A DNA stretch of 64,000 bases from Candidatus Bathyarchaeota archaeon. Its GTDB lineage: Archaea > Thermoproteota > Bathyarchaeia > Bathyarchaeales > Bathycorpusculaceae. This document shows, piece by piece, positions 1 to 64,000 of the stretch. The stretch is taken from the NCBI GenBank assembly GCA_963767735.1, contig CAVYES010000004.1, positions 160,001 to 224,000 on the forward strand, in the 5' to 3' direction. The position numbers and the translations under genes were made by a program. The notes under the pieces were generated by a model. It was not told where the DNA came from. It saw nothing but the letters and a program-made list of their open reading frames with translations, and ran no database searches. Numbering within the stretch: position 1 is the first letter of the stretch; every line of letters starts with the position of its first letter.

Positions 1-13
1 TGTCCTTGCGACA

Positions 14-1084
14 TTATGCTTCCTCCTCTTCTGCAGGCTGTGTTAGATCTGCAGTTAAGCCGCCCATACGCTTCGCAGCTGCAGCCAATTCAAGGCCTGC
101 ACTTCTCAGATTGCCTTTTTTAGCGAAAATGTTGTTTAATCGTTGAGCATCATCAATTGGCAAAGATGCGTTGAAGTTTCCCACTTGCCCTTTGCCTGTG
201 GGCTTAGGCTTAGGTATCGCTGCCGCCACTGCGGCTTTAACGTCCGATTCCACTTTTGCCTCAAGTTTCTTAGTTGACTCCGCAATTGCCGCTTTGCAAG
301 CATCCATAATTTGTGTTGTGTTCTTTGTCAATGCGTCTTCAAATTGTTGATAGGTCAATTCTGTGCCTGCTTTGGCTGGAGCTTCTGGTGCTACTGGTGC
401 TTCTACTGGTTTTTCTGCACTCATTTTTTGGTTTTCTCCTGTTTTGTTTAGTTGGTTTAGTCCGTGATAGTCGGACTGTACCTGTGACTTCAGCGACTTG
501 ATGCCGCATGGACACTTCGCCTTATCCGCGCATTCGCATACAGAAGCGACCAGTGCTTTGCGCTGCGATTCATCCATAGCCGCGGCGAACCCTTTCAAAT
601 GAAAAATGTTATTTTCATACGCGCCCTCAGCAACGATGCTCAGCTCGACGCAACGGGGTTTATGCACGATCTCCCAAGCACCTGCGCACAAGTGAACCAT
701 TGCCATGTTAGCATCCCGCGTCTTGCCCTGGCACAAACTACAAACAATATCATCCGAGACAACTTTGGGGCTAACCACACGCAAATACTTCTTTTCAATC
801 TGAGTCAAAAGCACTGGGTCACCGGATACTTCGGCCTCAAAAAAGACGATATCGCCCAAACGCTTAGTCTTAGTAACTAAACCCTTAATTGCTTCAATTT
901 TTTCGTCGTGATTAATCCGAACCTGTGCATCCTTAAGAGTAGAAGCGAAATAATCCAGGTCTTCATCCGGAACTTGCCAACGATTCTTGTTAACTGATGA
1001 ATCAATTGCCTGGCCTTCAATGATGCCTGTTTTCCTTAAGTCATCAAGGCTAGCTTTAACGTCAACGTCATAGAGCAATTCCAA
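14..1084 (-). CDS. HK97-type prohead protease / scaffold fusion
   Basis: His (RINH) and Ser (ELSIVAEGAY) motifs of Caudoviricetes maturation proteases, a CxxC..H insert, an Ala/Lys-rich helical C-terminus, and position downstream of portal and MuF. The next gene starts by TAATG coupling at 14-12. Confidence 0.75.
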   Translation of the reverse strand: MELLYDVDVKASLDDLRKTGIIEGQAIDSSVNKNRWQVPDEDLDYFASTLKDAQVRINHDEKIEAIKGLVTKTKRLGDIVFFEAEVSGDPVLLTQIEKKYLRVVSPKVVSDDIVCSLCQGKTRDANMAMVHLCAGAWEIVHKPRCVELSIVAEGAYENNIFHLKGFAAAMDESQRKALVASVCECADKAKCPCGIKSLKSQVQSDYHGLNQLNKTGENQKMSAEKPVEAPVAPEAPAKAGTELTYQQFEDALTKNTTQIMDACKAAIAESTKKLEAKVESDVKAAVAAAIPKPKPTGKGQVGNFNASLPIDDAQRLNNIFAKKGNLRSAGLELAAAAKRMGGLTADLTQPAEEEEA

Positions 1085-1109
1085 GTTTGATTCGCCACAC
1101 TAATTTTCT

Positions 1110-1424
1110 TTAACTTTTTTGATAATCCGACTGCTTGACACAATAGCACAAGCAGTTTGGGTGAACGTTGCAGGCGAAAGTGTCATCGGCTACAAAGACT
1201 CCGTATGGAAAAATATCCAGCAAATCGTCAGGGTCCTCAAGCTCGTATGTGTCGCCGCTATAATCGTCGCATTTTTTGCAAGTGTTAGGATTGCCTGAGT
1301 TAACGAACAGCCATGTTGAAAATTTTATGTTAGGATCCACAACAGCGGCTTGGAAGCTTTTAACTGCCATAATCGCGTTAACTACGTTCGGATACATCTC
1401 CAGCATGAGCCTTCCGTTTTTCAC
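1110..1424 (-). CDS. Short MuF/gp7-like minor head morphogenesis protein
   Basis: TCxxC...HPNCxC motif typical of the MuF C-terminus; lies between portal and protease. Confidence 0.65.
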   Translation of the reverse strand: MKNGRLMLEMYPNVVNAIMAVKSFQAAVVDPNIKFSTWLFVNSGNPNTCKKCDDYSGDTYELEDPDDLLDIFPYGVFVADDTFACNVHPNCLCYCVKQSDYQKS

Positions 1425-1515
1425 AATTTGATGCCTTGGTTAAGAAACTTTGACTAAACTTGGTCAAGAAACTTTTACGAATAGACTTTTATCGCTAACT
1501 ATTTAATTATTATTT

Positions 1516-2982
1516 ATGCGTAAAATAAGCAGAAATATTTCATGGAGCCTCTTATTGCCATTAGTCATGCTGAGCCTAATTAGTCCGATGCCGAAAGTGA
1601 TGGCTCAAAGTGGCACAAACGTGAGCTATATAATCAGCACAGATACTACTTGGACCCAGGGAAACAGTCCATACAATTTTACAGGAAATGTCCTTATCCC
1701 CACTGGCGTTACCTTAACAATAGGCAATGGTGCCACCGTTGACCTCAACAGCTATTACCTAGAAGTTAACGGTACACTAATTATTCAACCAGGTGCAACC
1801 ATTAACATTGGGCTCATAGGAGATGGCATAGATGTTTATGGCACTATGTCCACCGAAGGCACAAGCGCAAATCCAATTCAAATAATTGGCAGCGTGCAAG
1901 GTCACATTTCTTTTGACGCCTATTCCGCTGTTTGGTTCTATTCCACCAGTACTAGCTGGGACCCACAGACAAACTCCGGCTCCCTCATAGAGAACACCAT
2001 TTTTAGCCAGACAGGATTGGAAGTGCAGAGCGGAACAAGAATTATTAACAGCACTTTCCTAAGTGGAGGATTAACGGTAGAAAGCGCCTCACCCACAATC
2101 GTAAACAATGACATTACAAATGGTCTGAGCGTTATTCAAAACCCTAACATCCCAAACAACGCCACTGCAATACAGCCTGAAATTTCAAACAATACCATTG
2201 CCGGAGGCCTCTATCTCGACGCAGGCGGCGGGGTAGTAAACGACAACACTATCACCGGCGGAAGCAGTGGCGCGTTGTTTTTAAGCGACGAGTACGGAGA
2301 CCCTGTTTCCACCGTTGTCCTCCGAAATCTTATAAACAACAGTCCTATCGGAATTTCTTGCTACATACAAAGCTCCTACAACAATGAAGCAATTATCGAG
2401 AACAATACAGTCACCAATAATACGGTAGGCGTTCAGATAGGAAGCACAAACGTGTCATCCATAATTAACAATAACATTTACGGAAATTCATACAACGCAA
2501 AACTCTCTGGAGTATCATCACAAATTAGTTTACCGAATAATTGGTGGGGAACTACCGATGTTCAAGCAATCAACCAAACAATGTACGACTTCAAATACGA
2601 CTTCACGCTTGGCACAATAAACTTTTTACCCATTTTAACCGCCTCAAATCCCCAAGCCCTACCTAACCCGACTGCACCAACAACAACACCTGCTCCCACT
2701 TCAAGCCCGACACCGGCCCCAGCAACACCAACTCCGACGCCAACCCAAGCACCAACACCTTTGCAGACAGCAACTTCGATCCCAACATCAACATCAACCC
2801 CAAGTTCTACGCAATCCCCAACTTCAACACCTGCAGTTCCAGAGTTTCCATCATTAATTGTAATTCTGACGTTATTGATTGCAGTATCCATATCCTTTGC
2901 AGTTATGGTGTTAAGGCAGTCAAGACAGAGCTCGCACAAGATACGAAGCCCCATTACCCGCCTTAACCAATTTCAAAGGTAA
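1516..2982 (+). CDS. Secreted right-handed beta-helix surface glycoprotein with Pro/Thr linker and PEF-CTERM anchor
   Basis: Signal peptide, Asn/Ile-rich (I.NN.I) repeats, NNWWG motif, PT-rich linker, then VPEFP + TM helix + basic tail. Confidence 0.8.
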   Translation: MRKISRNISWSLLLPLVMLSLISPMPKVMAQSGTNVSYIISTDTTWTQGNSPYNFTGNVLIPTGVTLTIGNGATVDLNSYYLEVNGTLIIQPGATINIGLIGDGIDVYGTMSTEGTSANPIQIIGSVQGHISFDAYSAVWFYSTSTSWDPQTNSGSLIENTIFSQTGLEVQSGTRIINSTFLSGGLTVESASPTIVNNDITNGLSVIQNPNIPNNATAIQPEISNNTIAGGLYLDAGGGVVNDNTITGGSSGALFLSDEYGDPVSTVVLRNLINNSPIGISCYIQSSYNNEAIIENNTVTNNTVGVQIGSTNVSSIINNNIYGNSYNAKLSGVSSQISLPNNWWGTTDVQAINQTMYDFKYDFTLGTINFLPILTASNPQALPNPTAPTTTPAPTSSPTPAPATPTPTPTQAPTPLQTATSIPTSTSTPSSTQSPTSTPAVPEFPSLIVILTLLIAVSISFAVMVLRQSRQSSHKIRSPITRLNQFQR

Positions 2983-4386
2983 CTTACCTGGAACTTTTTG
3001 CGGTTCTTTCGGTACATCAAAACGGTTAAGCGAATCATCCTGGCCTTGCGGAGGTTCTTGTGGCGTCGTTGGCTGCTGAGGCTGAGACTTCAAGTTGCCC
3101 TTAATCGTTTCTGACATACCGAGTTCAGCACGGGCTTCCACGTCGCCCATCAACATGTTATTGTACAAGTCGATAACACGTGACATCTTGATGTCCGTTG
3201 GAGGCTCCCAAATTGGCTTCCACTTAATCTTAGGAATCTTATCGGGGACAATCAGGCTGTCTGGGAAGTCTCCGCGTAAAATCAGTGGGAACAGTTGTGT
3301 TTCATAAACGCCACTCCGGTGCTTTTGGCGCATGCGCAGCCGAGTGACGAATTCTTGCATAACAATATCGGCAGTGGCACGGTTTGCGCCCTCGCTTTCT
3401 CCGAGAAAAATCTTGGGAACTCCAAGCTGAGAATCCCTTTGGCGTTCCAGATATTCAATCCACCACTCAGCCTTCAAGTCCTTAGTCATTGAGGCCTGCG
3501 GGTTGACCTTGACGTCTCCTCTTACCGTCAGATCGGTGCCTTGATCACGTATAGCAACTTCAGTGGAGAGCGCTTGGATACGTTCGTCACTCCAAGGCAA
3601 AGGCTCACCGGGGCGACCATCTCCGCCGCATTGGAGCACAAGCATGGGCTTGGTGTAAATCTTCATGATTTTAGCCATGTCAACTTGAAAATCATCAATC
3701 AATGCTTGAACATGCAAAATGGATCGCAAAGAAGAAGTACCATAAGCATTTTCAAACTGCCAAGACTTAACCCCGTTTAAAGTCCGATAAATTTCTTCAG
3801 GATCAAAAACAACAGGCGGGTAAGAACTAAGCTGCACATAGCCAAAAATGTTCTTGTAGCAATCCTGCCGCACACGCATATAGCACGGATCAAGCGTTTT
3901 CAGCCACTCGACACGACTTGAATCCTCATCCATACAGGGCTCGGTATAACTGGTGCCAAACACTAGCGCGTCAGTTTCTTCACTGCGCATAGTGGAAAGT
4001 AAATCATGCGACTCAATCCACTCCTCCAAAAAATTCCTAAAAGTTGACGTGCCCCCTTCAAGAACTAGACCGTTTGAAATTTCAAGATTTACCTTAACAT
4101 CAACTGAAGATTGGATACGAGGAACAAACGAGTACAAGGCCTTATATTTTGGCAAATCCTCGACCGGATTAACTCCCCAAATGCGGTCCCAAATAGACGT
4201 ATACGGACTGCTGACAAAGCCTATGCCAGCCGCTTTCAAACTATAATTATTAACATACTGCATCAAGCTCCAGTCGCCACGCCAGGCAACAGGAACCTCA
4301 CGCTCACGCTGCTCTACAGCTACCTCATTAGGTACATTACGCAGGGAATTGGGCATCGTTAACGACAAATCTTTCCTTAGCGGCAA
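2920..4386 (-). CDS. Phage portal protein
   Basis: 488 aa directly after terminase; portal-like motifs (ALVFGTSY, KTLDP, YGTSSL, LGVPKIFLG..ANRATA). Confidence 0.85.
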   Translation of the reverse strand: MPLRKDLSLTMPNSLRNVPNEVAVEQREREVPVAWRGDWSLMQYVNNYSLKAAGIGFVSSPYTSIWDRIWGVNPVEDLPKYKALYSFVPRIQSSVDVKVNLEISNGLVLEGGTSTFRNFLEEWIESHDLLSTMRSEETDALVFGTSYTEPCMDEDSSRVEWLKTLDPCYMRVRQDCYKNIFGYVQLSSYPPVVFDPEEIYRTLNGVKSWQFENAYGTSSLRSILHVQALIDDFQVDMAKIMKIYTKPMLVLQCGGDGRPGEPLPWSDERIQALSTEVAIRDQGTDLTVRGDVKVNPQASMTKDLKAEWWIEYLERQRDSQLGVPKIFLGESEGANRATADIVMQEFVTRLRMRQKHRSGVYETQLFPLILRGDFPDSLIVPDKIPKIKWKPIWEPPTDIKMSRVIDLYNNMLMGDVEARAELGMSETIKGNLKSQPQQPTTPQEPPQGQDDSLNRFDVPKEPQKVPGKLPLKLVKAGNGASYLVRALS

Positions 4387-4398
4387 CGGCGGTTTCCC

Positions 4399-4605
4399 CT
4401 ACGATTTTTTCTCCTCTGTTTTCTTTTCAACTTTGTTTTCTTCAATGTCAGCTGTTATTTGTAGTTCATCCAAAACAACATCCCGCATTAGGTCTACGCC
4501 GTTGATTTTCAGATGCAGCATGCCCATACGCACATTGGCAACTTCAATCCCAAGAACCCGAACAACTTCATCACGGGCACTTGCAAACAGCAAAGTTTTT
4601 TCCAT
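4399..4605 (-). CDS. Small hypothetical viral protein
   Basis: 68-aa ORF translationally coupled to terminase, between terL and portal. Confidence 0.55.
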   Translation of the reverse strand: MEKTLLFASARDEVVRVLGIEVANVRMGMLHLKINGVDLMRDVVLDELQITADIEENKVEKKTEEKKS

Positions 4606-6035
4606 TAATCTTCACTTTCAAACGTTTTTTTCTTTATCACTGCCATGCCGACTCCTGGAATAGGTAACGGCGACTTTACAGAACATAGAACAGCCAACGA
4701 AGTGCTCCAGAAAACATCATCGTGCCCTCCTTCGGGATGACTAAAGCGCAAATGTCCTGTCTTCATGAGTTCAAACTTTTCAATATTCAATTCCGCTGTA
4801 AGATCAATATCGGCTATTTTTCTCGTCGGAACATATGGGATCTTTACTTCGCCATTGCGCATCTTTTCTCTTAGAATCGTCGCCATCTCTTCTTTAGAAT
4901 TGATTGTGAAATTTACCCCAGTTACGCCTTGGATCCCGCTGCGAACCATATCTTCAACAATATAGTTTCCAACTCCTGTGACGTCGGCACGCACTGCTCG
5001 AACTATTTTCCAGCGATCTTGCAGGCTCCTGATATAACCTATGACGCTTGCATACTCGGTATGCAACGGAAAGCGATGAACATGAACCACTCTCAGCATT
5101 GACCCTTGCTTCTCAACCACCAACACAACACTGAAATCATGTTCCTTGCCAAAATCAACACCCACATAAAACTCGCCATTCGGTTGGGCTTGAAAATCAT
5201 AAAATGCAAGTTGACCATCAATGCAACTGACGATAAGGCTCTGTGTTAACCATGCATCAATATCCTCGACGAATTCAGACATGAACTCCCGCTGAAAACG
5301 CTCAAATGGCAACTGGCTTCGCATCTCATCGATAAAACTCTGCTTAACCAAACCACTCCGGACAACATCCTCGCATGTTACAGTGTGCTTGCTGAATTCT
5401 GGCGCTTGGCACATACGGTAGAAAACACTGTCTTTACTCCATGGAGTGCTACTAGCAATTAAGGTGCCATCGGTAGTTGACAGCATAGGGTAGAGTACGT
5501 TGTAGAAGACCAGTCTATCATCTTTAAAGAATCCTGATTCATCAGTGATAACTTGGGACGCTGTGTAGCCACGAAGCAACTGGGGACTATTAGGCAAAGC
5601 AACAATACGACTTCCATTCTTAAAACGGATTGTTGTACGTTGCATCCTATCAACAAGCTCCACGCTTTTACATTTTGATAAGCTTGAAAGAAAGTCTTGA
5701 ATGCGATCACTCATAATCATGCTCTGTCGCAACGTTGGCGCAACAATTAGAGTTACCGTTTTAGGATACTTGCATGCAAACCAGATAGCCCTCAAAGCTA
5801 TACATGTGGTTTTTCCAGCTTGTCTACTCCAACGAACAACAATGCGCTTACTCGTGTCCCGGAGGAGCCCAGCTTGGTACACCTTTGGGTCGAAACCAAA
5901 GAAGGCTTGCGCAAAAGCAACAGGATCATCGGGAATCACTAATTCTTTCGGAAGCTGTTTTGCTCCTTCCAGGTTTTTCTTCCTCAACTCGATCATCCTT
6001 TCTACATTGTTCAGTTTGGAACTCACCGATCTCAT
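4605..6035 (-). CDS. terL: Terminase large subunit
   Basis: Walker A-like SRQAGKT, Walker B ITDES, STP motif III, RNase H-like nuclease (GVDFG...D, HDD). Confidence 0.95.
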   Translation of the reverse strand: MRSVSSKLNNVERMIELRKKNLEGAKQLPKELVIPDDPVAFAQAFFGFDPKVYQAGLLRDTSKRIVVRWSRQAGKTTCIALRAIWFACKYPKTVTLIVAPTLRQSMIMSDRIQDFLSSLSKCKSVELVDRMQRTTIRFKNGSRIVALPNSPQLLRGYTASQVITDESGFFKDDRLVFYNVLYPMLSTTDGTLIASSTPWSKDSVFYRMCQAPEFSKHTVTCEDVVRSGLVKQSFIDEMRSQLPFERFQREFMSEFVEDIDAWLTQSLIVSCIDGQLAFYDFQAQPNGEFYVGVDFGKEHDFSVVLVVEKQGSMLRVVHVHRFPLHTEYASVIGYIRSLQDRWKIVRAVRADVTGVGNYIVEDMVRSGIQGVTGVNFTINSKEEMATILREKMRNGEVKIPYVPTRKIADIDLTAELNIEKFELMKTGHLRFSHPEGGHDDVFWSTSLAVLCSVKSPLPIPGVGMAVIKKKTFESED

Positions 6036-6354
6036 CGACTAGTCGCTCCAACTTCGCTAAATCCTCATTAAACTGGCGTTCATCAAATCCTTTTGCCAAG
6101 TTACCCATTGCCAAAGCAACATGGGCGGCTACATGACCCCACATCTGCCGCTGTTGTAAGTGAATCGGTTTCTCATCTTCGCCGATTTTTTGTTCGACTG
6201 GCTCACCTTTTGCGATGGAACTGGCCAACGTAAATAATGCTTCCAACTGATCCATTGTTCTCTTTCTAAGTTGCTGGGTATTATAGTCCACTTCTCTATG
6301 GAGAAAAAAAATACGTCTTTCAACCAAAACTGTGTAGCTTGGTTTGTGTCTCAT
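5926..6354 (-). CDS. Helical protein, candidate terminase small subunit
   Basis: Immediately upstream of and overlapping terL; size and helical character only. Confidence 0.45.
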   Translation of the reverse strand: MRHKPSYTVLVERRIFFLHREVDYNTQQLRKRTMDQLEALFTLASSIAKGEPVEQKIGEDEKPIHLQQRQMWGHVAAHVALAMGNLAKGFDERQFNEDLAKLERLVDEIGEFQTEQCRKDDRVEEEKPGRSKTASERISDSR

Positions 6355-6355
6355 T

Positions 6356-6676
6356 TTACTCCTCCAAAATTTTTGTTCGGCTTATTAACTTGACTTCACT
6401 AGGGTTTTCTTCTATTTGTAAACTTCCTCTTCCGTATGAATCAATTAGCACTTCGCCTTTTTCAACATCAGGCACAAGATGAACCTCAATAGGATCTTTA
6501 AACTGCCCTAACACTTCTAAACGAGTAGTTCGGGAGATAACTTCAGCTAATTTCTTATCATGGAAACTGTCATGAAGGATAATTTTCCGTATTTTTGCAG
6601 CCTGCACTTTCAAAATATTTTTCTTATGCATAATATCCCCTATGGGCCACTCTTTAGGCGGCGAGGTGAAACCCAA
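6356..6676 (-). CDS. Hypothetical protein
   Basis: ORF abutting the putative terS; start uncertain. Confidence 0.45.
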   Translation of the reverse strand: MGFTSPPKEWPIGDIMHKKNILKVQAAKIRKIILHDSFHDKKLAEVISRTTRLEVLGQFKDPIEVHLVPDVEKGEVLIDSYGRGSLQIEENPSEVKLISRTKILEE

Positions 6677-6861
6677 GGACGCTTTAACAAGCGTGCCTTA
6701 AGCTCCATCTCTCTCTATATTGTTAAAAGTTAAAGGAATTCTGGCACACCCAAAGTACAGTGGACGTAACGGGCAGTAACGAAGTGCACTATACTTTATT
6801 ACACTTCTGAAAGTTATGTGTTAAAAAAGGGACATATTGCCTCATTCTGGAAATAATAATT

Positions 6862-7434
6862 TCATGCGATTTTCTTTTCTGTGAGCATTTCAAAGAAAAG
6901 AGTCAACGTGGCCAGCTCAATTATCAATGTACTTTCATCTGCTTCTTTGACGAAAATGTCTAAGTCCAGCTGATTCAGGAATAGAGAGACATACGCTCTT
7001 GTAGTGGGTTGAAAGAGCGTAACTTGAATACCTTGTATAGCATGTTTAAAGCCTGCTTTTTCTAGGAAACCCTGTTTCTCCAGGGCTTTTACTCTGCGAT
7101 TGACATTGGTGTACTTAGTATTGGTCAATCCTTTCAGTTGCCTCACCGTTTTTGCTATATCGTAGATTGTCTGAGGACTATTTTGGGTTATGATAATCAG
7201 GATAGCATGATTTAATTTGGTTTCTCTTCCTTTGAAAACGCTAAGCTTTGCGTATTTGCTCTTCTTGCGAGACAAATTTTTGGTTTTTACTCCTTTTCTA
7301 AAAGTTATGTTTTGTGGGTTTAGGGGGTCGGTGTTTGCAGAACCTTGTACGGATTCTGACTTACAATTGCAGGAACCGGAGCTCTCACGAAGGACAGCGT
7401 TAGGAGACGAAACCTCTGATGTAAGTCCAACCAT
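6862..7434 (-). CDS. Winged-HTH DNA-binding protein
   Basis: TIYDIAK...YTNVNRRVKALEKQGFL wHTH pattern; paralog of 8160-8540. Confidence 0.7.
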   Translation of the reverse strand: MVGLTSEVSSPNAVLRESSGSCNCKSESVQGSANTDPLNPQNITFRKGVKTKNLSRKKSKYAKLSVFKGRETKLNHAILIIITQNSPQTIYDIAKTVRQLKGLTNTKYTNVNRRVKALEKQGFLEKAGFKHAIQGIQVTLFQPTTRAYVSLFLNQLDLDIFVKEADESTLIIELATLTLFFEMLTEKKIA

Positions 7435-7461
7435 TCCCTCCCATCCCTCTTAAACTGTCCA

Positions 7462-7824
7462 TTAGAGACTTATTGCCCTGTAGCATAGTGAAGAAAAGAG
7501 GACGATTTTGCCTTCCACGTAGCGCTTGTATAGTCCAGGGTGTTCTTCTCTGAATAATTCTTCAGCATTTTTGTTTTCAAATACAGGTAAAGCATAAGCG
7601 CCGATGTTGTCTAAGTCAAATTGGCAGAAGGGAACTCCGATCCTGTTAGTGCCATCAGCTAAAAAGAGGTAGCTAGTAACACCCGCTGACGGTTTGCCAC
7701 AGACAATGCAGGGCGTTCTGCCTTTCATGTATGGCCCCCTTTTGGCACGAGCCTTCGTTTTTGGAACTTGAGAAGTGTCAGTCATATAGTTGCCTCGGAG
7801 GCTATTTGAAAAATTCTTCATCAC
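7462..7824 (-). CDS. Small Cys-containing hypothetical protein (CxxC)
   Basis: CIVCGK motif; probable start at MTDTS. Confidence 0.5.
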   Translation of the reverse strand: MMKNFSNSLRGNYMTDTSQVPKTKARAKRGPYMKGRTPCIVCGKPSAGVTSYLFLADGTNRIGVPFCQFDLDNIGAYALPVFENKNAEELFREEHPGLYKRYVEGKIVLFSSLCYRAISL

Positions 7825-8089
7825 GGACGTGCTCGCTTATCTGGATGAAGCAGCGTTTTTTGCAGAAATCAAGGATCTTTAATAGCGTTGGGTCGTCGCC
7901 TGCATTGAATTCTTTCTTGAAGCCGACTCTTCCAGTTTGTACTCTTACCTCAATGGTTCCATCGTTGCCAAGGAGCTGGTAGAAACCAAGTTTTTCCCCA
8001 GCATATTCCGCGAGGACATCCCAGTCCTCAATTAAATTTACCAATTTGTTGTCACCTTCCATGACTTGCAGGCTAAGCATAAAAAGCAT
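7802..8089 (-). CDS. Hypothetical protein
   Basis: GGTGA SD before an internal TTG; co-oriented gene run. Confidence 0.55.
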   Translation of the reverse strand: MLFMLSLQVMEGDNKLVNLIEDWDVLAEYAGEKLGFYQLLGNDGTIEVRVQTGRVGFKKEFNAGDDPTLLKILDFCKKRCFIQISEHVRDEEFFK

Positions 8090-8159
8090 CTATCGCTGCA
8101 AAGCCATGATGGCTTTGTGAGGGGTTACAAAGCCACTATTTCTTTAAAAGACATATCTG

Positions 8160-8540
8160 CTATAACATGGAATCATTGAACTTGAGCAACTTCTCTTCAT
8201 TAGCAGTTAAGAGAAAATTTTCAATGTTTTTTTCGCCCACTCTTAAGGCTCCTATTCCTCTGAGGTTTATAGCATAGAGATCAGAAGGCCAGCCAGGCTT
8301 TGAGGGTCTCTGTCCCACTTTGCTTATCCAGCCTTGCTCTTGCAATGCATCCATGCGCCTGTAGACTGTGTTCTTGTCAGTGTGCTTGAATTCTGTGACG
8401 CGCCTTACCTCAAGGGCTACGTCATATTTTGTCAAGGGCTTTATTGAGCTGCAAAGGATCAGGAGTACTAGGCGGTTTAGCGGCCCTTCTTTGCCACTGA
8501 ACAATCGAAGCGGTGTACCTTTCTCCTTGTCCCACGCCAA
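8160..8540 (-). CDS. Winged-HTH DNA-binding protein
   Basis: LTKYDVA...TVYRRMDALQEQGWI wHTH pattern; shares an LF.G+E..LN N-terminal motif with 6862-7434. Confidence 0.7.
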   Translation of the reverse strand: MAWDKEKGTPLRLFSGKEGPLNRLVLLILCSSIKPLTKYDVALEVRRVTEFKHTDKNTVYRRMDALQEQGWISKVGQRPSKPGWPSDLYAINLRGIGALRVGEKNIENFLLTANEEKLLKFNDSML

Positions 8541-8644
8541 AGTTTTCTGCTCTCCCCTCGACTTTGGAAGGAAGAAGCAAGGCGCTGAAACCTGCTTATT
8601 ACATTAGTGCTGATTATTTTTTGCGTTTTGTTCGAGGGAAAATT

Positions 8645-8821
8645 TTTCTAGCGCTAGAAATGGCTTGGGCAAAATTCATTCTTTGAGGCTTTATAAAGTA
8701 AACTTGCTTTTTAATGGAGCAGGCTTAATTTGAAAGCGTTTTTTGCAGTGTTTTGTCGAGGGTTTTTTCGTCTTTTTCTAGCGCTAGAAACGTTTTAGCC
8801 AGCATATTTCTAGCGTAGAAA
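8645..8821. promoter_or_regulatory. Three palindromic operator-like sites TTTCTAGCGCTAGAAA
   Basis: Perfect 16-bp palindrome at 8645-8660 and 8775-8790; a 1-nt-deleted copy at 8807-8821; upstream of the wHTH gene. Confidence 0.7.
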
Positions 8822-8885
8822 AAACAGAAAGACTATTGAAATTCTGTTTGCGGGGGCGTTTTTTCAAAAACTATGTTTGTACGGA

Positions 8886-9152
8886 TCATTTGGTTGGCAG
8901 ACCTTGAGTTTTGTTTCTTCTGAAAGTTACATTGATTATTTCTTCTTCATCTGTTTCTTGTTCGTTCCATTCGACTTCAAAATCTTTTTTCGTCTTCGCT
9001 CCAACTTTGTTATGAAGCTTCACCGGAAAATTCACAGAGCAGATTCTATAGAGGTGATCCTTCCCCTTGTAACTTTTATTCATCCAGCGACTTTGAAACC
9101 TAACCATTTTACTCCTCCCAAACACGTCCATTTCGAAGCGACTCAAACACAA
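8886..9152 (-). CDS. Hypothetical protein
   Basis: Basic small ORF in a co-oriented run. Confidence 0.5.
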   Translation of the reverse strand: MCLSRFEMDVFGRSKMVRFQSRWMNKSYKGKDHLYRICSVNFPVKLHNKVGAKTKKDFEVEWNEQETDEEEIINVTFRRNKTQGLPTK

Positions 9153-9215
9153 GAAACAGTGTTCTTTCTGTTTAATTTTTTTTCATGAATTTTTATCAAA
9201 AAAACTTATCCTATG

Positions 9216-9470
9216 TCAAGCTTGCTTTTGTGATGTATCATTTGAAGTTTCTTTGTTTGCAATGTTTGAAGTTGGTGTAAAGATGACTATTATGCTCCCG
9301 TATTCTTCTTTGGCGTCCCAGTCGAAGTCTTGAGTGAAAATAGGCTTGAGCATTTTGCTACATTTTTTAGGAAAAACGAATTCTATTGCTTCAATATTAT
9401 CATCCCACTTTTTCTTGCCTCCTTCCTCAATAGGTTTCCTTACAGTTCTTTCAAGTATTACTGAAACCGT
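9216..9470 (-). CDS. Unlisted 84-aa ORF with ACG at the expected start position
   Basis: GGAGGTGA SD (9484-9477), 6 nt, then ACG GTT TCA..., open to TGA at 9216. Confidence 0.45.
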   Translation of the reverse strand, partial: TVSVILERTVRKPIEEGGKKKWDDNIEAIEFVFPKKCSKMLKPIFTQDFDWDAKEEYGSIIVIFTPTSNIANKETSNDTSQKQA

Positions 9471-9750
9471 GTTTGTTCACCTCCCCGCTTCTTTGCCACA
9501 ACAAATCTTTTAGCTGATATTCGAGCTGCTGAATTTTCTTCTGTTGAGATAGCAGTATGCATATGGCCATGGGTTCAAAGGTTATTGGGTTGCATGCGCA
9601 GCTGCCGGCAGATGCAAGATTTCTACACATATCCATCATCTCATCAAAAGCTGCTTTTTCTTCCTCGTTTGGCAGCGCATTGCGAAAGTTCTCCCAGTGG
9701 TGTATTTCGTCTTCCAATGCCATTCGATAAGAAGGCACAGTCTTACCCAT
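9451..9750 (-). CDS. Small helical protein of the MG(R/K)TxPS family (arCOG07300-like, usually PolB2-associated)
   Basis: N-terminal MGKTVPSYR motif recalled from that family. Confidence 0.6.
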   Translation of the reverse strand: MGKTVPSYRMALEDEIHHWENFRNALPNEEEKAAFDEMMDMCRNLASAGSCACNPITFEPMAICILLSQQKKIQQLEYQLKDLLWQRSGEVNKHGFSNT

Positions 9751-10086
9751 AACCTGCTAAACCTCCAAACAATCTAATTTCTTTATCATAGGCGCTCACT
9801 TGGGGCTACAGCTTTTGAGTGAAATCGCTTAAAAAGTAACTGTTGAAACGAACTTTTGGAGCAGTGGAGGGATAAGTGAAAGTGAAAAACAGAGATTGTT
9901 TTCTGCGTTGCCTGTGAAAAATTAGAGATGACTTTTGATTAGTATTCTGGTGGCTTACTGTTATAAATCATATACAGCTTGTAGAAAGTTGTTTGAGCGA
10001 AATGCAAATTCCATGAGAGCGTGCGTAGCCAATGATGCAGCACAATGGTGCTAGCGCGCTGCTTGATAGAAAAAGAAAAAGGAATT

Positions 10087-10350
10087 TTAAGTCACGGTTG
10101 TAGTTTTTGCTTCTTGTGCTGCTTGTGGAGCATTCTGTTTGACAGCGTTGATGCCATTAACAATGTTTGTTACTGCATCGGTTAGGTTGCCGTCTATGAG
10201 TTCTTCGCTGGCTTTAACAATAGAGATAACGCCAACAACGGTTAATCCGATGCCTGAGTAGCCTATGCCTGTTGCAACAAAAGCAGTGATCCCTAGGATT
10301 GTTACGATTACACTAAGAACAGCTTATAATCTTATTTTAGTTTTATTCTC
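10087..10350 (-). pseudogene. Small two-TM membrane protein with an in-frame stop near its N-terminus
   Basis: Translates as ENKTKIRL*AVLSVIVTILGITAFVATGIGYSGIGLTVVGVISIVK...; no intact start. Confidence 0.4.
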
Positions 10351-10398
10351 AGTTCGCGGTTCGTTGGTGAAGGTTTGAGTGAATGGCACATTTGACTG

Positions 10399-10677
10399 TT
10401 ATGTTGGCTCTAGCGTTATCTCTATGAGGCAGCCTGAAATGTTTGCCTTTTCGCCTTGCAAAACCAAAAGGGGCGTTCTCGGAATGTGTATTCGGCCGTC
10501 TTTCATCATTTTTACGTAAAAGAACTGCCATCCTCGCCCTAGGTCTAGGGCGTTTATGCCTACTTTTAAGATCTGTTCTGGCTCCATTTTGAACTGCCAA
10601 CGAATCAACTTTGGAACTTGAATGTTGTTGTTTTTCTCAAGAACTCCTTGAAACGTTACTTTTCTAGTAAGCGGCAT
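10399..10677 (-). CDS. Duplicated AbrB/SpoVT-like swapped-hairpin DNA-binding protein (MPLT family)
   Basis: Two repeats: NNIQVPKLIR and DGRIHIPR. Confidence 0.65.
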   Translation of the reverse strand: MPLTRKVTFQGVLEKNNNIQVPKLIRWQFKMEPEQILKVGINALDLGRGWQFFYVKMMKDGRIHIPRTPLLVLQGEKANISGCLIEITLEPT

Positions 10678-10687
10678 ACAGGAACGC

Positions 10688-10761
10688 TTACTTTCTATTA
10701 CTTTTTATTACTTTCTGTTACTTTCCTTTACTTTCTGTTACATTCCTTTACTTTTCCTTAC
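10688..10761. repeat. Tandem 10-bp repeat (TTACTTTCYN), about 7 copies
   Basis: ttactttcta ttacttttta ttactttctg ttactttcct ttactttctg ttacattcct ttacttttcc ttac, directly upstream of the AbrB-like gene. Confidence 0.9.
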
Positions 10762-11091
10762 GCAACCTGCAGACAATTCAAGCTTTGCTTCAAAAAAGCA
10801 ACCCAAAACGCAAAGAACAAATTTTTCCGAAAAATCGAACCATTTTGCAACCTCTGTCAAAAAAAAGAAAAACAAGAAAAAGCTACGCAATGCCGCCTTC
10901 ATCACGAGTGCACTGTTTTTAATCACAGTCGGCATCAGAATTATTGGCATTATCATAGGCGCATAACAAATAAATATAAGCCGACAAAAACAAGAATTAC
11001 AGAAATGCAGTTAACAACTTGTTCTCAAGCTCAAATAAATGTGTATTACAATAAATGAGGCACGAAAACGATATTAAATTGAATTTTCCAA

Positions 11092-12051
11092 GTGTTGATG
11101 AATGTTATGAACGAAAATAACGTAAAGGTTCTTGTTACTGGCGGTGCTGGTTTTATTGGTTCGCATTTGGTTCCGCAACTTCTTGAATTAGGATACTCAG
11201 TAACTGTGCTGGATAATTTGTCTACCGGAAAATTGGAGAACCTTAACGGGGTACTTGACAATCCTAAGTTTATATTTCAACGTGGAGACATACGAGATAA
11301 CGCCATTTCAAACGAGGCATTTAGAGGAATTAACTCAGTTATTCATCTTGCCGCCTTAATAGATATCTCCGCTTCCGTTGCTGATCCGATTCAAAATCAT
11401 GAAGTTAACGTAAATGGAACTTTTAACATGCTTCAGACAGCTGTCAAACAAAACATAAAGAAGTTTGTTTTTGCTTCATCAACCGCCGTCTACGGTGATG
11501 CTAAGACCCTGCCAGTACAAGAAAATATTGCCCTCCACCCGCTTTCTCCATATGCCGCCTCAAAAGTTGCTGGCGAAGCATATTGCAGTGCATTTGCTAA
11601 CTGCTTTGGACTTGAAACAGTTGCATTGAGATTTTTCAATATTTACGGCATAAGAAGCGAGAACAGCCCATACAGTGGCGTCATTACAAAGTTTCTCAGC
11701 AAAATCATAAACAACGAAGTCTTAACAATTGATGGCGACGGAGAACAGACCAGAGACTTCATACATGTAAGCGACATCGTCAAAGCCGTAATCTTAGCAT
11801 TAGAGCAAAAAAGATTGAAGGGCGAGGTTTTTAATGTTTGTACAGGCTTGCCTACAAGCATAAATCAGCTTGCTGCCACTTTGAAGACTGTTACGAGAAA
11901 AAACCCAAACATTAAGCATGGACCTGCAAGATTAGGCGACATACGAAGCAGCTATGGCGACCCTGCTAAAGCCGCAGAAAACTTGGGTTTTAGAGCTAGC
12001 GTTAATTTAACAGAGGGGTTGCAGATGTTATTCGAAGAATTTAATAAATAG
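11092..12051 (+). CDS. NAD-dependent epimerase/dehydratase (extended SDR, UDP-glucose 4-epimerase-like)
   Basis: GGAGFIG, SSTAVYG, YAASK catalytic motif, TRDFIHV. Confidence 0.95.
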   Translation: MLMNVMNENNVKVLVTGGAGFIGSHLVPQLLELGYSVTVLDNLSTGKLENLNGVLDNPKFIFQRGDIRDNAISNEAFRGINSVIHLAALIDISASVADPIQNHEVNVNGTFNMLQTAVKQNIKKFVFASSTAVYGDAKTLPVQENIALHPLSPYAASKVAGEAYCSAFANCFGLETVALRFFNIYGIRSENSPYSGVITKFLSKIINNEVLTIDGDGEQTRDFIHVSDIVKAVILALEQKRLKGEVFNVCTGLPTSINQLAATLKTVTRKNPNIKHGPARLGDIRSSYGDPAKAAENLGFRASVNLTEGLQMLFEEFNK

Positions 12052-12375
12052 TCAACAAAATAAGAGTTCTCAACCGACAAATCAACACTTAAAAAGGCGA
12101 ATGTACCAAAGCGCTTGCCCAGTTTTCCAGTTTTCTTAGCTTGCAGCCTACAACAAGCTTTGTATTGCGGGCAATTTTTTTGTAAACTTTATGCGGGTTA
12201 GTCGTGACTATGCTGGTAATAACGTTTTTGAAAGATTGTTTAGGTTTAATCTTTCATTATTTGGCTTTTTGGTATGTCGCGTTTTAGGAAATATGGCTTA
12301 TATGCTTTTTTGCGGTTTGTCCTGCTTAAGAAGAGATAAAAAGCGCGGTAGCATGGCTATTCGGTGGTGACTTGA

Positions 12376-12618
12376 ATGGTTAGTAAAGATCAGGGAATAG
12401 GTGGAGCAATATTTGTTGTATGCGTTATAGTCGCAATAGGATTTGTCGTTTTGGTTGCTGTCCCGATGGATGGACTAGCAACTGCCACAATCAGGTTAGA
12501 TGCGGTTCTGATTCTTGTTTCCGTAGCATTCATCGCCATTCTAGCGATCGGCGGATGGATAGGCTATACAATGGCTACGACGCCGCCTCCAAAACCAATA
12601 GAAGAAATAACCACTTAA
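12376..12618 (+). CDS. Conserved small archaeal two-TM protein (…GYTMATTPPPKP…)
   Basis: GGTGGTGA SD; two hydrophobic helices; paralog at 28106-28345. Confidence 0.8.
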   Translation: MVSKDQGIGGAIFVVCVIVAIGFVVLVAVPMDGLATATIRLDAVLILVSVAFIAILAIGGWIGYTMATTPPPKPIEEITT

Positions 12619-12887
12619 ACAGATACGAAAAAAGAAGAACCAAAATAATCTTTTAGACAACCATAACTATATCTGAGTTTTTCCTACCACCCCATTTAAA
12701 ATCGAATATTGATTTTATGCTTGCCAGTTGATTGGGTAAGATTATGGTTCCTCCCAACTTCCACTTCAGATTGAGGATGCTTGTTGCGTTTTGTATTTTT
12801 GTTGTTCATGTAAACTGGAGTATCTTCAAATTAATAATATTTATTAATGCTTACGACTTACGACTATTACTTGTCGGGTCGATATAA

Positions 12888-13343
12888 ATGGCGTTTAAAA
12901 AGCTTGGCTCAGGAGCGGTAATTGTGCTCGTAATAACCGGCATAATGCTAACTGCACTCACCGCTGCTCTGTTAACTACCAGCCAAACCTTATCCACAAA
13001 TGGATCAATCACGCCCATCAGCGCCGTAGGCTTAGCAATCTACAGCAACTCAGGTTTAACAACACCTATGTCAGCAGTAACCTGGGGAACCCTAAATCCA
13101 GGCGGCCAAACATCCGTAACCGTTTACCTCAAAAACACAGGCAACATTGCCGAGAACCTTACCATGAGCGTGAGCAATTGGAGCCCATCAAACGCAAACA
13201 CATACCTCACCTGCACATGGACACCAACAGTAACGCCCCTAGCCGCCGGCGCATCAACCTCAGCAACCATAACACTCTCAGCCTTATCAAGCGCACCAAC
13301 AACATCCTACAGCTTCAGCCTAGCCATAACCGGCAGCCAATAA
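12888..13343 (+). CDS. Secreted Ser/Thr-rich beta-sandwich protein (pilin/TasA-like surface subunit)
   Basis: N-terminal hydrophobic segment; WG.L.PG...YLKNTGN motif. Confidence 0.6.
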   Translation: MAFKKLGSGAVIVLVITGIMLTALTAALLTTSQTLSTNGSITPISAVGLAIYSNSGLTTPMSAVTWGTLNPGGQTSVTVYLKNTGNIAENLTMSVSNWSPSNANTYLTCTWTPTVTPLAAGASTSATITLSALSSAPTTSYSFSLAITGSQ

Positions 13344-13550
13344 CTCACGCGCGCGGATCCCCCCTTTCAGCTTAATTTTTTAAATCTAGATATCGTCTAA
13401 TTTTCGACACTGCCGATTTCTTATTTTAATCCTGTGTGCCGTCATCACTCTCCAGTAAAAACGGAGATAACGAGCACCTAACCCTAACGAGGCGTTTTGC
13501 TAAGGGCACTCAACTAGGCCCTCGTATTTCGTGCGCTCAAGTTTAGCGCG

Positions 13551-14652
13551 CTGGCTTGTCCCTTAATTAAGTAAACGTTTATTTTTGAGTTGGGGCCTCG
13601 TTTCAAATGAGTTACGTCCAAGCTTAGGAGGTGACCCCAAGCGGGACAAGATGAACACGAGACCCTAGAAACCCTCTTCAGAAACGTAGACTTAAGTTTT
13701 GCTAAAGCAGCCTTACTCGACTGCTTCCATTCCGATGGTCCAGGAAGACCCCCCAGAAACCCAATGGGACTTTTCAGAACCTTCATCGTTATGCGCATGA
13801 AGGGCGTTCGCAGCCTAAGAGAAATGACCAGACTACTCGACGCAGACCCAAGACTTAGACGATTGTGCCTCATCAAACCAGCCGAAAAAGGTTACCCACG
13901 AAGCGTTCTCAGCAGGTTCATCCGCAAAGTCGGAGAAATCCGCCTCATTAACATAATAGACGAGAAAGTTGTTAAGCTCTCGAAACACAGCAGTGCAAGA
14001 GACGTTGATTCCATTTTTGATGCTTCCTTTATAGATGCGTGGAGTACACGTGATCCACTGGACAACCAGACCGGCTATTCAGACAAGGAAGCCAGAGTCG
14101 GACGCGCAGGCAGATCATTCGGACTCGGCTACAAGCTGCACTTAGCTATCGATTCTGCGACTATGCTTCCTTTAGCCTGCATTTTTGCTTCGGCTAATCA
14201 GAACGAGCAGAAACACTCATTGAACCTGCTGGAGAAGACCAAGCTGATTCTCAAGCAGTCTGAGGCTAAATTGAGAAGTGTGATAGCTGACAGCCAGTAC
14301 AGCGACGGCAAACTCAGAGACGCTGTCAACGCTGCGGTGATACCGTATCGTTCAAACCAGAAACTGGACGTTAAGGGCTTGCTGAGAGTGGACAAGAAGT
14401 TTCGAGCCTATGGACCGGAAGAACAGAAGAAGGAGTACCACAAAAGACCTCATGTAGAGGCAGTCTACAGCTTCCTAAAGACACAGTACAGCCTAACCGT
14501 CAATAAAGTAAGAGGCTTAGGCAACGTAGCTTCATATGCGCTCTTTAGCATTCTATGCTTAGTTCTGAACCGAGAGGCGGCAGAAAACTTCGGAAGATAC
14601 GATAAAGCAGTCTCACCAACATACTTCAACACGTAATATCGGGACAAGGCAG
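13551..14652 (+). mobile_element. Insertion sequence copy 1 (1102 bp; DDE transposase, IS4/IS5-superfamily-like)
   Basis: 12-bp imperfect IRs CTGGCTTGTCCC / GGGACAAGGCAG flanked by CGCG on both sides; near-identical inverted copy at 38897-39998. Confidence 0.9.
13764..14636 (+). CDS. DDE transposase
   Basis: DAS...GYKLH...ADSQY...R..VE motifs; the frame is open back to 13635 (includes a GRPP motif). Confidence 0.9.
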   Translation: MGLFRTFIVMRMKGVRSLREMTRLLDADPRLRRLCLIKPAEKGYPRSVLSRFIRKVGEIRLINIIDEKVVKLSKHSSARDVDSIFDASFIDAWSTRDPLDNQTGYSDKEARVGRAGRSFGLGYKLHLAIDSATMLPLACIFASANQNEQKHSLNLLEKTKLILKQSEAKLRSVIADSQYSDGKLRDAVNAAVIPYRSNQKLDVKGLLRVDKKFRAYGPEEQKKEYHKRPHVEAVYSFLKTQYSLTVNKVRGLGNVASYALFSILCLVLNREAAENFGRYDKAVSPTYFNT

Positions 14653-14865
14653 CGCGCAGCCAACCCTTCGGCTGGGGCAACTCGTCGGTTGGATCAAAAC
14701 CAAAACAAGCGCATAAAAAATATTAGCTAAATGAGAGAAGAAGTGCTCAACGAAAAATGATGAACCAAAACAAGCTATGAGTTTCCAGAAATAAATCCCA
14801 CGAAGACTTAACAGAACCCGCACAGCAACGTATTAATGATAAAGTTCTCAATAAATCGTTTTGTT

Positions 14866-15734
14866 TTAAGCGCTTAATATTTTTTTAAGTCTTTGTGTCA
14901 GTGATTCTCGTTCGTTGGGTTGGTGAATCCATAATTCCCGGTTTTCTCTGAATTGCTGACCTGTAATTTTTCCCTTTGTTTGAAGGGTGCCCAGCAGTTT
15001 AACGAATTCACCTAGTCCTACCTGTTCTCTGGTTACAATGTTTGATGCTTTTCTTTCTTCCTCTGATGGGTTGATTGTGCCTTTTTCTTGGTCGGGCGGT
15101 GGGTAGCTGTTATATAAGAATCGGGCAAAATAGGTAATTTCCCAAGTTTTTGTTATTGGCAAGCTTTCTTTGATGTTAGCAGTTCAGATGTCAAGGATGC
15201 GTATTCTTCCCCGAGGGAATAGTACTTGCGGGGATTACTTGGTTTATCAGCAACTTTGTTAACGAAATACTTCAAATGGGCACTGCTAAAGATAGGTAGC
15301 ACCTTTCCGCTTTCATAGTTGAAGCAAAATATGATTTTCTTTGCAACCTGTTTGTCTTGTCCTAAACGGCTGATATTTTCCCATCGAGCATCTACTTTTT
15401 CAGCAAGCGATTTCTTTTTATCAACAACAACACGAAGCAGGCTTTTGAAATCGCCTAGTTGAATTCTGATATTGCGGTAAACAGTAGAGCCGTGAATTGT
15501 AAGGTGCCCGAGCGGTTCAAGATAATACTCTAAATAGCGAAAAAATTCGCCAACTTCACCCGAGCTCTCTTTAAAAATATCATCAGGATTTAACCAATCA
15601 ATTGATTGAGGATTCTCGGCGAAAGGAAATTTTGCTCTAAAATCCTTCAAAAGTACAAGTGCCTTATCTACTTCAACCTTCATAACTCCGGTTTTGTCGT
15701 AAACACTTGCTTTCTCTAACAGAAAATTGTCCAA
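14866..15734 (-). pseudogene. Frameshifted gene resembling the N-terminal domain of McrB/endonuclease-type proteins
   Basis: ORFs 15153-15734 and 14866-15162 join with one extra A near 15165; LPIFS..HL motif. Confidence 0.45.
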
Positions 15735-15896
15735 TTTCTATCTCATCCCATCAGTATCCATATTTGCCATAATAACATTTGCAATGATTTATCGAAAAAT
15801 AGACTAAGATAGCTATTTTTCTTAAAATCGTTGCTTTATGTTTCTAGCAAATTTTAAATCTATTCACAATGAATAAGCAATGAAGGACTGGTCAGT

Positions 15897-16847
15897 ATGG
15901 CATATGTATTTGAAGCTGTAACAATTGTGATTGCTCTGATTATTATTGTATGGGGTATTCTCTTGTCGCTTCGAATTGTTAGACCCACGGAAAAAGGCTT
16001 AGTGGAGCGCTTTGGCAAGTACTATCGGTTTGTTGAAGGCGGCATAACTTTTCTTTTTCCCTTTGTAGACAGAATCATCAGAGTCAACGTCACCGAACGT
16101 ATGACTCCTGTGCAGCGGCAAGATGTGATCACAAAGGACAAGGTCTTCATGGGTGTGGATGCTGTTGTATTCTACAGAATCAAGCACGACGAAGCATCGG
16201 TTAAAGCGTCACAGTATAATGTGGCTAACTTTGCCGAACAAATAGATACCCTTGCCCGAACCGTACTCAGAGACATAATAGGCGGCATGGACATGGCAAT
16301 AGCCAATACATCCAGACCAACAATAAACGCCAGTCTCAAAACAGCCTTAGACGAGCAGACAGAAAAGTGGGGAATTGAAATTGTCAGAGCAGAAATCAAA
16401 GACCTTGAACCTCCAAGAGAACTCATTATATCAATGGAATCCGTTTTGAAAGCAGACAATGAACGGCAAGCAGCAGAAAAAACCGCCATAGCGCAAGCCA
16501 CTTTGGCAAGCGGAGAGAAAAACGCGGCGATTCAAGTTGCCGAAGGGCAAAAGCAAGCTGCTATCTTGGAAGCAGAAGGACAGAAAATCGCCACCGTCAC
16601 CATCGCTGAAGGAGACGCCCAAGCAACCAAGTTACGCAGTGAGGCTTTAACCACGTATTTCAAAGACAGCGCCATAGTCTCCAAGCAACTGGACACAATT
16701 GCAACAGCTTTGCAGAATAACACCAAAATAATCGTTCCCGAAGGCAAAGCCATATCGCTAATCCTAAATGAGCAGGAAAACCTCGCTAAAGCCACCATAA
16801 TCCCAGTAACGCTGCCCCAGCAACAGAAAAGCAACAAACAAATGTAA
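15897..16847 (+). CDS. SPFH/band 7 (stomatin-like) protein
   Basis: N-terminal TM, VITKD, LRDIIG, WGIEI motifs, AEG coiled-coil repeats. Confidence 0.95.
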   Translation: MAYVFEAVTIVIALIIIVWGILLSLRIVRPTEKGLVERFGKYYRFVEGGITFLFPFVDRIIRVNVTERMTPVQRQDVITKDKVFMGVDAVVFYRIKHDEASVKASQYNVANFAEQIDTLARTVLRDIIGGMDMAIANTSRPTINASLKTALDEQTEKWGIEIVRAEIKDLEPPRELIISMESVLKADNERQAAEKTAIAQATLASGEKNAAIQVAEGQKQAAILEAEGQKIATVTIAEGDAQATKLRSEALTTYFKDSAIVSKQLDTIATALQNNTKIIVPEGKAISLILNEQENLAKATIIPVTLPQQQKSNKQM

Positions 16848-16914
16848 TAATGCGTTTAAGGCTCTTAAGCAGGCTTGTTTTCCTAATTTGAAAGAGTGAC
16901 AAGTTAATCCTTAA

Positions 16915-19134
<2,220 letters not shown>

Positions 19135-19317
19135 CAACAGCTAGGGATAACAATGCAGCATTAGTAGCTCAGTCGGAACAAGAAGTTTGCCAACTAACCT
19201 TCATTTTGCTTTTTTCTTGTCCTTCAACTTGTTTTGAGTTAAGAGAGGAAGAATTTCAAAAAGGAACCGGAAAGAGATTTAAGGGCATGTGATGCGTTTA
19301 ATCGTGACCACCAATCT

Positions 19318-19509
19318 ATGTCGCCACGGATTATTATTAAAGAGAAAGTTGCAATCTTCATTATCTCCGTCGTCGTACTAGTGCTGAACTTGATTCTCTG
19401 GCGAGTTGGAATCTTTAATTATCTTGATTTTCTTTTGGTTTTTTTGGTAATTTTCGTCGGCGCTAACGCAGCCTACCGATTGATTGACAGAAAACGCAAA
19501 ACGTATTGA
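19318..19509 (+). CDS. Small two-TM membrane protein
   Basis: Hydrophobic ORF with an upstream TATA-like TTTAAG. Confidence 0.5.
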   Translation: MSPRIIIKEKVAIFIISVVVLVLNLILWRVGIFNYLDFLLVFLVIFVGANAAYRLIDRKRKTY

Positions 19510-19716
19510 ACAGAACCCGACTTTTCAACAATTAGCTTCAATGTTTGATTTAAATAGCTTACAAAGTAAGTTAAATTTATCGTTCTTAGCTAAAATCCGT
19601 TCTCGGGGTAAATGAATGAGTTTTCTGAAAAATGTGAAGATGTATGTAGCCGATTTTACACATAACTCTTTAATTATTTTATCAGCAAAATGTTTTGGTG
19701 AATCAGGTTTATTTGC

Positions 19717-19953
19717 ATGAATTTCGCTGAAGCATTAGAATTCTCAAAGAAATTTCCCGCTTGCCATCCCAAAGTATTCAAAGGGTTTTTTGAGCGGGGC
19801 ATTTGTGAAACTGAAACCGAGGGCTATGTCGTCCTAACCGATACAACCTTAGCCAATGAGCCAAGTCCTAACCAGTTAGAGGATTACGTTAAGAGTCACA
19901 AATTAAAGATAGATCACGGCAAAGACCATTTGATCATTTATACATGCCCTTAA
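19717..19953 (+). CDS. Hypothetical protein
   Basis: Isolated ORF with GGTGA/AGGT upstream. Confidence 0.5.
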   Translation: MNFAEALEFSKKFPACHPKVFKGFFERGICETETEGYVVLTDTTLANEPSPNQLEDYVKSHKLKIDHGKDHLIIYTCP

Positions 19954-20140
19954 CAGGTTTGTTAAACAGATTTACTTAGAGAATCCCCGTTTTCAGCCTG
20001 TTTTTGGGCTTTAAGCCTAACGCTCAATGTTTGAAATGGTCATCTCGGGTTTCCAGCGATAGTTAATTGAAAAAGGATGGATAAAATATAATAAAAAAAT
20101 TGAGCTAAATGCAAGTGAAAAAGTTTTTTTTCAACTGATT

Positions 20141-20266
20141 TTATAGTCCATCGACAAGATGGGCTGTTCCGTCTGGGCAGTAGACACAATTGCCTTTTTC
20201 AACGACAAGGTAACGTCTATTGCACGGTTTCATTTGGGAGCATCCGTCGCAATCTCTTGATAACAT
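20141..20266 (-). CDS. 41-aa Cys-rich (Zn-finger-like) microprotein
   Basis: AAGGAGG SD before ATG; CDGC...C...CVYCPDG..H. Confidence 0.55.
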   Translation of the reverse strand: MLSRDCDGCSQMKPCNRRYLVVEKGNCVYCPDGTAHLVDGL

Positions 20267-20582
20267 TTCTTTTCCTCCTTTTGTTATTATGATTTTTTTA
20301 ACAGGGCAAGTTGAACGCATGTTCGTGAACTGGGTACTCACCTGTTCGCTTATGTGCCGTGCCTCTTGCCGCTGATAAAACTGGATAGCAATGTCGAAGT
20401 ATCTTTTAAACGTTTTTGTGCTTTTTAAAGCAACTTTTATTATTCTGTAAGTAGGAAAGCAAGATTTATTCGGAAATAAATCCCATTTAAACTCTATAAT
20501 TGGCATTAAGATGTTTACACAAAATTCAACTAAAATTAGGTTTATTTATTTGTCAAAGTTACTTTACCTTGGTTGGTAGCTG

Positions 20583-20903
20583 TTGAACAATTACATTGTC
20601 ATATTTGTAACTGCGAAGGATAGGCAGGAGGCGGAAAAAATAACACAGGCGCTCTTGGATGAACGTTTGATTGCTTGTGGAAACATCGTTAATCCGGTTA
20701 CTTCATTTTTCCATTGGGTTGGCAAAATTGAAAAGGCTGAGGAATGCTTGATTGTTATGAAATCGCGGGCAGATTTGTTTTTGCAGGTTGCTGAGCGTGT
20801 GAAGCGTTTGCATAGTTATGAGGTTCCTGAGGTTTTGGCGTTGCCTATTGTTGACGCGTCGAAGGCTTATTTGGATTGGATGAGTGTTGTGCTCAAACCT
20901 TAA
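20583..20903 (+). CDS. cutA: Divalent-cation tolerance protein CutA
   Basis: LIACGNI, W.GKIE..EE, LHSYEVPE motifs. Confidence 0.95.
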   Translation: MNNYIVIFVTAKDRQEAEKITQALLDERLIACGNIVNPVTSFFHWVGKIEKAEECLIVMKSRADLFLQVAERVKRLHSYEVPEVLALPIVDASKAYLDWMSVVLKP

Positions 20904-20977
20904 TGTACATTTTTGTTCAAGTAAGCCTTAAATAATACATTGACGTATGCTTCTGAACTGTAAGGAAGCGCAACAAA

Positions 20978-22394
20978 ATGGGGAATCGCCTTTGGCACAC
21001 AAACAGCAACCGAAACCAAACCAGCTAATCCCCTAAAAATCAAAAAAATCCAAATCACACAACAACCCCTCGAAATATTCTCAAAACTCCAAAAACAATA
21101 CAAAACAAACTACCTTCTCGAATCAATTGAAGGACCAAAAAAACTCGCACAATACTCATTTATCGGATTCAACCCAAAAATAACCGTCCAAACCAAAAAC
21201 GAAAAAGTCCAAATCAAAAACGAAAGAACCGGCGAAACAACCATACAGAAAACAAGCGATCCACTGCAAACCATAGAAAACCTCCTCAAAAACGATGCAA
21301 TCTCAAACAGTGAATTCAGATTTATTGGCGGAGCAGTGGGCTACATCTCTTATGATGCAGTACGTTACTGGGAAAAACTTCCAGAAAACAACCAGGCTGG
21401 CCTGATTTTTCCTGACTTGGAAATGGGCATATTTGACGACGGATTCATCTTCAACCATAAACTACCGCAAGCATTCTACTATTACCGAAGCGAGAATCGC
21501 CTGCCTGAAGTTGAAAGACTACTTAAACAGCCAATTGTTTCTGAAGAATTTTCTTACACTCAACCTAAAGTAAGCACTAAAAAAGAAAACTATGAAAAAG
21601 CGGTTGAAAAAGCAAAAGAATACGTGACCGCAGGAGACATTTTCCAAGTTGTCCTATCCAAACGCTACCAATTCCAAATAAAAGGCGACCTTATGCCGTT
21701 TTATCAGTCTCTTCGCACCATTAACCCTTCCCCTTACATGTACTTCTATAAGTCAGGCGAACGGCAAATCGTCGGTTCCAGCCCCGAAATGCTCGTCCGA
21801 GTTGAAAACAGAACCGTGGAAACCTTCCCGATTGCAGGAACAAGACCTGCTGATGAAGACCCCCGCAGAAACAGCAGGTTAGCTCGTGAATTGCTTGCTG
21901 ACCCAAAAGAGCGCGCCGAACACGTGATGCTTGTAGACTTAGCACGCAACGACATCGGCAAAATCTCAAAGTACGGCAGCGTTCACGTGCCAGAATTCAT
22001 GAGAGTCCACCGTTACAGCCACGTGCAACATATTGTTTCGCAGGTGGTAGGCGAACTTAAAGAAAACCTTCAAAGCTACGATGCGCTACGGGCTGTTTTT
22101 CCAGCCGGCACGGTTTCTGGAGCACCAAAAGTGCGAGCTATGGAAATCATTGACGAGCTTGAGCCAGCTAGGCGTGGACCTTACGCTGGCGCAGTAGGCT
22201 ACTTTTCATACAATGGCAATGCCGACTTCGCCATAACCATCCGCACACTCTTCGCCGATAAGAAACATGCGTATATTCAAGCTGGCGCAGGAATTGTGGC
22301 TGATTCAGTTCCAGAAACAGAGTGGTTTGAAACAGACCACAAGGCAAAAGCGCTGATGCAGGCGCTTGAGCAGGCTGGAGGCGCAAAATCATGA
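20978..22394 (+). CDS. trpE: Anthranilate synthase component I (frame open from 20964; ATG 20978 is one base out of frame)
   Basis: LLES...YSFIG N-terminal motifs upstream of the listed ORF; NPSPYM, SPEML, PIAGT, EHVMLVDL, PAGTVSGAPK. Confidence 0.95.
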
Positions 22395-22981
22395 AGGTAG
22401 TGGTAATTGATAATTATGATTCGTTCGTTTACAACCTTGTTCAGTACATTGGCGAGCAGGGCGCGGAAGTCATTGTTTACAGAAACAACCAAGTTACCTT
22501 GGAACAGTTAATTAAGCTTAAACCTGACCGAATTGTGATTTCGCCAGGTCCAGGCACACCTGAAGATGAGCGTTACTTTGGCGTCTGCAAAAAAATCCTG
22601 CAAACCTTAAGCCCCACAATTCCAACTTTAGGCGTCTGCTTAGGCCACCAAGGCATAATCCACGTCTATGGCGGAAAAATCATCCATGCAAAAAAGCTAA
22701 TGCATGGAAAAACCTGCACAATAAAACATGACCAAAAAGGCATCTTCACAGGCGTACGCAACCCATTCACGGCAACACGGTATCATTCGCTTGCCGGCGA
22801 ACGGTGCTCTATTCCAGCATGCTTAGAAATTACCGCAGAATGCATCGAGGACGGTGAAATCATGGGCATTCGGCATGTTAAGTATCCGATTGACGGCGTC
22901 CAATTTCATCCTGAGTCAATTCTATGTGAAGACGGCAAAGTTATAATTAAAAACTTTTTGGAGGGAAAGCGCAGGCTATGA
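22391..22981 (+). CDS. trpG: Anthranilate synthase component II
   Basis: DNYDSF, SPGPG, GVCLGHQ, QFHPES. Confidence 0.97.
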   Translation: MKVVVIDNYDSFVYNLVQYIGEQGAEVIVYRNNQVTLEQLIKLKPDRIVISPGPGTPEDERYFGVCKKILQTLSPTIPTLGVCLGHQGIIHVYGGKIIHAKKLMHGKTCTIKHDQKGIFTGVRNPFTATRYHSLAGERCSIPACLEITAECIEDGEIMGIRHVKYPIDGVQFHPESILCEDGKVIIKNFLEGKRRL

Positions 22982-24039
22982 TTAGGGAAGGCATTCAGAA
23001 ACTCATTGAAGGCTACAGCTTAACAGGCGACGAGTCAGGAGAAATCATGCGGGAAGTCATGTCTGGAAAAGCCACAAACTCGCAGACTGCCGCTTTTCTA
23101 ACAGCGTTGCGAATGAAAGGTGAAGCAGTTGAGGAACTAATCGCCTTCGCCTCTGTCATGCGCGAACAGAGCACCCAGATACATCCCCACGTGCATGGTC
23201 GCTTAGTGGATACTTGCGGGACAGGCGGAGACAAAATAAAAACCTTCAACGTTAGCACCGCAGCCGCTTTCGTCATTGCAGGAGCTGGCGTGGCAGTTGC
23301 TAAACATGGAAACAGGGCTGTAACCAGCAAATGCGGCAGCGCCGACGTTCTAGAAAAGCTCGGTCTAAACCTTTACTTGGAGCCAAAAGCAGTTGAAGGC
23401 ACAATAGAGAAACTGGGGATAGGCTTCTTGTTTGCTCCAGCTTTCAATCCAGCAATGAAGTATGCGGCTGAACCAAGAAGGGAAATAGGCATCCGCACAG
23501 TATTCAACCTCCTCGGACCACTGACCAATCCAGCATGCGCAAATGCTCAACTGCTCGGCGTATACGACTCTAAACTGACTGCCCCATTAGCTTATGCGCT
23601 AAAGCGGCTGGGCTGCGAAGAAGCCATGGTTGTCCACGGATTAGACGGCTTAGATGAAATATCAACGGTTGGCAAAACAGCTATTGCACATTTAAGAGGC
23701 GGTGAAGTCAGCGAACTTGAAGTTTCTCCTGGCGATTTTGGAGTTAAAACAGCGTGCATCACAGATTTAAAGGTGGAATCACCTGAAGAAAGCGCTGAAA
23801 CACTCTTCAAAAGTCTCAGCGGCAATCTTACTCACGGTGACCCAAAAATGGAGTTTGTGCTTGTTAACAGTGTAGCTGGAATAATGGTTGGGGGAAAAGC
23901 GGACGATTTTGAAGGCGGCATGGAGTTAGCCCGTGAATCAATCGAGAGCGGAGCAGCGTATAGTAAGCTTAAGGGTTTGGTTACAGCTTCAGGCGAAAGC
24001 CTGCAGAAACTCGAGGAGTTCGAAATGAAGTATGAGTGA
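22978..24039 (+). CDS. trpD: Anthranilate phosphoribosyltransferase
   Basis: DTCGTGGD, KHGNR, GSADVLE, FNLLGPL. Confidence 0.97.
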   Translation: MIREGIQKLIEGYSLTGDESGEIMREVMSGKATNSQTAAFLTALRMKGEAVEELIAFASVMREQSTQIHPHVHGRLVDTCGTGGDKIKTFNVSTAAAFVIAGAGVAVAKHGNRAVTSKCGSADVLEKLGLNLYLEPKAVEGTIEKLGIGFLFAPAFNPAMKYAAEPRREIGIRTVFNLLGPLTNPACANAQLLGVYDSKLTAPLAYALKRLGCEEAMVVHGLDGLDEISTVGKTAIAHLRGGEVSELEVSPGDFGVKTACITDLKVESPEESAETLFKSLSGNLTHGDPKMEFVLVNSVAGIMVGGKADDFEGGMELARESIESGAAYSKLKGLVTASGESLQKLEEFEMKYE

Positions 24040-24811
24040 TTATCTTGATGTTCTGGCGCGAGTTGCCCAGATAAATATTGATGATGAATACTATGATGCA
24101 GTAAAACGTGTTGAAAGCATTGTTATTAGCTTGCGAAAGGCGATTTTGGATTGTCAAGTTGTTCCGGTTATAGCCGAAATAAAGTCGGCTTCTCCATCGG
24201 CTGGTGTGATAAGAAAAAACGTGGAGCCAAACGAGATTGCGAAGGCAATTCAGAGGGGCGGAGCCGCAGCCTTATCTGTGTTAACTGAGCCCAAACAATT
24301 CAATGGCTCCTTAGAAGCTTTAGCTCAAGCCAGAGAAGCAATGAAACTTCCCATCCTCATGAAAGACATAATCGTAAGCCCCCTACAAGTCTACGCTGCA
24401 TCGAAAATAGGTGCAAACGCCGTTTTGTTGATTAAGGCGCTTTTTGACAGAGGGTACTGTGAAAAGACCCTTGATGAAATGATTGCTGGAGCGCACGGGT
24501 TGGGTCTTGAGGTTTTGCTTGAAACCCACACCGAAACAGAGTTTCAGTCAGCCGTAATGACGGGCGCTGATTTGATAGGGATAAACAACCGTAACCTTGG
24601 GACCCTAAAAGTAGATTTAAGCGTTACAAAAAACATCCTCTCAAAAAACGACACAAACGGCAAACTCGTCATAAGCGAAAGCGGAATAAACACACCAGCT
24701 GACATATGTTTTCTCCGAGAAAGTGGAGCATGCGCCTTCCTCATCGGCTCAGCTATAATGTCAACCGATAACGTTGAAGAAAAAGTCAGGGAGTTTGTGA
24801 ACGCAAAATGA
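24032..24811 (+). CDS. trpC: Indole-3-glycerol phosphate synthase
   Basis: [27 protein letters not shown]. Confidence 0.97.
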
Positions 24812-26004
24812 AAGCGAGCAACTACCCTGTCGACGGAAAATACGGGAAATATGGCGGGCGCTTTGTCCCAGAAGTGCTGATGGCAGCCATCAAAGAGCTG
24901 GAAGAAGCGTATGAGCAAGCGCGTAAAGACCCCAGTTTCCAGAAAGAACTTGATTACTATCTGTCAGAGTTCGTTGGAAGACCCACATCGCTCTACTTTG
25001 CTGAGAACTTGACGCGTAAGCTGGGCGGCGCCAAGATTTACCTTAAACGCGAAGACTTAGCTCATGGCGGAGCACACAAAATAAACAACACCATCGGGCA
25101 AGCGTTACTCGCCAAACGAATGGGCAAGACCCGTGTTATAGCCGAGACGGGAGCAGGTCAACACGGTGTAGCCACTGCAATTGCATGCGCCGCCTTAGGC
25201 TTGAAAGCTGAGGTTTACATGGGTACAGAAGACTGTGAACGTCAGCGGCTTAATGTTTTCCGCATGAAGCTTCTAAATGCACAAGTGCATCCCGTCGAAT
25301 CTGGTTCAAAAACCCTCAAGGACTCGATAAACGAGGCGTTCCGCGATTGGGTTACAAACCTTCAGACGACATATTACTTAATCGGCTCAGTTGTTGGTCC
25401 CCATCCGTATCCAATGATTGTTAGGGATTTCCAAAGCGTAATCGGCAAAGAACTCAAAGAACAATTCCACAAAAAAGAAGGTCGACTCCCCGATGCTCTG
25501 GTTGCTTGCGTAGGCGGCGGAAGCAACGCTATAGGCACATTCTACCCCTTCGAAGACAACGCGGAAGTGAAGTTTTATGGTGTTGAAGCTGCAGGAGAAG
25601 GTTTAGAAACGGGCAAACACGCCGCATCTCTTGGCGCAGGAGCAGAAGGAGTCTTCCACGGCATGTTAACCTACGTTCTCCAAGACAGCAAAGGGCAGAT
25701 ACAGAACACAAGCAGCATTTCCGCAGGCTTAGACTATCCAGGCGTTGGACCAGAACACTCCTTCCTAAAAACCCTCAAAAGAGCGAAATATGTTTCAGCC
25801 ACAGACAAAGAAGCGGTGGACGCTTTTCTAGCTTTGTCCCGAGAGGAGGGAATCCTGCCTGCCTTGGAATCGTCGCATGCAGTGGCTTACGCCATGAAAC
25901 TTGCGCCAAAAATGAAGAAGAACCAGTCAATCATCGTAACCTTGTCGGGACGGGGCGATAAAGACGTGGAAACCATAGCAGACTACATCGGAGCAAAAAT
26001 ATGA
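24808..26004 (+). CDS. trpB: Tryptophan synthase beta chain
   Basis: GAHKINN (PLP Lys), [29 protein letters not shown]. Confidence 0.98.
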
Positions 26005-26810
26005 ATGCAATAAACCAAGCGTTCCAAAAGGCAAAGGCGCAGGGAAACGGAGCCCTCATCGGCTACATTATGGCTGGAGACCCAAAACCCAAAGTGACAG
26101 CGAAAATTGCTGACGCCTTAATCAAAGGAGGAGTGGACATTTTGGAGCTTGGGCTTCCTTTTTCTGATCCGATTGCGGATGGACCAACAATTCAAGCTGC
26201 AAGCGTACGTGCATTAGCTGCTGGAACAACGCCAACTCGGGTGCTGGAAATTGCCAAAGAAATACGGTTAAGCCATGACGTACCAATTGTAGTAATGACT
26301 TATTATAATCCCGTGTTCAGGATGGGGCTTGAGAAGTTTTTCGGTTTAGCTCAGGAATGCCTTGTTGACGGCGTCATAGTTCCAGATTTACCCGTTGAAG
26401 AAGCAGGCGACTACAAGAAAGCCGCAGGCAAATCTGGCATAGACACGATTTTTCTTGTTGCACCGTCCACTTCTAATGAACGCTTAGGGCGAATTGTTGA
26501 GTGTTCGTCGGGTTTTCTATATCTTGTTTCCCACTTCGGCGTGACAGGTGCACAGTCAAAAATTGAAGATTCAACTATTGAGCTTGTCAAGCGTATTTTG
26601 CCCAATACGTCTGGGAAGATTCCTTTGGCCGTTGGGTTCGGCGTCTCGAAGCCTGAGCATGTTCGGCGCATTATGGCGGCGGGGGCAGACGGCGTCATCG
26701 TTGGCAGCGCCTTCATCAATGTAATTCAAAAAAACCAAGGCAACATAGATGCCCTGCTAAAAGAGCTGCAGGCAACCGCTTCTGGGCTTAAGGCAGCAAC
26801 AAAAATCTAA
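26001..26810 (+). CDS. trpA: Tryptophan synthase alpha chain
   Basis: [27 protein letters not shown]. Confidence 0.98.
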
Positions 26811-26887
26811 AAAATCAAAAAAGCAATCCAAAACAACTAGAAAAAAATTTCGTGTAAAGAACGCCAGAAAAATCACGCTCTCATCTG

Positions 26888-26900
26888 CGAAAGACTTAAA
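26888..26900 (+). promoter_or_regulatory. BRE/TATA promoter of the SRP RNA
   Basis: CGAAAGACTTAAA about 25 nt upstream of the RNA 5' end. Confidence 0.65.
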
Positions 26901-26924
26901 GTGTGTTCTGTGCCTTTAATTTTC

Positions 26925-27243
26925 GGCGGTGGATCTTAGGCGGTGGGGTAGGGGTCCATTGTACCGTAAACCCTCTATACGACGGGCTGACATCTGCGGA
27001 TGAGGCGCCGAAGGCCGTTTGGATCTTCATTTCCGAAACATTGACTATCCGTCCTTTGGGGCTGGCGGTCTGTGGGCAGCTTCCGTAGGGGAGTTGCTTC
27101 ATTGTTAACCAGGCGAACCCGGCTAGGCTCGGGAGAGAGCAACCTAAGTTTGGACGTCGTGCGCTCAAGGGGGTGCGGGTAAGAGCGTAGGGCTTGAGGG
27201 TTCCAGGCGGAGTCTGGGCGTCAAACCGCAGTGATCCACCGCT
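26925..27243 (+). ncRNA. ffs: Archaeal SRP (7S) RNA
   Basis: Terminal helix GGCGGTGGATC / GATCCACCGCT, Alu-like 5' domain, helix-8 motif AGGCTC-GGGA-GAGAGCAACC, about 320 nt, GC-rich. Confidence 0.9.
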
Positions 27244-27250
27244 ACTAAAA

Positions 27251-27520
27251 TTATTCGTACGCTGCTTCTCTTTGCGAAATTTTCAGAATAATGATCGTTT
27301 GAGTGGTTTTATCCACCGAAAACATGACTCTAAATTTGCCCGTTCTTAATCGGTAAAAATCTTTCTGCCCTTCCATCTTCGTGACATCCAAATGCTCGTT
27401 TGGATTAGGAAAAGTTTCCAAGCACAAAATTTTCTGAAGTAATCCTTTCTTTGCTTTTTGATCCATGTGATCCAGAAATTTATCAACTTTTCTGTGGACA
27501 ATTATGCGGTAGTTAGGCAC
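27251..27520 (-). CDS. relE: RelE/ParE-family toxin
   Basis: YRLRTGKFRVMF...ILKISQREAAY. Confidence 0.9.
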   Translation of the reverse strand: MPNYRIIVHRKVDKFLDHMDQKAKKGLLQKILCLETFPNPNEHLDVTKMEGQKDFYRLRTGKFRVMFSVDKTTQTIIILKISQREAAYE

Positions 27521-27761
27521 CTTTTTTTACCTCATGCTTCTTGAGCACTTCTTCCAAAGGAACGCACTTACCCCGCTCAGCTTCATGCTTCAGAACCTCA
27601 AGTTCTTCCATTTCCTCGGGGCTGATTTTTTCCTCTGGAATCAAGGACTCAACAAGGCTGTCAAGCGACTTCTCAATCGATTTAAGCTCTAGCCGCACAC
27701 GTTTCACTTCTTCGTAAACTTTGCCTAAACTAACCTCAGAAGTCAAGTAGACCCTCATCAA
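27513..27761 (-). CDS. Cognate antitoxin (RelB-like)
   Basis: Upstream of and overlapping relE; acidic C-terminus with G.CVPLEEV. Confidence 0.8.
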   Translation of the reverse strand: MMRVYLTSEVSLGKVYEEVKRVRLELKSIEKSLDSLVESLIPEEKISPEEMEELEVLKHEAERGKCVPLEEVLKKHEVKKGA

Positions 27762-27829
27762 ATAATATCATACAGCGCCCTAATAACTTTTAACAAGAAA
27801 TAGAAACTCTCGCTTCTGGAAAAACAGCC

Positions 27830-27942
27830 AGTTTGGACGTCGTGCGCTCAAGGGGGTGCGGGTAAGAGCGTAGGGCTTGAAGGCTCCAGGCGGAGTCTGG
27901 GCGTCAAACCGCAGTGATCCACCGCTACTAATTTTATTCGTA
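27830..27942 (+). repeat. Direct-repeat copy of the SRP RNA 3' end (matches 27147-27259)
   Basis: 113-nt repeat with 4 mismatches by manual alignment. Confidence 0.95.
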
Positions 27943-27951
27943 TGTTAGCTA

Positions 27952-28104
27952 TCACTTTTCTTGCTCTTGCAGTATTGTCTGAATTGATTTCTTTAATGGC
28001 GGATTATTTTGAGTAGCGGCTTTCCAAAGTGTTTCTTCGTCCAATCCGAAGTAGGCGTGGATTAGTTTGTCTCGCATTCCATCTATTTGCTTCCAAGGAA
28101 GCTG
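27952..28104 (-). pseudogene. C-terminal fragment of a HEPN (DUF86) toxin
   Basis: QLPWKQIDGMRDKLIHAYFGLDEETLWKAAT...QEK*, with the Rx4H motif; 5' part missing. Confidence 0.85.
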
Positions 28105-28105
28105 T

Positions 28106-28345
28106 TTATACTATTTCTTCAATTGGTTTTGGAGGCGGGGTTGTTGCCATTGTATAGCCTATCCATGCACCGATCGCCAGAATAGCGATAAATGCTATGG
28201 AAACAAGAACTAGTACTGCATCTAACCTGATCGCGGGCGTTGCGAGTCCATTAATTGGAACAGCAACCAAAACGACGTAGCCGACTGCGACTATAGCGCA
28301 CACAATAAGTATTGCTCCACCTATTGCTTGATCTTTACTAACCGT
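28106..28345 (-). CDS. Paralog of the 12376 two-TM protein, start codon ACG
   Basis: Same GGTGGTGACTTGA leader and similar promoter, with ACG in place of ATG. Confidence 0.7.
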   Translation of the reverse strand, partial: TVSKDQAIGGAILIVCAIVAVGYVVLVAVPINGLATPAIRLDAVLVLVSIAFIAILAIGAWIGYTMATTPPPKPIEEIV

Positions 28346-28766
28346 TCAAGTCACCACCTTATAGCCATGCTCCTTTGCTCTTTTTCTCCCAATGTAAGGC
28401 AAACCGCGAAAAGGATATAAGGCATATTTCCAAAAACTAAACATAACAAAAACCAAGTAGCGAAGAACCAACCTGAACTATTTTTAAGTGGTATTACGGG
28501 CAAAGTCACGACTAATAAAAGAAAGGTTACAAAAAATTGACGGCGATTCAAACGAGTTTTGGGTGCGCCTTTAGGATCAAAGTCGGAAAAATTAGAGGCG
28601 TTTTTGTTAATCGCCTTTAGTTCAAGAGTTAGGCGCTGATTTGCCCGTTTGAGTTTTTGCTTGATATTCGAGTGGGCTGGTGGCTGTTTATGGGGCTTTC
28701 TGAAGGTGATATGCAGGAAGCTTTGCTGGCTTTAAATATTTTGAAAATAGGTTTTCAAGGGTTAGA

Positions 28767-29252
28767 GTGGGCTCAAGCAGTTCACGACTTAGAAACCTGC
28801 GGGAAAGGTTTAAATTGACCTTGGAAAACGCTTATTTAGACAAATCTGTCGAATTTGTGGATATGAGGTCCTGGGTAAAAATGAATTTGGCGGTTTTTCA
28901 TCGTCGAAAACAGCTTTTAGCCGCTTATTATAGCGGCATCTTAAATCCGGCTTTTATGCGTGAGCTTGCGGTGCAGTATCATTGTAGCCAGGCAGCGTTG
29001 TATGCGGATTGGGAGCGTCGGGCGAAGTGGGAGCCTTTGATCTGGGCAAGTCAGGAAGCTCATGAAGATGGCAAAGCTTTGCTGGGTCAATTGCAGCTTG
29101 CGCGTGAAGCAGCTTTGCGTCTTATGCTAAATCCGCGGTTAGGCGACAACGCAAGAGTTGCTGCCATTGGCCGATTTACTGAAACTGTTAAGACAGAGAT
29201 TGAGATGAGGCAGAGCCTTGGCTTGCTGCCGAAGATAACTGCGTCTCCGTAA
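28767..29252 (+). CDS. HTH + helical protein (orphan TerS-like or regulator)
   Basis: HTH-like ELAVQYHCSQAALYADW; C-terminal IEMRQSLG. Confidence 0.45.
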   Translation: MGSSSSRLRNLRERFKLTLENAYLDKSVEFVDMRSWVKMNLAVFHRRKQLLAAYYSGILNPAFMRELAVQYHCSQAALYADWERRAKWEPLIWASQEAHEDGKALLGQLQLAREAALRLMLNPRLGDNARVAAIGRFTETVKTEIEMRQSLGLLPKITASP

Positions 29253-29607
29253 GTGTAGGTAAAGCAGCAGGCAAACTTTGATGTTTAACAGAACACAGAA
29301 ATCCAGAAACAGCAAATTTGCTGCCTAAATTGATTATGCCTCGTGATAGTGGAGAAATCTTTGGTCTTCAACAAAATATGGACCTAAACAAATGGGTCAG
29401 TTGGATGCTAGTTTTTGTTGGGTTTGTTCGAAGTGTTCGAGGTAGAACACTTAGGGAACTTGTTTGTTAGTTGTTTTTGTGGGGTGATATGTCTTTGTCT
29501 TTCTGGCTGGAGTCGTTTTGTTTTGAGCAGCTTTCTTCTAACTGTTTTGTTTTGTCGAGTAGGTATGTTTAAGTGTATATTTAAACATTGACTGGTTGTG
29601 GTTTGAT

Positions 29608-29826
29608 ATGGTGAAAACCATCACTATTAGAGATGAAGTTTATGGGAAACTGCTAACCATAAAAGGAAAAGAGGAAAGCTTTAGCGAATTATTTGATAGG
29701 CTGGTTGAGTGTACATCACCTGTGGAAACGCTAAAGAAACTCAGAGGCAAAGTCGAATTCAACGACAAAGAGAAAGAAACGGTGCTTTCTGAGCTTTACT
29801 CTAAAAGGGCTGAAAAAAGAATTTGA
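29608..29826 (+). CDS. vapB: VapB-type antitoxin (DUF217-like)
   Basis: KTITIRDEVY..L...K...ESFSELF; overlaps the PIN gene. Confidence 0.85.
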   Translation: MVKTITIRDEVYGKLLTIKGKEESFSELFDRLVECTSPVETLKKLRGKVEFNDKEKETVLSELYSKRAEKRI

Positions 29827-30203
29827 TCGTCATCGATTCTGATGTCCTGATTGAACTCTTGGATCGAAAATCCGAGAAGGGCGACCAAGCCCTTAAGCAA
29901 ACTGTCGAAAGTAAAGAAGAAGTATCAACGACAGTCATTAGTTTGCATGAAGTTCTATACGGCTTACATAAATACGGCAAAACCGTCCAAGAGCTTCTTT
30001 CACTTCCAATTCTAAGCTACACTAAAAAAGATGCGGTCCTATCTAGCAAAATTGAACTTGAAGCAGAAAAGAAAGGAAAAACCGTCTGCAGAACTGACGC
30101 AATGATTGCAGCCATAACAATTAACAATAACGCAAAACTATACACATTCAATCAAAAACACTTTGAAGCTCTTCAAGACCTCGGGCTAGAACTCTACCCG
30201 TGA
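29823..30203 (+). CDS. vapC: VapC PIN-domain toxin
   Basis: IDSDVLI, E, DAMIAA, TFNQKHF. Confidence 0.9.
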   Translation: MIVIDSDVLIELLDRKSEKGDQALKQTVESKEEVSTTVISLHEVLYGLHKYGKTVQELLSLPILSYTKKDAVLSSKIELEAEKKGKTVCRTDAMIAAITINNNAKLYTFNQKHFEALQDLGLELYP

Positions 30204-30586
30204 ATATACCCATCTAAAAATCAATAGGCATCACCTGCAGTACTTTGCTGTAATCTTTAACTTCTGCGTGTGCTCCCATGAAAAAACACCCTACCCCCTT
30301 ACGTATTTTCATTTTGATGCGGCTACCCCACTGCAAATTCGAATTCTCCTGCCTACTAGTCGATGGGAGATTCAACATGACCCAGAATGGGGTTAGTGGT
30401 GGATCAACGAGGTAGAGAAGGGCAAGATAAGATTCCAGAAGCAAAAGCCTTATTGGAAAAAGTTTGCAAGTAAAGCACCTCGTAACCGGTTACGTGCTTC
30501 GCGCTAAAAAATGGGCCGCTTAAAGATTAAACCGACCGGACTTCTGCTTCGGGAAGTAGATACAATGGTTCGATTCCATTGGACGT

Positions 30587-31372
30587 TTATCCGAATATTA
30601 CGGTGAATGACGTGCCTTGATCCTTCAAGTTTGAAGCTGTGGCGATTTGGTTATTTTGGCTGTTTTGCATGACGATGTGGTCTTCTGAGAATGTGTTTGG
30701 GGATCCTGTTTTGCCGCCGATTTGCGCTGAGAGATTTGTGAAGGTTACGGTTCCGAAGTCTGCTAACGTGGCTTGTTGATTGTTGACTGTGGGTCTTTCT
30801 ACAATCCAGTCTGCTGTTAGCCGGGAAGAGTTGTATGTGAGGTTTTGTTCGTAACAGTTTTGGGTGAAGCATGCGCCTGTGGTGTCGTCGGCTATTCCGA
30901 TTTGCCAGCTTCGGGTTGTGGCATTGATGAGTGTTATAGATGCTGAGAGTTGGTCACCGGGCGAAATTGTGATGTTTTGTATGGTTACCGCGATGCCGGG
31001 CAGAGCTTCATACCATATACTGTAAACAGCTTGACCTAACAGAGAGTTCTGTTCAGAACCTACTTGGATAAGCGTAGTGTCCAATGCACCGCCGATGCCT
31101 ATCCAGACCGACGAAAATGAGTCAGAATCAGAAATGGCCACCTTCGGCACAGTCCAAGACCCACTCACAGCGTCAACTGTAGGCTGCGGCGACAGGTTAT
31201 TTGCCGATACCGCGTAGCCTGCCCAGTCCAAGCTGACGAAAGTTTGAGTTTGAAGCGACTTGAAATAGGGCCACGCGAATATATCTACCATAACCAGCGA
31301 AAACAAAAGCAAAGCTATCCCAAGCGCTATCAGCAGAATTGTGCGAATTCTCTGTTTTTGTCCATTTCGCAA
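30587..31372 (-). CDS. Membrane-anchored glutamic peptidase, family G1 (eqolisin)
   Basis: WAGY, WTVP, SVWIGIGG, catalytic Q (LIQVG) and E (WIVE); N-terminal TM. Confidence 0.85.
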   Translation of the reverse strand: MRNGQKQRIRTILLIALGIALLLFSLVMVDIFAWPYFKSLQTQTFVSLDWAGYAVSANNLSPQPTVDAVSGSWTVPKVAISDSDSFSSVWIGIGGALDTTLIQVGSEQNSLLGQAVYSIWYEALPGIAVTIQNITISPGDQLSASITLINATTRSWQIGIADDTTGACFTQNCYEQNLTYNSSRLTADWIVERPTVNNQQATLADFGTVTFTNLSAQIGGKTGSPNTFSEDHIVMQNSQNNQIATASNLKDQGTSFTVIFG

Positions 31373-31593
31373 TTAACTTGTCTCCTCGACCTTTCGGGGT
31401 ACGCGCCCGACAACTCAAACGTTGACTCACATAGAGCTAATGTCCGAACCATATTTAAGCGCCAATCCCTGAGCTAACTTATTTTTAAAGCGCGATTATA
31501 GGCATAGTTACGACTAATAAAAAAGTCAGGGCTGGTAAGAGATTTACGAAAACTTTTTTATTATCCATTTAATTACTACCTTTTGGTGAGAAT

Positions 31594-31824
31594 TTAAGTA
31601 AGTCTATAACGGTCTCTACAAAGATTCCTAAACAACTTAAAGAAAAAATAGACCGGCTAAAGATTAAACCTTCCAGACTCCTGCGAAAAGCTATCGAAGA
31701 TGAAATAAAAAGAAGAGAAACTGAAGAGCTTAAAGAAGAAATAGATAAATTAAAGCCAATTCTCGAGAAAGTAAACATGGAAGACATAGTGAAAAGCATA
31801 AGAGAAGATAGGGACAGCAGATGA
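31594..31824 (+). CDS. vapB: RHH antitoxin (VapB/CcdA-like), not in the ORF track
   Basis: SITVSTKIPKQLKEKIDRL...IRED R DSR*; ATGA overlap with the PIN gene; GGTGA SD but no ATG/GTG/TTG in frame. Confidence 0.75.
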   Translation, partial: LSKSITVSTKIPKQLKEKIDRLKIKPSRLLRKAIEDEIKRRETEELKEEIDKLKPILEKVNMEDIVKSIREDRDSR

Positions 31825-32240
31825 AATACCTGTTTGACGCCTCAGCCATATTTAGAGCTATTAAAGAAAACAAAATTGACCTCTTAACCGGAAACTATAC
31901 ACTAGAACTATCGAGGTACGAGCTGGGAAACATCGTGTGGAAAGACTACTTCTTGCAAGCAAAAATCTCAAAAGAAGAAGCAAAAATGATCGTTAAAACA
32001 ATCAAACACACACTAGCCATAATGGAAATCTTGCAAATAGCCAGTAACGAAGAAGAAATATTGGAGACCGCAACACAATTGAAAATCACTTTTTATGACG
32101 CATCATACGCTTACTTTGCTAAAGCGAAAGAGCTACAACTAATAACCGAGGATTTACGCTTAATGAAAAAGCTAACACCCATTATCAAAGCCACACTGTT
32201 AAACGAAATCGAGCAACAAAATGGAAAAAAGCCACCATAG
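31821..32240 (+). CDS. vapC: VapC PIN-domain toxin
   Basis: LFDASAI, YELGN, TFYDASY, ITED. Confidence 0.9.
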   Translation: MKYLFDASAIFRAIKENKIDLLTGNYTLELSRYELGNIVWKDYFLQAKISKEEAKMIVKTIKHTLAIMEILQIASNEEEILETATQLKITFYDASYAYFAKAKELQLITEDLRLMKKLTPIIKATLLNEIEQQNGKKPP

Positions 32241-32372
32241 TCCGCGCATTACAAGGTCTATTAAGAGCGCGGAGCGCTAACTTTTTACACATTGGCTATG
32301 TGCAATCGATTCAAAATCCTTTGCGCGCGCACGTACGCCTTTTTATAGAAAAAAAAGGAGTTTTTAATGATG

Positions 32373-32609
32373 TTATTTTTCTTCAACGACAATCATTGTA
32401 AGTGTTGCCTTCACGTTGTCTAGCCGTCGAACGTGCCACGTTATTATTTCTTTTAACTTATCAATACTGTCTGCTTTGACTTTTGCCATTATGTCGTAGA
32501 CTCCGTAAACACCTGATGCTTCTACAACCCCTTCCACATCTTTGAGTTCTTTCAAAACGTCAGATTCAGAACCTATCTTGGTATTTATTGAAACAAAGGC
32601 TGTTGGCAT
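32373..32609 (-). CDS. Stand-alone Lrp/AsnC ligand-binding (RAM) domain
   Basis: VYGVYDIMAKV...T.TMIV. Confidence 0.85.
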   Translation of the reverse strand: MPTAFVSINTKIGSESDVLKELKDVEGVVEASGVYGVYDIMAKVKADSIDKLKEIITWHVRRLDNVKATLTMIVVEEK

Positions 32610-33035
32610 ATCAATCCAAGCCTCTAATAATTAATTAGCTAAGTGTGCATTAAAATGTTCTCCTTAATGGAATCACTAAGCACTCGTACCCTCAACCTCC
32701 CCTTCTTGTGTCGCGCGTCGTGTTGCGTTGCCCGCGCGCTACAGGCAGCATTAAAGAAAGGTAAATTTGAACAAAGCTTCAAAATTTACTACACATGGTC
32801 ACAGACTCTTAGGGAATACCAAAAAAACTCGGAGCAAGAGTACATAAAGGGCATCCTCTATTCAATGCTGGTCTTTCACGTTTCCTTGAAGGAACCAATA
32901 TGATGCTTTTAGTTTTTTTCTGCTTGCTTATGTCGAAGACGTAATTTCAGCGTTGAAGGAGGGGGAATCAGATAAGACGCCTGCATTCAGAAACTTGTCA
33001 AGCTTAATAGGTGGATCAGCTCCTCTCAAAGCGCG

Positions 33036-33047
33036 CTGCCCTGTCCC
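33036..33047. mobile_element. Solo IS terminal-repeat remnant
   Basis: CGCG followed by CTGCCCTGTCCC, nearly identical to the IS IR. Confidence 0.55.
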
Positions 33048-33173
33048 TTTATTGCGGGCAGCGTTGCGATAGACACTTTTTCAAACTACTAAATATTATT
33101 ATACAACTTAGCTTTTACGTTAATATTGGGCTTTTCTTAACATAGAATGTGACGCGCGGGAGGTGAGAAGAGA

Positions 33174-33620
33174 ATGACAGAAGAGAAAATGATTCCCCAA
33201 AAACCCGTTCTTGAAGTCTTATGTGCAATTCAAGGCGCCTTAGGCGAAGAAAACCAGAAGGTATTTGCAAAAGCCAGTATGGCACTTGGAAAAACCTGGG
33301 GTAAATCTGTACCTCCAGCCAAAAACGTGGATGCTTTGATGAAGGAAATCGCAGACTACCTCCGCGACGACCTGAAGCTTGCCCAAAGCATTACTGTAGA
33401 AAAGCAAGGACAAGATTACATCGTGAAAAACCGCGGTTGCTACATATGCCACGGCAAACTCGTAAAAGAAAGATACGGTATCATGCCCGCCTGCGCCATG
33501 TCTATGTTCCCAGCGGGAGCACTCACGGAAAACCTTAAAATAAAAAATGTCCGACTGAAAGAAATTCGCAAACCAGGTCCAGTCGGCGACTGCGACTGGG
33601 TCTACGAAGTGGCAAGCTGA
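33174..33620 (+). CDS. V4R/MetOD-like Cys-containing ligand-binding protein
   Basis: GGAGGTGA SD; CYIC...C...C pattern. Confidence 0.55.
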   Translation: MTEEKMIPQKPVLEVLCAIQGALGEENQKVFAKASMALGKTWGKSVPPAKNVDALMKEIADYLRDDLKLAQSITVEKQGQDYIVKNRGCYICHGKLVKERYGIMPACAMSMFPAGALTENLKIKNVRLKEIRKPGPVGDCDWVYEVAS

Positions 33621-33822
33621 CCCTCAACCTTATTTTTTGGGAAGCACGCTGGTCCTTGATAAAGAGTCATTAAAATTTAATTCCAAACCTAAAGCGCGGT
33701 GCGCTACGAAGGTAGATTCTCATAGAATAGCGCGCTAAATACCATGAGCGGAGCTCGGCTCAACCCTTAGCTACCACGAAAATCATAAATTGATGCTATG
33801 ATTAAGATATTGCGTGATTTAG

Positions 33823-34272
33823 TTGTCACTTGAAGTTGTACCACATGTTGAGCTGGAAAAATATTTAGGCAAATGGTATGAGATAGCACACCTTCCTGCC
33901 AAATTCCAAGAAGGCTGCAACGAAACCACCGCCACTTACACGTTATCAAAGGATGGCAGCATATCCGTGCTCAACCAATGCACAAAAAATGGCAAGATGA
34001 AACAGGCAAAAGGCAAAGCAAAAGTACTTGATAAGAACTCTAACGCAAAACTCAAAGTAACGTTCTTCTGGCCATTCTATGGTGATTATTGGATTATAAA
34101 ATTGGGGAATAACTATGATTATGCCGTTGTAGGTACACCAAACCGCCAGTATCTTTGGATATTGAACAGAACCCCACAAATGGATGACAAGCTATACTCA
34201 CAATTAATAGAATACGTAAAGTCAAGAGGTTTCGATGTAAACAAGCTCATAAGAACTCTTCAAAAGGCATAA
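33823..34272 (+). CDS. blc: Bacterial-type lipocalin (no lipoprotein signal)
   Basis: YLGKWYEIA, KLKVTFFWPFYGDYW, YLWIL.R. Confidence 0.9.
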   Translation: MSLEVVPHVELEKYLGKWYEIAHLPAKFQEGCNETTATYTLSKDGSISVLNQCTKNGKMKQAKGKAKVLDKNSNAKLKVTFFWPFYGDYWIIKLGNNYDYAVVGTPNRQYLWILNRTPQMDDKLYSQLIEYVKSRGFDVNKLIRTLQKA

Positions 34273-34965
34273 AGCGCACACTGCTAAAAAAATCTAGAAT
34301 CCATTATTTTATTTGTTCAGCGCGCGATAGCCAGCAAAATCAACACTGATCCGCCCAGCGTGACGCGTTCACGCAAGAACGCACACAAAAAGATCAAGAA
34401 TGCAAAAACCGACTTGGAATGGAGCGCGCGCTTTGCTGGCTTGCTCATGAAAAAACGTACCTACCTCCTTACTTTTTTCATCTTGATGAATTGCTCCTCA
34501 TAACCGAAAGAGCATAATTAGAACTGTATTTGGAAACAGAATGGGTGATTCATAAGAAAAATAAACGTGGTTTGTCGTTAACTCAAATGTGACGTGCCGG
34601 GCGATATTGATGACTATAACTTTAAGCTTCATAGTGAGTGTTTGTGACTATGTAAATGGCAACAGTGACAAAAGCTTGGATGAGATCACAGACAGAATAT
34701 TGTCTACGGTTCGGGCGTATGACCTGCAAGATTTTTTCGAGAAAATCGCGTTGTTCAGTTCTTCAAATAACCGCTATCAAGAACTTAAGGCGAACTGTGA
34801 AGCGCTGCAAGAAATCAAACATGGCAAAGTCATTAACGCAAAAGTAAATGCCTGTGCACGCGCTACAGCATAAAGTATCCGACGATCTCGATGCGAAGGA
34901 TGCTGCAGCGGCTTTCGAATAAGCCGAAAAAATGATGAAACTCTACGAAGTTCATAGTTAGCGCG

Positions 34966-35008
34966 CTGCCTTGTCCCGAAATTATTAATGTTTATTCTTG
35001 AGTTGGGG
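34966..35008 (+). mobile_element. Left-end remnant of a related IS
   Basis: CGCG + CTGCCTTGTCCC...GTTTATTCTTGAGTTGGGG resembles the first 45 bp of the IS. Confidence 0.7.
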
Positions 35009-35048
35009 TGTTTCATTGCTGATTAAGGCTGCTGCCAATTGGAGCTCC

Positions 35049-35779
35049 TCATTTCCATTTTGTGAGTATTTCTTCTCGTCTGAATGTGCGTTTGCTTACG
35101 AAAAATAGAGCCACATCAAAAATCAGCACACCACCGGCGAAGATCAGAAGGTTACCGATGCTAAAGGTAATTACTCCTTCTACTCCTGCAACGAAGACAG
35201 CCATGAACGGAATAAACATGAGGCCCGCAATCTGGTTTGCACCACGCACATCGGTCACGCGGGATGAAGCAAGCACGCCTGTTTCGATGCTAAAAACGGC
35301 TGCCAGAGGCGCGAGGATTAAGAGCATAACTCCCGCGTTCCAATTAGGGAAATAATAGTAGCCTAGCCCCGCATGTAACAGTATGTAGTCCGATGCTGCC
35401 ATGAAGGTTGATGCTCCAGCCCACATTGAGAGCATAGGCGGCAAGAACGCTGCGAGGCTTTTTCCTAGGAGAATTTCGCCGTCAGTGGTCGGGGTAGCGA
35501 GAAGGGGCTCCAATGTCTTCTCGAGCTTTTCGCCCACTATACTGTAGCCTGCAATCGTACTGGGGAGAACAGCCGCTAAAACAACGAAGAAGTAAATGAG
35601 TGATTCGGCACTAGTTGAAGATTACTAGGGATTCCAGAGGCTACGTCGTTTCTTATTTCGAGTGACCAAGCAACCGCTAGAAGAAATGGAAGCGCGACGG
35701 TATAGAACATTATACTTTTTTTTCTGCTTATCACCTTTAACTCTTTGCGCGCTATCTTCCACGGCAACCATGTGCTCAT
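35049..35779 (-). pseudogene. ABC-2 type permease, frameshifted near 35610
   Basis: KIARKEL N-terminus and GEK..TLEPLLATP in different frames. Confidence 0.8.
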
Positions 35780-36357
35780 TGTTTATCCTCCATTACTAAT
35801 TTTAGGTAAGCGTCTTCTAGCGAACTACTGATCACGGAGACGGTCTCGATTCGCCCTCCCGCAGCGACTATTGCGTTTACTATGTCAGGATTCTCTTCCT
35901 CGGGATTCAAGACGTCGACTGTCAGCTTGTTACCATCCCTAACCAAGTTCTTGACCTGTAATTTCTTCAGCGAATTCAGGACTACTTCGCTTGCCTGTCT
36001 CAGTTGAATTACCGTCTTCCTTCCCTGGATAGGGCGTTCAAGTTCTTCAGGGGTACCTACTGCCATTAGACGAGTATTCAATATGCCAATCTTATCGCAG
36101 GTCCTTTGCGCCTCATCGAGGTTGTGTGTATTGAGGAAGATGGTTTTTTTCTCCTTCTTTAACTCGAGGATGAATTCCCTCACGGCCTTTGCAGCCTTGG
36201 GATCCAAGTTTGCGGTTGGCTCAGGTCGTGGTCTTTCCCGCTCCGTTTGGTCCGAGGAAACCGAAGACTTCTCCCTTTTCCACGCGAAGAGTTAGATTGT
36301 CAACAGCAGTCAGGTCGCCGAACTTTCTTGTAAGGTTCTTAGTTTCGATCGTGCCAA
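35776..36357 (-). pseudogene. ABC ATPase with an internal deletion
   Basis: Walker [11 protein letters not shown] is joined directly and out of frame to the Walker B/D-loop EPTANLDP at about 36223; Q-loop and signature motif are absent. Confidence 0.85.
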
Positions 36358-36511
36358 GCCGCCTCTCAATGCGTTTTAAATTAAGAAGTGAAATTGGATA
36401 TAAAAGTGCCTGCGCCTGAGGTAAAGGTCTTCCAGAAACTGGCGGGCATAGAGTGGATAAGTTTGAATTTATTCGCGCGCTATCACAAACATATAAGAAT
36501 GCCGCGCGTGG

Positions 36512-36772
36512 CTAAACCGCTGCCGCCCAGCTTTTCGTCCCTTTCGGGAACTTTGGTTTGCTGTTTACGACGCCCGACCGTTTGAGGTTTACAGCGTTTT
36601 CGCCTGTAACTATCAGAACCTGCTCTGCCAAGAACCCCGTCAACGAGTCAAGCGCTGAGCCATCACTTTCTTTCTTATGTTCAGCCACATGATTTTTTAT
36701 GGCTCGGTTCATGGCTTTCAAATCGGGCACCACCAAAATTTCAGAGCCGCATACACATCTGATAGTAGACAT
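36512..36772 (-). CDS. Small Zn-binding hypothetical protein (CxCG...H...H)
   Basis: IRCVCGSEILVVPDLKAMNRAIKNH...H. Confidence 0.6.
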   Translation of the reverse strand: MSTIRCVCGSEILVVPDLKAMNRAIKNHVAEHKKESDGSALDSLTGFLAEQVLIVTGENAVNLKRSGVVNSKPKFPKGTKSWAAAV

Positions 36773-37081
36773 ATTTTTCGTATGAGCAGCGAATTTGCCG
36801 CTGCGGTCTTGGTCAGAAGTGAAGTTAATTTCTTGGATCCTTTTTCTTGTCGTTCCTCTCACTCTTAAATTGACCACTTTTTGATCTATACCAAAGCAAA
36901 TTGTTTGTTCTATTCTGCAAAGCATATAAAAACTTGTGGTAGGCTTGGCACAATCACAATCACGGAAACAGCATGCGAAGCTCATGCTGTTTCAGGAAGC
37001 GAGCAGTAAAGCAGAAATTAAGAAAGGCCTGTCGTGAAAAGGGCGGGATAGGGAATTATCCAAACAATTTATTTTATAGCT

Positions 37082-37375
37082 TTAGAACGGATAGGGCGCT
37101 TTTTTTCCTGTTTCTTCAACTATGGGAAGCCCTTCTCTGAGCTCTCTGAAATACTTGAGCACTGTAACGCCGCGTTGCGTGATCGCATAGACCAATCTTT
37201 CCTTTCTAATGATTTTCTCTTCAACCAGCCCCTGCTTAGTCAAGAAGTCAAGATACCCCTTCAGCACGCTGCAGTTAACGTTAGCCTTGTACATGACGCG
37301 CGTCAGCTTCGAAGGACCCCAGTGAACCAAGACCTTCAGAATATCCACATGCATTTCCAGTTTAGATCTTCTCAT
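37082..37375 (-). CDS. Winged-HTH regulator (HTH_45/ArnR-like)
   Basis: RRSKLE...IL...T.VMYKANVN...YL..L...GL...YAIT.RG. Confidence 0.85.
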   Translation of the reverse strand: MRRSKLEMHVDILKVLVHWGPSKLTRVMYKANVNCSVLKGYLDFLTKQGLVEEKIIRKERLVYAITQRGVTVLKYFRELREGLPIVEETGKKAPYPF

Positions 37376-37803
37376 ACATTATCTTTTTTTTGGCGCACTT
37401 CTATTAGCAACGCTCTAATATTTCTGGTGTTAGCGCGCCCTTCTCCATGCACTATATTAGTGATACAACACTTATAGGTATAATGAATTAATTCACGAAT
37501 ATTATGAAATAAATGTGTATTATTTGATAATAATATTTAAAAAAGCAGTTTTCAAATGCAAAAGTGATATTGTCAAATTCGGCGAACAAAGCGTTGGGAG
37601 AAGATGGAAAACAGCCTTCTTGGGCGAAGATCTTGAAGATCGACCAACACCAGAAGCAAAGGCCTGTCGCCGTTTGGAGGGGATAGAGAGTGAACTATTA
37701 TTATTTTTATATTATTTTTTATATGTTCTGATGATTAGCTTAAACCAGAAAGACCTCTCTTTCCCTCTGTGGGGGTAAGTTTTTGGAAGGCCTTAGCAAC
37801 GGT

Positions 37804-38112
37804 TTAGCGCATGTGAATGTTCTTAAATGCGTGTTTGTGGGATTTGAGCACAACGGAGATTATGGTGCTTTGGACGCCTTTGATCTTCATGATTTTCTTG
37901 TGCAAGACGTTGCGGAACTCTTCCACGCTCGAAGCCGAAACTATGGAAACAATGTCAAATTCGCCGGCCACATCGTAAATCTCCTCTATGTTTTCAACCT
38001 TTTCGAGGGCATCTATAACTTGTGCCTTTTGGGACGGATCAACAAAAATGTTGACTGAGGCTTCGAACCGATCGTGAATATTACTGGACTCCATATTGGT
38101 CATTAAAAACAA
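37804..38112 (-). CDS. Stand-alone Lrp/AsnC ligand-binding domain
   Basis: VAGEFDIVSIV...IKGVQST. Confidence 0.8.
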   Translation of the reverse strand: MFLMTNMESSNIHDRFEASVNIFVDPSQKAQVIDALEKVENIEEIYDVAGEFDIVSIVSASSVEEFRNVLHKKIMKIKGVQSTIISVVLKSHKHAFKNIHMR

Positions 38113-38371
38113 TTAAGCAGGTCGGGCGGCTTTTAGGCATTTTTGAGAATGAAAATGCACTAATTTGAGAAGCAGAGCGGGCTAAAGGCCTTTCGCGAAT
38201 TGGGCGTCGCGAGCTGAGGTCGGATGCCTTAGTAGTCTGGATTTTTTCGGAAACATCAATTTTACGACTTCTCAACCGTGGCTGAGCTCTTTCCTTAGGA
38301 GCAATTAAGAGAACTTGTAAAGTTGGAAAATCAACCCTTTCGAAGTTTTTTTAAGTTTAACACGCGCGCCC

Positions 38372-38722
38372 TTATAGCCGGCGCGTACGCGGCCACCAAG
38401 TTGCGGATTCCTCGTGTTTGCTCTTTGGCGCTTCATAAATGATGATCTTGACTGCTTCCTTTGGAACTCCTAAACCTTCAAAAACCCTAGTTATCCCTTC
38501 AACTGTTTTCTTTTTATTCTCGGGGCTAATGTCCTCCCGAACATGAACTATTATGATTTCATTTGATAACTCGTGCGCACTTTTTGGCACTTCATAAATG
38601 ACGATCTTGACTGCTTCCTTTGGAACCCTTAAATCTTCAAAAACCCTAGTTATCCCTTCAACTGTTTTCTTCTTGTTCTCAGGGCTAATGTCCTCCCGAA
38701 CAGAAACTTGGACTTCTATCAT
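38372..38722 (-). CDS. Tandemly duplicated 4-oxalocrotonate tautomerase-like protein
   Basis: Two near-identical units (VREDISPENKKKTVEGITRVFE.L.VPKEAVKI.IYE.PKS). Confidence 0.8.
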   Translation of the reverse strand: MIEVQVSVREDISPENKKKTVEGITRVFEDLRVPKEAVKIVIYEVPKSAHELSNEIIIVHVREDISPENKKKTVEGITRVFEGLGVPKEAVKIIIYEAPKSKHEESATWWPRTRRL

Positions 38723-38896
38723 TCCATTTTTGCCTCAAATAGCACTTTTGCTCTTTCACCTAATTAATATGTCCAATCTCCTGAATGCATTTTCAGCGTT
38801 AAGGCTGAACAGGTCAGAAAAAGCCAGATTCCTTACTATGCTAGCAAGACAAAAAGGAAATATACAAAGAAAGCGATTTAGCAACGAACTGACGCG

Positions 38897-39998
38897 CTGC
38901 CTTGTCCCGATATTACGTGTTGAAGTATGTTGGTGAGACTGCTTTATCGTATCTTCCGAAGTTTTCTGCCGCCTCTCGGTTCAGAACTAAGCATAGAATG
39001 CTAAAGAGCGCATATGAAGCTACGTTGCCTAAGCCTCTTACTTTATTGACGGTTAGGCTGTACTGTGTCTTTAGGAAGCTGTAGACTGCCTCTACATGAG
39101 GTCTTTTGTGGTACTCCTTCTTCTGTTCTTCCGGTCCATAGGCTCGAAACTTCTTGTCCACTCTCAGCAAGCCCTTAACGTCCCGTTTCTGGTTTGAACG
39201 ATACGGTATCACCGCAGCGTCGACAGCGTCTCTGAGTTTGCCGTCGCTGTACTGGCTGTCAGCTATCACACTTCTCAATTTAGCCTCAGACTGCTTGAGA
39301 ATCAGCTTGGTCTTCTCCAGCAGGTTCAATGAGTGTTTCTGCTCGTTCTGATTAGCCGAAGCAAAAATGCAGGCTAAAGGAAGCATAGTCGCAGAATCGA
39401 TAGCTAAGTGCAGCTTGTAGCCGAGTCCGAATGATCTGCCTGCGCGTCCGACTCTGGCTTCCTTGTCTGAATAGCCGGTCTGGTTGTCCAGTGGATCACG
39501 TGTACTCCACGCATCTATAAAGGAAGCATCAAAAATGGAATCAACGTCTCTTGCACTGCTGTGTTTCGAGAGCTTAACAACTTTCTCGTCTATTATGTTA
39601 ATGAGGCGGATTTCTCCGACTTTGCGGATGAACCTGCTGAGAACGCTTCGTGGGTAACCTTTTTCGGCTGGTTTGATGAGGCACAATCGTCTAAGCCTTG
39701 GGTCTGCGTCGAGTAGTCTGGTCATTTCTCTTAGGCTGCGAACGCCCTTCATGCGCATAACGATGAAGGTTCTGAAAAGTCCCATTGGGTTTCTGGGGGG
39801 TCTTCCTGGACCATCGGAATGGAAGCAGTCGAGTAAGGCTGCTTTAGCAAAACTTAAGTCTACGTTTCTGAAGAGGGTTTCTAGGGTCTCGTGTTCATCT
39901 TGTCCCGCTTGGGGTCACCTCCTAAGCTTGGACGTAACTCATTTGAAACGAGGCCCCAACTCAAAAATAAACGTTTACTTAATTAAGGGACAAGCCAG
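38897..39998 (-). mobile_element. Insertion sequence copy 2 (inverted)
   Basis: Same IRs and length, CGCG on both flanks; at least three substitutions relative to copy 1. Confidence 0.9.
38913..39785 (-). CDS. DDE transposase
   Basis: Two amino-acid differences from 13764-14636. Confidence 0.9.
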   Translation of the reverse strand: MGLFRTFIVMRMKGVRSLREMTRLLDADPRLRRLCLIKPAEKGYPRSVLSRFIRKVGEIRLINIIDEKVVKLSKHSSARDVDSIFDASFIDAWSTRDPLDNQTGYSDKEARVGRAGRSFGLGYKLHLAIDSATMLPLACIFASANQNEQKHSLNLLEKTKLILKQSEAKLRSVIADSQYSDGKLRDAVDAAVIPYRSNQKRDVKGLLRVDKKFRAYGPEEQKKEYHKRPHVEAVYSFLKTQYSLTVNKVRGLGNVASYALFSILCLVLNREAAENFGRYDKAVSPTYFNT

Positions 39999-40164
39999 CG
40001 CGTGTGCGTTTTGAAGAAATCGTGCTTGTTGTAGCAAAACACAATCACAAACCGATAAATTAATTGTTTGATCAACTTTTAGATAAAAGGCAAAAAACTG
40101 ATGCAACTGATAAGAAAAGGTTGATATCTTCAAAATTTGTCTCTATTATCTCGAGGCGATAATT

Positions 40165-40830
40165 TTGTTATTTTTCTTAGCTTCTGTTTTCCTTTTCAAA
40201 GAAGAGGCAGTGAAAATCGGACCGATATTGGCATTAGCGCTTTCTCAAACGGCTGATGTGTTGGATCTTTCGGGTTTAATTCAGGTCCTCAGCGCCATAA
40301 GTTCCATTGCTGTAATCCTTGGAGTCGTTTTCATTATAGTGCAGCTTCGTCAGAACGCGAAGTTAATTGACTTAAATGCGAAGTTAACGGAGGCTACTTT
40401 TCGGGATGTAAAATCCAACATCTCCTTTGAAATACTTGAGAAATTGAGTGATGAATCATTCGCTAGGCGCAGAAGCTTCATGTGGCATACGGTGAAGAAG
40501 TATCAAGCGTCTAATTGGGAAGGCTTCGATGATAGCTCGGACGACTTTGAGATACGAAACTTCGCATACATGTACGACCTTTACGGTCAACTGACAAAGG
40601 AGGGCTTATTAGATCTCGAGATAATGGCTAAAACATTCAAGTACCTTGTGGCGTTAGACTGGGAAGCGTTCGAGCCTGTTTCAAATCACATCATGAAGCG
40701 TTATAACCTCACGCAAAATGAGATTTTCTCAGATTTTGAGTGGCTTGCTAAAGAAACCGAGAAAATCTTGAAGCAAAAAGGAAGCCAAGTCCCGAAAATT
40801 ACGCATCCAGGACGCGAACACGAAGGTTAA
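40165..40830 (+). CDS. Membrane-anchored helical protein (DUF4760-like)
   Basis: TM helix + QLR; G.LD...W...FEWLA pattern recalled from the family. Confidence 0.55.
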   Translation: MLFFLASVFLFKEEAVKIGPILALALSQTADVLDLSGLIQVLSAISSIAVILGVVFIIVQLRQNAKLIDLNAKLTEATFRDVKSNISFEILEKLSDESFARRRSFMWHTVKKYQASNWEGFDDSSDDFEIRNFAYMYDLYGQLTKEGLLDLEIMAKTFKYLVALDWEAFEPVSNHIMKRYNLTQNEIFSDFEWLAKETEKILKQKGSQVPKITHPGREHEG

Positions 40831-41639
40831 GCATTGTTACAACTTGCTAGTTGTCAATAAGAAAAGCAATTTACTATTAATGTTGATAGAGCACGTAAAG
40901 TGGAGTCGGCAGAGTCTTTCCAAGTGTGCCTTCGCTCAAGAAAAAAAGCTTTGAACCCGTTTGGGTATGGGGACGGGCAGCCCCATTAAAGGTTCCGAAC
41001 CGTTTCGGGTTCAAGTATCTGCGAGAGCAACACAACCGCAACAAATTTTAGGTTCATATCTTGCCGCAGATAGATGCCTTGCTGCAAAGACTGCTGTTTT
41101 CGGTTGTCGTTCGATGGATGGATAACGACCGTCTTAAAGCGACTTTCGAGTTGGTTCTCAGAAAGGCGGCTCTACGAAAAGTAAACTTGCGCTTAGTGGA
41201 AATTGAACTTGAGGGTTCAATTTTATCGTTTTTTTCCTGCGGAAGAAGGCTGGATTGGGCTTGAAACTGGAAATCGGGTTAAAAACCGCTTGATCTCCTT
41301 AGAAGTTGTGAACCTTTTACATGGAAAACAGAGGCTAGTTTGAACTTTTCGCATGTTGAGAGAGCACGATTTTGACGTGATTTTGTAGGGTTTGAGTGGC
41401 TCCTGAAGTGGTGGTCGTTGTGGGAAGAAACCATACGTCGACGATTCATTTATGAGGTAAGGGCGGTTCGTTGCCGAACGGTTTCCGCCAGTTCCTCTTG
41501 GTTTTTTTCGGGCCGCTTTGGCATATTGTGAACAGGGACAGGTACGTTTTGGTTTCAGGGTAGGGTTTGCACGCTCTGCCGTGCTCGCGGCACCATAGTA
41601 TCAGACTTATCGTAAGTTTTTTTATACGAAACTAGGCAG

Positions 41640-41863
41640 CGAGCTTCTAAGTTGAGGCAATCTACAAAAGCGTCAATGAACCGTACCGGGTTTTCCTTGT
41701 TGACGTAATCATCAAGTATGTTTGGGAAGAGAACTGACTGATTTCTGTAATGGCCTGTTATGTGTTCGCCATTACTTTTCAGTTCTTTCTGTTGCTCTAA
41801 AGCTAGTCTAGATTTAAGGTTGACGGTAAATAGCCACAAAGAAGGAGACTTTTCACACAGGCT
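41640..41863 (-). mobile_element. IS1182-family remnant (left end + transposase N-terminus)
   Basis: HITGHYRNQSVLFPNILDDYVNKENPVRFIDAFVDCLNL; IR-like GAGCCTGTGTGAAAAGTC. Confidence 0.75.
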
Positions 41864-41962
41864 CAGATGGGTTCGGAACCAAAACTAAAAATGTCGAGAT
41901 TCGACTGGCGCCTGGAGGGGGATCCCAGCCCCATTTTACCAGTAAAAATAAATTGAGTGCAA

Positions 41963-41984
41963 GTCCGGTGGGATTTTGAGCCCA
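41963..41984 (-). repeat. Degenerate copy of the tRNA-Arg 3' end (possible att remnant)
   Basis: gtccggtgggattttgagccca versus tRNA gcccggtgggattt-gaaccca, same orientation. Confidence 0.5.
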
Positions 41985-42152
41985 AAAGGGGACGGGACCA
42001 TAACTTTAAAATCACCAATTTCTGAGAAACTTTGGAAAAACAATCCACAGCAGACATTTCTATATCAAAAGTGAGCTGGGCGCGAGTCGACCTGAGGGAA
42101 TCAGAGTTAGATATGTTTATGACTGATAGCGGCTCAGTACTGTTCCTGACAG

Positions 42153-42368
42153 ATGACCAGAGGAATTTTAATAATAGAAAAACGTAAAGGCATAACAACT
42201 GATGAACGACGGGCTAAAGCTTTAGCTCTTGAATTTTTAAAATCATTCCCAAATTATACAGTTAATTTATTTGAACAAAGATGGACTGAATTTTTGGGCG
42301 AAAAGGTACGATATGGCAACCCAAAAGATATAGCCGATGAATTCCTTAAAAAATATGGAGAGATTTAA
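42153..42368 (+). CDS. Hypothetical protein
   Basis: AT-rich small ORF. Confidence 0.45.
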   Translation: MTRGILIIEKRKGITTDERRAKALALEFLKSFPNYTVNLFEQRWTEFLGEKVRYGNPKDIADEFLKKYGEI

Positions 42369-42795
42369 AATGAACAACCAAACAAACCCAAAAAACAGGA
42401 TAAAGTTATTTTGTTATAGTGAATTTTCTTCCACATCTATCGCAAGTGTAAGTTTCAATTGTGAAAAAGGTATTCTGTAATTTAGCTTGAGGTTTTGAAA
42501 CTTCATTCTGGCAGTTGGGGCATTCAGCCACTTGATTTACAACCTTACCTTAAATCTTGCTACTTGACAATATTAGCATTTGTTGTCGCATGTTGCAACA
42601 GTTTTCTGTGCACTGTTTCCAGCTTGACCAGACCACTGTAGCGACTTAATGCACTCTCAATATAGCCAAGTTTCCAAGTTTCTACCCATTGAATTAGGCA
42701 CTTGCAGAAAGTAATTATCATGTGCATATTCAAAATTTGAGAGGCAAAAACTTAACAGAAACCAAAAGAACTAATCATTTCAAAGGCTAAAAAAA

Positions 42796-43026
42796 ATGGT
42801 AAAACTGGATTCTGAGGGTAATATTTTAGTTGGAAATGAAAAAATTCACTATAAATGGTATCGCAGTGGACGCCGAGTTACAAGTGATCGTTTAACAGTA
42901 AGTTATCACTATTGCATAGAAACAACATATAATAGAGAATTAATTTCAATAGATGATTACGGCAACGGCTTAGAATATGCGAAAAAGTTGCTAGAAAACG
43001 AAATTTTAAAAAGACAAAAAGTTTAA
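42796..43026 (+). CDS. Hypothetical protein
   Basis: AT-rich small ORF. Confidence 0.45.
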   Translation: MVKLDSEGNILVGNEKIHYKWYRSGRRVTSDRLTVSYHYCIETTYNRELISIDDYGNGLEYAKKLLENEILKRQKV

Positions 43027-43332
43027 AAAGTATCCGTCGTTCACTAAATTAGCTATTTCTTAATAGCCGGTCGAAGTAAATTGAGTAAGCAAAATGAAGA
43101 AAACAAAATTAAACCTAATGAAGAAAATAAACCTAAACCTAAAAACGCCTATGTTAAAAGTAATCGCCATAATCGTAAATTTCATAGGCGATAGAGCCAG
43201 AGTAATTGAGTAGTTATGGTGATATATTAGATACATTAGAAATTTGATAGTTTGGCTAAAAGCGAATTGAAAAATTACGTTGATAATTTGTATTTGCCAA
43301 GCGGATCGATTCTTTAATTCCTCTATTGATTG

Positions 43333-44196
43333 TTATTTTGTCAATGCGTACGATTGCTTTAACAATTCCACAGCATAATCAATTTGCCCTTCCTGCGTAA
43401 TCTTAATTTCTTTTTCTTCTCCATTTCCATCGTTGAAATACCATTTGTAGGTTTTTTCTGTAATCCACTTTTGAGGGTCAATAAGTGTTCTTGGGTTTGC
43501 TCTTAATCTGATGGTTATTCCATCTTTGCGAAGCATTAGCACTGCAAACCTGTTTCCTGGGCCTATCTGTCCTTTGAATAATTGAAAGTCATCTCCGCTT
43601 AATTCAGTGGTTAAATCGGAAAACTCCTTTACAATAGAAAGCATCAATTCTTTTACCAAAAGCCTAACCTGACTATCGTTATCTTCTATCTTCTTTTCCC
43701 AGCTCACGGGTATTTTTAATGATTCACTATTATCTTTCTGCTTAACAGAATTCTGAGTCACTAACGCTGTTTCAGATGTTTTTATTGGAACGTTCTGTTT
43801 TGTTTCTTGCAAAAACCTTTGCAGGTCGGCCTCCGCATTGTAGAGTTCTTTTACGGCATCCATTTTACGTTTCATTATAGTCCATTTGGTAACGCCAATC
43901 GTTTTGATGACTTCATCGTTTCTGATGTGGGTACCGTGTAGCTTCCCGTCATAGGTGAACCTGTATGCTTGGCAATCCAGTAGATACCTTTCCGAACATT
44001 CCTTCCAGTGAGCTTTACCTCCATCTTTATTTTGCTCAAGAATATAACCTAAGAAGCCCTCATTCTTCGTTGCATAATCTTCGTCAGTCACAACAAAAAT
44101 AATTTCAGAAACAGTACCACTCTCCACGGTTTCCCAAGTGACGTCGAAGACGCCGAGTTCCCGAACCAACTCTATCTTTACTTTTGTTGCATTCAT
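43333..44196 (-). CDS. Protein with a C-terminal DUF5655-like domain
   Basis: FAVL...I.I.L...L.DP...GNG..EIKI...IDYAVELLKQSY. Confidence 0.6.
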   Translation of the reverse strand: MNATKVKIELVRELGVFDVTWETVESGTVSEIIFVVTDEDYATKNEGFLGYILEQNKDGGKAHWKECSERYLLDCQAYRFTYDGKLHGTHIRNDEVIKTIGVTKWTIMKRKMDAVKELYNAEADLQRFLQETKQNVPIKTSETALVTQNSVKQKDNSESLKIPVSWEKKIEDNDSQVRLLVKELMLSIVKEFSDLTTELSGDDFQLFKGQIGPGNRFAVLMLRKDGITIRLRANPRTLIDPQKWITEKTYKWYFNDGNGEEKEIKITQEGQIDYAVELLKQSYALTK

Positions 44197-44257
44197 CTGC
44201 CAAACGCCATCCTTTTCACTTAATTGATTTTCTGTCGCATCTTACCATGTTTAACCA

Positions 44258-44710
44258 CTATAAATGTTTAGCCAAGTTTTTTGAGTTGCTTTCGGGGCAG
44301 TGAGGATTGAAGCAATTAAGACATCCTTTAGGGTGGGTTTGGCAAAGTTGTTTCTTCTTGAAACCCCATTTTTTTCTCAGCTCGTCAGCTTGTTCTTCTT
44401 GATCTTCTGATCTGCTTTTCGCTTTGGTGTAGCTGAGGTAGGCGTGGGCTATTTCGTGAGCTATTAGGGATTCTGAGTCTGTTCGTTTCAGAATTATCAT
44501 GTAGGGTTTGTTCATTTTTTCTACTTGTATAGTTTGACTTTGGCCTGCATGGAAAGAGATTTTCTGTAATGTAAATTGGTAAACTTCTTCAGGTAATCTT
44601 GCAAGAGCATTTAGTAGTCTTGCGTGAAGGTTACTCCATCGTTGAGCAAGACGGATAAATTCATCTATGTCACTGTTGAAGTCTACTACTGACATGGGTC
44701 TTCTTTTCAT
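44258..44710 (-). CDS. HEXXH zinc-metallopeptidase-like protein (ImmA/IrrE-like) with a Cys tail
   Basis: IAHEIAH...EEQAD...WGF. Confidence 0.6.
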   Translation of the reverse strand: MKRRPMSVVDFNSDIDEFIRLAQRWSNLHARLLNALARLPEEVYQFTLQKISFHAGQSQTIQVEKMNKPYMIILKRTDSESLIAHEIAHAYLSYTKAKSRSEDQEEQADELRKKWGFKKKQLCQTHPKGCLNCFNPHCPESNSKNLAKHL

Positions 44711-44803
44711 ACTTATTCTCCATATTTCTCTTGGTGGTGTTCTTATCGTACATCTATTTTAGCTGTTTTCCTCACATTGGACACACAGAAAAACAAAACT
44801 AAA

Positions 44804-45115
44804 CTATGAAAATCTTGTTGAGCGGACCAATGCTTTAAAGTACATAACTATTCTGGTTCCGTAACAATTATAATAATGCCCCCAGCAGCATTCGTAACCT
44901 CGTGCAGATTCCGTTCGCTTCCCATTCTTTTCATGCAGAAAAACTATTACTCGTTCACCCGAATGTTGCCCTCGCGTAGCCAATGTTGCTTTTGCAATAA
45001 ATGGTTTCCCTTCTATCTCCGTCTGCAAAGAAAGCTCACCTTTAATATTCAAAGAATCCCATACTTTATCAAATTCACAATCCAATCTCACAGTTCCTCG
45101 ATGGGGCTCAAACAT
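44804..45115 (-). CDS. Hypothetical protein
   Basis: ORF with CCWG.Y.NC motif. Confidence 0.5.
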   Translation of the reverse strand: MFEPHRGTVRLDCEFDKVWDSLNIKGELSLQTEIEGKPFIAKATLATRGQHSGERVIVFLHEKNGKRTESARGYECCWGHYYNCYGTRIVMYFKALVRSTRFS

Positions 45116-45249
45116 ACATTTTTCCTAATCTATTCTTTTCATGTTAACAAATATTAGCCTTTCAATTTAACATAAAGGGAAAAAGTAGGGTATGAGTATT
45201 TTTAGGTTCAAGTTATAATAGTAACCATCAATCGTTTGGATGATAGAAA

Positions 45250-45927
45250 ATGGGATTAATAGGCTCCATTATGGTGCGGCTGCTTAGAGCACAACCATTT
45301 GAAATGCAAGCACTTGACACACTAGCAGAGAGTATGAAAGCAACTTCAATCCTCAAAAAAGATAGGTTCCATCGCTATTACAAATCGAGTATTCTTCCCA
45401 TTCCTTGCTTAGCCTACTCTGACGCGCTTGTCTTTAACTCCAATTATTATCAAATGCTTTCGCCTGATGAAGTTCTAGCAATTGGCGCCCACGAATTTAA
45501 TCACATAGCGAAAAGGCATATTGTAAAGAGGCTACCTCGAACGGTTCTTCCCGCTGCAATGCTTACTGTTGTGGCAGGTTACCTGTTTTTTATTAACTCT
45601 AACTCATTTCTGTTCATTGCATCGGCAGCGGTTCTGTCTTTCTTTTTCTTTTTGTTTGGTTCGTATTATGTTAACGCTAAATGGTTTAGAAAACAAGAAA
45701 CTGAATCTGACCTTAGTGCTGTCGAGTTCGTTAATGGAGCTGCCATGATATCTGCCCTGGCGAGGCTTCGTCCACAAAAAACAAGTTGGCTTTCTAAATT
45801 GATGCCTCATACCCATCCAACTATAGAGCAAAGAATACATGATATTCAAGCGGCTATGAGTGCTAAAAATTCATTTAACTTTACTATTACTTTTGGTGAC
45901 GGCACTTCTAAGCGATACTTATACTAG
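45250..45927 (+). CDS. M48/HtpX-like membrane zinc peptidase
   Basis: AHEFNH, two TMs, ETESD, THPTIEQRI. Confidence 0.8.
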   Translation: MGLIGSIMVRLLRAQPFEMQALDTLAESMKATSILKKDRFHRYYKSSILPIPCLAYSDALVFNSNYYQMLSPDEVLAIGAHEFNHIAKRHIVKRLPRTVLPAAMLTVVAGYLFFINSNSFLFIASAAVLSFFFFLFGSYYVNAKWFRKQETESDLSAVEFVNGAAMISALARLRPQKTSWLSKLMPHTHPTIEQRIHDIQAAMSAKNSFNFTITFGDGTSKRYLY

Positions 45928-46179
45928 ATTTTGTTCGGCCTACGCGCATAAATCCGTTGAAAATGCCAAATGGTTCCAAAAGTTCAAACGATATTCAGTT
46001 GGCTTTTAAGTTGAAGTGCGATTCCCTACCCCTCTTAGACGTCAAGGAAGAGTTTTAGCGCTCCGCGCTAGTTTGGGATGTTTGGCTTGTTGTTTTTTGG
46101 CGTTGGTGACTGCTTTTATTGTGAGTTTCTTTGTCTGATAGAACAACAACAGTGGTGTTGCCATTTCTGTTCAGGCTGG

Positions 46180-46301
46180 TTTGGGTTGCTTTTTTGAAGC
46201 AAAACCTAAATCGTTTGCAGGTTGCCTATTAAAATATCCTAGCATATCCTAGAATATCCCAGGTGGATGTTGTTTGTTTGCCGTTAACACAAAGAGTCAT
46301 T
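46180..46301 (+). pseudogene. Promoter, 10-bp repeats and first codons (MPLTQRVI) of a second AbrB-like MPLT gene
   Basis: 46180-46225 is the reverse complement of 10762-10807 (5 mismatches in 46); three 10-bp repeats at 46233-46262; TTG at 46278. Confidence 0.75.
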
Positions 46302-46548
46302 TTAGTGCGCATGGCTGTTCCAAAATTTGTCAAAAATGTCATATTTCCTTTTTTGCTCTCTGTCACACGTAAGTTGACCATTCACAACACACGCTTTAAA
46401 GCTTGACCCAAAAGCAGAAAGGGACTTAAAACCATTTTTCACCATTTTAGGGAACACGCATGCTCGCCGCGCACCATTTTCATTTCACTAAAAACGTTTC
46501 GGCGCTGGATACACCCAAAATGCCAAGAGTTCCGACCTCAGAAAGAGA

Positions 46549-46645
46549 CGGGCCCGGTGGGATTTGAACCCACGATCTCCGGCTATCTTCCGCTCATAGG
46601 AGCGTCCGAAGGCCGACACCTTAATCCGTGCTAGGCTACGAGCCC
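46549..46645 (-). tRNA. tRNA-Arg(TCG) with a 21-nt canonical 37/38 intron (46585-46605)
   Basis: Acceptor GGGCTCG/CGGGCCC, T arm GTGGG-TTCAAAT-CCCAC, BHB motif (CTTC/GAAG helix, GGA and ATA bulges). Confidence 0.95.
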
Positions 46646-46772
46646 TTTTCCATGCCTGAACTCTAGTATACGGTGCTAAAGGTGATATATTTGTGACATG
46701 TGTACTAGTGCCTTCAGCTTCGGATTTCGTGTTTGTAAGGGCAGAGGCAATATTTAGACTTTGCATGTCAAG

Positions 46773-48209
46773 TCAATCCGTCTTGGGTTTTCGGTAGAAG
46801 TGTACGCCGTTCATCTCGTCGAATTTCTCGTATCCTTTCCTGGCTACTTCTCTGAGTTCCTGCGGATTTCTTACCTCGACTATGTCGTATTCTTGGTCGC
46901 CGAAGCATTGAGCTGCAAGCTGCGCGTAGATCTGAACATAAGCTAATGAGCTGTGGCCTAGTAGATATTGGACTGCGTCTGGGTTGCCTTTGGCGTGGCG
47001 TTCTTTGGTTGCTCTCCAGTATCGGCAGCTGTAGAAGCTGATCTTTTTCAGTTCTGGATTGTTGAGTTTCTTAACTGCCCGGTTGCGCATTCTTCTGAAG
47101 ATGCATCCGGCGTTGTCAATGTTACCATAGGTGAAGACAAGTTTTCCGTTTAAGTGGGGCAGCGATAACAGCATATCTATCAGTGCTTCGCTTACCTGGA
47201 TGCTTCGGCAGTTACCGCCTTTCGCTGGATGATTGATGTTTATTCGTTTGTGTGGCTTGTCAATGTCCACCCATTCAATTCTCAAGGTTTCGATGGGTCG
47301 AGCTGCGGTTGCTTGCATTGTGAAACAGAAGGCGGCCATCTGAGTGCTGCAGCTTGAAAAAAGTTGGTCCTGATGTTCTTTTGGCGGTATGTAGGGGATT
47401 TTTCGTTTGAATTTGACTCTCGGTATATCTGCTTTGATGTTGTTGTGGGCCAAGAAGCTTTTGTAGGCCTTGGTTAACCCATTCTTTCTTATGGGAGTCA
47501 CGGTTTTTAATGCGTCTGAAGCCATGACTTCCCTGAAAGAGTCAGGATCGTACAGGTTAACGCCGAGTTTTGCTAGCCGTAGTAGGCTGTAGCCGTAATT
47601 GCGTACTGTTACGTCTACTTTGCCTTCAAGTTTGAGCTGGTGCTGGAAGTCTTTGATGACGATTTCGATGCCTTTCTCCGGTTGTTGCTGTTGTTTTTCT
47701 CCCTGCAAAACGCCCTTTTGTTCGGACGTTTGCAGCGTCAAATTTTTCGCTCCTTGCGCATATTTGGCGTTTTCTTGTATGCCAACCTGACTATTTATGC
47801 CTTCATTCAAATCCAAAGGGAGATAGCTGTTGGCAACTTGTTTAGCTCGTTCAAGGTCGTTGGGATCAGAGAAGCGTCGTCCGCAGGACTTGCAAACATA
47901 ACGCTGTATCTTAACATCGAAGTTACTGGTTGAAGTTCCGTTTTTAGAAACTCGGTGGCTGCCACATTCCGGGCACTGGGGGCTGGCACCGGCGTCCTCA
48001 GTTAGGGGCGACTTGCGACTAGTTAAACCGGCTTTACCAAATATGCGACTCTTCGCAAGTCCAGCTTTCCCCGCATCGTCTACTGATTCGGTTTCAGTCA
48101 CGTGGATCCCTTCCTTGCCTTCTGAGCGAATCGTAACCCCTGTCGTACCCCCATTTGGTTGAGGAGGGACCACTTGGTCCCGTCTGGTAACGATTTGTGC
48201 GCGAAACAA
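46773..48209 (-). CDS. Tyrosine integrase with an N-terminal Zn ribbon
   Basis: CPECGS...CKSCG; catalytic R (ARPIE), K (AKGG), YxxR in place of HxxR, LGH, Y; adjacent to a tRNA. Confidence 0.9.
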   Translation of the reverse strand: MFRAQIVTRRDQVVPPQPNGGTTGVTIRSEGKEGIHVTETESVDDAGKAGLAKSRIFGKAGLTSRKSPLTEDAGASPQCPECGSHRVSKNGTSTSNFDVKIQRYVCKSCGRRFSDPNDLERAKQVANSYLPLDLNEGINSQVGIQENAKYAQGAKNLTLQTSEQKGVLQGEKQQQQPEKGIEIVIKDFQHQLKLEGKVDVTVRNYGYSLLRLAKLGVNLYDPDSFREVMASDALKTVTPIRKNGLTKAYKSFLAHNNIKADIPRVKFKRKIPYIPPKEHQDQLFSSCSTQMAAFCFTMQATAARPIETLRIEWVDIDKPHKRININHPAKGGNCRSIQVSEALIDMLLSLPHLNGKLVFTYGNIDNAGCIFRRMRNRAVKKLNNPELKKISFYSCRYWRATKERHAKGNPDAVQYLLGHSSLAYVQIYAQLAAQCFGDQEYDIVEVRNPQELREVARKGYEKFDEMNGVHFYRKPKTD

Positions 48210-48489
48210 ACCAGGTTTTTCTCTTCGGGTGTTTTCAGGAGATTTCTTATTTTCTGAATCGCAACCTGTAGTCTATTCTGTTTTTCATGCACCTGGCGCA
48301 GAAAAGCCTGATTTGAGGCGATTTCAAGCTCTAGAATCGTAACCACATTTCGCAGGGTGCCCTTTTTCTCGCAATTTCTCGCATATTCAGGACATTTCAG
48401 CCCATTTCTCCATTTTGGAATCGTAACCCTACTGTACACCCCCTTACCCTCAGAAGCACCTGGGCAGTCCTGAAACTGGGTTACGATTT
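48128..48489. repeat. Six copies of RAATCG(T/C)(A/T)ACC, four direct and two inverted
   Basis: Copies at 48128, 48256, 48334, 48418 (+) and 48186, 48478 (-). Confidence 0.8.
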
Positions 48490-48768
48490 GAGAGTTCATC
48501 TTAGATAACGCTCCTCAATGTCATCGGCTTGCCTGATGAGATCTCTGATGGCTTGTTCAGACAAAGGAATCGCCGGCTTCCATCTCAGTTGTTCAAGGGC
48601 GTCTTTGCGGGCGATTCTCTGAAGCCTCCTTTTCTTGAATTTGTAGAGTGCCACGCGATGGCTTGTCTTGCAGAATTTGCCCTTCGGATTCAGGGGCGTA
48701 AATGCTTTTCCGCACCATAAACAGTGTTTTTCCTTTCCAATGCAGGGCCTGTTTTGAACGCTAGCTAA

Positions 48769-49074
48769 CTACGAAGCCTCCTTGACTTGCGATATAATAC
48801 CGCATGCTATTGGTTTTTGCAGGGCAGGCCTGATAGCACGCGCTATACAGTTTTTAAGAGTTACTAATCCGATGCTTTGGCCATTGCAGGGTTGTAAGTT
48901 AGGTGTTGTTCTATTGTGCTCAACGAGAATTATTCGACTGGTTTCTTTTGATAACCAGCTTATCGTTTCACGTTCTACTGCTTCTTCTAGGGGTTGCTCT
49001 AAATTTTTGAAGAGCACGTGATCTTTATAGCGCACGTAAACGGGAGAACCCAGAGAAAAAGCTTGAGAAGCCAT
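48769..49074 (-). CDS. Hypothetical protein
   Basis: GGTGA SD; VYVRYKDHVLFKN...ERET.WL motif. Confidence 0.55.
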   Translation of the reverse strand: MASQAFSLGSPVYVRYKDHVLFKNLEQPLEEAVERETISWLSKETSRIILVEHNRTTPNLQPCNGQSIGLVTLKNCIARAIRPALQKPIACGIISQVKEAS

Positions 49075-49097
49075 TAGGTCACCTATGTTTGAGCTAA

Positions 49098-49436
49098 TTA
49101 TGTGCCTTCGTTGATTTCGGCTGTTTTGGTGAAGAGTTTTTGGAGTTCACAGTGTTCTTGCATGAATGTGGTTAATGCTTTTTCCGTGAAACCTGGTATC
49201 TTTGGAAATGCTCCGAGTCCCCTATCATAGATGATGTATAGCGAGTCTACGCCTTCTTTTTGGAGTGCTTCAGCAAACTCTTTGGGAAGGGTCAGCGTGT
49301 ATTGTGTGGAGCCGTCGCGTTTTTGCAGCTTGATTATTTTGTGTTCAACTATTTTAGGTATGCTCATTTCATTCATCTCAGCGATTGACTGGGATAATAT
49401 TAGACGATAATTATTTAAGCAATGCTTCACAAACAT
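49098..49436 (-). CDS. AbrB/MazE-like DNA-binding protein
   Basis: KLQKRDGSTQYTLTLPKEFA; true start probably internal. Confidence 0.65.
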   Translation of the reverse strand: MFVKHCLNNYRLILSQSIAEMNEMSIPKIVEHKIIKLQKRDGSTQYTLTLPKEFAEALQKEGVDSLYIIYDRGLGAFPKIPGFTEKALTTFMQEHCELQKLFTKTAEINEGT

Positions 49437-49455
49437 CCCAACTGGTAACTGAGAT

Positions 49456-50265
49456 ATGGCTGACGTGGCTACTTCAGAAACAGATCAGATTTCAAAAACC
49501 GAGCTCATACTATCGCATATAGCTGAGCAAGGACCTAAAACAGAATACGACCTATACAAACAATTTCCAAAATTAAGCCATGGAACAATCCATTTCTGCC
49601 TCAACAAACTAACCCAAGAGGGCCTCATAACATACTCCAAAATCAAAACTGGAAAAAAACAAATAAAGAAACAGTATCATCTAACTTTCATAGGGACAGT
49701 ATCTTATATTGGTAGTTTTCTTCACTGGCAAAGTGAGGAATTGACCGATAATCAGATAGCCGAACGCTTGAAATATTTTGATGAAGAGGAGCAAGGGGAG
49801 ATCATAGAGTTTCTATCCAAACAGGGGAAACTGCTCAAGTATGCGATTTTTGAAGAAAGCAAATGGCTGACACAACATTATCCAAGAATTGCAAGGGTGC
49901 TTGTAGTTATTGCCAATTCTATTTGCCGTAATCCTCCTAAACCCTATAAGAATCTGCTTCTAGTTGCAGTTGCCCACACAAATACAAAGACTTATTCCAC
50001 GTCCATAGATGAGAAAGGAGTTGAGGAAAAACTTCCAAGTGCCGAGGAGTTAATGGGGTTGGAGCAAGATGCTTTTAGAGACGAGTTTACTCGAATTTTT
50101 TTTGAGATAATAGTTTTTATGAAGCATGACGGCAAAGCTACTGCCAATCTTAGGCTTCGGCGGTTAGCTGAGGAAGAGCTTGAGGAAAGAAGACACGAAG
50201 CTTCAGAAGTAGAACTGGCTATACGACTATTTAGTGGGGGAGAGACTAAAACAAAAATAACTTAA
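49456..50265 (+). CDS. Winged-HTH regulator, divergent from the integrase operon
   Basis: KTEYDL...SHGTIHFCLNKL..EGLI...YHLTFIG. Confidence 0.7.
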   Translation: MADVATSETDQISKTELILSHIAEQGPKTEYDLYKQFPKLSHGTIHFCLNKLTQEGLITYSKIKTGKKQIKKQYHLTFIGTVSYIGSFLHWQSEELTDNQIAERLKYFDEEEQGEIIEFLSKQGKLLKYAIFEESKWLTQHYPRIARVLVVIANSICRNPPKPYKNLLLVAVAHTNTKTYSTSIDEKGVEEKLPSAEELMGLEQDAFRDEFTRIFFEIIVFMKHDGKATANLRLRRLAEEELEERRHEASEVELAIRLFSGGETKTKIT

Positions 50266-50527
50266 AATCAACACTTTCGCAGTAGCCAAGGTCTGAGCCG
50301 ACAGGTTGTTTAGGAAGGAAGGTGTTGAGTCTTCGTAATTGTGTAAGCATCAGGATATCGCCGTTGGTTAATCCGCTTGGCTACGTTAATTTGAGGTATT
50401 TGTTAGGGTGACAAAAAGTTTATTTAACAAGCGATAATGTGTTCTAAACAATGGTTAAAACATTGGTAAATTTGTCTTCTTTCTGCGGGTTCTCCGCTGA
50501 ACAAGGGGTTTTGCAGGGAGAAAAAGC

Positions 50528-51202
50528 TTGGAAAACGAACATTTTACTGGAATAGGCGAAATTAGGGAATTTCAGCAGGGAAAAAAGCGACATTTCAGCA
50601 GCAAAAGCGGGCATTCTAAGGTAAAAGATGCGTCATATCGCAAGGTTTCGGTCTACACTAAGAGCATGGAGCGATATATGAAGGAAAGAGAGCGACGGCG
50701 ACAGGTCCGGCTTTTAGCTGAAAAGGGATTTTCGCAGAAGCAGATCGCAAGTGAGCTGGGTGTTTCTACTCGGACCGTTAAGCGTGACTGGGATAAGATT
50801 CGACCATACGTTAAAGGTCAAACCCGCAAGGAAATTAGAGCGGTTGTGGATGAGCGTCAGAAAGAGTTTGAGCGGCGGTATGAAGGGTTAACGGTTAATG
50901 AAGAGCTTAAGCTTCTCAAGCAAGACATTAGAGCGACCGCTAAGAAGGTGCATCGGCTGCAGCCAAATCATACGCGGCAAGAACTGCGTCAGCAACCCAT
51001 TCGGCAGTTAGATTATGTTTTGGATCTTGATTCTCCGGCAGCTGACGGTTTTCCCCTTGTAATCTTTCCATTTCAAGGCGACAACATGCAGTTTACGGGC
51101 GACTTTGAAATAAGGTTCTCGGTAATAAAGAATGGAGAAAAAAGAGAACTACTCAATATCGGCATTTCAACGAATACAACCGCCCCGTTTCATAGCCCTT
51201 GA
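50528..51202 (+). CDS. HTH DNA-binding protein
   Basis: GFSQKQIASELGVSTRTVKRD. Confidence 0.75.
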   Translation: MENEHFTGIGEIREFQQGKKRHFSSKSGHSKVKDASYRKVSVYTKSMERYMKERERRRQVRLLAEKGFSQKQIASELGVSTRTVKRDWDKIRPYVKGQTRKEIRAVVDERQKEFERRYEGLTVNEELKLLKQDIRATAKKVHRLQPNHTRQELRQQPIRQLDYVLDLDSPAADGFPLVIFPFQGDNMQFTGDFEIRFSVIKNGEKRELLNIGISTNTTAPFHSP

Positions 51203-51649
51203 TCTTTGATCGACAGATTGCAAAATTCAAAAGTTGTCAAAGCTTAAGGCTCATTCTCCGGATTATCTGCATCATTAGGAATAGCCAGTCTTTCTCATCA
51301 TTATCTGGCTCTTCTTCAAACATGCCTCAATCTCAATCACATATTTTAGATTCTGTTAGGTTATTTGTCATACGGACTATATTGGATAATGTTCACAATT
51401 TCTCCAAGCGGAACGGGCTTGGTTGCTCATTATCTTTAAAGGAATTATTTTGCATTGCCGTAAAAGTTCGCCATTTTTTTGCGTTTAAATTCGATTAAAT
51501 AAGGGCAATCACTGCATCTTGGACTCAATCTATAATCCCCTTATCGTATATCCTAGATTTCGTTTATCTATATTCGGGTATCTTAAGGTGTAGCACAAGC
51601 TATTTACACCTTAAGGTATCTTATAGTATACTTGTAAGAGTGTGGAATA

Positions 51650-52783
51650 ATGATAAGCGTACGTGTCAACTGCTTCAAGCCGTCGGTTGATGGATTCCAA
51701 TTCGGGAATCAATGGCCGCCGGGAACCCCTGATTATATAGTCAATATCCTGGGGCAGAATGTCACCATAGGAAGCGCAGCAAACGGTCTTTGTGGGGGCA
51801 TGGTCTACGCCGTGGCGGACATATTCGAGGCGGGTGATCTCCCTCCAGCCATCACCACTCCGCCAGCAGCAGGAACGTCGTTGTTCACCTATATCGTCGC
51901 ACGCCTGACGAACAGCTTCGACTGGGATGATGTAAATCAATACCTGTCCTGGATCCAGATGTCGGATCATGACACAGGTTTCGATACTCCATTTGGCCAT
52001 GTGACTACGGCACGTGGTCTTGCGTGGCATGAAATCACTGAAGAGTGGCCCAAGATTAAGGCAGATCTCGATGGCGGCTCCGTTTCGCTTCTAGGGCTGG
52101 TTCATGGTCAGGAGCCACCCACCATCGGTTTCATCACGGGACTACAGGATCTCGGTGGGTGTCATCAGGTGCTCGCGTGGGGATATGACTTGGATGGCAC
52201 GAACCTCACCATCTACATCTACGATCCCGACAATACTGGAGATGGAAACACCATTACCCTGGACATCGGTAACCCTGCCCACACGACACCGATCTCCGTA
52301 TCCCAGTGGCCCAACGGGACATTTCGTGGATTTTTCAGGACTCACTATCAGTTCCACGATCCCACGACCCCGGCCTCTGGCTCACTCGTTGGCATCGGCG
52401 TTGTCAGTAGCCCCGGGTTGACCGGATTGGCGCTCAACCCCTGTCTCCAGCCTCCACCTCCACAACTTTTAATGATTGTCACGGCTAGTCCTTTCCCCGT
52501 TCCTCTCAACACGCCAGTCGCGCTGACGGTCTCTGCTGAGGATGCCGCGACTCATGTGCCGCTCGATGGCACTGTCACTCTTCTGAATTATCCTGGTCCC
52601 AAGATCATCTCGTTTCCTACGGGCAAGCCGTTCCAGGTGACGCTGGGGTTAGGAACAATAACGGTGCAGAAGAGGATCAACATGGATGGATCGTTCAAGA
52701 TAGTGCAGGTCAAGGAAACAATCTACCCTGGGGTTACGGTTTCCGTTCCCAAGTATCGTGCTGGTGGTCTAACATTTCAGTGA
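51650..52783 (+). CDS. Papain-fold cysteine-peptidase-like protein with a C-terminal beta domain
   Basis: Cys (GLCGGM), His (HQVLAWGY), Asp (IYDP) triad pattern; visibly GC-richer DNA. Confidence 0.6.
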   Translation: MISVRVNCFKPSVDGFQFGNQWPPGTPDYIVNILGQNVTIGSAANGLCGGMVYAVADIFEAGDLPPAITTPPAAGTSLFTYIVARLTNSFDWDDVNQYLSWIQMSDHDTGFDTPFGHVTTARGLAWHEITEEWPKIKADLDGGSVSLLGLVHGQEPPTIGFITGLQDLGGCHQVLAWGYDLDGTNLTIYIYDPDNTGDGNTITLDIGNPAHTTPISVSQWPNGTFRGFFRTHYQFHDPTTPASGSLVGIGVVSSPGLTGLALNPCLQPPPPQLLMIVTASPFPVPLNTPVALTVSAEDAATHVPLDGTVTLLNYPGPKIISFPTGKPFQVTLGLGTITVQKRINMDGSFKIVQVKETIYPGVTVSVPKYRAGGLTFQ

Positions 52784-53004
52784 ACTCTGACTCGAAAGCT
52801 CTTGTTGCAACCGGCGTTGACAAGCTGCTTGGCTGGTGGTTGACGGGTAAACATAGAGTGGGCCTGTTACCGGAGCCCCGAGGCCAGCAGAGTTCATTGA
52901 GGAAGAGGTATTCTCTATGATTTGTTTTATGATCACTGGTGTTTTTTTCTGTTTCGGCTTCTTCGAAAAGTTTGGTTATTACCTCTTTTGAGTTGTCAAC
53001 AGGT

Positions 53005-53590
53005 TCAGCTTTGGTTTCCTGCCCTAATGCAACGGTTTCTCATTGCTAATTTCAGAAACTCGAGACTCGATATAGCATTTCGATAGTATTTGTCTTTGAG
53101 TTCTTCGAGCTTCTTTTCAAGTTCAATGAATCGCTGGTCATCTTGGTACTTGTAGAGTTTATAGACTATTTTTAGTTCAAATGTATTTGCTTTTCTTTTA
53201 GTGTTTCCGCGGTTGATTTGCTCAAGAATATGTTCATCCATAACTATTGTATCTAAAATCATGTCTAATTTCTTGAACTGTGACTTCATCGTGTATTAGT
53301 TTGATGTTTTTTCTCCCATTGCGTGCCATAAGAGTTTTCCTCTACCGCTTGTGGGGGGCTGATTGATTCGTAGACCTGTGTTAGCACTTATAGGCCTTCT
53401 CAAATGCTTTTAGAATAGGGTCTGGGGGATATTGCTTCCCAATGTTTGCTTAGATAAGAGTAGTCTGCCGCAAACTTGTCTCGCATTTTGTGGGTTGGAA
53501 AAGAGTCTTGTGCTGCTAATAATCCTTTGCGCCCTTCTTCAGTTCTATTGATGGCATTGTTTGGGAACATCGTTCCTCGAAGATCAACCT
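53005..53590 (-). pseudogene. Degraded C-terminal part of a type I restriction HsdR subunit
   Basis: Fragments in several frames: GLLAAQ..RDKFAADYSYL..WEAISP; LTQVYES..SGRGKLLWHAMG; LEELKDKY...SSLEFLK. Confidence 0.65.
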
Positions 53591-53824
53591 GCAAGCTGTC
53601 GAACTCTATTTTTTCATGGAGGTCGACTGAAGAACGATAAACTACAAACTGAACATCGTCTTGAGTTTCATACCCGTACGCCGAGTTGCGGACGACCCTC
53701 AATTTGCAACGCAGCATCCCAAACCTAAACTTATGTGACCTTAATTCATTGAATTTTCGAGGTCTAAGTGTAACCTTTTGTGAACGATATTGGTTCTACC
53801 AATAGCCTAACCTGCACGTTCTGT

Positions 53825-55273
53825 TTACGGTTGATTTATGATTTGAAGAACCATATTCAGGACATTTGGGTCAGAGGGAAGATCTGTGTGACTCAGTGTA
53901 CTTCCCATACAAACAAGGTTATTTTTAGTTGGATCAAAGTTTATACCCAAAATATCCGCACTAGGGTAATCAAAAATATTGGGTGATGGCTGATCATTCG
54001 CAATGTTACCCGAGAACCCACTATGACCCGTGAAATCGCTCAGATCATACACGCTTTTCGCTGGAACTGTTCCGTCCCCAACTTTGTCATATAACGGGTA
54101 CGGACCAACGTCCTGAGGTTCAGCAGCATCAGGATCTGGAAACCATAAACCAGTAGGGGTTTGCATTCTGTCGGAGTAGAATGCATACGTCTGGCCAGGG
54201 AGAAAAGTATCATAACCGAGATCATCATGAAAGGACAAAGCGTTGTTGACAAGAGTCGAAACACTTCCCGCGGACACTACAGGTCCTCCCCCTCCATCCA
54301 ACGCGTAAACATTCCCCCATTTTCCTGCGTTAAGTTTGCTTTCTGATTGCAAGTAAGTTCCTTTTATAGTTGGTTCGGAATCATAAAAGCAAGTTACTAA
54401 TGGTCTGTAATCTCCTCCTTTCGTCTGATCAAAGTATACGCCGTACTGATTGTCCGGGAGCAATTGATATACCAGCTGCATTTCTCCCACTATACCTTGT
54501 TGATTCGGAGGCCCATGGCTTGAAAGACCCAAGTCATTAAATTGGAAGCCGGTTCCTGTCCTCAAAACTCTATAAGCTTTTGGCGCGCCGTGGCTTGGTG
54601 TTGCAATCAGGATTTGAGCTTTGACAGAGTTCTGCGGGAATGGGTTCAAAGTCGCCCCATTGGTCCATGGGTCCTTCCCACCTGAAGGTGATTGGTTTGG
54701 GTCTTGAAGGTACTTATCTGATAAGTACGCTCTAGAGATTAAGCCACCGGTGCTGTGGCCGATCAAGTAGATGTCCGAGCCCGCGTTTAGTTTCTGCCCG
54801 CCTAGGATGTATTGCGATATGAAGTAATTCAGTTCGTATGCGTGCTGTCTTATGTCTATTCTCCAATCGTATGGGTACTCAAAAAAGACGTTGGTAGAGT
54901 CCGCGACAGCCGCAGACTCATTCACACTCTTCCACAAACCCTCTTTGGTTCTAATTGACCAGATTTGGTCCCCAGAACTCGTTTTTTGGTCACGGAAAAA
55001 GCTCGTTGTTTTCGTGTAGCCTGGAGCGAAGCCATGCCCTAATAAGGAGATGTCGTCATCCTGTATCAGCTGGTTAGCGCTTAGAGTATAGGTGGGTGAT
55101 GAAAGTGCATCTGAGCCTACTTGATCGGTTCCTTCCATGAAATCCTTGGTTAGAAATACTTTTTTGCCAGCCGCAGGACTCGCCCCTCCAAATGTCTGCG
55201 AGTTATTATTCGGGTTCGGAACATAGAGATCCGACCCAGCTATACCTGGAATGAATATGACTGACTTGGCCAT
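53825..55273 (-). CDS. Alpha/beta-hydrolase lipase/acyltransferase (LCAT/PGAP1-like)
   Basis: FIPGIAGS oxyanion motif, YDWR, GHSTGG nucleophile, TP.HG, GDGTVP, C-terminal His. Confidence 0.85.
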   Translation of the reverse strand: MAKSVIFIPGIAGSDLYVPNPNNNSQTFGGASPAAGKKVFLTKDFMEGTDQVGSDALSSPTYTLSANQLIQDDDISLLGHGFAPGYTKTTSFFRDQKTSSGDQIWSIRTKEGLWKSVNESAAVADSTNVFFEYPYDWRIDIRQHAYELNYFISQYILGGQKLNAGSDIYLIGHSTGGLISRAYLSDKYLQDPNQSPSGGKDPWTNGATLNPFPQNSVKAQILIATPSHGAPKAYRVLRTGTGFQFNDLGLSSHGPPNQQGIVGEMQLVYQLLPDNQYGVYFDQTKGGDYRPLVTCFYDSEPTIKGTYLQSESKLNAGKWGNVYALDGGGGPVVSAGSVSTLVNNALSFHDDLGYDTFLPGQTYAFYSDRMQTPTGLWFPDPDAAEPQDVGPYPLYDKVGDGTVPAKSVYDLSDFTGHSGFSGNIANDQPSPNIFDYPSADILGINFDPTKNNLVCMGSTLSHTDLPSDPNVLNMVLQIINQP

Positions 55274-55651
55274 AAAATCTTCTCATCTTTAAAAGTCTGA
55301 ATCAACTATTAATGGCTTATGTTTTATATTCAATTCATTTTCTCCCATTAGCGCCCTCGGGTAAACGAGATTCCTCATGTTAGCGCGCGATGTCTGGAGC
55401 CTTCGGTCTGTCTGACTTCTTGAGGACCTGCTGATGCTCTCCTTTCGCTATTGTTGGTAGAGCTTTTGACCCTCCTCGTTGATATGTTCTGTATCTTAGG
55501 GATTAGGCCTTATTGCTTCCTTTTCCCCATCCTTGATAATCCCTGATCCACTGCGAGTGGTTGAGCACCATGCGTACATGCATCTTCCACATCTTCCAGG
55601 TATCCTCCAAAACTCGCTCAGTCCGGTCTCTCTTTATCAGCCTGGGCCCTC

Positions 55652-58600
55652 TTGAGGGCAGAGAAGATGATTTCAGGATTATATACCTATAAATGGTTCG
55701 ACCCAGATAATAAATTGGAGGAATGGGTTTTTTCAGATGAGGGCGGAGACTTCCTTTCTGGGATCGTCACTAAACTGGGTCAAGTTTTGATGACCGTTTC
55801 CACCAATCTCTCAACCCCCGATGGATTAACTAGGATTCTTAGGCAACAAGGTTGGGATGTATCATCGGTTCAGGGTACCTTTGACGTTAGCGAAATTTCC
55901 AAAGCTATTAACGACATTTCTTCAAAGCTTTTTTCTGGGACCACACCTTCGCCCGATGATATCACTGGGCTCATACAGGACATAGTTAACATAGTTACAG
56001 ACTTAGAGAATTTTCAGAAGAATCTGTCGAGCGCCAGCTTCGCGCCTTTCAACGATACAAGTTTTAGCTGGTCGGATTTTGGCGAGGAGCTGTTAGGTAG
56101 CCTAATTGACCAGCAACTGGCTTCGAGTATTCCATGGCTTCACCTCCTGCTAAACATACTCGGTATAATTCAGACCAAATCGGTAGATGTGGGAAAAACG
56201 GCAGGCAGGATTAACTACACGGAGACAAGAATACGACTGGATAGGATTTCAGAGATAGTAAATCCCGAAGCCTTACTACAGGACGTATACGGTTGGAACA
56301 GTTCCCCCTTCGATTCTGGGGCGTTCCTTCAGTCACTCGCAGACCTCATAAATGCTATTGGCCTGCAAGCCGAAATTATTGCACCCGACCCCTCCCTTCT
56401 CTCACTTTACTACGCCTCGACAAATACGAGCCAAAGTCAAGTCAATCAACTCGAGGTTCCCCTTTACACTGTGAACACATCAGAGGACGGCGTAGTCAAT
56501 TTTTCACTTTCTGCACTCCCTATCCCGAAAGACGATGGCACGGGCTCACCCGTTGGAATAGCACTCGTAGCCTCTCTAACTGGTCTTCCTTCTCAAGCAA
56601 GTCTAGGAAGCTGGTCGTTTGGACTAACCGGAATCTCCACTACAGCAAATGCTCTGAGACTTGAAATTCGCCCAGGAGAGGCCATTAAGGTAACATCTGA
56701 CTTTTCATTAGGTGCACAACCTCTCGGTTTGGCAGTGGCATATAAACCGGGTACCCCATTCTTCGTCTTTGGAGACGGATCGTCGAATTCACTTCAGTTA
56801 TCAGACGTCTCAATCGGAATAAGCGTTAATCCAGGAAATGGCAATGAGGTGATATTGAGTCTTGGAGTGGATGACGCTAAGCTAATGATAGATCTCTCGG
56901 GGTCCGGGGTGGATTCCTTCATACAGACCATATTAGGTTCGGGTCAGTCAACAGTTGAATTCAAGAACGTCGGGATTGCTTATTCTACAAAGTCAGGTTT
57001 AACGTTCAAAGGCAGTGCCTCACTCCAAGTAACGATTCCGTTGAATCTTCAGCTCGGGCCGATTACCATAACTGGGCTCACGATAGGAATCTCACCGCAG
57101 AACTCAAATCTCGCAATAATATTGGCAGTTAGCGGAAGCATCAGCCTCGGGCCGGTGACAGGGACGGTCGATAATATCGGAGTTATAATAATGGCTAATT
57201 CGAGACCTCAGGGCCAGTTGGTGGATGCAACAAGCAGCGACCCAGCTAACGCCCTTCCTATCTCGATAGGGTTCAAGCCTCCAGACGGCATTGGAATCAG
57301 TATTGACGCCGATGTAGTCTCCGGTGGAGGTTACCTTGCATACGATTCGACCAAGAAAGAGTATTCAGGCGCGCTCCAGCTGGAAGCCGCGGGGATAAGT
57401 CTCAGTGCCTATGGCTTCCTCGATACGGTGATGCCGGGCGGTGGCGGCGGCTACTCGTTGGTCCTTATCATTGATGCTCAGTTCGGTGATCCTGGACTCG
57501 AGATAGGCTTCGGCGTAGCATTAACGGGCATCGGCGGTCTCGTAGCAGTGAACAGAACGATGAATCTGACCGCCCTTTTGGCGGACGTCCAGAACAACAC
57601 CATCCAGAACCTGCTTTTCAACACAGATCCGGTCAATAACGCCCCCCAAATCATAAGCGGGCTTGCGGCACTTTTCCCACCAGAACAGGGAGAATTCGTC
57701 TTTGGACCTATGGTACAGCTCCAGTGGGGTCCTGGCTCGATTGTAACCGCAAATATCGGCGTATTCATAGAGCTAACGAAGGCACCTAAGGTCGTCATCG
57801 TTGGCCAAATGAGTTCCCAGATTCCCAGTCCCGACACCGCACTGATAAACCTTAACGTCGATGTCAACGGATTCATCGACTTCCAAGCAGGGGACCTTGG
57901 GTTCGATGCCAACATCTACAAATCCTACCTAACCATCTTCTCCATCTCGGGACAAATGTCACTGAGGGCACACATTAAAGACAATCCCATGTTCCTGCTT
58001 TCCATAGGCGGCTTTAATCCTAACTTCCAGCCGCCACCCAGCTTCCCTACACTTTCCAGAATCAAAGTAGGGCTCTGCACGCAGCCCCAACTTCTCGTCA
58101 ACCTCACTTGTTACCTCGCTGTCGGCTCAAACCCGTTCATGGTCGGAGCTGAAGTCGATGCCTACGCCTCAGTGGGAAACTTCTACGCACAGGGCAAACT
58201 AGGCTTCGATGCGCTCTTCATCTTTAGTCCATTCAGCTTCACAGTTGACATATGCGCCAGCTTCGCGATTGGATACTCCAATGCCATAATCTTGGCCGCT
58301 GGGCTCTCAGGCACGCTTTCCGGAACAGCGCCTTGGGTTATAGACGGCAGCGTATCCTTCACGTTCCTCTTCTTCCACCCGAGCGTAAGCTTCCACGCCG
58401 TCGTAGGATCAGCCGTCCAACAAGCAGCTCCGCAAAGCGCAGGGGCGGTCGGGGCTGCGCTCACGAATGCGCTGCAAACTCCAGCCAACTGGAGCAGCGG
58501 CACTCCTACTGGCGTCATCAACGTGGTCTCGATTAACCAGCCCACTCCCCCCGACAGCAACACAATCTTAATGGACCCAGTCGGAACGCTATCGGTTAAG

Positions 58601-59251
58601 CAAAGCGCCGTTCCGCTTGCCACGCCAATTACTGCCTACAACAACTCGCCTCAAACCCCAACTTTAAACATAAACATGACAGGTGTCGCACTGGCAGGCG
58701 CGACTGGAGCAACCCCCCAGAACTTAGACCCTTCACAGTCGCAGAGTATAGTAGATCAATTCGCCCCAGCCTCCTACGAGATCCTAACGGACGACCAGAA
58801 GCTCTCGTCCCCCTCATTCCAGCCTCTTCCCGGCGGGGTAACTGTCGCTCCAACTTACTCGAATGCCAGCGTCGACAATACTGGCCCACCGGTCAACTAC
58901 GTTACTAAGTACGTCGACACAGCAGCAACAATGACGAATATCACGAGTGCTTACACCCCTTCCGCCTCAAGATTCCAGACGCTTGTATCCTCAGCAACAG
59001 CAGGTCAATCAGCACTGGCCAACTCGGGACCTCGAAAATACATGTCTGGACCCAGTTCCAGCGTCTCGGTAGAAGACGACTCGTACGTACTAGTCAGCAC
59101 CGACAAAATAACGCCCGTAGGCATGCCCGAAGGGGTCTCGTCCATGGCGTGGTCTCAAGCCAACGGAGCGCTACAGTCATACCTTGCAGCCAATCCAATG
59201 GAGAAGGGATACGTCCAGATCATTCCCCAAACGGAGGTCGCGTCAAGTTGA
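55652..59251 (+). CDS. Large beta-rich protein, DUF6603-like
   Basis: FKPPDGIG, SGGGYL, G.GGL..VNR, FVFGP, LSIGGF.P.F, GFDALF motifs recalled from DUF6603 proteins; exact start uncertain. Confidence 0.7.
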   Translation: MRAEKMISGLYTYKWFDPDNKLEEWVFSDEGGDFLSGIVTKLGQVLMTVSTNLSTPDGLTRILRQQGWDVSSVQGTFDVSEISKAINDISSKLFSGTTPSPDDITGLIQDIVNIVTDLENFQKNLSSASFAPFNDTSFSWSDFGEELLGSLIDQQLASSIPWLHLLLNILGIIQTKSVDVGKTAGRINYTETRIRLDRISEIVNPEALLQDVYGWNSSPFDSGAFLQSLADLINAIGLQAEIIAPDPSLLSLYYASTNTSQSQVNQLEVPLYTVNTSEDGVVNFSLSALPIPKDDGTGSPVGIALVASLTGLPSQASLGSWSFGLTGISTTANALRLEIRPGEAIKVTSDFSLGAQPLGLAVAYKPGTPFFVFGDGSSNSLQLSDVSIGISVNPGNGNEVILSLGVDDAKLMIDLSGSGVDSFIQTILGSGQSTVEFKNVGIAYSTKSGLTFKGSASLQVTIPLNLQLGPITITGLTIGISPQNSNLAIILAVSGSISLGPVTGTVDNIGVIIMANSRPQGQLVDATSSDPANALPISIGFKPPDGIGISIDADVVSGGGYLAYDSTKKEYSGALQLEAAGISLSAYGFLDTVMPGGGGGYSLVLIIDAQFGDPGLEIGFGVALTGIGGLVAVNRTMNLTALLADVQNNTIQNLLFNTDPVNNAPQIISGLAALFPPEQGEFVFGPMVQLQWGPGSIVTANIGVFIELTKAPKVVIVGQMSSQIPSPDTALINLNVDVNGFIDFQAGDLGFDANIYKSYLTIFSISGQMSLRAHIKDNPMFLLSIGGFNPNFQPPPSFPTLSRIKVGLCTQPQLLVNLTCYLAVGSNPFMVGAEVDAYASVGNFYAQGKLGFDALFIFSPFSFTVDICASFAIGYSNAIILAAGLSGTLSGTAPWVIDGSVSFTFLFFHPSVSFHAVVGSAVQQAAPQSAGAVGAALTNALQTPANWSSGTPTGVINVVSINQPTPPDSNTILMDPVGTLSVKQSAVPLATPITAYNNSPQTPTLNINMTGVALAGATGATPQNLDPSQSQSIVDQFAPASYEILTDDQKLSSPSFQPLPGGVTVAPTYSNASVDNTGPPVNYVTKYVDTAATMTNITSAYTPSASRFQTLVSSATAGQSALANSGPRKYMSGPSSSVSVEDDSYVLVSTDKITPVGMPEGVSSMAWSQANGALQSYLAANPMEKGYVQIIPQTEVASS

Positions 59252-62200
59252 GCAATCCGAACCTCGCTAACTATAGCTTCTACTCCTGGGCAAGAGTCGG
59301 AGCTGCCAATCAAATCGCCACCCCCGACGACTTCGGTGGTACGACCGCGTCGAAAAATGCGCCCCTACGTGCACAAATCAATATCCAATTACAGCTCAAT
59401 GACGGTTCGGGCGGTCCTCCTTTAACGGCCAACTCACCAAACATCCTGCTCTACGCGCCCCTTGACGTCACAGGAATCGATTCAAGAGTGTTTTCTCTCA
59501 TTCCAGGGATGCAGCCTTCTGGAACAACTTTCCCAGCAGCAGGTTCAGATAACTTCGAGTCGAACTACCTTCCCTCCTTAGAGTTCTCCGAACACGACCT
59601 GCCGTGGCGATACACTCCCGTTGGTCCAAACCTCGGCGGCGCCAACAGCCCCAGCGGTCTACGCCCTTGGCTCTGCTTAATAGTACTCGCGGACAACGAG
59701 ATTCAATCCTTTACTGCACCATCATCCAGCTTAAAACTTGGTCAAGTAATAGTCATCCAGTCGGTCAACTCTGCAGGTGTTTCTACCCTTCCTCTCCCCG
59801 ACCTGACCGAATCTTTCTACTGGGCTCATGTACAAGTCGCCGCCAGCGTTCCGACGGGCCAAACTTTCTCCGACTTTATTCAAGAGAACAAGACTCTAGT
59901 GAAATCACGACTCGTTTGTCCAAAGATCGCTCCAAGCGAACACCCACTACACTGCCTTCGTGGTCCCTGTATTCAAGAGTGGCGCGCAAGGAGGTCTAGG
60001 GCAGACCGTAAGCTCCACTGGGGTGGGTACAGACAACGCCTGGGACGGGAGTGAAACAAGCGTTACCCTTCCAGTCTACTACTCTTGGGACTTCACAACC
60101 GGACCAGGAGGAGACTTTGAGTCGCTTGTGCTGCAGCTTGTTGCCAGGGATGCGCCCAACGCCATAGGCACTCGGCAAATCGACGGAAGCAATCCAGATC
60201 CCACAACTAACTTCCCATCCGCAGGTCCTCTCACCCTTGCCGGAGCCCTCTCGTCTGCAGGCTCCACCCCCTTCCCACTGACGGAAGCGCCGGGATTCGA
60301 CAACGCCCTCCTTTCATACCTGAACGCATCCACCACCCTCACCTCGCCTCCGAAGGTGGCAGCTCCAGTTTACGGCAAGTGGTACACAGCATCAGATACC
60401 CTCGTGGCTGGAACATCACCTCCCTGGCTCTACAACCTGAATGTTCACCCCGGCAACAGGATGGCGGCTGCAATTGGAGCTGAGGTCATCCAACAGGAAC
60501 GCCAATCCCTTTTGCAGGCCGCATGGTCGCAGGTCCAAGGCATCCAGCAGGCGAACCAGACGTTGCGGCAAGCTCAGCTGTCCAGAGAGGTTCTAAGCCA
60601 ACTCTACAATGAGTACCTCACCCCCGCGCCAACTGAGCAGACCCTATTCGTCACGGCCCCAGTCCAGTCGAGAATACTGAACGGCGATAAGACAGTAAAA
60701 AACGACGTAAGCAGGTCTCCGCTTCCAAGAGGCACTCTGTCTCCAGCCTTCCAGAAAGTGCTAAGGCCACTAGGTCCCATTAGATCGCGTCAAAACCCGC
60801 GGCCCGCAACTACGCCCGGAATCATCACAAGGCTTAATAACGGTCAACTCAATCCCTCACCATCCCCTCCGCCCGTCGCCAACGCTTCGACTTTAAATAA
60901 CGTATCGAATTCGATAGGTGCCTCTTCTCTCCCTCCATGGCTTCTTTCCATTTTCCAGTATCTATACCCTTCATATGGTTATTGATAGTCGTATTGTTTC
61001 TGCTAGGCGTATTGGTCTTCGGTCTTTCTCCCCTTGATCCAGCTCTCGTGGCACTCGCCATCCTACTATTCGCTCTCGGTTTCGCTCTTCAAACCTTATA
61101 CAACAAGTGGAAGCTCGCGAGCCAGACAGCGTCATCAAACCTCACAGCACAGGTTATTCAATCCGTTCCACCGCGTTCCAGCTTCACCTTGGTCACTTCA
61201 AACCAAGCTCCTGTTACCGCAACGTCGACGGGAGCCACTGATACCGTAACCGCAGCGAACTTTCGTGCCGCAGCCTCGGCCCTTCAAAACTACGTGCTTG
61301 ATCCGCTTCCCGCCCGAAAAGTTCGAACTCCTCTCGATCTGAACGCTATAGCCAAAACTATGGTAGCAGGGCTTGATCCTTCGAAAACGGTTCCTGCAAG
61401 GATTCAACCGCGGCTCAACCTTCCTGCATCGCTGAATTGGGCACCGCAGGATCCGCTGCAGACAATACTGTTTGGACCAATGTTTACACAACCCTTGTCC
61501 AAGCCTCTTGTAGCGCGTTGGCCAAACTTTTACCTCCCAGGGTATGGGCAGATACCTGCCAATTCGGTGTTGGTGTTGCAGACCAATCCGGTCTGGGAAG
61601 AGGCATTTATGGTTGGCGCGAACTATACGTGGTTCCAGATAGCCTTGTTCAACGGCTTGTCTACAGACTCACGCTTCTCATCCTTTCTTTATTTCAAAGA
61701 CAAGTCTAGTTGTCCTCCCCCAATTCAGCCTGATATCAATCCGATTTACTTCTGGCCCGCCTCGAATGACTTGGGCGAGAATGGAGCGGATCCCGCGTTA
61801 TCAGCAGGCCAGCTTGTGCTGCTTATATGCGGCAATCTCCTAAGGAGGTATCCCATTCCGGGAAGCACGGCGATATTTGCGGCAAAGGTTTCCCAGGACT
61901 CTAGTGGAAACAGAACGATAAGTTCGGACGAATACCCTCCAGTTTTCACCTGCACGCTTCCCCCTAATATCTCGCTTCTGGGATTTAACCTGACATCAGC
62001 GCAGGTTACTGCGCCGCCGACAGATCCCTCCGACCTCGGCTACTACTTCATAATACAGCAACACCCCTCTACCCCGAAGTTCGGGCTGGAGACTGCCGAT
62101 TGGACAAATCCCGCGATGGCGAACTTCCTCTCACCAGCTGGCTACCTCAAGGTCAACCCTGCCAATGGTAGTCCATTCACTCTTTCAGGCGGAGCCACAT

Positions 62201-62316
62201 GGCCGCCTACCGAACTGAACGCGTCTAATGTCGCATCAATCACCCTCAGGGACCCAGTTCAGGTGGCATACAATGCAAAAGCGCTGATCACCCCGGCTTC
62301 CCCAGGAGGCGCCTGA
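59248..62316 (+). CDS. About 1000-aa uncharacterised protein with a TM hairpin, split by two frameshifts (about 59923 and 60969)
   Basis: TTGA coupling and GGAGG SD; continuous protein LPWRYTP..LRPWL..WAHVQ..SRLVCP / RSLQANTHY..LPVYYSWDF.TG..GDFESL..QAAW.Q / TM / EAFMVGAN..LLRRYP. Confidence 0.75.
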
Positions 62317-62319
62317 CAC

Positions 62320-64000
62320 ATGTCCTACAGCCTACACCCGCTCAAGTCGCAGATTTCTTCCCTTATCTCAGCCAGGTCCGGTCTCCTCGATCAGCTTACT
62401 CAGGCCGACAACGAAAGGTTTAACGCGCTTACCGCCCTGAACGCTTTGATAGCAAAAGGGATTCCAACCAGCGATCAAACATATACTCAGACCTCTACAC
62501 GCCTAGTTACTGCCAACGAAAATCTCAACCAGGCGCGCACCGATCTGACCCAGAACCAAAACCAGCTAAGCGCTGCAATAACAAGTTTCGCCTCTCCTGG
62601 CCTTAGCTCAACGATTCAGGGCATCGCCGCCACCGTGCCAATCTTAATGTTGCCTGTCAGAATGGAAACGAGATATGTCGCAGGCACCAGCGGCACAGAG
62701 CTATGGATCCGCATTTATCCCGACGAGATCGAAGTCGATACGTTCGAAGGTATCCTTACCCAAGATGAAATTAGCCAGGATCCAAACAGCTCTATTCCTA
62801 CAACCCCACCTATTATTACTTCAGCTCAGTGGGCCATTCTCGCGAACAGATTTGGGCCTAGGCGAGCAGCTTGGATCGTGAACAAGGCAGACCCGACGCA
62901 AACCCCGAAGAACTCTTCATGGACTGTTGCGCCCGCGAGCCACGTACTCCCAGACCAGTGGGTTGCAGTTGCATGGTCGAACGGAACATCCTCGATAATC
63001 GCGACAGGGAATCCAATTACCCCTTCCCCGCTCAATGTGGGACCCGACCCATCTTCTGCCGCTCCCTCAAGCAGTTCCGACCTGCCGATAGACGCCAACA
63101 TGAAGTGGATGAGCGATTTCACCACCGCTTACTCTCAAGGTATGGCGTTGATAGTCCCCGCTTCCAGTATTCCCTCAGGAGGCATCGACAGACTAATCGT
63201 TCTAGGAGTCAAAGCATCAGCAGATTCAGTTACGAGCTCCACGCTACTTGGGAATCTTCACGATCACCACCATTACACCGACGGCATCGGCTTTGTCCCG
63301 AAGGGAACAGCTGCACACAACTCAGGCACAATAAGATCAGGCTACACCTCATCTGATCCAGGTTACCAGAACAGCTTCGCGGTCGAGATAGGAGCCAGCC
63401 TATTCACTCCGCACACCGACCCTGACCAAATGACAGACGCCGAACTCTACGCGTACGCACTGGGAATCAGCTCAGACTACTTCCAACATGTCGAAAACGC
63501 AGGACTGACCCAAAGACAGAATGCCAAAAATATGATGACGGCAGTCTGGCCTGCAACACTCGGATACTATCTACAGCAAATGATTCTTGACCCCCAAAAC
63601 GCCGCAATAGAGAGCCTAAGAGAGTACACCGTGGAAAATGTGTGCCCCAGTGGGCTTCTCCCGACGCTTCGAGTAGGGCGCACTCCGTACGGCATCCTGC
63701 CTGTGATGTCCGTACAGTCATCTTCAAATAATTCTCCTATAGTCCTCCGCGCCGGAGGAGGTGCCCTTGCGATTCTCGGACAGCTCATCCAGACCTGGCT
63801 CGGCTTCGTAGCTAGCGTACCAGTGATAGGAAGCACCAATGACCCCGATCAAGAGCTCATCTCCATTTTCGGCATGGACTCGAACTCGAGCCAATTCGCC
63901 GTCAGGTACGCTTTTGCAATCCAATACATGGAGAACCTGCTGGACTTCCTTGGTGTCCAAGCTTCGACGGTTTCTGCTTGGCTCAAGTCGGCGACAACAC
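62320..64000 (+). CDS. Large uncharacterised protein, open to the window end (not in the ORF track)
   Basis: GGAGG SD, ATG 62320, no stop to 64000; N-terminal coiled coil, then LPVRMETRY, LWIRIYPD, FGPRRAAW, HHYTDG, WPATLGY, RVGRTPYGILPV. Confidence 0.85.
   Translation, partial: MSYSLHPLKSQISSLISARSGLLDQLTQADNERFNALTALNALIAKGIPTSDQTYTQTSTRLVTANENLNQARTDLTQNQNQLSAAITSFASPGLSSTIQGIAATVPILMLPVRMETRYVAGTSGTELWIRIYPDEIEVDTFEGILTQDEISQDPNSSIPTTPPIITSAQWAILANRFGPRRAAWIVNKADPTQTPKNSSWTVAPASHVLPDQWVAVAWSNGTSSIIATGNPITPSPLNVGPDPSSAAPSSSSDLPIDANMKWMSDFTTAYSQGMALIVPASSIPSGGIDRLIVLGVKASADSVTSSTLLGNLHDHHHYTDGIGFVPKGTAAHNSGTIRSGYTSSDPGYQNSFAVEIGASLFTPHTDPDQMTDAELYAYALGISSDYFQHVENAGLTQRQNAKNMMTAVWPATLGYYLQQMILDPQNAAIESLREYTVENVCPSGLLPTLRVGRTPYGILPVMSVQSSSNNSPIVLRAGGGALAILGQLIQTWLGFVASVPVIGSTNDPDQELISIFGMDSNSSQFAVRYAFAIQYMENLLDFLGVQASTVSAWLKSATT

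Follow-up and report, generated by a model that had tools for sequence, protein, structure and literature searches.

The window analysed here, a stretch of 64,000 nucleotides from a 3.04-Mb metagenome-assembled genome labelled G000, carries a complete archaeal SRP (7S) RNA gene on the plus strand at 26927-27241. The Rfam covariance model RF01857 matched this gene over model positions 1-317 with 153.3 bits, compared to a gathering score of 96.5, and returned no second match in the whole genome, indicating that the full gene is single-copy in G000. Its fold comprises 93 predicted pairs, 16 of them with compensatory changes among 28 sequences of the genus. The hosts of this and the related loci are uncultured soil and sediment archaea belonging to one Bathyarchaeia genus.

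The 3' end of this gene is duplicated. Repeat search, alignment and a genome-wide search delimited a proximal copy (copy A, 27147-27259, plus strand), made of the final 95 nt of the SRP RNA and the adjacent 18 nt, and a distal copy (copy B, 27830-27942, plus strand), made of the 5'-truncated SRP positions 221-315 and 18 nt. The two form a direct repeat of 113 nt with 96% identity and 4 mismatches, start-to-start 683 bp apart, as the initial annotation had described apart from a small shift in its composition (about 97 + 16 nt were claimed), and they are the sole repeat family found. Chance can therefore be excluded as the source of the similarity, since the 113-nt sequence has exactly two matches in the genome (E = 6.7e-54 and 1.8e-48). 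Copy B has neither a promoter nor the 5' strand of the RNA. Both mismatches that fall within the RNA leave its pairing undisturbed: G>A at 27198 turns a U.G pair into U-A (UA is found in 15/28 and UG in 12/28 of the genus sequences), and T>C at 27201 lies within an unpaired bulge. The 3' third of the SRP RNA is thus present on both sides of an insert while the SRP RNA gene itself stays intact.

The insert contains only a relBE-type operon of two minus-strand genes, as was initially proposed. The first (27251-27520) codes for an 89-aa protein of the RelE/ParE superfamily, predicted to be a toxin of the archaeal RelE type by Pfam (PF05016, 28.2 bits against a cut-off of 23) and by a PDB search with a profile of five orthologues, which matched Pyrococcus horikoshii aRelE (1WMI_A, E = 3e-14) and RelE3 (3BPQ_B, E = 8.7e-5). 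This gene reads toward the SRP RNA gene and its stop lies 10 nt past the 3' end of the RNA, such that copy A overlaps its last codons and stop; orthologues in G130, G020, G078 and G123 are 53-94% identical. Upstream of it, the ORF list gives an 82-aa putative antitoxin gene (27513-27761, minus strand) that overlaps the start of the RelE gene by 8 nt, and the pair is kept in 11 genomes of the genus. The 82-aa protein had no family match in Pfam, NCBIfam or PADLOC, and its best PDB match (E = 0.2) was to an unrelated protein, so that none of the known antitoxin families (RelB, Phd, RHH) was recognized in it; given this lack of database matches, its antitoxin role is assigned by position. By toxin family and gene order, the pair is a predicted type II toxin-antitoxin (TA) operon.

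Alignment of the window with the relative G130 placed the right end of the cassette at 27762-27829 (no strand assigned), a segment that takes in the operon's promoter side and the join to copy B and in which the window lacks about 127 nt compared to G130, SRP positions 152-220 included. We read the 113-nt repeat as the scar of an insertion at the SRP RNA 3' end, with a 570-bp archaeal RelE-antitoxin cassette now separating the intact gene from a displaced copy of its 3' third.

Since the genome is metagenome-assembled, and since contigs of several relatives (G021, G023, G024, G069, G135 and G078) stop at the SRP RNA gene or shortly behind it, such a repeat could come from assembly or binning, for example if two strains had been collapsed into one or joined as a chimera. 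This is extremely improbable. Short-read contigs from two public runs of two studies, which may include the source sample, bridge the junctions without any difference (27228-27383 and 27548-27922 in one run, 27807-27981 in the other, run X2), and the same layout appears in independently assembled relatives (at least seven other assemblies, as well as JGI metagenome contigs). Moreover, the two copies differ at four positions and their flanks are unique. We therefore regard the repeat as real.

Directly after copy B lies the 3' remnant of a HepT (HEPN) toxin gene (27952-28077, minus strand; 41 aa), in agreement with the partial second toxin gene noted in the initial annotation. It matches PF01934 (34.4 bits) at profile positions 86-120 of 120 only, including the R-x4-H motif (RDKLIH), and it is a remnant because stop codons close the upstream frame. 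It is 82% identical to a HepT found directly after the SRP RNA gene in G019, and an intact HepT and MNT pair occupies the same place in G130; in the window no MNT gene lies beside the remnant, which is thus not a full HepT-MNT pair. The synteny with relatives ends at 28078-28112 (no strand assigned), a rearrangement breakpoint recognized by comparison with relatives and by the run X2 contig, which diverges left of 28112. In 30 related genomes, the 10 kb that follow the SRP RNA gene contain no relatives of the window's ORFs at 28767-36985, and the two matches to later ORFs sit upstream of that gene. The conserved downstream block (c2, a zinc-finger gene and an OB-fold gene) is found on another contig of the genome (G000:C2:217113-219434). 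In G000, a later rearrangement has truncated the next cassette, that of HepT, and relocated the c2 block. Further along the window, an integrase gene (46773-48209) adjoins a tRNA; we found no tRNA repeat that would mark it as the border of an element extending as far as the HepT breakpoint.

A flexible slot after the SRP RNA gene

We searched 120 genomes of the genus with the 113-nt sequence, and 110 had a match. Two or more copies were present in 9 of these 110; one of the nine (G103) has two full genes on two contigs, and the other eight (G000, G020, G066, G078, G097, G108, G123 and G130) carry partial SRP copies. Among 13 metagenome loci with a relative of the RelE gene, a partial SRP copy was found beyond the antitoxin in four (L168, L170, L173 and L176). 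The SRP RNA 3' end is therefore a recurrent landing site, as initially supposed. A class-wide search with the full Rfam model gave a second match in 2 of the 134 matching genomes (G030 and G193), a result that says little on short copies outside the genus because this model missed the partial copy of G000 itself.

Contents of the slot were surveyed in the 104 genomes with at least 1.5 kb of sequence downstream of the SRP RNA gene. The cassettes of relatives proved strongly variable. In 19/104 genomes the slot is empty, with c2 no more than 300 nt after the SRP RNA gene; c2 follows within 5 kb in 46/104, and at least one TA gene occupies the slot in 26/104. Even G004, the closest relative by SRP sequence, has no RelE cassette. 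Other slot cargo includes a PAS/GAF histidine kinase, a HEAT-repeat gene, a virus-derived terminase block (6 genomes) and defence-type genes. Within the repeat-bounded units themselves there is also a 503-aa gene, here called X, while a different family has a radical-SAM gene in this position, and the repeats of G097 and G030 bound different cargo. The initial description of the units as islets made of TA genes only was thus too narrow. Genus-wide, the flexibility of the locus resides mainly in the slot between the SRP RNA gene and (in relatives) the conserved gene c2.

As had been suggested, the units are stacked serially, as in G130, L168 and G066. The order in L168 is SRP, X (503 aa), SRP 215-315, RelE-antitoxin, SRP 164-315, UPF0175, ParE-RHH, kinase and RelE-antitoxin. 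The stack of G078 is the same, with 100% identical proteins, and holds two paralogous RelE cassettes at separate places. G066 has SRP, X, SRP 215-315, RelE-antitoxin and SRP 212-276, so that it shares with L168 a succession of two partial copies. In G130 the SRP RNA gene is followed by RelE-antitoxin, partial SRP, HepT-MNT, PIN-UPF0175, kinase, a Zn-ribbon gene, HepT-MNT and c2. The constant 3' end and variable 5' truncation of the SRP copies raised the idea of retro-copies of the SRP RNA. We reject it because no copy is more than a few kb away from the gene and only G108 departs from the common orientation. Simple tandem duplication is rejected as well, since the two units hold different genes.

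Within a type, unit ends look fixed: the partial copy of the X unit starts at SRP position 215 in G066 as well as in L168, and RelE units begin at positions 152-173 in six loci. Across genomes the boundaries of RelE units fall at 152, 155, 164, 165, 173, 212, 221 and 233, differences that require later deletions. A sensitive alignment for SRP remnants beside the RelE cassettes of G078 (distal), G110, G087 and L074 did no better than shuffled sequences, and a search for short SRP-end remnants between cassettes gave six matches, all of them known copies (shuffles expect zero). Most stacked cassettes thus have no adjoining SRP remnant, and many insertions must have arisen otherwise or have lost their scar. 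Neither attC-like sequences nor conserved inter-cassette repeats were found in three stacks.

Duplication, transfer and the search for a recombinase

Could the layout go back to one ancient illegitimate duplication that was inherited vertically, with gene conversion between the copies, patchiness by repeat-mediated loss, and no mobility at all? Several observations fit such a history. As a mark of concerted evolution, the distal copy shares SRP variants of its own genome, with three such variants in G020 and two in G066; older copies carry pair-breaking changes and look pseudogene-like; and the L168 layout can be converted into that of G000 by one between-repeat deletion. Divergence of the cassette between G000 and G020 (77.6% identity in the TA genes, 82.0% and 79.2% in the flanks) lies within the range of the flanks and fits plain vertical descent, as does the flank-like divergence of X between G066 and G078 (73.4%, with 80.2% in trpB).

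Other comparisons speak against it. Gene X (485-503 aa) is present in only 5/120 genomes of the genus, and its close forms (72-100% aa identity) all adjoin an SRP 3' end. Between G078 and G108 it is 89.9% identical over 1512 nt, compared to 78.3% for trpB and 73.4% for trpA, which suggests transfer as judged from sequence identities, although part of this excess could reflect strong constraint, the X family being highly conserved. The TA cassette of G130 is 79.2% identical to that of G078 and 92.4% to that of G000; yet in the trp genes G130 stands equally near to both, with trpB and trpA at 89.7% and 85.4% for G078, and at 89.3% and 82.8% for G000. A single duplication is also hard to reconcile with RelE cassettes at varied stack positions and two paralogues in one genome, with the lack of the cassette in the closest relative by SRP sequence, with the different repeat-bounded cargo of G097 and G030, and with the unrelated junction sequences left of the partial copy in G130 and G123. 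We therefore consider this explanation improbable.

An alternative that keeps mobility is that the units are non-autonomous and were integrated in trans by a tyrosine recombinase of chromosomal, viral or plasmid origin, with the partial SRP sequence as attP, much as integron cassettes or mobilisable islands rely on a helper. The layout of an intact gene, an insert and a displaced 3' fragment in direct orientation is the classic one of tRNA and tmRNA islands, and the fragment start is fairly constant per unit type, as seen for X and for most RelE units. In G130 the distal copy is native-like and the 3' part of the proximal copy is foreign-like, as expected of att chimeras. Bacterial ffs is, in addition, reportedly a proven or proposed att site for Tn7-CRISPR elements. 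It is likewise one for a phage (PMC12540744).

The search for such an enzyme at the locus was negative. No integrase lies between the repeats in G000, G020, G123, G130, G066, G097 or L168, as the initial annotation had noted for the insert in the window, and none was found in the 5-kb SRP flank across the 104 genomes surveyed; Pfam searches detected no PF00589 domain in 113 cluster representatives, in 35 further ORFs of at least 170 aa or in other ORFs near the repeats. With no PF00589 gene and no inter-cassette repeats, the SRP locus does not have the makings of an integron. As for individual candidates, X is excluded as a recombinase by sequence and fold: it had no match in Pfam, PHROG, NCBIfam or PADLOC, and its structure model (pLDDT 89.4) contains only a weak deoxyribosyltransferase/TIR-like domain. 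A 447-aa gene next to the SRP RNA gene in G059 codes for a beta-helix protein, and c2 and the Zn-ribbon gene gave no recombinase signal. The terminase block in the same slot could point to viral integration; it has no att repeat and, in five genomes, no integrase within 40 kb.

Elsewhere in G000 the tyrosine-recombinase family PF00589 has 16 matches, of which 11 exceed the cut-off, so that a helper acting in trans is conceivable. Nevertheless, in 120 genomes the SRP fragment never turned up outside the SRP locus, and a 25-nt SRP word had 0 matches in viral contigs, which means that no free attP carrier is known. Joints expected of a circle, an empty site or a recombination intermediate did not appear in the contigs of four runs. 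Each run covered at most 29% of the sampled words and rare forms are masked in contigs, so that this negative result is no sign of their absence.

The point of exchange also bears on this question. The haplotype GAAGGCT(C/T)C is found in the distal copy in G000 and in the proximal copy in G130, and GAGGGTTCC has the reverse placement (proximal in G000, distal in G130). Such a swap of haplotypes fits, from sequence comparison, a crossover that can fall at any point of the shared sequence, with no single fixed core. Taken together, the evidence leans to homology-driven recombination, and we hold an integrase acting in trans to be unlikely, if a more credible candidate than immobile descent.

We propose, at about even chances, that the units are recombinase-free cassettes that carry a partial SRP sequence as a homology arm, are spread by the homologous recombination of the host, and are kept by their TA cargo. 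Each repeat-bounded unit encodes no recombinase and carries its own partial SRP copy at the far end; this copy and the full SRP RNA gene at the near end may act as the two homology arms. No other DNA in the neighbourhood is as well conserved as the SRP RNA gene (85-98% identity, compared to 66-90% for trpA/trpB), and DNA of a relative could therefore be inserted by host recombination throughout the genus, whatever lies downstream. The newest unit would land beside the SRP RNA gene and push older units outward, and recombination between the repeats could delete a unit again. TA cargo would penalise such loss, which could account for the predominance of TA pairs among the units that remain. Both homologous recombination as the motor and self-stabilisation by addictive cargo are our reading of the layout. 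For every unit type, an illegitimate event would still have to lie behind the initial duplication.

More generally, and more tentatively, these loci may represent a class of homology-armed, recombinase-free cassettes, in which a copy of the SRP 3' third lets each unit find, through host recombination, the SRP RNA gene of whichever related archaeon it enters; the units would stack serially, with TA or defence-type cargo guarding against loop-out. If so, selfish and defensive genes would have a common docking site in an essential RNA gene, with no dedicated enzyme; and if host recombination and a carried arm suffice, this would be a cheap and general route by which TA and defence genes could move between related archaea. 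The homology-arm reading, if true, would also offer a natural test of whether TA modules stabilise the surrounding DNA. On the practical side, this arrangement explains the frequent breaks of Bathyarchaeia assemblies at the SRP RNA gene, the locus provides a readout for strain-level gene content, and the combination of site and arm may serve as a design for targeted insertion once Bathyarchaeia become tractable.

Relation to known integrative systems

Hot spots at RNA genes are normally credited to integrases that recognise tRNA or tmRNA genes, whereas here they concern an archaeal SRP RNA gene and tiny cassettes without an enzyme. Williams (2002) is said to have described Islander-type islands and proviruses integrated in the 3' ends of tRNA and tmRNA genes. 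The units described here resemble these in the intact RNA gene, the insert and the displaced direct 3' repeat, and in forming tandem arrays, probably with newer members nearer the gene; they differ from them in the target, in their size of 0.6-2 kb, in having no integrase and in an exchange point that seems not to be fixed.

Type I-F3 Tn7-CRISPR elements reportedly home to bacterial ffs, and the phage phiEf11 has its attB in this gene, which codes for the 4.5S/SRP RNA (PMC12540744, 2025). Bacteria and archaea thus appear alike in the use of the SRP RNA gene as a safe and conserved landing site. The bacterial elements encode their own integrase or a guide-RNA transposase, whereas the archaeal units have neither. 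We found no case of insertion at an archaeal SRP RNA gene in the literature searched, and the word SRP does not occur in PMC11705971.

The cargo has known relatives too. Like archaeal RelBE (aRelE-aRelB, PDB 1WMI) and HepT-MNT (type II/VII TA) systems, the cassettes combine these toxin families with an overlapping two-gene operon; unlike in these, the putative antitoxin has no Pfam, NCBIfam or PDB relative, and the HepT of the window is dead and without MNT. TA cassettes probably prevent the loss of chromosomal integron arrays, which are similar to the present stacks in their small, mostly single-operon cassettes that are stacked in one orientation at a fixed site. The SRP stacks differ from integrons in having no integron integrase, attI, attC or conserved inter-cassette repeat.

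The minimal mobile elements of Neisseria consist of cassettes that lie between conserved genes and are exchanged by transformation and homologous recombination. With these elements the SRP units would share a recombinase-free mobility based on flanking homology, and they share alternative cargo in one slot. The difference lies in the far arm, here a duplicated part of that same essential RNA gene which travels with the unit, so that insertion would be independent of the downstream DNA and would add to the locus rather than replace what it holds.

An SRP RNA 3' repeat flanking a RelE cassette

The window contains a complete archaeal SRP RNA gene (26927-27241, plus strand; Rfam RF01857, 153.3 bits against a gathering score of 96.5) whose 3' end takes part in a direct repeat of 113 nt, with a proximal copy at 27147-27259 and a distal copy at 27830-27942 (4 mismatches, spacing 683). 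The repeat comprises 95 nt of SRP RNA 3' end plus 18 nt, and a search of the whole 3.04-Mb genome (G000) returned these two copies only (E = 6.7e-54 and 1.8e-48) and a single full SRP gene. A gene for an 89-aa RelE-type toxin follows at 27251-27520 on the minus strand (PF05016, 28.2 bits against a cut-off of 23), and a profile of five orthologues matches Pyrococcus horikoshii aRelE (1WMI_A, E = 3e-14) and RelE3 (3BPQ_B, 8.7e-5). Its upstream partner, a putative antitoxin of 82 aa (27513-27761, minus strand), overlaps the toxin gene and has no relatives in Pfam, NCBIfam, PADLOC or PDB. Starting 10 nt past the distal copy is the 3' remnant of a HepT toxin gene (27952-28077, minus strand), which retains the last 35 profile positions, including the motif RDKLIH, and has in-frame stop codons upstream. 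Our Rfam, repeat and Pfam searches agree with the initial annotation in everything it described of the repeat, the RelE-type operon and the HepT 3' part.

The repeat is not an assembly artefact, as positions 27228-27383, 27548-27922 and 27807-27981 are matched without difference by short-read contigs from two runs of two studies (possibly including the source sample) and, more tellingly, the same layout recurs in other assemblies. The initial annotation had also raised the question of whether the two mismatches inside the RNA preserve pairing, and a consensus structure built from 28 genus sequences (93 pairs, 16 with compensatory changes) indicates that they do. Position 27198 faces a U, forming U.G in the proximal and U-A in the distal copy, both common in the genus (UA 15, UG 12), and 27201 lies in an unpaired bulge; both versions would therefore suit a functional RNA. 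In two relatives, G020 and G066, the distal copy has four changes that break pairs, as expected of a fragment in decay.

A variable slot downstream of the SRP RNA gene

Of the first 30 loci retrieved, 17-19 keep the order trpD-C-B-A followed by SRP, and the far boundary of the variable slot is formed by c2, a conserved downstream gene of about 190 aa with no assigned function. The 113-nt repeat was searched in 120 genus genomes and matched in 110, for all of which the SRP 3' flanks were fetched; the survey covers the 104 whose sequence extends 1.5 kb or more past SRP. In 19 of these c2 lies within 300 nt of SRP, which we read as the empty site, and in 46 it lies within 5 kb. At least one recognised toxin-antitoxin (TA) gene occupies the slot in 26 genomes (RelE/ParE with partner, ParE-RHH, PIN-UPF0175 and HepT-MNT, nearly all on the minus strand) and a PAS/GAF histidine kinase in 31; a HEAT-repeat gene and single cases of a TIR effector, Mrr nucleases, a methylase and DDE transposases were also found. 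Six genomes (G059, G056, G054, G058, G055 and G046; loci L124, L126, L134, L148, L151 and L087) have a terminase block between SRP and c2, which encodes a large subunit of terminase (phrog_2, E = 2e-44), an ATPase of ABC/GNAT-like type and a number of small conserved genes. The block has no att repeat and no integrase within 40 kb, and represents either what is left of a provirus or a packaging module that has been domesticated. Since slot contents differ so among the 104 genomes, the cassette variability that the initial annotation predicted among relatives is clearly borne out.

At least two repeat matches were found in 9 of the 110 genomes. One, G103, was set aside, having two contigs (L068, L069) each with trp genes and a full SRP gene, probably through two strains or bin redundancy; one of these contigs ends 226 nt past SRP. 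The stack of G130 (SRP, RelE [94% aa]-antitoxin, SRP 152-315, HepT-MNT, PIN-UPF0175, kinase, Zn-ribbon gene, HepT-MNT, c2) is the intact counterpart of the window. RelE-antitoxin units likewise separate SRP from a partial copy in G020 (SRP 233-324, then c2) and G123 (SRP 155-307), and in G097 the intervening genes are HepT-MNT, a small gene and PIN-UPF0175 (SRP 189-305). Two units are stacked in G066, where SRP is followed by a 485-aa gene, X, SRP 215-315, RelE-antitoxin and SRP 212-276. The G078 SRP gene is split across two contig ends and was resolved by a JGI metagenome contig (L168) whose downstream proteins are 100% identical to those of G078; it reads trpB-trpA, SRP, X (503 aa), SRP 215-315, RelE-antitoxin, SRP 164-315, UPF0175, ParE-RHH, kinase and a second RelE-antitoxin. 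Partial copies beyond the antitoxin occur in 4 of 13 metagenome loci, namely L168, L170 (starting at 165), L173 (164) and L176 (173). In G108 (L067, G108:C5), inverted partial 3' copies at 5266-5303 and 8757-8837 flank X upstream of the full gene, pointing to an inversion that broke within an SRP copy.

Copies of other extents were also seen. In G030, of another family in the same order (L056, G030:C44), the SRP gene at 3279-3591 is followed 1.35 kb on by a near-full copy (4938-5231; 294 nt, 99.3% identical) that lacks the first 20 nt, with a radical-SAM/SPASM gene between. In G097 (L065, G097:C6) a DUF7507 gene separates the full SRP gene from a copy of SRP 13-144 (98.5% identical) about 2 kb upstream, so that insertions reach the 5' side of the SRP gene too; the same DUF7507 gene is directly upstream of SRP in G108. 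In metagenome-assembled genomes, contigs frequently end at or close to the SRP gene, both in the genus (G021, G023, G024, G069, G078, G135) and in the wider class (G165, G197, G213, G269), an expected outcome if assemblies are broken by repeats or strain variation at the locus.

Gene X (L168:5618-7129, minus; G066, L066:11027-12484, minus; G108, L067:5503-7035, plus) belongs to a large family of well-conserved, unnamed proteins, of which 1452 relatives were found; it has no match in Pfam, NCBIfam, PHROG or PADLOC. Its AlphaFold model is confident (pLDDT 89.4), and in it only a central domain weakly resembles nucleoside 2-deoxyribosyltransferase/DNPH1/TIR folds (best Foldseek E 0.07), and X may be a defence or nucleotide-processing enzyme. 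It is present in 5 of the 120 genus genomes, and its close forms are always beside an SRP 3' end.

History of the locus and possible routes of entry

The HepT remnant of the window is 82% identical to the HepT directly after SRP in G019, and its counterpart is the intact HepT-MNT of G130; in the simplest history, therefore, SRP and HepT-MNT were adjacent first and the RelE unit came later. The unit would have entered this array at the SRP end, and a later rearrangement would have cut HepT at about 28078-28112. Rearrangement in G000 is indicated because its c2 block lies on a separate contig (C2:217113-219434, bordered on the other side by unrelated DNA) and because window ORFs 28767-36985 find no counterpart in the first 10 kb past SRP of 30 relatives, two later matches lying upstream of SRP. 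Compared with G130, the window's distal copy lacks about 127 nt at its left edge.

Beyond the HepT breakpoint, 28106-46000 looks accessory and has no relatives at this locus; it encodes VapB-VapC (29596-30203), a peptidase A4 (30587-31372), a second PIN protein (31821-32240), a DDE transposase (38913-39785) and a lipocalin, and also contains fragments of ABC-transporter genes. An intron-bearing tRNA gene (46549-46645, minus strand; Rfam, 51 bits) adjoins a 478-aa ORF with a match to the tyrosine-recombinase family PF00589 (46773-48209, minus strand); together these are probably another integrative element, and a search of the window showed no second copy of the tRNA gene.

No other DNA in the neighbourhood is nearly as conserved as SRP, whose identity within the genus is 85-98%; for trpA/trpB it is 66-90%. 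The best explanation of the units, which could equally well prove right or wrong, is homologous recombination of donor segments composed of SRP, unit and partial SRP. Such a segment would enter a naive genome via an ordinary double crossover, with SRP or trpA supplying the left arm and the partial copy, paired with the 3' third of the recipient SRP, the right; this would recreate the observed layout exactly, irrespective of the downstream DNA. The repeat haplotypes are swapped between two genomes (the proximal copy of G000 and the distal copy of G130 have GAGGGTTCC, the distal copy of G000 and the proximal copy of G130 GAAGGCT(C/T)C), which suggests that the exchange point is not fixed. Transfer is indicated by gene X, in which G078 and G108 share 89.9% identity, against 78.3% in trpB and 73.4% in trpA. 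In its trp genes G130 is equally close to G078 and G000, yet its TA cassette is 79.2% identical to that of G078, which has two paralogous RelE cassettes, and 92.4% to that of G000.

An integrase acting in trans on the SRP 3' end, which we consider unlikely, would account for the classic, att-like layout and for a fragment start that is roughly constant per unit type, and G000 has 16 recombinase-family matches. No recombinase gene was found in the SRP-bounded units, PF00589 was absent from all scanned ORF sets (singleton ORFs of at least 170 aa included), and nothing in c2, the Zn-ribbon gene or X pointed to a recombinase. Three stacks showed no attC-like repeats, no short SRP-end remnants were seen between cassettes beyond the known copies, and neither 120 genomes nor viral contigs yielded an SRP fragment away from the SRP locus.

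Vertical descent only, with gene conversion, seems quite improbable; it would fit the observations that every distal copy shares SRP variants of its own genome and that some divergences match those of the flanks. We infer that TA cargo stabilises the units; TA genes occur in 6 of the 8 repeat-bounded units examined for content, but at a locus that is TA-rich anyway.

Relation to known insertion sites

Among the main texts searched, we found none that treats an archaeal SRP RNA gene as a target of insertion or reports TA cassettes beside one; 7S RNA was mentioned in annotation lists only, and a survey of archaeal head-tailed proviruses (PMC11705971) does not mention SRP. The bacterial phage phiEf11 targets ffs, described as a novel site in a 2025 report (PMC12540744). 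In layout, the SRP-bounded units described here are the same as islands at tRNA and tmRNA genes. In target, they resemble phiEf11 and the Tn7-CRISPR elements, which reportedly also use bacterial ffs; in both of these the SRP RNA gene is the target, in bacteria.

Follow-up and report, generated by a model that had tools for sequence, protein, structure and literature searches.

Which genes make up the row of giant proteins that begins near the end of the 64,000-nucleotide window of Candidatus Bathyarchaeota archaeon, where do they come from, and what might they do? The locus is almost certainly a conserved four-gene cassette, horizontally acquired and carried on an integrative element. We used an operational definition of the four-gene DUF6603 cassette, drawn up in the present analysis: homologues of all four genes, in a fixed order and on one strand, with short or overlapping junctions; all of these are found at the archaeal locus. 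The cassette lies on the + strand in the order 1-2-3-4, from position 55652 of the window (the whole stretch of DNA analysed) to window-relative position 68813; the window holds genes 1, 2 and part of 3, and the final 1.5 genes lie past its end.

Gene 1 (55652..59251, ORF and Pfam PF20248) is intact and encodes a DUF6603 protein of 1199 aa. Gene 2 (59248..62316) gives a read-through of ~1020 aa; in the deposited assembly it is spread over three overlapping ORFs (59149–60054, 59960–60985 and 60937–62316), along which the bacterial homologues, single genes of about 1000–1100 aa, align in frame 3, then 1, then 3. A transmembrane (TM) hairpin is located in the middle of gene 2 (60970..61089); its two hydrophobic segments have Kyte-Doolittle 19-mer means of 3.11 and 2.34 and correspond to residues 12–30 and 33–51 of the third fragment. 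Gene 3 contributes its N-terminal 560 aa to the window (62320..64000; ORF 62320–63999, open at the window end) and extends, as read from the genome, to window-relative 67024, with a total of ~1567 aa; the homologue P0005 spans both of its fragments. Gene 4 (window-relative 67017–68813, + strand, also read from the genome) encodes 598 aa. Gene 2 probably starts with the TTG at 59248, which overlaps the TGA stop of gene 1; it stops at 62316, just before the start of gene 3 at 62320. No signal peptide is evident on any cassette protein, the translations being judged by eye. An earlier, sequence-only reading of this DNA had described a first gene of about 1200 aa with a β-strand-rich product (strands cross residues 266–918 of the AlphaFold2 model), a TM hairpin in the second protein, a third gene of more than 560 aa running off the end, tight coupling and no clear signal peptide, and all of these stand. 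Its three-gene operon holds as a gene set but not as a trio, since a 598-aa fourth gene follows the third; the size it gave for the second gene, about 1000 aa after frameshift repair, is right, but two repairs are required and not one. Annotation of the DNA past the window, which it had proposed as a check, yielded the rest of gene 3 and gene 4.

Concerning conservation, the window proteins were compared by tblastn with 80 loci kept from at least 589 relatives in 185,579 species genomes. The seven query pieces match 67, 69, 71, 75, 80, 77 and 69 of the 80 loci, and their order and strand are identical in every locus. All seven are found in 61 loci; each of the remaining 19 runs into a contig end. 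The median intergenic gaps are −2.5, 6.5 and 3 nt. Among 1.84 billion cluster representatives, a profile of protein 4 retrieves 5735 at E ≤ 0.001, of which 2506 reach E ≤ 1e-30. The carriers are soil-type bacteria of many phyla, together with haloarchaeal plasmids. A patchy presence in diverse bacteria had been stated earlier; the fixed order in many phyla bears this out, for four genes and not for a trio. The expectation that an archaeal copy would be notable is weakened by complete cassettes on haloarchaeal plasmids, annotated as DUF6603 or hypothetical.

The plasmid of Salinigranum marinum (NZ_CP100462.1, 334581–354217) likewise encodes DUF6603 followed by proteins 2, 3 and 4, with 26–35% identity to the window copy piece by piece, and its genes are annotated as DUF6603, as hypothetical or by an accessory domain only. 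Found on this plasmid and not in the window copy are an upstream PhoD-like gene, a halo_surf_dom insertion in protein 3 (E 1.7e-15) and a lamin-tail fusion of protein 4 (annotated lamin-tail-domain-containing). Protein 4 of the window copy belongs to a clade separate from that of Salinigranum; a tree forcing the two archaeal groups together is 53.6 lnL worse (p-AU 0.023, the group having been named after the tree was seen). Protein 4 homologues are found fused to lamin-tail, kelch or Ig-like domains, based on precomputed Pfam assignments and source names. The hydrophobic mid-segment of protein 2 is present in 29 of the 56 intact-length bacterial homologues and missing in 27.

Are the archaeal genes intact? 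There are three frame breaks, each a single-base difference, at 59922 and 60964 in gene 2 and at window-relative 64505 in gene 3. Near-identical soil-metagenome contigs (99+% identity over 13.3 kb) differ by only three indels, located exactly at the three breaks, and every one of them restores the reading frame. In gene 2 the contigs have one base fewer at L002 4922 and an extra G after L002 5964; with both indels applied, the gene is one ORF of 1135 codons stop-to-stop. In gene 3 they have one A fewer at L002 9505, in two runs from two studies, which gives an ORF of 1568 codons. Support for each indel is one low-depth contig (depth 2.0–3.5), with two runs for the third, and runs X1 and X2 possibly derive from the same sample as the genome. 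In the bacterial loci the three pieces of gene 2 form one ORF in 65/69 and 67/71 cases, and the two fragments of gene 3 in 74/77. Proteins 2 and 3 are therefore each broken in the deposited assembly and whole with the indels of the contigs at depth 2.0–3.5. From this sequence comparison, the three breaks most likely reflect errors in the consensus or a minority variant, and the genes are probably intact in nature, because each contig indel at a break restores the frame. It is improbable that the cassette is a decaying passenger in this archaeon, with genes 2 and 3 as true pseudogenes, its hydrolase partner lost and nothing functional left. Such decay is suggested by the breaks in the deposited assembly, by the absence of an upstream co-directional hydrolase and of any homologue elsewhere in the genome, and by the first 460 codons of gene 1, whose host-like GC3, different from that of the remainder, hints at rearrangement. 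However, contigs from public runs read all three sites as frame-restoring, the third in two studies; the four genes contain no stop codon over 13 kb except at the break sites; and the upstream ORF is also absent in 17 of the 61 bacterial loci.

An integrative element of 31.8 kb, integrated into the 5' end of a tRNA-Pro gene, carries the cassette. This tRNA-Pro(cgg) (46549..46645, − strand, ARAGORN) probably contains an intron, since its 97 nt exceed the length of a plain tRNA. The attL core (46626–46645) consists of the 20 nt at the 5' end of the tRNA; its sole other copy in the 591-kb contig is attR, an exact 20-bp repeat 31.8 kb away at window-relative 78406–78425 (C4 238406–238425). A tyrosine recombinase (integrase) of 478 aa is encoded beside the tRNA (46773..48209, − strand; Pfam Phage_integrase, E 2.1e-10, 41.1 bits against a cut-off of 27.1). 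The site is empty in the congeners G430 and G420, where the same tRNA abuts the sequence found to the right of attR. An integrase by a tRNA, a far repeat and empty sites are the features of a tRNA-targeting tyrosine-recombinase element, and the integrative element proposed by the sequence-only reading is thus confirmed.

The GC content is 0.50–0.54 per 2 kb from 56001 on, compared with 0.35–0.48 across most of the window, in agreement with the GC-richer DNA noted earlier. The GC3 of the cassette is 0.54–0.61, whereas the host genes have a median of 0.445 and a 95th percentile of 0.534; the start of gene 1 (its first 460 codons) and the flanking element genes are host-like in composition. Of 401 genomes sampled from the phylum, this one alone has DUF6603; within those 401 it is found in 0/10 genomes of the genus and 0/25 of the family. 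The horizontal spread suggested from the sequence is supported by this distribution and by a GC3 well above that of the host. A GC content 10 points above the host, the bacterial origin of all of the best-matching 80 of at least 589 loci, and an estimated genome contamination of 2.51% could also point to bacterial DNA misjoined into an archaeal contig during assembly or binning, but such an artefact is extremely improbable: the cassette lies in the interior of a 591-kb contig, inside the att repeats and two host tRNA genes and with two empty congener sites; composition is host-like in the flanking genes and where gene 1 begins; and protein 4 falls in a four-member cluster at 90% identity, seen on contigs of 591, 316, 14 and 5 kb. 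The att repeats, the host tRNA genes and the 591-kb contig also speak against the chimeric bacterial contig which had been named earlier as a way for the reading to fall.

Protein 1 belongs to Pfam PF20248 (DUF6603), matched at E 2.4e-113 and 379.8 bits (cut-off 27) over residues 465–1042 and profile positions 2–495 of 502; a whole-genome search gives the same match at 382.1 bits. DUF6603 is the sole Pfam family in the cassette, the Pfam check proposed earlier having given no other explanatory match; NCBIfam has no match to the cassette proteins, the PDB none that explains them, and no paper was found under 'DUF6603' or 'PF20248'. In these sources, and in PADLOC and PHROGs (below), the cassette is without an assigned function, as had been stated. 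The searches of the four proteins bring up no ATPase, other NTPase or further recognisable source of energy, and neither a nuclease nor a known sensor domain.

The AlphaFold2 model of protein 1 (pLDDT 74.4, pTM 0.46) comprises a helical N-domain (residues 34–235), an antiparallel β-meander (266–918) which includes the DUF6603 core, and a mixed C-terminal part. Foldseek gives 12 PDB matches at E ≤ 0.001, all of them large β-barrels (SlpA, FimD/PapC ushers), with a lowest E of 3.6e-5 and TM of 0.12–0.2; the best match is the S-layer-anchoring barrel SlpA. In VIA-align, model residues 547–907 match 18-strand porins with Z 14–15 and an rmsd of about 10–11 Å over about 255–265 residues. The predicted DUF6603 core resembles a porin-like β-meander, and the likeness is topological only. 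It shares with the large outer-membrane β-barrels (18-strand porins, FimD/PapC ushers, Deinococcus SlpA, LptD) an all-next-neighbour antiparallel meander of long strands over about 360 residues; however, the superposition is poor (rmsd about 10–11 Å, TM 0.12–0.2), DUF6603 proteins have no signal peptide by eye, and the family is also found in monoderm bacteria and archaea, which have no outer membrane. For these reasons we do not place DUF6603 in any outer-membrane protein family. On the model, the long meander can equally be a soluble sheet or shell.

Concerning interactions, the C-terminal fragment of protein 3 (residues 520–832) and protein 4 obtain a predicted complex score of 0.77, against 0.00 for the best of three controls. 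This score is reached by 116 of 157 solved complexes and by 2 of 215 mismatched pairs, a rough guide here as our own alignments were used. The runs share at least 46% of contacts and the partner pLDDT is at least 64; no solved relative exists that could have supplied the result. The C-terminus of protein 3 is thus predicted to bind protein 4. The 'multi-subunit machine' of the sequence-only reading is supported by complex prediction for this one pair; that all four proteins form one physical complex is likely.

Are these proteins parts of a known system? No TcA family (VRP1, pore-forming, neuraminidase-like) or TcB/TcC family (RHS/YD) of Pfam is found at E ≤ 0.01 in the window pieces, the downstream genes or six protein 3 homologues, and Tc/Rhs chains match the models of proteins 1 and 4 at noise only (E 0.13, TM 0.07; probability 0.04–0.06). 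The Tc-toxin link raised from the sequence finds no support in the Pfam families of the cassette proteins or in the modelled folds of proteins 1 and 4. Tc (ABC) toxins consist of several giant signal-less subunits with an enzymatic payload and variable receptor-binding modules; the cassette, with its own giant signal-less proteins in a row, may be analogous, but its payload would be a separate gene, whereas that of Tc toxins is a C-terminal domain. The suggested AsmA/TamB/VPS13-like groove and eCIS parts also find no match above noise in the fold searches of proteins 1 and 4, the groove none in Pfam either; the fold lists of protein 1 are taken up by closed barrels and the ApoB100 belt (E 1.5e-3), without a TamB/AsmA chain among them. 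Sheath, tube and baseplate Pfam families are absent from the scanned ORFs of the element. For the four cassette proteins, PHROGs gives 0 matches and PADLOC-DB v2.0.0 (library from 2023) 0 families at E ≤ 0.01; PADLOC recognises just the gasdermin and TPR-protease genes downstream of the cassette. A match to a characterised system, which would have told against the earlier reading, appears in none of the Pfam, NCBIfam, PADLOC, PHROGs and PDB searches.

Looking at the neighbouring genes, in 44 of the 61 complete bacterial loci gene 1 is preceded by a co-directional ORF whose end is under 250 nt away; 17 loci have none. The families of this ORF are M64-like, PhoD-like, Nal1-like/S8, PLD and others, and the partner hydrolases are zinc proteases, PhoD-type phosphatases, trypsin- or subtilisin-like proteases and phospholipases D. 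Their catalytic motifs are conserved (HExxH 6/6; GDQIYAD and DDH; H/D/GDSG), and 25 of 26 N-termini are without a signal-peptide-like start by eye. The hydrolase family follows the cassette phylogeny and is not freely shuffled. The archaeal copy has no co-directional upstream hydrolase, and homologues of the M64-like, PhoD-like and Nal1-like families are absent from this genome at E ≤ 1e-4. The position is held by a divergent LCAT/PGAP1-like α/β hydrolase (lipase or esterase) of 482 aa (53825..55273, − strand; Pfam LCAT, E 4.7e-8), with a GHSTGG nucleophile elbow, no evident signal peptide and a host-like GC3 of 0.449. A homologue of this lipase is found in none of the 80 bacterial cassette loci. 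By this comparison the lipase is a neighbour and not a conserved cassette partner; the proposal that the cassette works with it finds no support in the opposite strand or in the bacterial loci. That a signal-less lipase sits divergently at the hydrolase position is an observation apart, with a putative link only.

Downstream of the archaeal cassette are a gasdermin gene (bGSDM, E 1.2e-37) and then a gene for a protease with TPR repeats; homologues of both are absent from all 80 bacterial cassette loci. Bacterial gasdermin–protease defence operons are described by Johnson et al. (bioRxiv 10.1101/2021.06.07.447441), and the likeness to them concerns only this downstream pair, not the cassette. 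An anti-phage or abortive-infection system, in which the giant proteins sense infection and free or activate a hydrolase or a membrane pore so that the cell dies, appears quite unlikely. The position of the cassette directly upstream of the gasdermin and trypsin/TPR protease pair on a mobile element is a typical defence-island layout, the Salinigranum plasmid copy has AbiE and PIN/DUF433 toxin–antitoxin genes within 10 kb, proteases and phospholipases are frequent defence effectors, and horizontal transfer has given the cassette a patchy distribution. Set against this are the PADLOC result (0/4 proteins) and the domain search, which found no NTPase, nuclease or known sensor; also, the downstream neighbours vary in the 61 complete bacterial loci, with no recurrent family, and surface-type binding modules on proteins 3 and 4 better fit an outward-facing role.

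The cassette may instead encode a self-contained complex which exports or delivers a hydrolase, a reading to which we give somewhat less than even chances and which draws on sequence and models. The four signal-less proteins would assemble into one large complex, anchored in the cytoplasmic membrane by protein 2 where its hairpin is present; the porin-like β-sheet of DUF6603 would form a pore or shell; and proteins 3 and 4, bound to each other, would make the outward-facing part, as suggested by the variable binding modules that they carry in certain lineages. Such a complex would then export, display or deliver the co-encoded signal-less hydrolase, whatever the envelope type of the host, with a logic akin to that of toxin complexes or dedicated secretion systems. 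The pore is limited by the quality of the model and of its superpositions (pTM 0.46, rmsd about 10–11 Å, TM 0.12–0.2), the anchor by the 27 of 56 protein 2 homologues missing the hairpin, and the hydrolase link by the co-inheritance of its family with cassette clades and by the 17 of 61 loci which, like the archaeal copy, have no such gene. Against export as a whole stands the finding that the four proteins show no recognisable ATPase or other means of powering it.

The same proteins could form a structural assembly without transport, either a layer at the cell surface or for adhesion, or else a shell or scaffold inside the cell, which the adjacent hydrolase would process or mature; we consider this rather unlikely. 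It fits large β-rich and helical proteins without catalytic motifs, SlpA as the top Foldseek match, the lamin-tail, kelch and halo-surface modules of the homologues, which are typical of surface proteins, and a hydrolase family co-inherited with cassette clades. However, a conventional surface layer is unlikely because the subunits have no signal peptide (by eye), and a core envelope role is disfavoured by the patchy distribution and the absence of the cassette from close relatives.

This archaeon thus has its own version of a giant-protein gene quartet which is common in soil bacteria and whose DUF6603 family is without a paper in our search. To return to export, the cassette could be a new, envelope-independent machine by which signal-less hydrolases leave the cell or enter target cells, a suggestion we make only tentatively. 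If true, it would represent a novel type of secretion system or toxin complex, with four giant proteins arranged around a porin-like β-sheet subunit; it would serve monoderm bacteria, diderm bacteria and archaea alike and be traded across domains by mobile elements.

The cassette consists of four genes on the forward strand, of which the last two run or lie past the window end and were read on L002 (contig CAVYES010000004.1, positions 215001–235000; adding 55000 gives the window coordinate). Gene 1 (55652–59251) is an ORF of 1199 aa, and gene 2 is read as three overlapping frames (59149–60054, 59960–60985 and 60937–62316). Gene 3 starts inside the window (62320–63999) as an ORF of 560 aa that is open at the window end. 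In full, this N-terminal fragment has 747 aa (L002 7320–9563); it is followed by a C-terminal fragment of 832 aa (L002 9526–12024) and by gene 4 (L002 12017–13813, 598 aa), beyond which the genome, read past the window end, is back to a GC content of 0.40–0.46. The sequence-only reading had described a trio of giant proteins and had asked for annotation of the DNA beyond the window; this gave three further ORFs, which complete gene 3 and add gene 4, and the set is a quartet. The 747- and 832-aa pieces are one gene, since the single homologue P0005 (1237 aa) spans both: its residues 41–790 align with the former and its residues 857–1220 with the start of the latter. Protein 1 is the sole cassette protein with a family (Pfam DUF6603, E 2.4e-113); the other pieces have no Pfam or NCBIfam match.

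The cassette, about 4,400 codons conserved as a set, has a GC3 of 0.54–0.61; the 591 host ORFs of at least 400 aa have a median of 0.445, with the 95th percentile at 0.534. In gene 1, codons 1–460 (55652–57031) are host-like (GC3 0.448), the remainder (57032–59251) reaching 0.60, and no other part is as poorly conserved across the DUF6603 family as this N-terminal one. Based on these two traits together, the domain may have been replaced or may be evolving fast.

By comparison with bacterial homologues, genes 2 and 3 change frame at L002 ~4925–4958, 5955–6042 and 9490–9535. We compared L002:600–13900 with Logan contigs of four public metagenome runs (three studies; three labelled soil). Among the matching runs listed none was of RNA, which carries no weight for or against expression. 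All 81 contig pieces are at least 99% alike to this stretch, and only three indels are reported across the 13.3 kb: one base is absent at L002 4922 (window 59922), a G is added after L002 5964 (window 60964), and one base is absent at L002 9505 (window-relative 64505). Each sits at a frame break and has the frame-restoring sign; the first two are each found on one contig, at a depth of 2.0–3.5, and the third in two runs from two studies, and the best-matching runs may be the genome's own source sample. With the indels applied, the stop-to-stop frames have 1135 and 1568 codons. Among the best 80 of at least 589 related loci (all bacterial), the three fragments of gene 2 lie within one ORF in 65/69 and 67/71 loci and the two pieces of gene 3 in 74/77; the median ORF lengths of genes 1–4 in the same best 80 are 1159, 1090, 1687 and 629 aa. 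CTAG lies next to two of the three sites, and two fall in A-runs (GCTAG|AAAAG; CTATA in the assembly vs CTAGC in the contigs). Judged by this context, long-read consensus errors would fit, which suggests systematic, perhaps methylation-linked, errors in the assembly. The breaks are probably not real and the cassette genes probably intact. The same kind of false break may affect further genes of this genome, and its apparent pseudogenes are, as a practical warning, probably consensus errors.

The host genome (G000; 3.04 Mb, 10 contigs, completeness 94.91%, contamination 2.51%) carries the window on a 591-kb contig and has a full-length archaeal 16S rRNA (RF01959, 1478.6 bits). McrA was not found in it, and archaeal AmoA was likewise without match, but the AmoA control matched nowhere either. 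The claim of an integrative element held up. A tyrosine recombinase (46773–48209) follows tRNA-Pro(cgg) (46549–46645, reverse strand, 97 nt), the 5' end of which forms a 20-bp att core (46626–46645); an exact second copy, found just once more in the contig, lies 31.8 kb downstream (contig positions 238406–238425). In the congeneric genomes G430 and G420 (loci L169 and L171), the tRNA directly abuts the sequence found past the distal repeat in G000, and tRNA-Ile(gat) lies about 90 nt from the uninterrupted site. As the repeat bounds the 31.8 kb and both congeners carry the uninterrupted site, sequence comparison identifies the segment as an insertion specific to G000. We consider it highly improbable that the cassette is an assembly artefact.

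Further genes on the element are those for HTH regulators and a divergently oriented LCAT-like lipase, alongside several ORFs that match no family. One ORF of 377 aa (51650–52783) has no Pfam match and, at GC 0.541 and GC3 0.587, appears no less foreign than the cassette. The cassette is followed closely downstream by a gasdermin homologue of 270 aa (PADLOC bGSDM, E 1.2e-37), and a 1065-aa trypsin-like protease with TPR repeats starts 19 nt after its gene; the pair occupies L002 14370–18398 (window-relative 69370–73398, past the window end). Gasdermin and protease form a known defence arrangement, as outlined in bioRxiv 10.1101/2021.06.07.447441, here present in an archaeon on the element shared with the cassette. 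Neither has a match in any of the best 80 of at least 589 cassette loci. Searches of PHROGs and PADLOC with the cassette proteins were negative. That the cassette is itself a defence system is, in our judgement, quite unlikely. The LCAT-like lipase, previously put forward as a partner, was dropped as a conserved one, its homologues being found in 0 of the best 80 of at least 589 loci.

The loci come from a pattern scan with protein 3 over one genome per species (185,579 species), which gave at least 589 stretches, the best 80 being kept. These best 80 belong to Acidobacteriota, Actinomycetota, Chloroflexota, Nitrospirota, Bacteroidota, Myxococcota, Cyanobacteriota, Verrucomicrobiota, Pseudomonadota and others. 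The seven pieces of the cassette, as read in the deposited assembly, match 67, 69, 71, 75, 80, 77 and 69 of them; order and strand are constant in every one, the complete set is present in 61/80, and the remaining 19 are each cut by a contig end on the deficient side. The junctions are tight in these best 80 loci, with medians of −2.5, 6.5 and 3 nt. Complete cassettes are found in at least 12 bacterial phyla and two archaeal lineages. In the host phylum, DUF6603 is present in one of 401 genomes, G000 itself (0/10 in the genus, 0/25 in the family). Protein 4 by itself is a family of several thousand sequence clusters: with its profile, 5735 representatives (of 1.84 billion) pass E≤0.001, 4679 pass 1e-10 and 2506 pass 1e-30. 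It also matches 14 of 72,556 plasmid records, four of them haloarchaeal (Salinigranum, Halalkalicoccus, Natrinema and Halobellus); the Salinigranum marinum plasmid has a complete cassette with a PhoD-like gene in front. On a Streptomyces anthocyanicus plasmid (NZ_CP109276.1, 222046–223851) a solitary protein 4 homologue lies downstream of two IS5 transposase genes, the other three cassette genes being absent; it is probably the remnant of a disrupted cassette. A second DUF6603 gene is present in some bacterial carriers (G401:C1:5907936–5909627; G405:C24:119151–119978); in one, an ORF of 2907 aa matches DUF6603 in part, evidence that the gene also occurs in fused or expanded form.

Protein 4 has its nearest homologues in P0048 and P0049 (51–53% identity); a metagenome scan gave 72 loci, all at 27–40% identity over long matches, and the contigs of these two are not among them. 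In a tree of 73 protein 4 sequences the G000 copy groups with three metagenome proteins (42–53% identity, support 100), five haloarchaeal rows form a separate clade (support 97), and the bacterial phyla are thoroughly intermixed. Forcing the two archaeal groups together, a grouping named after the tree was seen, costs 53.6 lnL (p-AU 0.023). A Terriglobia MAG (L045) and a complete Nitrospira genome (L065) have near-identical protein 4 sequences (branches 0.07 and 0.05), reflecting either a very recent inter-phylum transfer or a MAG binning error. The four-gene cassette is conserved and horizontally mobile, and has been captured by an archaeal integrative element.

Concerning the neighbourhood, a co-directional ORF ends less than 250 nt before gene 1 in 44 of the 61 complete loci (among the best 80 of at least 589). 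Grouped via all-against-all BLAST (E≤1e-3), these ORFs form a Nal1-like/subtilase group (15 loci, often in tandem), a PhoD-like group (10 loci), an M64-like group (8 loci) and a 370-aa family (3 loci); singletons include a phospholipase D and a beta-lactamase-like protein. Catalytic motifs are kept in these enzymes, and 25 of the 26 N-termini that were printed and inspected by eye lack a signal-peptide-like start. Three upstream hydrolases have no PDB relative by sequence. Neighbours farther up- and downstream are unrelated between loci. The archaeal cassette has no such co-directional gene upstream, and no homologue of one is found across G000. This would go with a cassette that is a dead passenger in its archaeal host, which the probably intact reading frames lead us to regard as distinctly unlikely.

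The searches for known relatives gave little. NCBIfam had no match for the five pieces in the window or for the homologues, and Pfam gave nothing useful over all 44 aligned protein 4 sequences. Profile searches of the PDB returned chance-level matches for protein 1 (de novo helical designs), protein 4 (G6P isomerase, E 0.26) and protein 3 (TALE repeats, E≥7e-4, no passing stretch), and none for protein 2. In the ESM Atlas, protein 2 matched unnamed bacterial clusters only and protein 3 had no usable named match. Literature searches found no paper on DUF6603/PF20248 (supplementary tables lying outside their scope) and, among the matches listed, nothing relevant on lamin tail domain, DUF, operon and haloarchaea. 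The four proteins are without a described function, solved relative or paper. The archaeal copy adds a new member to a gene set that is catalogued but unstudied and that corresponds to no system described so far.

The AF2 model of protein 1 (pLDDT 74.4, pTM 0.46) has a helical N-domain (34–235), about 40 long antiparallel strands (266–918) and a mixed C-terminal part. Foldseek gave 12 PDB matches at E≤0.001, all large beta-barrels (SlpA, FimD/PapC; TM 0.12–0.2), and VIA-align gave Z 14–15 against 18-strand porins (rmsd ~10–11 Å over ~260 residues, model 547–907). In the model the DUF6603 core is porin-like in topology, from which membership in the barrel families does not follow; the likeness to large outer-membrane barrels concerns the topology of part of protein 1, and sequence tests of membership were negative. 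They were also negative for Tc toxin complexes, which the cassette resembles in logic only; these complexes and the large outer-membrane barrels are its nearest known counterparts. The suggested Tc, TamB or eCIS folds did not emerge, no such chain being prominent for proteins 1 or 4, although this absence is no evidence of different folds. The model of protein 4 (pLDDT 77.2, pTM 0.75) had no Foldseek match at E≤0.001, and its best wide VIA-align match (Z 7.2, an 81-residue helical part) is inside the tool's stated noise range.

Binding to protein 4 is predicted for residues 520–832 of protein 3's C-terminal fragment, with a complex score of 0.77 vs 0.00 for the best of three controls; the contacts shared between runs amount to at least 46%, and partner pLDDT is at least 64. 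This mark was reached by 116/157 solved complexes and 2/215 mismatched pairs; as own alignments were used, both counts are approximate. Some protein 4 homologues have lamin-tail, kelch or Ig-like domains as accessory modules, and the Salinigranum protein 3 contains an inserted haloarchaeal surface domain (NF045517, E 1.7e-15). A strongly hydrophobic mid-segment is found in 29/56 intact-length homologues of protein 2 (two such segments in G000), compared with 1/54 for protein 1, 0/60 for protein 3 and 0/62 for protein 4.

We tentatively infer one large complex that could export, display or deliver the partner hydrolase, a transport that would be independent of the general secretion pathway and of the envelope type. 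Protein 2 would be the membrane anchor where the hairpin exists, the DUF6603 sheet a pore or shell, and proteins 3 and 4 the outward-facing, target-binding part. Against this reading are the missing energy source (no enzyme or ATPase domain is recognisable in the cassette), the absence of the protein 2 hairpin in about half of the family, a hydrolase family that tracks the cassette clades and a hydrolase gene that is sometimes absent, and the weak superposition behind the barrel likeness of protein 1. A structural assembly without a transport function is, in our view, unlikely.

As a conserved set in which no enzyme or ATPase domain is recognisable and which is regularly coupled to an active, signal-less hydrolase, the cassette is a credible candidate for a so far undescribed machine of secretion, toxin delivery or defence. 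Cultured carriers such as Solirubrobacter taibaiensis, Nannocystis sp., Nodosilinea nodulosa PCC 7104, Actinophytocola xinjiangensis and Salinigranum marinum, the predicted subunit interface and the partner enzymes are handles for testing. If such a machine works across very different cell envelopes, it would be of general interest, and the archaeal copy shows that the cassette is carried over the domain boundary by integrative elements.
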